A stretch of DNA of 31,107 nucleotides. Source: a virus (lineage: Duplodnaviria > Heunggongvirae > Uroviricota > Caudoviricetes). Below are positions 1 through 31,107 of the stretch, piece after piece. Position 1 is the stretch's first letter. Each line of letters opens with the position of its first letter. Location: IMG/VR virus record IMGVR_UViG_3300002835_000064; one strand, written 5' to 3'. Position numbers and translations under genes: made by a program. The notes under the pieces were generated by a model. The model was not told the origin of the DNA. It did no database searches and saw nothing but the letters and a program-made list of their open reading frames with translations.

Positions 1-3000
1 ACACAAAAAGCAGTTAAAGCTTATGTTGATACTACTATCACAACAAGTAATATTGATGTTAATCAATTACCGACTAGTGTTGTTTTATTAGACGGTACTG
101 GGAAAATACCAAATTCATTATTACCGCCAGTATCATTAACTGGAAGTACAATTACACCAGCTTCATATACTGCGATGGTTGCAACTACTGCTACTACGGG
201 TACATTAGCTATAGTAACAGCCGATTCGGATCCGACGAAAAATGGATCGTATATTAAATTAGCTGACGGATCTTGGCAAAAATTATCAGTTACTTCAAGT
301 TCCGTTAATTCAATTAATGGTAAAACCGGAAATATTACTAAAATATTACCAGAAGATATAGCCGGAGTTTTTGCGGATGATGCGAATAAAACATTATTAT
401 CTTCGAAATTACCTATATTTGATGGTGATGTCATTTCGACAACTGGGGCGAGATCGACCTTAACCTTAAAAGAAATTGAATCTATTACTGAAAATGTCGC
501 ATATTCATCAGTTATATTAAACAAAAAAGGTTTAGTAATTGGTGGTACTATCGGTGCAAGTACCGATGCTTATACTAAAGTAGAAAGTGACGGTAAATAT
601 GTAACTATATTAGCATTAGGTTCTAAAAATACAAATAATGGTTATGCTGGTCTATCGGCAACTGGATTATTAGATAATTCAGTATTACCAGTATTTGACG
701 GCGATGTAATATCGACTACTAATGCAAAAACAACATTAACATTAAAAGATATCGAAACCATTACTGAAAATGTTGCTTACTCATCAGTTATATTAAACAA
801 AAAAGGTTTAGTAGTTGGTGGAACAATTGGAGCTAGCACTGATGCTTATACCAAAGTAGAAAGTGATGGCAAATACGTTTTAAAAACAGTAGTCGGGGTA
901 CGAAATACATCGGGTGGTTTTGCTGGCTTAGATGCAAACGGCGTTTTAAATAATGAACAATTACCATTATTTGATGGCGACGTTATTAATAGTTCCGAAT
1001 CTAGAAATATTTTAGTTTTAAAAGATATGGTTGGATTAGCAACCGGAACATCATTTACTTCAGTTACCGTAAATAGTAAAGGTTTAGTAATAGGCGGGAC
1101 AATCGGTGAAGTTTATACTAGAGCTGATGCTGAAGCTGCATTTATATCGAAAATTGAAGCAGGTGATAAAAATGCACCTAGTGGTTATCTAGGATTAAAT
1201 TCTAGTGGTAAGATCGAAGCTAATTTCTTACCATTATTTACTGGTGATGTTGTATCAAGCGCTAATGCACGCAATGTATTAACTTTACCTGAAATTGATG
1301 GGTTAGTAGAAGGTATTAAGTATTCATCAATTACCGTAAACAAAAAAGGTTTAGTGGTTGGTGGAACTAGAGGTGAAGTTTATTCGAAAGACGAAGCTGA
1401 TCTAGCATTCGCATCTAAATTAGTTTTAGGTGACCGAAATGCCGCCGACGGCTTTATCGGTTTAAATTCGAATGGTAAAATCGATCCGGCTTATTTACCA
1501 GCAATTACATTAAATTCAGTTCAAACTGTTACTACTATTGCGGAGCGTGATGCATTAAGTGTTCGAGTTGGTGATGTTGCGATTGTAGTTGGTAATATAA
1601 ACAAAACATTTATATTATCTAGTATCGATCCGATTACTTGGATCGAAATGGTAAATCCATTGGGTGGTGTTACTTCAGTTAATGGTAATACTGGAGATAT
1701 TAATCTTTCATTATCTAATTTACCTGGAGTTATATCGCACGAAAAATTACCAGCTTATACATCCGGTGATGTAATTACAAATACGACAACCAATAATTTA
1801 GAATTAGCCACAATTAATGGTTTAGTAGCTGGTTCATATAGTAAAGTAACAATTAATGAAAAAGGGTTAGTTACTGCGACTAGCCAATTAACGTTAGCTG
1901 ATATTCCTAATTTATCATGGGATAAAATTACTTTAAATAAACCTACGACTTTAGCTGAGTTTGGTATTATTGATGTTGTATCATCTAATGATCCTAGATT
2001 TACTGATGCTAGAGCACCATTAGCTCATACACATATCATTGATGATATTACTGGATTGCAGTCGGCATTAGATGGTAAACTAATAGGTAATACAGCAATA
2101 GTAGCTGGTACTGGATTTAAAATATCATATGATGCGAAAGGTTTGGTAACAAGTAGTTCGGATCTAACATTAGCCGATATACCTGAGTTATCTGCGAGTA
2201 AAATTACAACTGGAGTAATAGATGTTAATCGATTACCAACTAATGTAGTTTTAACTGACGCTAATGGTAATTTGCCATCTAATTTAATTCCTGCGATTTC
2301 ATTAACAAATACTATTACTCCAGCTTCGTATGCAGCTATGTCATCAGCTACTGCGACAACCGGGACATTAGCTATTGTAACCGATGATGCGGATTTAACA
2401 AAAAATGGATCATATATTAAATTAGCTGACGGTTCATGGAAAAAAATGACCGTTCCATCAAATACGGTTGCATCAATTAATGGTAAAACCGGAAATATTG
2501 AAAAAATACTACCCGAAGATATAGCCGGCGTATTTGATATTGATGCGAATAAAACATTATTATCATCAAAATTACCTATCTTTGATGGCGATGTAATATC
2601 AACAACCGAATCAAGAAATACCTTAACTCTAAAAGAAATTAGTGGGTTAACTGAAAATGTTGCTTATTCATCAGTTATATTAAACAAAAAAGGTTTAGTA
2701 ATTGGCGGTATTGTCGGTGAGAATTATACTAAAGCAGAAAGTGATGCAAAATACCTAGCTAAAAATGATTTAACTGGTGATTTTGTAACTTCGATTAACG
2801 GTAAAAAAGGAACTATTACTAAAATTGAAGCTGATGATATTGCTGGAGTATTTAATTCTGATTCAAATAAAACATTATTAGTTTCTAAATTACCTATCTT
2901 TGATGGTGATGTAATATCGACAACCGATTCAAGAAATACATTAACATTAAAAGAAATTAGTGGATTAACTGCTAATGTAAGTTATTCATCGGTTATCTTA

Positions 3001-6000
3001 AACAAAAAAGGTTTAGTAGTTGGTGGTATTGTTGGTGAGAATTATTCAAAATCAGAAACTAATGATAAGTTCTTATCATTAGCAATTTCTGGTAATAGAA
3101 ATGCACCTAGTGGGTTTGTTGGTTTAAATACTGCAGGTAAAATTGAACCATCATATTTACCGGCAATTACATTAAACAATATCAAAACAGTAACTACATT
3201 AGAAGATCGAGATGCATTGTTTGTTGCATTAAATGATGTTGTTATTGTTTCGAGTCTTAGCAAAACCTTTATATTAACGTCGAATACACCTAAAACATGG
3301 AATGAGTTATTAAGTCCAGCTGGTGGAGTAAGTTCAGTAAATGGTAATACTGGTGCAGTCACCGTCGATTTATCTAATATTCCAGGTACATTACCGTTAG
3401 ATAAATTGCCTACTTATACATTAGGTGATGTAATAACCAATACCACAACTAAAGAATTAGAGTTAAAAACATTATCTAATTTAACTCCTGGTCAATATAC
3501 GAAAGTATCGGTTAATAATAAAGGTTTAATTGTTTCTGCAAGTCAATTAACGGCAACTGATATTCCAAATATATCGTGGAATAAAATTACATTAGATAAA
3601 CCAACTACTTTAGCTGGTTTTGGTATTGCTGAACAATATGCTACATTAATCAATAATAAAATACCGTATGATTTATTAAATCGCGATGTTATTGAAGGTG
3701 ATGCATTACCAGCCATTGGCGAAGCTAATAAAATCTACGTTAACAAAACCACTAATACAACTCATCGTTGGGATGGAGCTGCTTTTGTTCAAATCGGTGG
3801 GGGTGGTGGTAGTGCTAATAATTTAACTGGTGTTTTAAATCTAAGTTTGATTCCAGATTTAAGTATCAATAAAATTACTGGATTGCAAACTGCATTGGAT
3901 GGAAAACTATCTAAAAATGCGGCAATATCGGCCGGTACTGGGATTAAAGTAACTTATGATACAAATGGATTGATCGTAAGTAGCTCGGGGTTATTAGCCT
4001 CAGATATACCGGATTTAAATGCAAGTAAGATTACGGCAGGTATTATCGATATTAATAGATTACCAACTAATATCGTTCTAACTGATGAATCGGGTAAATT
4101 ACCAGCTTCTTTAATTCCATCAGTAACGTTAACTAATACTGTTACTCCAGCTACCACTGCGGATATGACTTCGTCTACTGCAGATACTGGTACTTTAGCT
4201 ATTATTACTAATGATCCAGATCCAACTAAAAATGGATCTTACATTAAGATGGATGATGGTTCATGGACTCAAGTAACAACACCGACTGATACGGTTGCGT
4301 CAATTAATGGCAAAACTGGAATTATATCAAAAATATTACCAGAAGATATAGCTGGAGTATTTGAACCGGATGCTAATAAAACATTATTAACTTCAAAATT
4401 ACCATTATTTGATGGTGATGTTGTTTCTACGACTAATTCTAGAAATACATTAACATTAAAAGAAATTAGTGGTTTAATTGATAATGCAACTTATACATCA
4501 ATTAGAGTAAACAAAAAAGGTTTAGTAATTGGTGGTACAATCGGAGAAGTCTATAGTAAAACTGATACTGATGCGAAATTTGTTACTAATATATCATTAG
4601 GTAGTAAAAATACAGCTGGTGGTTATGCTGGATTATCAGTAAATGGTACTATCGAATTAAATCAATTACCGATATTTAATGGTGATGTAATATCTACAGC
4701 TAATGCTAGAGGAACATTATCATTAAAAGAAATTGGTGGATTAACGGAAAATGTTAATTATTCATCAGTTAGAATAAACAAAAAAGGTTTAGTAATTGGT
4801 GGAACGATTGGTGAAAACTATAGTAAAACCGATACTGATGCAAAATTCGTAACTAAATTATCATTAGGTAGTAAAAATACAGCTGGTGGTTATGTAGGTT
4901 TAAATCTAAATTCAAAAATCGATTTAACCTATCTACCATCAATGACGACTAATAACGTAATTCCAGTTGCTACATTAGATGATCGTGATGCATTAAGTGC
5001 TAATATCGGTGATGTGGCTATAGTTGCGGCGGTTAATAAAACCTTTATATTAGCTGATACTGCGCCAATGACTTGGATGGAAATGTTAAATCCAACTGGC
5101 GGTGTAACTTCAGTTAATGGTAATATGGGTGCAGTTACAATAGATTTATCAAATATACCAGGAACGTTATCAGCGAGTAAATTACCTGCATATACAACTG
5201 GCGACGTAATCACTAATACAGAAACTGGCGAGTTAGTTTTAAGTCCGATAACTGGTTTAACTGCGGGTGCATATGCAAAAGTAGTAATTAATGAGAAAGG
5301 TTTAGTAATTGGATCTAGTGCATTAACGGCGGCCGATATCCCAGATTTATCTTGGGATAAAATTACCACTGGTAAACCATCAACTGCAGCTGATTTTGGA
5401 TTAACTGATATCATTAGTACATCTAGATTACCAATAGATGATAATGGAATTGATAAATTAGTTACTGTTGGTAGTGATGGTAAAATTAATAGCTTGTTAT
5501 TACCATCATTAGCTATATCAGATACATATACTTTCTTTGCATCAACTGCAACTAAAGATGATATTATCGCCGTTGGTAGCTCGGCATTAAATGCACAACA
5601 AGGTGATATCGCGATAGTAGGCGGAGACGCTAAAGCAACTTATATATTAACATCAAATACTCCGAATATATTAACAGATTGGGTTCAATTACAAACACCA
5701 GAAGGTGGAGTAATTTCAATTAATGGGCAAAAAGGAACCTTAATCTTAGATTATGCGGCTATTGATAATGCGTCTACTAATATTGTTACTGCTGGTTCTT
5801 ATAATAAGGTAACCGTTAATACGAAAGGTAGAATAACTGCAGTTAATAATGAATCATATGCGGTATTAACTAATAATTTATTAGCGGCTGCTAATATACC
5901 ATCATTTAGTGGCGATATAACAAATACCGCCGGATCTGTTAATTTAATATTAACCAATACTGGAGTTACGGCGGGAACATATAACTCAGTAACCGTTGAT

Positions 6001-8154
6001 AGTAAAGGTCGTGTTGTTGCTGGTACTACTGAATTGATGTTGACTAATACTGGAGTAGTTCCTGGAGTTTATAATAAAGTAACAGTCGATGCTCAAGGTA
6101 GAATTACTGCAGGTACAACTGAATTAACATTAGATGAAACTGGGGTTGTTCCAGGAACTTATAATACGGTAACAGTTGATGCGACTGGTCGTATTACGGC
6201 GGGCTTATCGGAACCTACATTATCTGATACTGGAGTCGAACCTGGTTCATATACTTCGGTTATGGTTGATGCTAAAGGTCGGGTAGTAACAGGCTCAAAT
6301 CCATCTACTTTAATAGAATATGGTATTACCGATGCATTAACGGCAGTTGATACGACATGGGGTATGTTTACTCAAGCTGTTTTACCAGAGGAAACTCTAG
6401 GTAATTTAGTTATGGGTGGTGGTGTTAGTTCAGTAAATGGTCATATCGGAGCTGTAAATTTAAACAAATCGGATATTGATTTAGATAACATTGATAATAC
6501 ATCTGATTTAGCAAAACCAGTTTCTATACCACAACAAGCGGCATTAAACATTAAACAAGATTTATTAGTTAGTGGAACTAATATTAAAACCATTAATGGT
6601 CAATCGATATTAGGTGATGGTGATATTACTATATCTGGCGGTAGTGGGGGTGGTTCGTATGTTGATCCGATAACTGGAGAAATTAATGGTTTAGATTTTG
6701 GTGTTTTAATTAATAAACCGACTTCATTATCTGGTTACGGTATATTAGATGCAGCACCATTAAGCCACGTAGCTAATACGAATTTACATTTAACAACTGC
6801 CCAAAAAACATTATTAAGTGGTTTAACCGTTTCTGCAACTGAATTAAATTATACCAGCGGATTGAATGCATCGATTACTTCATTATTAAATGCGAAACAA
6901 TCTACGTTAGTTAGTGGGACCAATATTAAAACAATTAATGGTACTTCTATTGTTGGTGTGGGTGATGTATTTATATCCGGTGGATTACAAGCAACTCCGA
7001 TTAAAACATCTAGTTATACTGCTAATTCAAATGATTTAATTCGAATAAATGCAGTTGGATTACCAGTTATAATTACATTACCAGCTAATCCAGCTGATGG
7101 TGCTAGAATCGGCGTTATTGATATCAGTAATTTATTTGCATCAAATCCAGTTTCGGTTGTTGCTACTGGTAGTAAAACAATTGAAGATGAAACTTCTATA
7201 TTATTAGATATTAACGGAACTTATGTAACATTTACTTATATTTTAGCGACTCAAAACTGGAAGTTATTAGAATTACCGGTTAATGTAATGAGTACTGATG
7301 TTACGGTAGTAAATCAAAATACTGGACCATTTACTACAGTTAATGGATTATCTGGTGAAGTAACTATTAGTAGAGTTACATTAGATATTAATAACGTGGA
7401 TAATATAAAACAATTACCGTATGCTCAAGCAATTCAAGTTTCGGGTGATGTTGTTAGTGATTCTACATTATTAAATTCCGGTTCTTTAGTTTTAACGTTA
7501 TCCGATTCTGGTGTAAGCGCTGGTACTTATAATACATCTAATAATTCAATAAGACCAATTACTATTGATAGTAAAGGTAGAATTACGTCGGTTGGTGATG
7601 CGGTAGAATTACAACCTAATTTTGAGGCAATCACTAACAAGCCATATACCTTAGCCGGATACGGAATTGTTGATGGTGATATTAGTTATAAATTAAAAAC
7701 CGCGACAACTGAAGTTGATATTAGTTTAGCTGCGGCTCCAACGGTCGATCAAACATTAGTTGCAACTAGTGCTACATCAGCGGTATGGATGGATAGAGCT
7801 AGAAATATTATACCGACTGATATTAAAACGGCGAATTATGTTGCATCATCATATGATTTAGTTATAGCTGATTCTAGTGTATCATCATTTAATATTACAT
7901 TACCTGCATCGCCCAATAACGGTACGATTGTTGGTGTAATCGATTTAATGAGAACTTTTGCATCACATCCAGTAACTATATTACCTGGCAATGGAGCAGA
8001 TGTAGAAGATGATACATCTGTCATATTAGATGTAAATAATACATATATTACATTTATTTACATTAGTGCGGCTACAACATGGCGCATTCAAAATATTCCA
8101 GTATCGTATGAAGGTTCTGGTGTCGTTTCTGCAATTGATGGGGGTGGGGCATAA
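1..8154 (+). CDS. Giant repeat-built phage tail fibre protein, 5'-truncated (>=2717 aa)
   Basis: Frame 1 is open from base 1 (TQKAVKAYVDTTITTSNIDVNQLP...), so the ATG at 175 is internal. It carries tail-fibre motifs: TQKAVKAYVD, repeated V(T/N)S(V/I)NGxTG, GxYNxVTVDxKGR, SGTNIKTING and LPAIGEANKIYV...RWDG. Two C-terminal copies of an ITLPAxP..G..(I/V)GVID...F...PV domain resemble T4 gp34-type repeats. Confidence 0.85.
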   Translation, partial: TQKAVKAYVDTTITTSNIDVNQLPTSVVLLDGTGKIPNSLLPPVSLTGSTITPASYTAMVATTATTGTLAIVTADSDPTKNGSYIKLADGSWQKLSVTSSSVNSINGKTGNITKILPEDIAGVFADDANKTLLSSKLPIFDGDVISTTGARSTLTLKEIESITENVAYSSVILNKKGLVIGGTIGASTDAYTKVESDGKYVTILALGSKNTNNGYAGLSATGLLDNSVLPVFDGDVISTTNAKTTLTLKDIETITENVAYSSVILNKKGLVVGGTIGASTDAYTKVESDGKYVLKTVVGVRNTSGGFAGLDANGVLNNEQLPLFDGDVINSSESRNILVLKDMVGLATGTSFTSVTVNSKGLVIGGTIGEVYTRADAEAAFISKIEAGDKNAPSGYLGLNSSGKIEANFLPLFTGDVVSSANARNVLTLPEIDGLVEGIKYSSITVNKKGLVVGGTRGEVYSKDEADLAFASKLVLGDRNAADGFIGLNSNGKIDPAYLPAITLNSVQTVTTIAERDALSVRVGDVAIVVGNINKTFILSSIDPITWIEMVNPLGGVTSVNGNTGDINLSLSNLPGVISHEKLPAYTSGDVITNTTTNNLELATINGLVAGSYSKVTINEKGLVTATSQLTLADIPNLSWDKITLNKPTTLAEFGIIDVVSSNDPRFTDARAPLAHTHIIDDITGLQSALDGKLIGNTAIVAGTGFKISYDAKGLVTSSSDLTLADIPELSASKITTGVIDVNRLPTNVVLTDANGNLPSNLIPAISLTNTITPASYAAMSSATATTGTLAIVTDDADLTKNGSYIKLADGSWKKMTVPSNTVASINGKTGNIEKILPEDIAGVFDIDANKTLLSSKLPIFDGDVISTTESRNTLTLKEISGLTENVAYSSVILNKKGLVIGGIVGENYTKAESDAKYLAKNDLTGDFVTSINGKKGTITKIEADDIAGVFNSDSNKTLLVSKLPIFDGDVISTTDSRNTLTLKEISGLTANVSYSSVILNKKGLVVGGIVGENYSKSETNDKFLSLAISGNRNAPSGFVGLNTAGKIEPSYLPAITLNNIKTVTTLEDRDALFVALNDVVIVSSLSKTFILTSNTPKTWNELLSPAGGVSSVNGNTGAVTVDLSNIPGTLPLDKLPTYTLGDVITNTTTKELELKTLSNLTPGQYTKVSVNNKGLIVSASQLTATDIPNISWNKITLDKPTTLAGFGIAEQYATLINNKIPYDLLNRDVIEGDALPAIGEANKIYVNKTTNTTHRWDGAAFVQIGGGGGSANNLTGVLNLSLIPDLSINKITGLQTALDGKLSKNAAISAGTGIKVTYDTNGLIVSSSGLLASDIPDLNASKITAGIIDINRLPTNIVLTDESGKLPASLIPSVTLTNTVTPATTADMTSSTADTGTLAIITNDPDPTKNGSYIKMDDGSWTQVTTPTDTVASINGKTGIISKILPEDIAGVFEPDANKTLLTSKLPLFDGDVVSTTNSRNTLTLKEISGLIDNATYTSIRVNKKGLVIGGTIGEVYSKTDTDAKFVTNISLGSKNTAGGYAGLSVNGTIELNQLPIFNGDVISTANARGTLSLKEIGGLTENVNYSSVRINKKGLVIGGTIGENYSKTDTDAKFVTKLSLGSKNTAGGYVGLNLNSKIDLTYLPSMTTNNVIPVATLDDRDALSANIGDVAIVAAVNKTFILADTAPMTWMEMLNPTGGVTSVNGNMGAVTIDLSNIPGTLSASKLPAYTTGDVITNTETGELVLSPITGLTAGAYAKVVINEKGLVIGSSALTAADIPDLSWDKITTGKPSTAADFGLTDIISTSRLPIDDNGIDKLVTVGSDGKINSLLLPSLAISDTYTFFASTATKDDIIAVGSSALNAQQGDIAIVGGDAKATYILTSNTPNILTDWVQLQTPEGGVISINGQKGTLILDYAAIDNASTNIVTAGSYNKVTVNTKGRITAVNNESYAVLTNNLLAAANIPSFSGDITNTAGSVNLILTNTGVTAGTYNSVTVDSKGRVVAGTTELMLTNTGVVPGVYNKVTVDAQGRITAGTTELTLDETGVVPGTYNTVTVDATGRITAGLSEPTLSDTGVEPGSYTSVMVDAKGRVVTGSNPSTLIEYGITDALTAVDTTWGMFTQAVLPEETLGNLVMGGGVSSVNGHIGAVNLNKSDIDLDNIDNTSDLAKPVSIPQQAALNIKQDLLVSGTNIKTINGQSILGDGDITISGGSGGGSYVDPITGEINGLDFGVLINKPTSLSGYGILDAAPLSHVANTNLHLTTAQKTLLSGLTVSATELNYTSGLNASITSLLNAKQSTLVSGTNIKTINGTSIVGVGDVFISGGLQATPIKTSSYTANSNDLIRINAVGLPVIITLPANPADGARIGVIDISNLFASNPVSVVATGSKTIEDETSILLDINGTYVTFTYILATQNWKLLELPVNVMSTDVTVVNQNTGPFTTVNGLSGEVTISRVTLDINNVDNIKQLPYAQAIQVSGDVVSDSTLLNSGSLVLTLSDSGVSAGTYNTSNNSIRPITIDSKGRITSVGDAVELQPNFEAITNKPYTLAGYGIVDGDISYKLKTATTEVDISLAAAPTVDQTLVATSATSAVWMDRARNIIPTDIKTANYVASSYDLVIADSSVSSFNITLPASPNNGTIVGVIDLMRTFASHPVTILPGNGADVEDDTSVILDVNNTYITFIYISAATTWRIQNIPVSYEGSGVVSAIDGGGA
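52..5400 (+). repeat. Three intragenic super-repeats starting at about 52, 2218 and 4045, holding 11 copies of an approximately 50-aa LPxFDGDV...NKKGLV unit
   Basis: ID(V/I)NxLPTx(V/I)VLxD..G.(I/L)P..L(L/I)P ... TGTLAI ... KNGSYIK.DGSW ... INGKTG.I.KILPEDIAGVF recurs at all three positions. Long near-identical DNA such as tattcatcagttatattaaacaaaaaaggtttagta recurs at about 501, 778 and 2665. Confidence 0.9.
5950..6300 (+). repeat. Four tandem 90-bp (30-aa) fibre-shaft repeats LTxTGVxxGxYxxVxVDxxGRxxxG
   Basis: Unit starts at 5950, 6040, 6130 and 6220. Related single copies occur near 5794, 7495, 16980 and 20480. Confidence 0.9.
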
Positions 8155-8155
8155 T

Positions 8156-8719
8156 ATGTCAGTTTTAATACAGTTTAGAAGAGATGCTGCAGCGAATTGG
8201 ACTGCAGCAAATCCAACATTAGCTCAAGGTGAAGTTGGTATTGAATTGGGTACGAATAATATGAAAATTGGGGATGGTATTGCAGCGTGGAATGTTCTAC
8301 CGTATGCATTTAATTTACCAGTATTTCCTACATTCCCTACATTCCCGGCTAGTGGGTTGGTCGGAATTTCGGAAACTCAAACCATAACTAATAAAACATT
8401 AACGACTATTGCATTATATGAAACGAAAGTAGCATTGCCAGCTAATAATATTAATTTAGCTACTGGTAATTATTTTACAAAAACTATATCGGGAGCGACA
8501 ACTTTTACGGTTAGTAACACCCCAGCTAGTGGTTTAGTTGGTGAATTTATTTTAGATTTAACTAATGGTGGTAGCTCTACTATTACTTGGTGGGGCGTTA
8601 AATGGGTAAGTGGAACTGCTCCAACATTAACAACGTCAGGTAGAGATGTTTTAGGCTTTTTTACTCATGATAATGGTTCTACTTGGACCGGTTTAGTAAT
8701 CGGTAAGGATATTAAATGA
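8156..8719 (+). CDS. Mtd_N-like domain protein / tail-fibre connector (187 aa)
   Basis: MSVLIQFRRDAAANWTAANPTLAQGEVGIELGTNNMKIGDGIAAWNVLPY matches the N-terminal domain type of Bordetella phage Mtd. Start moved to ATG 8156 (1 nt after the upstream stop) because the paralog at 20721 begins at the equivalent residue. Confidence 0.8.
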   Translation: MSVLIQFRRDAAANWTAANPTLAQGEVGIELGTNNMKIGDGIAAWNVLPYAFNLPVFPTFPTFPASGLVGISETQTITNKTLTTIALYETKVALPANNINLATGNYFTKTISGATTFTVSNTPASGLVGEFILDLTNGGSSTITWWGVKWVSGTAPTLTTSGRDVLGFFTHDNGSTWTGLVIGKDIK

Positions 8720-11340
8720 GTGTTCGGAAAATAATACAGGGGGCTGGGGCGATATCGACTCCTGCTGCACCAGCGCCATTATATGTTGATGATGTTTTTT
8801 CGACTTATTTATACACCGGTGCTGCAGCATCACAAACCATCAATAATGGTATCAATTTAACTGGAATTTCTGCCGGTGGTACTATATTACATATAACTGG
8901 GAATACCCTTTTCGACTCAGCACCAAATGCAAATAAACTAAACGTATTCGGTAACGTAGCAGTTAATACAACAACTAAAATGTTTGGTACCGGCTCATTA
9001 TCGTTTGATGGGGCTGGAGACTATATAACTTCAGATTACAATAGTTCATTAAATGTAGGTAGTGGTAATTTTACTTTAGAATTTTGGATGTATATTAATG
9101 TTCTCCCAACAGCATGGAAGCGCGTTTTTTCGATTATGAATCCGGCTATCGCCGTCGCGGCAGATGAAGGTATCATTATTGAAATATCTAATACGAATAA
9201 ACTAGCGGTGGTGATTACTAGCGGTTCGACTGCTTATAATATAACCGACCCGACAATAGCTACTGCGACTACGTGGACCCATTGGGCTATGGTCAAATCA
9301 GGAACCACAATGACGTTATATCGGGGTGGAGTATCGGTCGGGTCAGTTACTATACCAGCCAATACTTCAGTAAATTTTAACTCAGCATTTCGGATGTATT
9401 TGGGCCGATGGCCAGGTGATACAGCCAGAGATTTTAATGGATATATTGATGATTTAAGGTTGGTCGTCGGAACTGCGAAATATACTGGTAATTTTACACC
9501 TCCAGTAACAGCATTACCATTAGATTCATTAGCTTCTGGTGGTGGATTGGTATGGGTAAAGGCTAGAACTGTTGGTGGTGATAACTTATTAGTCGATAAT
9601 ATACGAGGGGCAAATAACGTATTGATAAGTTCATCGACTGGTGCTGAGATTGCAAACTACGCATCAATTACTTCATTAACCACTAGTGGATTTACATTAG
9701 ATAGTACTAACAATAGTAATTATAATGGGAATATTCTTCCTTATGTTTCGTGGTCTTTCCGCAAAGCACCTAAGTTTTTTGATACGGTTACGTATACTGG
9801 AGATGGAACTACTGGTAGACTAATTAGCCATTCACTCGGGATTAATCCCGGTATGATTATTATTAAAAGCACATCGACTACGGGAGATTGGCTTGTAGCT
9901 CACCGGTCTTACGGCGGACTTTCGGGAGAGGTAGCCGGCTATAACTTAACACTTAATACGAATGTGGGTGGAGGTAGTTGGCTTATCAGTAATACCGGGA
10001 TCCCAGCGTCACCTAGCACCGTATTCAAAGTAGATAATCTAGGTGCAAATAACACTGGAACAACCTACGTAGCCTACCTATTTGCGCACGATACATCTAG
10101 CACTGGGTTAATACAGTGCGGATCTTATACTACTGACGCTAGCGGTATAGCATCGGTTAATTTAGGTTGGGAACCGCAATTTTTAATTTCTAAATCTGCT
10201 ACTGGGACATCAAATTGGTGGATTGGTGATATAATGCGAGGTATGACGGCAGATAAATCAACCACATACTTATCAGCAAACACATCCAACGCTGAAGCGA
10301 CGAGTACGCTGTACGGCGTTACAAGTTCCGGGTTTAATGCGGCAGCTCAAAATGCATCACAAACATATATGTTCGTAGCTATCCGTAGATCAACCAAACC
10401 ACCAACTAGTGGTAATAATGTTTTTAGTGCTCAGTCTTATACTGGAACTAGTACCGCTAGATCATTTACTGGTATTGGGTTTTCGCCGGATATGATATAT
10501 TATAGAGATAAGGCATTAGACTGGGGTTCTGGTGTAGGTGATCGATTACGTGGGAGCACTAATTTAAGTTTTGAAAATGATGGTGCTGAGTATTCATCGA
10601 ATACAACATATACATCATTCGATATTGATGGATTTAGTATTGGAACTGGATTAAATGCATTTTTTAATTGGGGTTCTCATATAGGATCTGGATGTAATTT
10701 TAAACGGGCTACTGGTTTTTTTGATATAGTGTGTTATACCGGAACTGGTACTGGAGTGAATCAATTACACAACTTAGGTGTTATACCCGAATTATGTATA
10801 TTTAAAACGAGGAGTGTAGTTGGTGATTGGGTCGTTTTAATTCGGAAATCCGACGGTAATTATATATACGGTAGTACGTTGGTTGCTGATAAATTTGCTT
10901 TAAATTCAGTAAATCCATTAACTTTTACATCCAGTGCGTCGGGACTCGGATTAACAGCATCAAACTTTACTACATTATCGCTATATAATACTTTAAACGC
11001 CAAATACATTGCGTATTTTTTCTCATCTTTAGCTGGTATTAGTAAAGTTGGTTCGTATTTAGGTAACGGTTCAACTCAAACTATTAATTGTGGTTTTGCT
11101 GCTGGTGCTCGATTTATTATTATAAAATGCGCTAGTTCCGCAGGCGATTGGTACTCTTGGGATTATAGTAGAGGTATTATTGGAGCGAATGATCCGCATA
11201 TGTCATTAAATTCTACGGCTGCCGAAATCACGACTGATGATTCAATCGACCCGGATAATTCCGGATTTATAGTAAACCAAGTCGCTGCGACTAATATTAA
11301 TGTTACTTCAGCGACTTACGTTTATTTAGCTATATCATAG
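8716..11340 (+). CDS. Tail tip / receptor-binding protein with a LamG (ConA-like lectin) domain and YTG-type repeats (874 aa)
   Basis: LamG signature: SLSFDGAGDY...NFTLEFW...WTHWAMVKSGTTMTLYRGG...FNGYIDDLR. Repeated F(D/S)xxxYTG...HxLGxxP...IxK units. ATGA overlap with the upstream gene. Confidence 0.75.
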   Translation: MSVRKIIQGAGAISTPAAPAPLYVDDVFSTYLYTGAAASQTINNGINLTGISAGGTILHITGNTLFDSAPNANKLNVFGNVAVNTTTKMFGTGSLSFDGAGDYITSDYNSSLNVGSGNFTLEFWMYINVLPTAWKRVFSIMNPAIAVAADEGIIIEISNTNKLAVVITSGSTAYNITDPTIATATTWTHWAMVKSGTTMTLYRGGVSVGSVTIPANTSVNFNSAFRMYLGRWPGDTARDFNGYIDDLRLVVGTAKYTGNFTPPVTALPLDSLASGGGLVWVKARTVGGDNLLVDNIRGANNVLISSSTGAEIANYASITSLTTSGFTLDSTNNSNYNGNILPYVSWSFRKAPKFFDTVTYTGDGTTGRLISHSLGINPGMIIIKSTSTTGDWLVAHRSYGGLSGEVAGYNLTLNTNVGGGSWLISNTGIPASPSTVFKVDNLGANNTGTTYVAYLFAHDTSSTGLIQCGSYTTDASGIASVNLGWEPQFLISKSATGTSNWWIGDIMRGMTADKSTTYLSANTSNAEATSTLYGVTSSGFNAAAQNASQTYMFVAIRRSTKPPTSGNNVFSAQSYTGTSTARSFTGIGFSPDMIYYRDKALDWGSGVGDRLRGSTNLSFENDGAEYSSNTTYTSFDIDGFSIGTGLNAFFNWGSHIGSGCNFKRATGFFDIVCYTGTGTGVNQLHNLGVIPELCIFKTRSVVGDWVVLIRKSDGNYIYGSTLVADKFALNSVNPLTFTSSASGLGLTASNFTTLSLYNTLNAKYIAYFFSSLAGISKVGSYLGNGSTQTINCGFAAGARFIIIKCASSAGDWYSWDYSRGIIGANDPHMSLNSTAAEITTDDSIDPDNSGFIVNQVAATNINVTSATYVYLAIS

Positions 11341-11347
11341 GATAAAT

Positions 11348-11833
11348 ATGGAAATTTTATTAAAAGATACAAACCAAATCGTTACGGATATTGAATTTCG
11401 CAATATGTATCCGAATACCAGTTTCCCCCAAGTTTTAGTGCCTGATATTCTTGATGATTTTAATGCAGTTACTATTATGGAAGGGGCTCCGGTTACTCCG
11501 ACCTCACCATATGAATATAGCCAACGGCAAGGTATCGAAGAAATTAACGGTAAATGGTTTACTAAATATGTATTGGGGCCTATATTTACAGATAATGAAT
11601 ATCAAACGGCGGACGAACAGTTAATCGCATATAAAACTAAAATTGATAATGACTGGGCAGCCCAAGTCCGAGCTAATCGTGATAGATTATTAAAAGATTC
11701 AGATTGGACGCAAATCGCTGACGTCCCGGTCTATAAAACAGCTTGGGCTAATTACAGACAAGAATTGCGAGATATTACATTACAGGAATCTTTTCCTTTT
11801 GATATTATTTGGCCAGAAAAACCAACATCTTAA
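11348..11833 (+). CDS. Phage tail fibre assembly chaperone-like protein (161 aa)
   Basis: C-terminus VRANRDRLLKDSDWTQIADVP...AWANYRQELRDITLQESFPFDIIWPEKP is the typical Phage_tail_APC-type motif. It directly follows a tip gene and has an AGGA ribosome-binding site. Confidence 0.85.
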   Translation: MEILLKDTNQIVTDIEFRNMYPNTSFPQVLVPDILDDFNAVTIMEGAPVTPTSPYEYSQRQGIEEINGKWFTKYVLGPIFTDNEYQTADEQLIAYKTKIDNDWAAQVRANRDRLLKDSDWTQIADVPVYKTAWANYRQELRDITLQESFPFDIIWPEKPTS

Positions 11834-11838
11834 TCCCC

Positions 11839-11846
11839 AATAAATA
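11839..11846 (+). promoter_or_regulatory. Putative T4-type late promoter AATAAATA
   Basis: NATAAATA lies in the intergenic gap 81 nt upstream of the 11927 start and overlaps a 12-bp palindrome AATAGTACTATT (11843-11854). Confidence 0.5.
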
Positions 11847-11926
11847 GTACTATTGAGATTCAACAGAGAAAAATTAAAAATGTTCGCACAATTAAATGTA
11901 TTAGTTAAGTTGAAGGAAGTAAATTA

Positions 11927-14900
11927 ATGGCAAAAAATCTTTCATCCATTATGCGTATAGATACTACGGAAATGCTACAATCGCCGTTAAAAGGGTATCA
12001 AGTTTATACTACTGGTGGTCAAATATCAAAAGTATTAAATCCAACACTATCTAATTATTTACCAGATGGTATTAAAATAACAGAATCTAATACTATAGCT
12101 GGTGCTGGATTGCCGCATTATTTATCTTGGACTGCTTTAGCTAATAACGGAACAACATTTGTTGCGATATCATCCAATTCTAATATTGCAGCTTATAGTA
12201 TTGATGGTATTAATTGGACTCAATCGAATTTACCGGATTATGGAGGTTGGGGTTCGATTTGTCATAATGGTTCGGTATTTTTTGCAATAATGACGAATAG
12301 AAATATAGGAGCCTATAGTTCTGATGGTATTACTTGGACTAAAGTTATTATACCTGGGATTGCAGAAACGGTTGGTTATACTAATATCGTTGCCGTTGGT
12401 AGTAAATTAGTAGTATCCCGAGCTGGGCAGTCAGCTTATAGTATTAACAATGGTGTAACTTGGACTCAAAATATTAATTTAGGTTTATTAACTGGTGGTT
12501 TCTTTGTAAGCGTAGCACATAATGGTTCGTATTATTTAGCAATTACTAATTCGGGTGGTGGTGCTGTGACTTCACCAGATGGTATTAATTGGACCCAACG
12601 CAGTTTACCATTTTCTAGTACTGGTAGTCATAAAGTAATCTCATTTAATTCTAAATTTTGTGTTTTTAATAGTGGAACTCCAACGACAGTAGCAGAATGG
12701 AATGTTGCAGTTTCGAATGATGGTATTAATTGGGCTGGTGTTGTATTACCGTATAAACTAACTGGTCGGTATTTTATAGCAGCAACAAAAAATGGAACTT
12801 TATGTGCGATAGCCAGCAATACTAATATTATCATGACATCATCGGATGGGCTTAATTGGACTGAACAAGCTGCATTACCCGTTTCCGCTAATTGGCAAGG
12901 AATTACTCAAAATACTTCGATTTTTTGTGCGGTTGCATATAATTCAAATATTGCAATTACTTCGACCGATGGTATTACTTGGACTCAAAGAACTTTGCCT
13001 GCTACTGCAAATTGGTGGGCATTAGCATGGAATGGATCTGTATTTTGTGCAGTTGCATATAATTCAAATATAGCAGCTACTTCGCCCGATGGTATTACTT
13101 GGACTCAAAGAACTTTGCCAGCAACCGCGAATTGGCGAGCATTAGCATGGAATGGATCTGTATTTTGTGCGATATCGACGACCTCAGTAATAACAGCAAC
13201 GTCAGCTGATGGTATTACTTGGACTCAAAGAACGATCCCGTATTATGCGCAATGGTATGATATAGTAGCTGCTGGTTCTACGTTTTGTACCATTGGTACT
13301 ACGTCTCCTATTAGTATATCAGCTATTAGCACAAATGGAATAAATTGGACTACTTCATCGAATGTAACTGAATTAAATCACGCGGTAAATCATTCGACGT
13401 TAGCCAGTAATTCTTCGATTTATGCTATTTTAGATTCTAATTCACCGACTGGTCAATATTCATCGGATGGATTAAATTGGACCGTAACTACATCATTACC
13501 GTCTGTTACTACAACTTATGGCTGGGTTGGTATGGCTTGGAATGGTTCAGTTTTTTGTGCGATTGCAACTGGTGGGACTGTAGCAGCTACTTCGCCTGAT
13601 GGTATTACTTGGACTCAGCGGACTTTGCCGGCGACGGCTAATTGGCAAGCTATTACATGGAATGGTTCGGTTTTTTGCGCGATTGCGTCGTCGACTACTA
13701 TAGCTGCAACATCACCTGATGGTATTACTTGGACTCAAAGAGCAATGCCAGTTTCTACTACGTGGTGGACTATCGTTTCTGGTGGGTCATTAATAGTTGC
13801 TATTTCCAACTCTACAAGTATAGCAGCGACTTCGACGGATAATGGTGCAACTTGGACTCAAAGAACATTATCATCATCTTCGAATTGGGCTTATATTGCA
13901 TGGAACGGAACTGTTTTTTGTGCGGTTGCTGCTGGGACTGCTATAGCTACGACATCACCAGATGGTATTACTTGGACTCAAAGAGCATTACCGGTATCGA
14001 CTTCCTGGCAATCCATAGCATGGAACGGAACTGTATTTTGTACAATTTCTGGTAATACTACGATAGCAGCTACATCACCAGATGGTATAAATTGGACTCA
14101 GCGCGTATTACCGATATCAGCCAATTGGGGAAGAATAATATCAAAAGGTAGCCATTTTTTATGCGTAAGTGATACTAATATCGCAGCTATTTCACAGGAT
14201 AATGGAATCACTTGGATGAGACGGGTTCCTGATATTGCGACTGCATTTAAGGGATCTAGCAATGGTGTTTTTGCGGCAGTCCCAATGTCGGGTAATTCAA
14301 CTTACATGTATAAAACTGATGGTTCATATTGGCAAAAATCATTATTATCCGGTAGTGTTAATTGGCCGGCGACTGCCTGGAATAATACAAAATTCGTAGC
14401 TACTAATACGAGTGGTATGTCGAGTAATGTTTCATATAATGGCTCTATTTGGTTTGCTGCCGGATTAAGAGGAACATCTATGGTCGATATAGTATACGGT
14501 GGATCATTATTTTGTGCAGTAAATAATTCTAGTACTTTTTATATTTCACCAGATGGTGTAAATTGGACGACAGTAGCTACTTACGCTGGGGCTACTGCTA
14601 TTACATGGAATGGTTCTATATTTTGTGCAATAGAAACAAATAACAGTCGAGTTCAAACATCAACTGATGGGTTAACGTGGATATTACGAGCCTTACCTAC
14701 TTCTACAGCATGGATTGATATCACAACGAATAATTCATTATTCGTTACTATTGCTTATGGTACTAATATCGCCGCTTCTTCAGTTGATGGTATTATTTGG
14801 ACTCAAAGAACTTTACCTACGACTACCAATTGGCAAGCAATAGCGTTCGGTGGATCAACTTTCTGCACTATTTCGAAAGATACGAATATAGCCGCCACAT

Positions 14901-16450
14901 CGACTGATGGTGCTACTTGGACTCAAAGAACTTTACCTGCAACTACTGCTTGGCGGGCTATTGCGTGGAATGGAACAGTCTTCTGCGCTATATCGTACGG
15001 TACGAATATAGCAGCAACCTCACCAGACGGGGCTACTTGGACTCAAAGAACATTACCAGCTACGGCTAATTGGTTTTCTATTGCTTGGAATGGGACGAGA
15101 TTTAGTATTATTTCTGCTGATTCTAATGTTGCAGCTTATTCAACGGATGGTATTACTTGGACTTTAGCTTCCGGATTTACTGGCGGTGGTACTGCTATCG
15201 CATGGGGTAATAATACTTTTTGTTCGGTGTTTAATAGTAATGGATCGGCGGTTTCATCGGATGGGATTACTTGGAATTTACAATACGGTGCAAATGCTGG
15301 TTACGCAGGTAGTTCAATAACAGCTCAAGGTTCAAAATTCATTGTTGTTGGTGGTAGTGGTGTAGTTAGCTTATCAACTGATGGGGCGTCTTGGATCGGA
15401 AAAGGGGGTGCATGTACTACATTATCTGATGTTAGTGCGACTGATAATACTGTAGTTGCTTTAACTACTACTGCGGCATATAACACCGGAATGTATAGTT
15501 CGGATAATGGTAATACTTGGAAAATGTTTGGTAATCCGACTGTTTATACAAAAATAGCTAGAAGTCCATCGTTATATTGCTTGGTCTTTAGTATTTATAA
15601 TTCAGTATTTACATCACCTGATGGTATTACTTGGACTCAATATCCATTACCGGTTCTTGGAGTTAATGCTTATAACTGGTATGGTTTTTGTTACGGTAAT
15701 GGTTTATTTGTATTAACTGCTCAAAATAGTAATATATTATTAACATCACCCGACGGTATTAATTGGACGTTAAGAGCATTACCAGTATCATCATCATTTA
15801 TTGAAATAACATGGAATGGCTCGGTGTTTATTGGTGTTAGTGCGACTACCGGTATTGGTATTATCCGATCGACTGATGGTATTAATTGGACTAGACATTT
15901 AATTGGATGTGCGTTTGCCTTTAATGATGTAGCGTGGAACGGAACAACCTTTTGTTTAATTTCAAGTTCTGCTGGATTAATCGCATATACATCTACGGAT
16001 GGTATTAATTGGGTTATAAATTCACAAAAATCATCGTGGACTTGGTCTCGAATCGCAGCCAATAATAGTATTTTTGTAGTTGGGGGTGGTAATTTAGTTG
16101 ATGCGATATATACATCGCCAGACGGTATTAACTGGACTAAACGATCGATTCCTAAAGGATTTACCGTAACGCGATTAGTTTATGATGGTACTATGTTTAT
16201 CGCTAGTAATAGTAGTTCGACGGTTTCAACTCATATGTCATTATTAACTTCACTAGATGGTATTACTTGGACTGAACGATTATTACCGACCGCAGGAAAT
16301 TGGATAGTTAATGCGGTAGATACAGTGGCAAAAGAATCATTATGTTGGTGTTTGACTAGCGGTGATTTAATTAAAGTATCATTAGACCCAACTACATTAG
16401 AAATACCGCCGGTTATCGATGCCGGATTAATAGATTTAATCATAAGGTAA
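11927..16450 (+). CDS. Asp-box (BNR-like) multi-repeat protein, probable stacked beta-propeller virion/adhesion protein (1507 aa)
   Basis: I counted 34 S-x-D-(N)-G-x-x-W-type motifs at about 40-aa spacing (e.g. AATSPDGITWTQRTLPATANWQAITWNGSVFCAIA). AAGGAAG ribosome-binding site. No signal peptide visible. Confidence 0.75.
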   Translation: MAKNLSSIMRIDTTEMLQSPLKGYQVYTTGGQISKVLNPTLSNYLPDGIKITESNTIAGAGLPHYLSWTALANNGTTFVAISSNSNIAAYSIDGINWTQSNLPDYGGWGSICHNGSVFFAIMTNRNIGAYSSDGITWTKVIIPGIAETVGYTNIVAVGSKLVVSRAGQSAYSINNGVTWTQNINLGLLTGGFFVSVAHNGSYYLAITNSGGGAVTSPDGINWTQRSLPFSSTGSHKVISFNSKFCVFNSGTPTTVAEWNVAVSNDGINWAGVVLPYKLTGRYFIAATKNGTLCAIASNTNIIMTSSDGLNWTEQAALPVSANWQGITQNTSIFCAVAYNSNIAITSTDGITWTQRTLPATANWWALAWNGSVFCAVAYNSNIAATSPDGITWTQRTLPATANWRALAWNGSVFCAISTTSVITATSADGITWTQRTIPYYAQWYDIVAAGSTFCTIGTTSPISISAISTNGINWTTSSNVTELNHAVNHSTLASNSSIYAILDSNSPTGQYSSDGLNWTVTTSLPSVTTTYGWVGMAWNGSVFCAIATGGTVAATSPDGITWTQRTLPATANWQAITWNGSVFCAIASSTTIAATSPDGITWTQRAMPVSTTWWTIVSGGSLIVAISNSTSIAATSTDNGATWTQRTLSSSSNWAYIAWNGTVFCAVAAGTAIATTSPDGITWTQRALPVSTSWQSIAWNGTVFCTISGNTTIAATSPDGINWTQRVLPISANWGRIISKGSHFLCVSDTNIAAISQDNGITWMRRVPDIATAFKGSSNGVFAAVPMSGNSTYMYKTDGSYWQKSLLSGSVNWPATAWNNTKFVATNTSGMSSNVSYNGSIWFAAGLRGTSMVDIVYGGSLFCAVNNSSTFYISPDGVNWTTVATYAGATAITWNGSIFCAIETNNSRVQTSTDGLTWILRALPTSTAWIDITTNNSLFVTIAYGTNIAASSVDGIIWTQRTLPTTTNWQAIAFGGSTFCTISKDTNIAATSTDGATWTQRTLPATTAWRAIAWNGTVFCAISYGTNIAATSPDGATWTQRTLPATANWFSIAWNGTRFSIISADSNVAAYSTDGITWTLASGFTGGGTAIAWGNNTFCSVFNSNGSAVSSDGITWNLQYGANAGYAGSSITAQGSKFIVVGGSGVVSLSTDGASWIGKGGACTTLSDVSATDNTVVALTTTAAYNTGMYSSDNGNTWKMFGNPTVYTKIARSPSLYCLVFSIYNSVFTSPDGITWTQYPLPVLGVNAYNWYGFCYGNGLFVLTAQNSNILLTSPDGINWTLRALPVSSSFIEITWNGSVFIGVSATTGIGIIRSTDGINWTRHLIGCAFAFNDVAWNGTTFCLISSSAGLIAYTSTDGINWVINSQKSSWTWSRIAANNSIFVVGGGNLVDAIYTSPDGINWTKRSIPKGFTVTRLVYDGTMFIASNSSSTVSTHMSLLTSLDGITWTERLLPTAGNWIVNAVDTVAKESLCWCLTSGDLIKVSLDPTTLEIPPVIDAGLIDLIIR
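12923..13235 (+). repeat. Near-identical 120-bp tandem repeats inside the Asp-box gene
   Basis: ttttgtgc at 12923/13043/13163 and gatggtattacttggactcaaagaac at 12968/13088/13208 give an exact 120-bp period. The repeats are in frame and protein coding. Confidence 0.9.
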
Positions 16451-16456
16451 ATAAGT

Positions 16457-16684
16457 ATGAATGATAGAATAGAATTTTTTTCAAATGGTATTGGCGTTGA
16501 TCAAATCGAAAATAATACCAATGAACCATTGATTGGCTTTATAACTAAGGAAAACGAAGATGGTTCAGTTGATATTACTATAACTACAGTTGATGGTAAA
16601 GAAATAAATTTATTTACGATACCGTATTATACGACTAGTGACGATGCAGTATCATGTAACACTTCATATGCCGTTAAAATATAG
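16457..16684 (+). CDS. Hypothetical acidic protein (75 aa)
   Basis: Fills the gap between two clear genes on the same strand, 6 nt after the upstream stop. No recognised motif. Confidence 0.6.
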   Translation: MNDRIEFFSNGIGVDQIENNTNEPLIGFITKENEDGSVDITITTVDGKEINLFTIPYYTTSDDAVSCNTSYAVKI

Positions 16685-16686
16685 TA

Positions 16687-16694
16687 AATAAATA
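16687..16694 (+). promoter_or_regulatory. Putative late promoter AATAAATA
   Basis: Intergenic, 20 nt upstream of ATG 16714 and before its AAAGGA ribosome-binding site. Confidence 0.45.
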
Positions 16695-16713
16695 TAGCTT
16701 TAAAAGGATTAAT

Positions 16714-17115
16714 ATGACTAAAACATTATCTGATATTGTAAAAACCAATGATAGTATCACTAAAGAACTTATTGGTTTAGATAAAGTCAATAATACAAGT
16801 GACGCGGAAAAACCCATTTCTACGGCAACTGCATTGGCATTAGGCTATAAGCAATCTACCTTAATAAGCGGAACTAATATTAAATCGATTGGTGGATTAA
16901 GTATTTTAGGTGGTGGTAATTTAATATTAAGTGGTGATGTTGTAACTACTGGGAGTGGATCTACTTTAACTTTAAATTTAGTACCTACCGGCGTAACGCC
17001 AGGTTCTTATAATACAGTAACAGTTGATGCTAAAGGTCGAGTCATCACGGCAATGAATACAAAGACATTAACCACTAATAAAGCTATGGTAATGTCATTA
17101 ATTTTTGGATATTAG
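16714..17115 (+). CDS. Mini tail-fibre protein built from the same modules as the giant fibre (133 aa)
   Basis: IGLDKVNNTSDAEKPIS...KQSTLISGTNIKSIGGLSILGGG aligns with the giant fibre at about 6475-6640, followed by TGVTPGSYNTVTVDAKGRV. It ends in a hydrophobic tail KAMVMSLIFGY. Confidence 0.75.
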   Translation: MTKTLSDIVKTNDSITKELIGLDKVNNTSDAEKPISTATALALGYKQSTLISGTNIKSIGGLSILGGGNLILSGDVVTTGSGSTLTLNLVPTGVTPGSYNTVTVDAKGRVITAMNTKTLTTNKAMVMSLIFGY

Positions 17116-17124
17116 GAGCAATAA

Positions 17125-17520
17125 ATGGCGGCGCCAAATATAATGAATGCAAATGCGGTTTACGGTAAAACTGCATATTTAACACCTAGTGTAAATACGG
17201 CAGTGATTTTATTACCGAATCAACCCGGCAGTAATCAGGTATATAAAATCAATAGTATTACTGCAGCAAATTCTGATGGTATTAATGCAATCAATACTAC
17301 GATTTCAATATACTCTAATGGTGTTATTGCTCAAAATTCAGCTCCGCAAGGTGGTACGGCATTTCCGCTAGTCAGTACAGTATCAGTTCCGGCTAATGCA
17401 TCATTGATTGTTGTTGATAAATCAAATGCATTTTATTTAGAAGAAAATACATCAATTGCAGTTACTTCGGGTGCTGCTAATAAAATTACTTATATTGTTA
17501 GTTATGAATCAATAACATAA
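17125..17520 (+). CDS. Hypothetical beta-rich virion protein, possible fibre-tip adaptor (131 aa)
   Basis: GGAG ribosome-binding site. Starts MAAPNIMNANAVYGKT and has an alternating beta-strand pattern. It sits between the mini-fibre and the adhesin. The adaptor role is inference. Confidence 0.65.
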   Translation: MAAPNIMNANAVYGKTAYLTPSVNTAVILLPNQPGSNQVYKINSITAANSDGINAINTTISIYSNGVIAQNSAPQGGTAFPLVSTVSVPANASLIVVDKSNAFYLEENTSIAVTSGAANKITYIVSYESIT

Positions 17521-17530
17521 AAGGTATTAT

Positions 17531-19864
17531 ATGGCGAGTAAATACGGCGGTCGAATATTATCTGCAATAACACCAACAACAGTAGGTGGTTCTTATACTA
17601 GTTCCGCTGGTGGGATGTGGGATTTAGTTGCTCAATCTCAAGCAAAAAAAGCTTTGATATGGCCTAAAGGGTCAGTACCCCCATCGAGACCAACTATAGG
17701 AACAGTAACTTTAGTAAATAGTACTGCGACGGTCCCGTTTACTGGATCTGCGGATCTTGGAGCCAATGTATTAACTCAATATAATTTAATATGTTCAGAT
17801 GGTCAAACCTTTTCTTCAAATACTTCGCCATTTACTGTTAATTTAACTCAAAATATCGTTTATACTTTCGCAGTTAATGGGTCTAATATCTCGGGCATGG
17901 GGGAAAGTAGTGTTAGTCCACCCATAATGAGATTAGGGACACCTACACCAAATACACCAGTATTTGGTAATAGTCAGGTTTCGGTTCATTTTACTCGAAA
18001 TGATTCTAATTTATCAGGATTACCAACTACTTATACGGTTACTTCATCTCCCGGTAATATGACCGCTACTGGGACATCATCACCAATTACCGTAACTGGT
18101 TTAACTAATGGTACAGCTTATACCTTTACTATAAAAGCAGCTAATGATTACGGTGAAAGTTTAGTTAGTGGTTCGAGTAGTAGTATGATTCCGGCTGCGG
18201 TACCAAGTGCTCCTACTATTGGGGCAGTAGTAGGTGGAAATAAATTCGCGACAGTTCCGTTTACATTTTCAACTAATAATAATGGTGATGTAATTAGTAG
18301 TTATACCGTAACTTCTAATCCGGGTGGTATAACTGCATCCGGAACTACTTCGCCAATTACAGTAACTGGACTAAACGTAGATTTAAATTATACATTCACT
18401 ATCGTAGCGAATAATAAAGCCGGGGCTAGTTTACCTAGTTCGGCTAGCAATAGTATTAGACCGGCATTAGTTCCAAGTCAACCAACTAGTGTTACTGCAG
18501 CTTATGGTTATTCAACTTCAACTAACGTCTCATTTAATGCGCCGGATAATGGTGGTTATCCAATCACACAATATACGGTAACGTCAAGTCCTGGAAATAT
18601 AACAGCTACTGGTGCATCATCCCCAATTACGGTAACCGGATTAACTAATAATACTGCATATACATTTACTGTAAAAGCTACTAATATTTTAGGAACTGGT
18701 TCGACTAGTTCTGCGAGCAATAGTATTAAACCCGGAACGCCTAGTGCACCATACCTATCATCAGTTGTTTATAGTAGTGGGACGACCGCAACCATTAATT
18801 TTTCAGTTCCTGGGTTAAATGGTGGGTCTGCTATTACCGGATATATAGTTACTAGATCGGATGGTGCTACAGTTTCTGGGACAGCATCACCGTTAGTTAT
18901 GGCAAATAATTTCGTTGATGGTACCTTATATACCTTTACTGTAGCTGCGATAAATGCCGTTGGTACTGGTGCTGCGAGTAATACTAGCTCGCAAGGAAGT
19001 CCAAAAATATCAGTAAATATCACATATAGTTCGGCTACTGCTAATTTAACTATTAATGACTCAATTATTACTAACGCGGCATACGGATTAGGATGGGATG
19101 GTGTCGTTCCGATATTATGTACGATTACGAATAATACTACCATCTACAGTACAGGCACCAGTTCTTATGCATTAACTATTGCTCCCAATATTCCAGCTTC
19201 TAGAAACCTTAAATTCATAAACAATGGTTATATCCTTGGTATGGGTGGTAATGGTGGTAATAGTGGCGGTCAAGCTAGTCCGGCTAATGGTTATATGGGC
19301 GGGCCAGCATTAAACGTTCAATCAAATGTAATATTTGTAAATAATAGTATTATAGCCGGGGGTGGTGGGGGTGGTGGTTCTGGTGGTTCATGGTACGCAG
19401 CATCTTGGGGTAGTAATGGGCATTCACCTTCTGGTGGGGGTGGTGGTGGTCGAGGTAATGATCAAGCTCTGTCGACTGGTGGTTATGGATCTCAATGGTA
19501 TAGTGATTCCCGTAGTTGGAGTACGGCTGGTGGTTCTGGTGGTTTTAGTTCGGGTGGTAATGGTGGTAACGGCGGCTTAGCGTATGGTCGTGAAAGTTGG
19601 CCAAATGGTTATACTGGTGGGGCTGGCTATAATACATATGGTAGTGGTGGAGGAGGTTCTGGCGGTTCTGGTGGTACATTCTCGGGCGCGATTCCTGGAG
19701 GGGGTGGTGGGGGTGGTGGTGCTTGGGGATCCGCTGGGGGTACTGGCGGTGCATCTGGTCATGGTGATGGTGGTGGTGGTGGGGGTGCTGGCGGTGTTGC
19801 TATTTCTGGGAATGTTTATATTACCTGGGCAGCAACCGGTTCTAGATACGGAGCTATCCAATAA
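17531..19864 (+). CDS. Adhesin A: N-terminal Trp motif + 5 fibronectin type III domains + gp38-like glycine-rich tip (777 aa)
   Basis: Five P..P...YTVTSSPG...SPITVTGLTN...YTFT..A.N..G Fn3-type units. The C-terminal NNGYILGMGGNGG...GGPAL...NNSIIAGGGGGGG...W..TG.RYG matches the T-even gp38 adhesin pattern. Confidence 0.8.
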   Translation: MASKYGGRILSAITPTTVGGSYTSSAGGMWDLVAQSQAKKALIWPKGSVPPSRPTIGTVTLVNSTATVPFTGSADLGANVLTQYNLICSDGQTFSSNTSPFTVNLTQNIVYTFAVNGSNISGMGESSVSPPIMRLGTPTPNTPVFGNSQVSVHFTRNDSNLSGLPTTYTVTSSPGNMTATGTSSPITVTGLTNGTAYTFTIKAANDYGESLVSGSSSSMIPAAVPSAPTIGAVVGGNKFATVPFTFSTNNNGDVISSYTVTSNPGGITASGTTSPITVTGLNVDLNYTFTIVANNKAGASLPSSASNSIRPALVPSQPTSVTAAYGYSTSTNVSFNAPDNGGYPITQYTVTSSPGNITATGASSPITVTGLTNNTAYTFTVKATNILGTGSTSSASNSIKPGTPSAPYLSSVVYSSGTTATINFSVPGLNGGSAITGYIVTRSDGATVSGTASPLVMANNFVDGTLYTFTVAAINAVGTGAASNTSSQGSPKISVNITYSSATANLTINDSIITNAAYGLGWDGVVPILCTITNNTTIYSTGTSSYALTIAPNIPASRNLKFINNGYILGMGGNGGNSGGQASPANGYMGGPALNVQSNVIFVNNSIIAGGGGGGGSGGSWYAASWGSNGHSPSGGGGGGRGNDQALSTGGYGSQWYSDSRSWSTAGGSGGFSSGGNGGNGGLAYGRESWPNGYTGGAGYNTYGSGGGGSGGSGGTFSGAIPGGGGGGGGAWGSAGGTGGASGHGDGGGGGGAGGVAISGNVYITWAATGSRYGAIQ

Positions 19865-20145
19865 TGATAAAATATTATACTATACAATTAGTCGAACAAC
19901 ATGTTTATATGAATAAACAATTATTTTACGTTTGGTATGATAATCATTACGTTTATGATTTTAAAAAAATATCAGAAACTAGAGTATTACACTTATTATC
20001 AAAAACCAAAAAACGATTACGATCTTATTTTAAAATTGAATGTGATGATATAATTTTACACGATTACTCAAAATCTAAATTAAAACGTAAACTTATTAAA
20101 CGATTACGTAAGATTAATAGCAATATAAAACTTAAAAAAATATAA
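19864..20145 (+). CDS. Hypothetical very basic protein (93 aa), very low GC
   Basis: TAATG overlap with the adhesin A stop. Lys/Arg-rich C-half. About 19% GC in the first 120 nt counted. An alternative start is possible at ATG 19909 (MNKQLF). Confidence 0.5.
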   Translation: MIKYYTIQLVEQHVYMNKQLFYVWYDNHYVYDFKKISETRVLHLLSKTKKRLRSYFKIECDDIILHDYSKSKLKRKLIKRLRKINSNIKLKKI

Positions 20146-20172
20146 TATTACTATATCGGATTGATAATTTAG

Positions 20173-20186
20173 TATAGATAAATACT
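20173..20186 (+). promoter_or_regulatory. Putative late promoter TATAGATAAATACT (core GATAAATA)
   Basis: An identical 14-mer occurs at 21731-21744. Both copies are intergenic and upstream of gene starts. Confidence 0.6.
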
Positions 20187-20223
20187 TGTTAACTAATTAA
20201 TTTTATTAATATTGAGTTTGAAT

Positions 20224-20721
20224 ATGACTACACTAATCAATAGAACGACCCCCAATTATTCAATACCAGTACCCAGTATTTCAAATCGCATAGTTGACGA
20301 TATTCCTCGATTAATTAATGCATTATATACTATTGATGGGTTATTATTTGCAAAACAAGATAAAAATTCTAGTACTAGTACATCAAATATATTAGATAGT
20401 AATGGTATATTACGCCTATCTAAATTACCGGCATTTCAAGGTGATGTTACTTCGACTGCCGGAACTTCGACTTTAATATTATCGAATACTGGCGTCGTAC
20501 CGGGAGCTTATAATAAAGTAACCGTCGATGCTAAAGGTCGCGTTACTGCCGGCTCAAATGAAGCAGTTCCATTAAAAACAATTAATGGTACCTCTTTATA
20601 TGGAGAAGGAAATATTTTAGTTTCTGGTGGGGGTGGTGGTAGTGCGGGCGGTAATCTCGACGGAGGTGGCCCATTTTCAAATTATGGTGGATTATCAGCA
20701 GTTGATGGAGGCAGTATTTAA
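20224..20721 (+). CDS. Mini tail-fibre protein (165 aa from ATG 20224; TTG 20212 also possible)
   Basis: N-terminal TTPNYSIPVPSISNRIVDDIPRLINALYTIDGLL is a fibre-type anchor motif. Then LPAFQGDV...NTGVVPGAYNKVTVDAKGRVTAG and LKTINGTSLYGEGNI, both shared with the giant fibre. Ends SAVDGGSI. Confidence 0.75.
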   Translation: MTTLINRTTPNYSIPVPSISNRIVDDIPRLINALYTIDGLLFAKQDKNSSTSTSNILDSNGILRLSKLPAFQGDVTSTAGTSTLILSNTGVVPGAYNKVTVDAKGRVTAGSNEAVPLKTINGTSLYGEGNILVSGGGGGSAGGNLDGGGPFSNYGGLSAVDGGSI

Positions 20722-21638
20722 TGGCAAGTATTATACAATTACGCAGAGGTACCGCACTAGAATGGGCTACGGCTAATCCAGTATTAGCTGAAGGTGAATT
20801 ATGTGTAGAGTTAGATACCAGTAAATGTAAAGTAGGAAATGGCGTTCAACATTGGAATGACTTATCTTATTCTATTGGTGCGAATGGTGCGAATGGCCAA
20901 AATGGCCAAAATGGGGCTGCGGGTAGAGATGGTGTTGATGGTGTTGATGGTATTGATGGTATGCCTGGTCCTATGGGTCCTATGGGCGGTACAGTAAGTG
21001 CATCCAGTAGACTAAATATAATCGGATCTATAAAACCATTAGTTAGTACTAGTCGTTGGTATCCAATGAAAACAGTATCTATCATTGGTTTATCAGCTAA
21101 TGTCGGTAAGCCGTCTACTACCAAAATTGAATTAGTTGTTCGTCGAAATGGTGCGTTATTGCAAACTATGGTTATTTTACCAAATCAATATAAATCACAA
21201 AACTATTCAAATTTAACTTATGCATTAGGTATTAATGATTATCTAACATTAGATATTGTTTCGGCTGATGGCGTTGCTTCGAATTTAAATTTAGTTATTG
21301 AATATTTTCCGCATGATAATATTACATTAACTGCATCTAGACTAAATTTTATCGGCCCAATTACTCCTATAATTGGTTCTTCTAGATGGTATCCGAGTCG
21401 AGTAATTACATTAAGACAAGTTCATTTAACCGTAGGTTCAAAATCGATTTCATCAATATTTGTTGATATTTTATTAAATGGTGTTGTTATCTTGAGTTTA
21501 AATATAGATGACAATCAATATCGATCAATCACATTAACAGATTTAAATACAGTAATTAACGAATCGGATTATATTACTGCGAATATCACTGCGGCTGTTG
21601 ATGGTAGGAATTTATCGGTAGTTTTAGAATATACTTAA
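20721..21638 (+). CDS. Mtd_N-like domain + collagen-like segment + duplicated C-terminal beta domain (305 aa)
   Basis: Starts MASIIQLRRGTALEWATANPVLAEGELCVELDTSKCKVGNGVQHWNDLSY, then 12 G-X-Y triplets, then two copies of about 100 aa of SRLNxIG.I.P....SRWYP...NG...NQY(K/R)S...DY(L/I)T..I...NL..V(I/L)EY. Confidence 0.8.
   Translation: MASIIQLRRGTALEWATANPVLAEGELCVELDTSKCKVGNGVQHWNDLSYSIGANGANGQNGQNGAAGRDGVDGVDGIDGMPGPMGPMGGTVSASSRLNIIGSIKPLVSTSRWYPMKTVSIIGLSANVGKPSTTKIELVVRRNGALLQTMVILPNQYKSQNYSNLTYALGINDYLTLDIVSADGVASNLNLVIEYFPHDNITLTASRLNFIGPITPIIGSSRWYPSRVITLRQVHLTVGSKSISSIFVDILLNGVVILSLNIDDNQYRSITLTDLNTVINESDYITANITAAVDGRNLSVVLEYT
20877..20984 (+). repeat. Collagen-like (Gly-X-Y)12 with paired exact 9-bp duplications
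   Basis: GAN GAN GQN GQN GAA GRD GVD GVD GID GMP GPM GPM. In DNA: (ggtgcgaat)2, (ggccaaaat)2, (ggtgttgat)2, (ggtcctatg)2. Confidence 0.9.
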
Positions 21639-21730
21639 AAGCTACTATATTATTAAATTAATTATTATCTAATGTAAATGTTTATAGCGATGATAATAAG
21701 CCTAATAAAATTTTATCGGGCAATATTGAT

Positions 21731-21744
21731 TATAGATAAATACT
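21731..21744 (+). promoter_or_regulatory. Putative late promoter TATAGATAAATACT (core GATAAATA)
   Basis: Second exact copy of the 14-mer, 54 nt upstream of ATG 21798, which has a GGAG ribosome-binding site. Confidence 0.6.
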
Positions 21745-21797
21745 AAACTCAATATACAGTAAAAAGTATAAAATAATTTAATCATTGGAGTTTATAA

Positions 21798-23840
21798 ATG
21801 GCTTTAATAATTTCCGCGCCCGGCGCAGATACAGTACAGATTACCACGACTAATTCCGGTGGTGTCTATAGTACATTTACGGAGCTAGCTCAAGCGGTTG
21901 CTGATGCAGTTACTGGTGTAGCTCCAGTAGCTACTACTGGATGGACAGTATATGATACGTTTACCAGTGGCATTATCTACACTCAAGTTTTTCGCGCCTT
22001 AAATAAAGACGGAACTACTTATAAAAATGCTATTTTCCGTTGGAATACTATCAGTTGCGAACTTAATATAAGTACGTGCGAACTTTGGGATATTATAAAT
22101 CATATCCCACAAAATGAAGCATGGACTTACTATGATAGTTCACCAATTCCTTATCGTCTAGATGCAACTGATTTATTATTATTCATCAATCCTCGTTGGT
22201 TAGCTGCTCATTCTTATATGGCGAATGAACCAACTTGTTGGGCCGGCGTTTTTGAAATGGAACGCGAAGATGTTGCTGATACTGGTGGATTTCCATGTTG
22301 GGGGTGGATTTCGTCTAGTTTATGGATGTTAGGTGCTACATCATTAGGTGCAGTTCCGATCCAAGGTGGTGGTAATACGTTAATATCAATTCCTCGCACA
22401 AGAGCTGGCGCAACTGGTTTTGCAGCATCTAGAACTATTGCTTGCGATTATGGGGTTGCACAATACCCAAATGTTTTATCTACCACCGCCGCAGCATTTA
22501 TCTATTATATCGGAAACCAAGTTAATAAATACGTTTCTAATAGCTGGGATACTTCTAAACGTTTAGTGATGCCATTAAAACCATCATTTGAATTTACTAG
22601 TTCTTATGTTTCGAATTATGGTCAAATATACGGACTTAAAGTAATTAGTCCGGCCGGCAATAATATGAATAAAATTCAAGTAAATGTGAATAGTGATGGT
22701 AATTACTCACCGTCGGGAACATTAACTGATCATTGGATTTTAAATAATCATTATAAACCTTGCCAAAATCAAACATCGGCTTGGTTTACTAATACTAATT
22801 TAGTAATGAGTGCATACCCAGTTGGTTTTAGACCTCAATATTTTACATCTACTGGTTCTAGTTATTATATAACCGCAGGTGATCAAGGTAATAATCTTAC
22901 GAAAGTAAATATTTTAACTGGCGTGTATGTTAATATAAAAACAGATAGACAATATTATGATGTTAAATATGATGGTGAACGTTATGTTTATGCTTCATCA
23001 TCTGCTGGATTAACTCGTATTGATACTAGAGATGATACGACTACTGATTTATCAGTCGGGGCTGGTGGTATTTACGCATTCGATATTAATGCTACTCATT
23101 TAGTTTGCGCTCAGTATACATCTTCAGCTACACCTATTATTTGGAGAGTTTTAAGAACTACTTTTGCGGTTGATTCATCTAATGGTAGTATTACTTTAGC
23201 GACATTTAACGAATCGGTTCGTATCTCATGTATTACTATGGATATGGCGGGTAATGCGCATTTAGTCGCTCCTGTTGCTACTGCCGCGAACTTTAAAGTT
23301 TGTAAAATTCTCGCCGCTACGCCAGCATCACCAATATATCAATTAAATAATTTTTCAGTATCGACTAATGCTGGTATTATGATGATTAATGAATATACTA
23401 TGTTGGTAATTACTCATCTTACTAGTGGGGCGACGTATATGTATACCTATCACCCATTAACTCTAGCGTTAGTTAGTACTAACTTAACAGTTGGAACTAA
23501 CCCTGCCATGACGGTGAATTTTTATAAACCGTCGATGATTAAGATTTCGGGTACTATTATGTCTATGGGTAGATCGAATACTACGACGGCATATGGATAT
23601 ATGACGAATTTAGGAACCAATTCGGCGACAACTACTTGGACTCCTATTACTCCAATTCAAACTGGTGATATGTATAGTACCACTGGTAATATTAGTGGCG
23701 TTTCTTCTATGGCGGCTATGTATTGGGATGGGGCGCGTATGGTTGGTATATATGATTCTGGTTTACGTGTATTTTCCGGTATTAATGGTAATAACGTCCA
23801 ATCTTCAGTAACTGTTGGTCAGACCTTATTGCCGATATGA
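21798..23840 (+). CDS. Hypothetical virion-associated protein, C-terminal half beta-propeller-like (680 aa)
   Basis: Long ORF with GGAG ribosome-binding site. The C-half shows blade-like periodicity (YFTSTGSSYYIT, YDVKYDGERYVYASSSAGLTRID, YAFDINATHLV, YWDGARMV). Function not recognised. Confidence 0.65.
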   Translation: MALIISAPGADTVQITTTNSGGVYSTFTELAQAVADAVTGVAPVATTGWTVYDTFTSGIIYTQVFRALNKDGTTYKNAIFRWNTISCELNISTCELWDIINHIPQNEAWTYYDSSPIPYRLDATDLLLFINPRWLAAHSYMANEPTCWAGVFEMEREDVADTGGFPCWGWISSSLWMLGATSLGAVPIQGGGNTLISIPRTRAGATGFAASRTIACDYGVAQYPNVLSTTAAAFIYYIGNQVNKYVSNSWDTSKRLVMPLKPSFEFTSSYVSNYGQIYGLKVISPAGNNMNKIQVNVNSDGNYSPSGTLTDHWILNNHYKPCQNQTSAWFTNTNLVMSAYPVGFRPQYFTSTGSSYYITAGDQGNNLTKVNILTGVYVNIKTDRQYYDVKYDGERYVYASSSAGLTRIDTRDDTTTDLSVGAGGIYAFDINATHLVCAQYTSSATPIIWRVLRTTFAVDSSNGSITLATFNESVRISCITMDMAGNAHLVAPVATAANFKVCKILAATPASPIYQLNNFSVSTNAGIMMINEYTMLVITHLTSGATYMYTYHPLTLALVSTNLTVGTNPAMTVNFYKPSMIKISGTIMSMGRSNTTTAYGYMTNLGTNSATTTWTPITPIQTGDMYSTTGNISGVSSMAAMYWDGARMVGIYDSGLRVFSGINGNNVQSSVTVGQTLLPI

Positions 23841-24262
23841 TAGCTAATATGAACACTAGAGTATCGCTGGTAATTAGTGGGTTTGTTTTACCGAGAATTG
23901 GTAAAACGGATCAAACAATTTCCAGATTAACTAAAATCACTAGCGTTCTATTACCGAAATTTTCTAGCACCAAGAGTGTCGGTAAACCGACACTCTTGGT
24001 GACGACCGGTTTTAAAGTACCTATGGTCGGTAAATCAAGAAAAGTAGAGTCTAGTTTAAGTGGTATCATGTTATGGAATCCGAAAGGTACTAACGGTATT
24101 AAATCTATGCCGCTGGTCGGGGTTCCTCGAGCAACAATATCCGAAAAAACTATAACTACTGGCTTTTTATTACCAAAAACGTCTGGTATTCAAGTAATTA
24201 AATGGCTTGATGCAGCTAGACCAAACGTACAAATAGAACAAATAATTCAATTTTGGAGTTAA
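23837..24262 (+). CDS. Hypothetical basic protein with (S/T)GFxxP pseudo-repeats (141 aa)
   Basis: ATGA overlap with the upstream gene. Repeats: SGFVLPRIGK, SVLLPKFSS, TGFKVPMVGK, TGFLLPKTSG. Confidence 0.6.
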   Translation: MIANMNTRVSLVISGFVLPRIGKTDQTISRLTKITSVLLPKFSSTKSVGKPTLLVTTGFKVPMVGKSRKVESSLSGIMLWNPKGTNGIKSMPLVGVPRATISEKTITTGFLLPKTSGIQVIKWLDAARPNVQIEQIIQFWS

Positions 24263-24265
24263 ATA

Positions 24266-24460
24266 ATGAGATATATTGATGCAATTGAATTGCTCCCGAG
24301 TGCAAGTTACATCTATGCTGATGTTACGTCGACTGAGTTAGCTAAGATAAAAATAGCGCACTATACGTCAGAACTCGAAGGTAAAACTATCGTAGGAACA
24401 AGCGAACCTATTGATAAATTATCTAGTAAATTATTGATCCCTGGATCAATAACATTCTAA
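24266..24460 (+). CDS. Hypothetical protein (64 aa)
   Basis: Starts 3 nt after the upstream stop with GGAG just upstream, and is followed by a terminator. Confidence 0.55.
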   Translation: MRYIDAIELLPSASYIYADVTSTELAKIKIAHYTSELEGKTIVGTSEPIDKLSSKLLIPGSITF

Positions 24461-24475
24461 TAGATTTAAATAGAG

Positions 24476-24506
24476 ATAACCCGGGTTTTAACTCGGGTTA
24501 TTTTTT
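24476..24506 (+). terminator. Intrinsic terminator
   Basis: ATAACCCGGG-TTTTAA-CTCGGGTTAT stem (one G-U pair) followed by a T-tract, 15 nt after the 24460 stop. Confidence 0.8.
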
Positions 24507-24567
24507 GCCATATATAAAATAACATTTAATAAGTGATATTTCATATATGTAAATTATATAGGTTTAT

Positions 24568-26898
24568 ATGAGTAATCGATACTTCGGTGGGATAATATCC
24601 GCTACTAAAATAACGACATCTGGGACTACATATACTGGCTCAGCTAGTGGTATATGGAATTTAGTTCAGCAAGCTCGACAAAAACAGTTAAATGCTTGGC
24701 CTAAAGGTAAAGGTATATCAGAACCATTGGATCCGCCCGTAAGTTCAGTAACGGCGGGAAATGAGGTGGCTACTATTGCATTTACTGCACCTCAGGATAA
24801 TGGTGGAGATGCAGTAATTGGTTATATCGCTACTGCGAATCCGGGTAATATAACGTCGACTGCTGCTACATCTCCAATTACTATATACGGATTAACTAAC
24901 GATCAAATCTATTATATAAGTGTTGCTGCTACTAATTCTTTCGGTAGTACTTTAAAATCGACTCCATATCCAATTACACCAACTAATACATTAGGAACTA
25001 CGATTCCGAGTAAACCAACTAATGTATCAGCGAGTGTTGGTGGTGGTTATGCACTAATAACATTTACTACTCCTTCTAGTATTGGTAGTTCTGCTATTAG
25101 TAGCTATCGGGTAATATCGTCACCAGATGGATTAGTTAATACTGGTACTACCACTTCAATACCAATATACGGTTTAGTTCCTGGAAAATCATATACATTT
25201 AGAGTTATTGCTATCAATACCCAAGGTTCTAGTGCGCCTAGTTTACCAAGTAATAGTGTAATTCCAACTTTACCGGGTAAGCCATCAAGTCCGACTATAA
25301 CATCTGCGGTTTTTGGTAATACTCAAGCTACGATTTACTTCAATCCGTCAGCCGATTTAGGTGGATCTGCTTGCACATACACAATTACTTCATCACCTAG
25401 TGGAAAAACTGCAAGTGGGTTATCATCACCTATTATAGTTACTGGATTAATAAATGGGGTGACCTATACTTTTACTATGACTGCTGCTAATTCTATTGGT
25501 ATAAGTGATAAAAGTAATGTTAGTAGCTTTGTTGTTCCAGCAACTATACCTAGTACACCGGTTATTACGTCTGTGACTGCGGGCGATTCTCAGATTAACG
25601 TATTCTTTAGAATCCCGATAAATGGCGGTAGTATTATTTCTAATTATCGGGTAACTAGTTCCGGTGGTCAAATAGCTAATGGTACGACCTCACCAATTAC
25701 AGTAACCGGATTAACCAATAATACATCATATACGTTTACTATGCTTGCGACTAATGCGATTGGTAATAGTCTTGTTAGTAATACTAGTTTAAGTATCAAA
25801 CCGGTCGGTGCTCCGCCTGTTCCGCCAATAGCTTATGCAACATCAATTAATAGTTCAACTACCCAATCATTTGTTTTAAATTGGGATACAAATTCTGGTT
25901 ATACATATACGGTTTGGAGTACTGGCGGTCAAGTTTCTGGCGTAACCACATCCGGATCTACTATATTATATCAATACGGAACAACGATATTAGAGCCGGA
26001 TAGTTCATATACCTTTTATGTAAGAGCAACTAATGCTTACGGTTCAGTTTATTCTAATTCAGTAAGTGTTACTATTCCAAAAGCGGCTGTCGCATTAAAT
26101 ATTACTGGGACGTCGGTTCCATTAGTAATAAATAGTACTTGGGCTGCAAATCAAGGTTGGTCATTAGCAAATCAAGCTAAACCAGCAGAAGTCACCATTA
26201 ATATAACGGGTACTTGTACATCACAGTATTATAATACTTCATCAACCTATAACACAAATTCAAATTATTCCACGTATACATTAATGATTCAGTTAACTGG
26301 ATTACATGCCAGTTCGACTATTACGATTAATGTAAATAGTGAGATCCGCGGTATTTACGCTGATTATGCATATTATTATGATTCTGGTTGGTGGAGAAGA
26401 AGTGGTTATGATGGTGGTCCGGCATTATATATTGCATGCAATAAAAATGTTACTTTATATAACTATAGTACTATTGGTGGAGCTGGGGGTGGTGGTGGTG
26501 TTGGTGGGGCTGGATTAAATGCACCTGAGCCTGGTGATGGTGGAGCTGGTGGTAGAGGCGGGAATGCTTTAATAATTCAACCTGGCTATACGACTACTAT
26601 TTACAATTACGGTAATTTAGTTGGTGGTGGCGGCGGAGGGGGTGGTGGTTCTGGTGGTTCTGGAGCTGGTATTCCTCGAGGTGGCACAACTTCAAATAAT
26701 TATAGTGGGGGTGCTGGTGGTCAAGGTTCTGGTGGTGCTGCCGGTGGTTCTGGTGGGGGCTGGGGTGGTTATGGAACTCAGGGTTCTCAGGGATATTATG
26801 CTACCGGTGGTGCGGGTGGGGCTCCTGGGTCATATATAGTAAATGGTAGTTACGCATCCTGGGCTGTTACCGGTAATAGATATGGTAATGCCGGATAA
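24568..26898 (+). CDS. Adhesin B: paralog of 17531 (Trp motif + 5 Fn3 + gp38-like glycine-rich tip, 776 aa)
   Basis: Same architecture as adhesin A. N-terminus SASGIWNLVQQARQKQLNAWPKG, GGPALYI...NYSTIGGAGGGGG, and C-terminus SWAVTGNRYG. Confidence 0.8.
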   Translation: MSNRYFGGIISATKITTSGTTYTGSASGIWNLVQQARQKQLNAWPKGKGISEPLDPPVSSVTAGNEVATIAFTAPQDNGGDAVIGYIATANPGNITSTAATSPITIYGLTNDQIYYISVAATNSFGSTLKSTPYPITPTNTLGTTIPSKPTNVSASVGGGYALITFTTPSSIGSSAISSYRVISSPDGLVNTGTTTSIPIYGLVPGKSYTFRVIAINTQGSSAPSLPSNSVIPTLPGKPSSPTITSAVFGNTQATIYFNPSADLGGSACTYTITSSPSGKTASGLSSPIIVTGLINGVTYTFTMTAANSIGISDKSNVSSFVVPATIPSTPVITSVTAGDSQINVFFRIPINGGSIISNYRVTSSGGQIANGTTSPITVTGLTNNTSYTFTMLATNAIGNSLVSNTSLSIKPVGAPPVPPIAYATSINSSTTQSFVLNWDTNSGYTYTVWSTGGQVSGVTTSGSTILYQYGTTILEPDSSYTFYVRATNAYGSVYSNSVSVTIPKAAVALNITGTSVPLVINSTWAANQGWSLANQAKPAEVTINITGTCTSQYYNTSSTYNTNSNYSTYTLMIQLTGLHASSTITINVNSEIRGIYADYAYYYDSGWWRRSGYDGGPALYIACNKNVTLYNYSTIGGAGGGGGVGGAGLNAPEPGDGGAGGRGGNALIIQPGYTTTIYNYGNLVGGGGGGGGGSGGSGAGIPRGGTTSNNYSGGAGGQGSGGAAGGSGGGWGGYGTQGSQGYYATGGAGGAPGSYIVNGSYASWAVTGNRYGNAG

Positions 26899-26924
26899 TA
26901 CATTTACCAAATAAATTTAAATAC

Positions 26925-26932
26925 TATAAATA
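26925..26932 (+). promoter_or_regulatory. Late promoter TATAAATA (exact T4 late consensus)
   Basis: Exact TATAAATA, intergenic, upstream of the 320-aa gene. Confidence 0.65.
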
Positions 26933-26963
26933 AAAGGTGAGTGATTATTTCATTCACTTTTTT
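26932..26963 (+). terminator. Hairpin with T-tract (terminator of adhesin B, or 5' leader stem of the next transcript)
   Basis: AAAAGGTGAGTGA-TTATT-TCATTCACTTTTT forms a 13-bp stem with two G-U pairs and ends in T6. Confidence 0.6.
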
Positions 26964-26990
26964 AATACCCCTAACATAAGGATAAAATTT

Positions 26991-27953
26991 ATGGCATGGG
27001 AAACAACCGATTCTACCCCGAAGGTAGAAGTGATAGAGGATACGAAAATGGTAGATACAGTTATAGCACAGCCATCGCAAGATGGTATGTTCGGTGGCGG
27101 CACACTTGGTGCTGTTTTATTAGGTTCTTTACTTCCCCGTTTAGTTGGTAATGGTACCGACGCTGCAGCTTTAGCTGCTTCACAAAACAATCAAGGTACG
27201 ACTCAAATCTTACAAGCATTGAATCAATCAATGTCTTCTAATGGTTTAGTTAACACAATTCAAGATATTAACAGAATTGGTCATGATGTTGCTACAAGTG
27301 CTGGTGATACTCAAGCTGCTATTGCTGCTGGTAATTTAAATACTACTGTCGCTATGTTGCAAGGTCAAAATACCTTATCTAGTACTGTTGCTGCAGCTGC
27401 AGCTGACGTTACGGCTAATGTAAATAATTCACGCAATGGAGTTATTGACGCAGTTAATCAATCGATTAATATGCTTGATTCTGATTTGCATGGTTTAGCT
27501 AATAATGTAACTGCTGGTTTTGGTGCGATCACGGATAATATGAATCGCAATAATTTAGCTAATTTAGCAGCGTCTCATGCGAATGAAGTAGCTACATTAA
27601 CTTCTGCTTATGCATTACAAACAGCTATTACCAATGACGGTTCAAAAACTCGTGATTTGATTAATGCATATAATACAGCTGATTTAAATCGTCAGATCGT
27701 TGTTGCTGAAAATCGTGTTGCTGAGTTATTGGGTGATAATCGTCATGCTAGAAGTACAAGTGATATTATTATCAACAATAACAGTAATGCGACGGCTATT
27801 TCTAATGCAATGCAGTTACAAGCTCAACAACAACAATTTACTACATTAGCTGGCGGTTTATCTACTGCTTTAGCTCAATTGTCAAATTTAACGAATATTA
27901 CACTGACAAACACCAATACTGGGACAAATACTCAGCGCAGTGTTCAAGTGTAA
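26991..27953 (+). CDS. Hypothetical protein: Gly-rich hydrophobic segment + long Ala/Asn-rich helical region (320 aa; 301 aa from ATG 27048)
   Basis: The GTG 26937 start lies inside the hairpin and is unlikely. ATG 26991 (AAGGA) and ATG 27048 (GAGGA) each have a ribosome-binding site 7 nt upstream. GMFGGGTLGAVLLGSLLPRLVG is followed by a heptad-like region. Confidence 0.8.
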   Translation: MAWETTDSTPKVEVIEDTKMVDTVIAQPSQDGMFGGGTLGAVLLGSLLPRLVGNGTDAAALAASQNNQGTTQILQALNQSMSSNGLVNTIQDINRIGHDVATSAGDTQAAIAAGNLNTTVAMLQGQNTLSSTVAAAAADVTANVNNSRNGVIDAVNQSINMLDSDLHGLANNVTAGFGAITDNMNRNNLANLAASHANEVATLTSAYALQTAITNDGSKTRDLINAYNTADLNRQIVVAENRVAELLGDNRHARSTSDIIINNNSNATAISNAMQLQAQQQQFTTLAGGLSTALAQLSNLTNITLTNTNTGTNTQRSVQV

Positions 27954-28003
27954 TTGATTTAATTGAGCCTAAGAAAAAACCATATGGTTTAGTCTTACTA
28001 CGG

Positions 28004-28030
28004 AAGGAGTGAATTTACTTCACTCCTTTT
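28004..28030 (+). terminator. Intrinsic terminator
   Basis: Perfect 10-bp stem AAGGAGTGAA-TTTAC-TTCACTCCTT ending in T4. Confidence 0.75.
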
Positions 28031-28036
28031 AAAAAC

Positions 28037-28044
28037 CATAAATA
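28037..28044 (+). promoter_or_regulatory. Putative late promoter CATAAATA
   Basis: Lies 6 nt after the terminator and 24 nt before ATG 28068. Context AAAACCATAAATA is identical to 28772-28784. Confidence 0.6.
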
Positions 28045-28067
28045 GATGCAGAGAATGAGAGAATATT

Positions 28068-28460
28068 ATGTATACGAGTGCCGTAACCCAGTTAGATGAT
28101 TTGCAAACCAAAATTAATGTTTTAAAACAGCAGCAATTAGGCGGTTATAATTTTCAGCCTAACAACCCTCTTATTAATAATATTACTCCTGACCAAATTC
28201 AACTTATGGTTCAGCAAGAAATTGCAAAATATATACCTCAGGCGAAATTACCTGAGCCGGAAATTCCTTTAACTGAACATCAGAAGATGATAAAGGAAAT
28301 CAATGATTTAGCGGCTTCTGTTCTATCAGCAGAAGACCTAAATTGGTTAAGTGATTCTACTGTTTTAAAAGGGATCCCACTTTTCCTCAAATCAGCTAGA
28401 GGTAAAGAAGCTTTTTCTTTATTACTATCTGAATATCGCTCTTATGTCGAGGGCAAATAA
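28068..28460 (+). CDS. Hypothetical helical Gln/Pro-rich protein (130 aa)
   Basis: Purine-rich upstream sequence GAGAGA. Short N-terminal coiled-coil-like segment QLDDLQTKINVLKQQQ, then a Pro-rich linker and a helical C-terminus. Confidence 0.7.
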   Translation: MYTSAVTQLDDLQTKINVLKQQQLGGYNFQPNNPLINNITPDQIQLMVQQEIAKYIPQAKLPEPEIPLTEHQKMIKEINDLAASVLSAEDLNWLSDSTVLKGIPLFLKSARGKEAFSLLLSEYRSYVEGK

Positions 28461-28481
28461 ATTAATCTTGGAGAGGACGTT

Positions 28482-28697
28482 ATGAAAAGTGCGACAAATA
28501 TTAACCAAACTATCGCATACACGACTATCACTAGCTTGGAAGTTCCAACAATGAAAGTCGCGATTGATAGTGATGGTAATAGATTTGATGTACCTGGAGA
28601 TGCAATGGTAGGCGACGTATTAGTTTTCCCGACGGATACGACGACTCCGATTTGTATGCCCCTTGATTTATTTCAAGTTGGTCGTACATTGTCATAG
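28482..28697 (+). CDS. Hypothetical small beta-rich acidic protein (71 aa)
   Basis: Strong GGAGGA ribosome-binding site. Followed by a terminator. Confidence 0.75.
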   Translation: MKSATNINQTIAYTTITSLEVPTMKVAIDSDGNRFDVPGDAMVGDVLVFPTDTTTPICMPLDLFQVGRTLS

Positions 28698-28708
28698 TAG
28701 TTTTAGTG

Positions 28709-28737
28709 GGGATGGATTTAATAATCCATCCCTTTTT
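28709..28737 (+). terminator. Intrinsic terminator
   Basis: Perfect 10-bp stem GGGATGGATT-TAAT-AATCCATCCC followed by T5. Confidence 0.8.
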
Positions 28738-28776
28738 ATTTATAGTAATCAAGTATTTATATTATTCCAAGAAAAC

Positions 28777-28784
28777 CATAAATA
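28777..28784 (+). promoter_or_regulatory. Putative late promoter CATAAATA
   Basis: Intergenic, after the terminator and 30 nt before ATG 28814 (GGAG ribosome-binding site). Confidence 0.6.
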
Positions 28785-28813
28785 TTCATATTTAAATATG
28801 GAGATTTTATTGC

Positions 28814-29176
28814 ATGGCTATTCGAAATCCTACCCAATTATCCATTGATTTTAATGCAGATATCAAAACTGAATTAGCTAATGGTCGAGTTACTGCAAAT
28901 CGCATCATTACCAATAATATCACAGTACCATTTAATAGTTATGGTGTAGGATCAGTTGATATCGATGCATCAATGGAACCGATGCAATTAGGTATTGCAA
29001 CAACTGGCGTATTTACTAGCGAGGATCCAGTTGAATTTTTAATTAATAATGAATCATCAGTTATTACTAAATTATTTGCATATGATGGGCCCGAAGTTCT
29101 TATTAGTGTTTTAACTACTTCGGAAGCTTCAATTACTGTTGAATACGCATTAGGCGTTTCAACCTTAGCTGAGTAA
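28814..29176 (+). CDS. Hypothetical beta-rich acidic protein (120 aa)
   Basis: GGAG ribosome-binding site, downstream of a putative late promoter. No recognised motif. Confidence 0.7.
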   Translation: MAIRNPTQLSIDFNADIKTELANGRVTANRIITNNITVPFNSYGVGSVDIDASMEPMQLGIATTGVFTSEDPVEFLINNESSVITKLFAYDGPEVLISVLTTSEASITVEYALGVSTLAE

Positions 29177-29185
29177 GATATAATT

Positions 29186-31107
29186 ATGAGCGCGTATTCC
29201 CCGTATAATGACACCCCAGCATCAGTTAATGATGACGGCAATAGAATTTCTATTTCATTCGAAAGAACCTCCGATACTACTGCTAATGTAATTTGGGGGA
29301 TACCTGCGAATATTGATAATCCATACTTACCACCTGATTTTTATAATGGTATCTTATTATTATTAGATACTAAACCAATTGAAGTTAAACCAGTTAATGG
29401 AACGTATTATCAATTTGATACTACACTCGACGTAAATAAATTTATGGGTGATGGTATCGGCGATACTTTAGTTATCGGTGCATTTTATAATGATAAAACG
29501 ACATCTAGTATCCAATTAACTGATTTATTACCTAATACGAATTATTATATTGCTGGTTTTGCTATTGATAATATTGCGTATTATCATGACGGTATTTTTA
29601 GCTATTCAATTCCAATGCAGTTAAATAAAAAATCTGCAGATACTAAAGGTCGTCATACCATTGAATTAAATGCTTTAATTACTGATACTATCGATATCGA
29701 TAATGATTTATTCATTACTATTGATGATAAAGATTATACATTTAATATTCAAGCAACTAATTACCAAGAGTTAGTAGATCAAATTAACTTAAACATAATC
29801 CAAATCGATAATGTTTATCTTGGCGATACTCAGAAAAATACGAATGCGTTTAGAATAACTAATAATAAATTGTTTAAATTTGATGGTTATAATGAAATTG
29901 AACAAGAATGTTTTTTTGGACCTCAATCTGCTAATATTTTAAACGTCGGTGATTATTGGCTTTCCGATGAATTATATAAATGGGATGAGGCTTGGGAAAT
30001 ACAAGATTCTTTCAAATATATAAAACCAATTAATGAATTATCTTGTTCTGATCATTGGTTAGCACCTACTAAAACATATACGTTAAATAATAAAGTTTGG
30101 AAAGCTCATAAAACTTATTATTCATTTGATGATCCAGCTTTAACTAAACAATTTAAATGCAATGAAATTTGGTTTAATAATAAAACCTTTTCAAAATATA
30201 ATACCGGATGTAAAAATAATTGGTCTCCAATTACTGTTTTTACAAGTGATGTAGATCCATTAACTTTTTCAGATGGTTATTATTGGTATAATGGTTCTAA
30301 TGTTTATCAATTAATTAATAAACAATGGGTATTAACTGATATTGATATGTCGGCGACTAGACCGACACCAGTTCCTGATCTTAATTGGTATGATAAAGTA
30401 ACTAATACCGTTTATACATATAATGTTATGAGTTTATCTTGGATTGCATTAGGAATTGATATTATTAATGTATCATATGATGTAACTAATCCGGATGAGT
30501 GGTATTGGTTTGATACTACTGATTTATATGCTTGGGATATTTTAAATTTATTATGGGTGAACATTCCTTATATTACTAATGCAACCGACCCTACATTATC
30601 TCCGATCAAAACTAATGATTTTTGGTTTGATAATACGCTACATAAATGGGACGGTTCTCAATGGGTTGATGTTGATTACTTTCAACAAAATACTGAACCG
30701 AAATTAGCAATAAATGATTTTTGGTATGATACGATAAATAAATTGTATCGTCAGTTTGATGGTATATCATGGACTATTGTACAAGGATGTTCCCTTTTAA
30801 CTGATCCGTCTATCGTCCAGACCGGTCAATTATGGTACAATACATCGAGTAATACATTATATACCTGGAACGGTATTAACTGGCAAACTTTGATGTATAG
30901 TACTTCTTCGCTTAAACCAAAAACAAACGATTTATGGTTTAATACTTCAAATAATAAATTATTTAAATTTAATCGAATTTGGGTTGAAACACAACCTAGA
31001 GCACTCTGTGAATTTATTAACGGCAATATAACTATAACTAGCAATACACTAGGTAGTAAATCTAGAATTGTTATGCCAGAACTACATAATAACGACTATA
31101 ACTTATT
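29186..31107 (+). CDS. Large Trp-repeat protein, probably virion structural, 3'-truncated (>=640 aa); absent from the ORF track
   Basis: ATG 29186 opens MSAYSPYNDTPASVNDDGNRISISFERTSDTTANVIWGIP... with no stop before the window end. About 10 repeats of the type (N/G)DxW(Y/F)(D/N)....L(Y/F)xW(D/N)G..W lie between about 29945 and 30985. Confidence 0.8.
   Translation, partial: MSAYSPYNDTPASVNDDGNRISISFERTSDTTANVIWGIPANIDNPYLPPDFYNGILLLLDTKPIEVKPVNGTYYQFDTTLDVNKFMGDGIGDTLVIGAFYNDKTTSSIQLTDLLPNTNYYIAGFAIDNIAYYHDGIFSYSIPMQLNKKSADTKGRHTIELNALITDTIDIDNDLFITIDDKDYTFNIQATNYQELVDQINLNIIQIDNVYLGDTQKNTNAFRITNNKLFKFDGYNEIEQECFFGPQSANILNVGDYWLSDELYKWDEAWEIQDSFKYIKPINELSCSDHWLAPTKTYTLNNKVWKAHKTYYSFDDPALTKQFKCNEIWFNNKTFSKYNTGCKNNWSPITVFTSDVDPLTFSDGYYWYNGSNVYQLINKQWVLTDIDMSATRPTPVPDLNWYDKVTNTVYTYNVMSLSWIALGIDIINVSYDVTNPDEWYWFDTTDLYAWDILNLLWVNIPYITNATDPTLSPIKTNDFWFDNTLHKWDGSQWVDVDYFQQNTEPKLAINDFWYDTINKLYRQFDGISWTIVQGCSLLTDPSIVQTGQLWYNTSSNTLYTWNGINWQTLMYSTSSLKPKTNDLWFNTSNNKLFKFNRIWVETQPRALCEFINGNITITSNTLGSKSRIVMPELHNNDYNL

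Follow-up and report, generated by a model that had tools for sequence, protein, structure and literature searches.

Two gp38-like adhesins on fibronectin stalks in a lake jumbo phage share a portable, putative docking peptide and probably a jelly-roll adaptor

The window (the whole 31,107-nt stretch analysed here) belongs to a 107-kb contig of a lake jumbo phage, ~33% complete, and carries two adhesin genes, A and B, the first preceded by a mini-fibre gene and a small gene at 17125 that encodes a putative adaptor:

16688–16694, + strand: ATAAATA, a late promoter box of T4 type, in front of the mini-fibre/adaptor/adhesin A unit; found before most structural units of the contig
16714–17115, + strand: mini-fibre, 133 residues, with fibre repeats (PHROG tail-fibre matches) and a hydrophobic C-terminal segment (17074–17112)
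17125–17520, + strand: putative adaptor ('socket'), 131 residues, a single jelly roll by AlphaFold and fold search; residues 87–96 (17383–17412) line the peptide site predicted by the complex model
17531–17674, + strand: putative docking peptide ('plug') of adhesin A, residues 1–48, recognized by its invariant-residue pattern and identical in a near-identical strain
17675–19003, + strand: stalk of adhesin A, five Fn3 domains (Pfam fn3, own-unit HMM)
19004–19864, + strand: tip of adhesin A, predicted gp38 fold (beta-helix plus polyglycine sandwich, variable loops) by fold comparison
24472–24506, + strand: intrinsic terminator-like hairpin 5' of B (−18.7 kcal/mol, T-run)
24511–24521, + strand: late-box-like element, non-canonical by an additional A, 54 nt 5' of B, kept in relatives
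24568–24717, + strand: putative docking peptide of adhesin B, residues 1–50, from ortholog conservation; modelled on the adaptor trimer
24718–26079, + strand: stalk of adhesin B, five Fn3 domains (Pfam fn3, own-unit HMM)
26080–26898, + strand: tip of adhesin B, gp38-like by a weak Pfam GP38 match and alignment with the A tip, with a repeated connector motif

The anatomy described in an earlier note on this DNA is real. Both reading frames are present (A, 17531–19864, 777 residues; B, 24568–26898, 776 residues) and encode paralogs (36% identity over 726 columns, E 3e-55), each with exactly five Fn3 domains (A 49–491, B 51–504, by an HMM made from their own Fn3 units; Pfam fn3 E 6e-31 and 8e-31). 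Their N-terminal peptides are 49% identical, whereas Fn3 domains one and five reach ~30%, and both proteins contain the C-terminal motif W..TG.RYG. All four aromatic-rich tip segments quoted in that note were found, aromatics forming 16–19% of non-glycine tip residues versus 7–8% in the stalk. The shared plan of peptide, five Fn3 domains and tip holds for both genes, but the two differ inside the tip, where a connector motif (GG-x-AL...YNY...poly-Gly) occurs twice, in B only. The genes at 16714, 17125 and 17531 are contiguous (~10-nt gaps) behind one late box, a predicted transcription unit, and the same ATAAATA box precedes most structural units of the contig. The hairpin and T-run bear out the claim that B lies behind a terminator, though the terminator scan missed this hairpin; four relatives also have a hairpin at the corresponding place. 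On the + strand 5' of B we found no canonical late box and no sigma-70 match; the late-box-like element, present at 55 nt in relatives L083, L084 and L245, is a candidate variant promoter of B.

Sequence searches of the PDB and of phage records with the A tip gave no match, so a fold search was needed. The predicted A tip (pLDDT low in the Gly-rich part) matches gp38, the match being limited to gp38 residues 44–249 (6F45_D; VIA Z 16.1, rmsd 3.9, 200 aligned; next unrelated row Z 7.6), and PP01 gp38 (Foldseek E 1.6e-6). The B tip can be aligned to that of A and matches the Pfam GP38 HMM at E 1.7e-4, below the curated cut-off. Predicted fold for A, and this weak match and alignment for B, thus uphold the proposal of gp38-like tips on an Fn3 stalk, and by analogy with gp38 the tip loops of both adhesins may bind host surface molecules. 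Used as a query, the tip alignment found no IMG/VR loci. Comparing A with a near-identical strain, residues 1–392 match at 391/392 positions, the Gly-rich part at 67% and its non-Gly residues at 71/129. This comparison supports variable tip loops on a constant peptide and stalk. A recombinational or invertible A–B switch was rejected: we found no long shared repeat and no flanking inverted repeat, and A–B joints in four metagenomes were few, with a short side of only 21 letters, and lay in poly-Gly DNA, the contigs showing presence only. Host-range change without recombination, as the earlier note had it, may accordingly hold within an infection, whereas over evolution tips have been exchanged; for regulated switching, B's separate transcription unit is the sole argument.

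The N-terminal peptide belongs to a portable, unnamed family of ~45 residues on carriers of 236–1708 aa, with G7, G28 and W44 invariant and A26, W30 and P45 nearly so (48–74 family members). Its cargos are of at least eight types (Gly_rich_2, LamG, beta-propeller, DUF7483, Lcl_C, Fn3, RCC1 and GP38). Among testable loci, found by the peptide alone and with >5 kb of upstream sequence, 76/77 have an adaptor homolog upstream of the plug (type I 36/37, type II 40/40). Seen from the adaptor, the first gene 3' is a full type I or first-half plug in 145/166 cases, against a background of 8/981 for any plug class, and DSL-LC04, which is a complete genome, contains a single adaptor gene alongside two plug genes. 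Judged from sequence, hundreds of freshwater phages apparently use the same plug for many kinds of binding domain, two at once and not either/or. An identity with the three-Trp attachment domain of gp38 is not supported: with E values allowed up to 10 the plug profile still found no gp38 chain, nor did it match any Pfam family consistently, and its conserved Trp residues number two, not three, although a missing match does not prove that the two differ. Neither plug nor adaptor has a Pfam or PDB sequence match, nor has the adaptor one in PHROG. Protein atlas searches linked the adaptor to unnamed viral clusters only and gave nothing usable for the peptide. In a separate search of 1.8 billion proteins, the single 50-residue peptide was a weak query with two true matches. 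A literature search, with most subscription papers outside its scope, returned no description of either.

The adaptor is widespread: clustering its homologs at 90% identity leaves at least 1620 clusters, and IMG/VR contains at least 564 loci. It also occurs in the cultured phages Pelagibacter HTVC033P, Synechococcus S-SKS1 and Bellamy. Its AlphaFold model (pLDDT 89.9) has as best fold matches the KHP40 cement trimer (7DOU, Z 9.4), nucleoplasmin (Z 9.1) and the HFTV1 turret (8QPG, Z 8.4); these jelly-roll decorations, with the STIV turret (4IND), span Z 8.4–9.4, rmsd 3.5–5.2 and 12–14% identity and tie with nucleoplasmin; theirs is a common fold that does not indicate function. Of 152 genes immediately 5' of an adaptor homolog, 141 encode a hydrophobic C-terminal segment, and in HTVC033P the gene at this place is the annotated tail fibre gp66. 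We infer that the mini-fibre carries the adaptor through its hydrophobic C-terminal segment.

Modelling three copies of 17125 with the B peptide gave a score of 0.69, against 0.00 for the best of three controls; the benchmark mark was reached by 58/80 solved complexes and 2/110 mismatched pairs, a guide that is only rough for this job. Runs share at least 89% of contacts, with partner pLDDT of at least 63. The closest contacts join plug W30, W44 and P45 to adaptor A55, S87, P89 and A92, each at least 90% conserved; as a set, interface residues are not significantly more conserved than the remaining adaptor (p 0.09). A single modelled peptide contacts residues 87–95 of all three subunits, which would fit one plug per socket, the 3:1 ratio being a preset choice. 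A sequence search for a similar complex found none. Near relatives of a genuine partner reach the mark in this scoring too. Linkage and, for the B peptide, the complex model agree with the earlier idea that both N-termini dock on one partner, here the product of gene 17125, and we consider it likely that the peptides of both A and B dock there.

The mechanism we propose is as follows. The hydrophobic end of the mini-fibre would carry a 17125 oligomer, probably a trimer, as gene linkage and fold indicate; the N-peptides would plug into its face of residues 53–57 and 87–96 (modelled for B, by homology for A), each plug holding a monomeric adhesin whose Fn3 stalk may vary freely in length and whose gp38-fold tip (the fold being predicted for A) has loops that would bind molecules of the host surface. 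The plug would serve phages as a module for attaching cargo of any kind. Two plugs in non-equivalent positions would normally occupy the socket, and A and B would most likely share an appendage, so that both specificities are on show together and no switch is needed. We put the whole explanation, co-display included, at about an even chance. Tentatively, and at somewhat less than even, the system could be a very common virion hub of freshwater phages, so far undescribed, in which a jelly-roll oligomer at a fibre end bears two or three different monomeric adhesins, their number changed by plug splitting or a cargo-less plug, with A and B its two cargos here.

Family-wide data bear on how the positions are filled. 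Opposite plug types (I and II) occur in 54/60 two-cargo loci, and plug type tracks gene position (leave-one-out, 72/80 and 91/91). Of 14 equal-length pairs besides A/B, nine have cargos that resemble each other more closely than their plugs do, which also speaks for two positions. Cargo-less plug genes of 42, 47 and 52 aa adjoin a cargo gene; second-half-only genes follow a first-half-only gene in 45/56 loci and a full type I plug in 0/72. Adaptors with one adjoining plug gene number 8/97 loci, to which the second adaptors of L245 and L255 are added. Opposite types, retained cargo-less plugs and split plugs favour co-display, though A (+18) and B (+13) both score as type I-like (type I median +39). 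In the peptide tree, a quick and weak version of 56 columns, A and B plugs group together and B plugs form their own lineage (support 93), which points to a lineage-specific duplication and not an old type I/II pair. The earlier interpretation as a whole is partly supported; its interchangeable tips in one socket are doubtful, and two non-equivalent positions filled together are favoured. Given docking on 17125, we hold co-display of A and B to be moderately probable.

The strongest rival is the earlier note's model minus its fixed reach, and we think it unlikely: each adaptor trimer would have one socket for which A and B compete, the expression of two transcription units setting the virion mixture. 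The contact of one modelled peptide with all three subunits, like the 3:1 gp37–gp38 tip (PMC6851490), would suit it, as would the type I-like scores, the single 17125-type gene in the partial contig, which has only two copies of the peptide, and the contrast between B, with its own terminator and conserved non-canonical box, and A after a canonical late box. That contrast is not general, since in three relatives no canonical box lies within 70 nt of the mini-fibre either. A plug without cargo could do no more than obstruct a lone socket, but such plugs persist; the two plug types remain separate by position even where the cargos resemble each other, and the B plug lineage is itself conserved (70–85% identity among orthologs).

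Co-display on 17125 would also fail if B used a second adaptor from the missing two thirds of the genome, placing the adhesins on different appendages. B lies in its own unit 7 kb from the adaptor, and relatives L245 and L246 have two adaptors each; there, however, the second adaptor comes with a fibre and cargo of its own, with three plugs per two adaptors, and the B peptide models well on 17125, though close cousins of the true partner pass as well. This arrangement seems improbable. To a similarly low degree we credit 17125 as a folding chaperone or capsid cement that binds the peptide transiently or puts adhesins on the head: a trimeric capsid cement ranks first among the fold matches, level with nucleoplasmin, the cluster lies after the gene for the major capsid protein, and beta-sandwich fibre chaperones exist (Pam3 gp25, PMC9608196), but the hydrophobic end of the upstream gene and the annotated fibre in HTVC033P speak for a fibre, and plug-only genes make little sense for a chaperone. 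That B is a decaying, unexpressed duplicate, as its lack of a canonical late box after the terminator might hint, is very improbable given full-length frames in three genomes, the same start in two further genomes, the conserved upstream element and a docking peptide far more conserved than the stalk (next Fn3 34–40% identical to window B).

Comparison with described systems suggests docking-peptide adhesin display akin to that of KP32 and DEV, with a differing acceptor and plug. T-even gp38 (Salmonella phage S16, PDB 6F45; PP01, PDB 9V85; Pfam PF05268) has the tip fold predicted for A, and shares with A and B loops that vary between strains (hypervariable segments between glycine-rich motifs are seen in A) and a monomeric adhesin on an oligomeric partner via conserved Trp, here modelled. 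A short linker, with no stalk, connects its attachment domain to the beta-helix (PMC6851490), and attachment is direct, through three helices, whereas A and B have five Fn3 domains and a different peptide. gp38 caps the trimeric beta-helix of gp37, from the adjoining gene; here the product of the neighbouring gene, which is also the partner in the model, consists of one jelly roll, there are two paralogs, and the same plug is also found on many non-gp38 cargos. In the KP32, K11 and KP34 Klebsiella phages, a conserved N-terminal docking peptide, portable and dispensable for folding, displays a second RBP alongside the first, its acceptor being a branching domain inside RBP1 (PMC13352976); the plug is likewise short and portable, whereas in the model a jelly roll encoded by a separate gene acts as acceptor. 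Compared by description, KP32-type cargos are depolymerase spikes and those here lectin-like or gp38-like, and the plug differs in having two position-specific types, in being splittable over two genes and in sometimes lacking cargo. The depolymerase spikes of KP32-type systems are trimeric. Pseudomonas phage DEV has the same gene order of fibre, small adaptor and RBP (gp56–gp55–gp54), an operon proposed to be a mobile module; there a gpJ-like trimer bears a single adaptor monomer and a single RBP, and neither a portable peptide in common nor a further cargo is described (PMC12892993). Against 50,697 phage records, 17125 had no Schitoviridae match. As the docking-peptide principle is already known, the surprise is limited. 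If docking holds, the 45-residue tag would mark displayed host-binding proteins among hypothetical genes of uncultured aquatic phages and show how such phages carry several specificities, and the gp38 tip would emerge as an independent module that can sit on a different anchor; adaptor and synthetic peptide would be easy to test in vitro.

The nearly equal lengths of A and B had been taken to reflect a fixed reach. The equality is real, but it is not conserved: syntenic relatives pair 1001/1708, 772/1457 and 771/1462 aa, and relatives' adhesins range over 4–8 Fn3 domains, with LamG inserts, and 684–1708 aa, which refutes the idea by the criterion that the note itself had set. Searching for loci with the B region as query recovered only itself. 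Cargo lengths agree within 2% in 13/55 two-cargo loci, A/B included, mostly with the same cargo plan in both genes.

The genes considered here are:

16714–17115, mini-fibre gene (16714)
17125–17520, 131-aa jelly-roll adaptor gene (17125), the proposed socket
17531–19864, adhesin gene A
24568–26898, adhesin gene B

A and B are a genuine pair, as the earlier note described: each is formed by an N-terminal putative docking peptide (the plug, ~45 residues), five Fn3 domains and a tip, and the products (777 and 776 aa) are 36% identical (49% in the N-peptides, ~30% in the first and last Fn3 domains). Its interpretation was only partly right, holding for a gp38-like fold of the A tip and failing on a fixed reach. 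The predicted structure of the A tip has a pLDDT of 69 overall, >90 in the β-helix and <50 across much of the glycine-rich part. It matches S16 gp38 residues 44–249 (Z 16.1) and PP01 gp38 (Z 15.6), and the following row scores 7.6; the gp38 attachment domain falls outside the match. For B, there is a weak Pfam GP38 match at the sequence level, and its tip contains the connector motif in repeated form. The tips would work like gp38, but A and B are not strict members of that family, having a stalk and another partner. Comparison of A with a near-identical strain (residues 1–392 the same except one; sandwich non-glycine residues only 55% identical) indicates variation in the tip against a constant peptide and stalk. 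At 18704–18754, one low-depth contig from metagenome run X9 departs from A where the strain variant P0128 starts to diverge, and more than one A allele may be in circulation.

Gene order is conserved in four relatives, whose A/B lengths are 1001/1708, 772/1457, 771/1462 and 750 aa/B cut off, and Fn3 count ranges from 4 to 8, with LamG inserts after or within the first Fn3; the proposal that conserved length reflects a fixed reach is contradicted by these values, an outcome that the earlier note itself had named as refuting it. A mostly keeps five Fn3 domains and the variation sits in B. The B gene of relative L082 joins a B-type peptide to an A-type last Fn3 (59–74% to A genes, 30% to the window's B), which suggests shuffling between paralogs. 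In the wider family, lengths lie within 2% in 13 of 55 cargo pairs, mostly because both genes share a cargo plan.

We modelled three copies of 17125 with residues 1–50 of B, obtaining a score of 0.69, whereas none of the three controls exceeded 0.00. Of 80 solved complexes 58 reach the score mark, as do 2 of 110 mismatched pairs, counts only roughly valid for this complex. Contact agreement between runs was at least 89% and peptide pLDDT at least 63. The closest modelled contacts place W30, W44 and P45 of the peptide against A55, S87, P89 and A92 of the adaptor, all of which reach at least 90% conservation within the peptide or the adaptor family; taken as a whole, the interface shows no significant excess of conservation over the remaining adaptor (p 0.09). 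A trimer was assumed from the cement-like fold and from three paralogs in seven of eight multi-adaptor loci of related phages. B lies 7 kb from 17125 yet its peptide models on it, supporting a common partner for A and B. The peptide is predicted to bind the adaptor, the adaptor would attach to the fibre, and the tips would bind receptors.

Structure prediction gives 17125 as a single jelly roll, and Pfam, PHROG and PDB sequence searches found no sequence family for it. Homologues occur in at least 1620 clusters and at least 564 IMG/VR loci, and in HTVC033P, S-SKS1, Bellamy, S-CBWM1 and DSL-LC04, a complete metagenome-assembled genome with one adaptor and two plug genes. The gene 5′ of the adaptor has a short hydrophobic C-terminal segment in 141 of 152 loci. 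Of 166 genes lying 3′ of it, 145 open with a type I plug, either complete or as its first half (background: any plug class matched by 8 of 981 upstream genes). Conversely, of 77 loci retrieved by the peptide alone and with sufficient sequence upstream, 76 carry an adaptor there, a figure somewhat biased by seed alignments taken from adaptor loci. Full-peptide proteins span 236–1462 aa in adaptor loci (1708 aa in L082), and plug cargos carry glycine-rich, LamG, β-propeller, DUF7483, Lcl_C, Fn3, RCC1 or gp38 domains. Family size, plug–adaptor linkage and varied cargos make the peptide part of a large module. In the literature searched, neither the adaptor nor the plug is described, and the same holds for the split plug and the plug-only genes; the available text of a jumbo-phage review (PMC7824862) lists LamG lectins on fibres and does not mention such an anchor. 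The anchoring resembles that of KP32, which also uses a conserved peptide (PMC13352976), and DEV has a similar operon in gp56–gp55–gp54 (PMC12892993), homology being established for neither.

Several loci depart from this layout. In L009 (10001–11133), L019 and L060–L062, three divergent adaptor paralogs stand in tandem ahead of split-plug genes; the 87–96 motif is altered in one paralog, and a heterotrimer is possible. S-CBWM1 gp15 (L089, 8001–8396) is a single case of a lone adaptor homologue with no adjoining fibre or cargo and the 87–94 motif gone. The relatives L245 (15733–18482) and L255 (306–4951) have a second fibre–adaptor–cargo unit with a single plug gene, and in L007 (1738), L068 (2999), L148 and L231 a ~190-aa gene resembling a homing endonuclease separates the adaptor from the first cargo.

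Plug sequence tracks the position of the gene, and one plug of each type (I and II) is present in 54 of 60 two-cargo loci. Among 14 other pairs of equal length, 9 have cargos that resemble each other more closely than their plugs do, and plug-only genes (42 and 47 aa; 52 aa less clear) adjoin a cargo gene where the space is too small for a lost cargo. The plug is often split: with classes set by regular expressions on related phages, a second-half gene comes after a first-half gene in 45 of 56 loci, but none of 72 loci has one after a full type I gene. With adaptors clustered at 85% identity, 12 clusters have a split pair, none of the 25 in which the type I gene is complete has one, and 11 have a first half with no detected second half. 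Plug type by position, cargo-alike pairs, plug-only genes and the split plug all point away from competition of A and B for one socket, which we consider rather improbable even though one modelled peptide contacts all three adaptor subunits, a result that speaks for competition. Co-display of A and B has about an even chance. Both plugs are type I-like, and judging by sequence A and B probably duplicated within this lineage, the B plug later becoming its own conserved line; the argument for co-display in the window is therefore indirect.

The window covers 75654–106760 of a 107-kb contig (~33% complete) that encodes a T4-type major capsid protein most closely related to those of jumbo phages XacN1, Xoo-sp13 and RsoM2USA (54–56%); the DNA occurs in lake and freshwater metagenomes. 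After the capsid gene comes a long series of fibre and lectin genes, and the window is its final part. A canonical late box precedes the unit of A. Upstream of B lie a terminator and a late-box-like element carrying an additional A nucleotide, which three relatives keep. B reads as a unit separate from that of A, with no switch implied.

Further features accompany these genes. The window starts within a 5730-aa fibre gene (genome 66615–83807; window part 175–8154) made of many copies of a repeat also present in both mini-fibres. The 1507-aa repeat protein at 11927 and the 16714 mini-fibre share an N-terminal start, M-x-K-x-L-S-x-I, also found in L002, L057, L082, L083, L244 and L245, which may be another docking tag at the next level up. 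Twice a fibre gene with a terminal DGG motif precedes an Mtd_N gene (175–8154 then ~8096–8719; 20212–20721 then 20721–21638), an arrangement also in L245 and probably another connector pair. Directly after A, 19864–20145 encodes a basic 93-aa product without glycine, with a homologue in L082 and L245 and none called in L083. Behind late boxes sit genes for a 338-aa Ala/Asn/Gln-rich protein (26937–27953) and a 130-aa protein (28068–28460), neither with a PHROG match; relatives have different genes 3′ of B. The window differs from the genome record at 30 positions, including 11970–11975, 23893–23899 and 19 sites in 1–822, with none in A, B or 17125; at 23893–23899, run X9 carries the letters of the genome record rather than those of the window.
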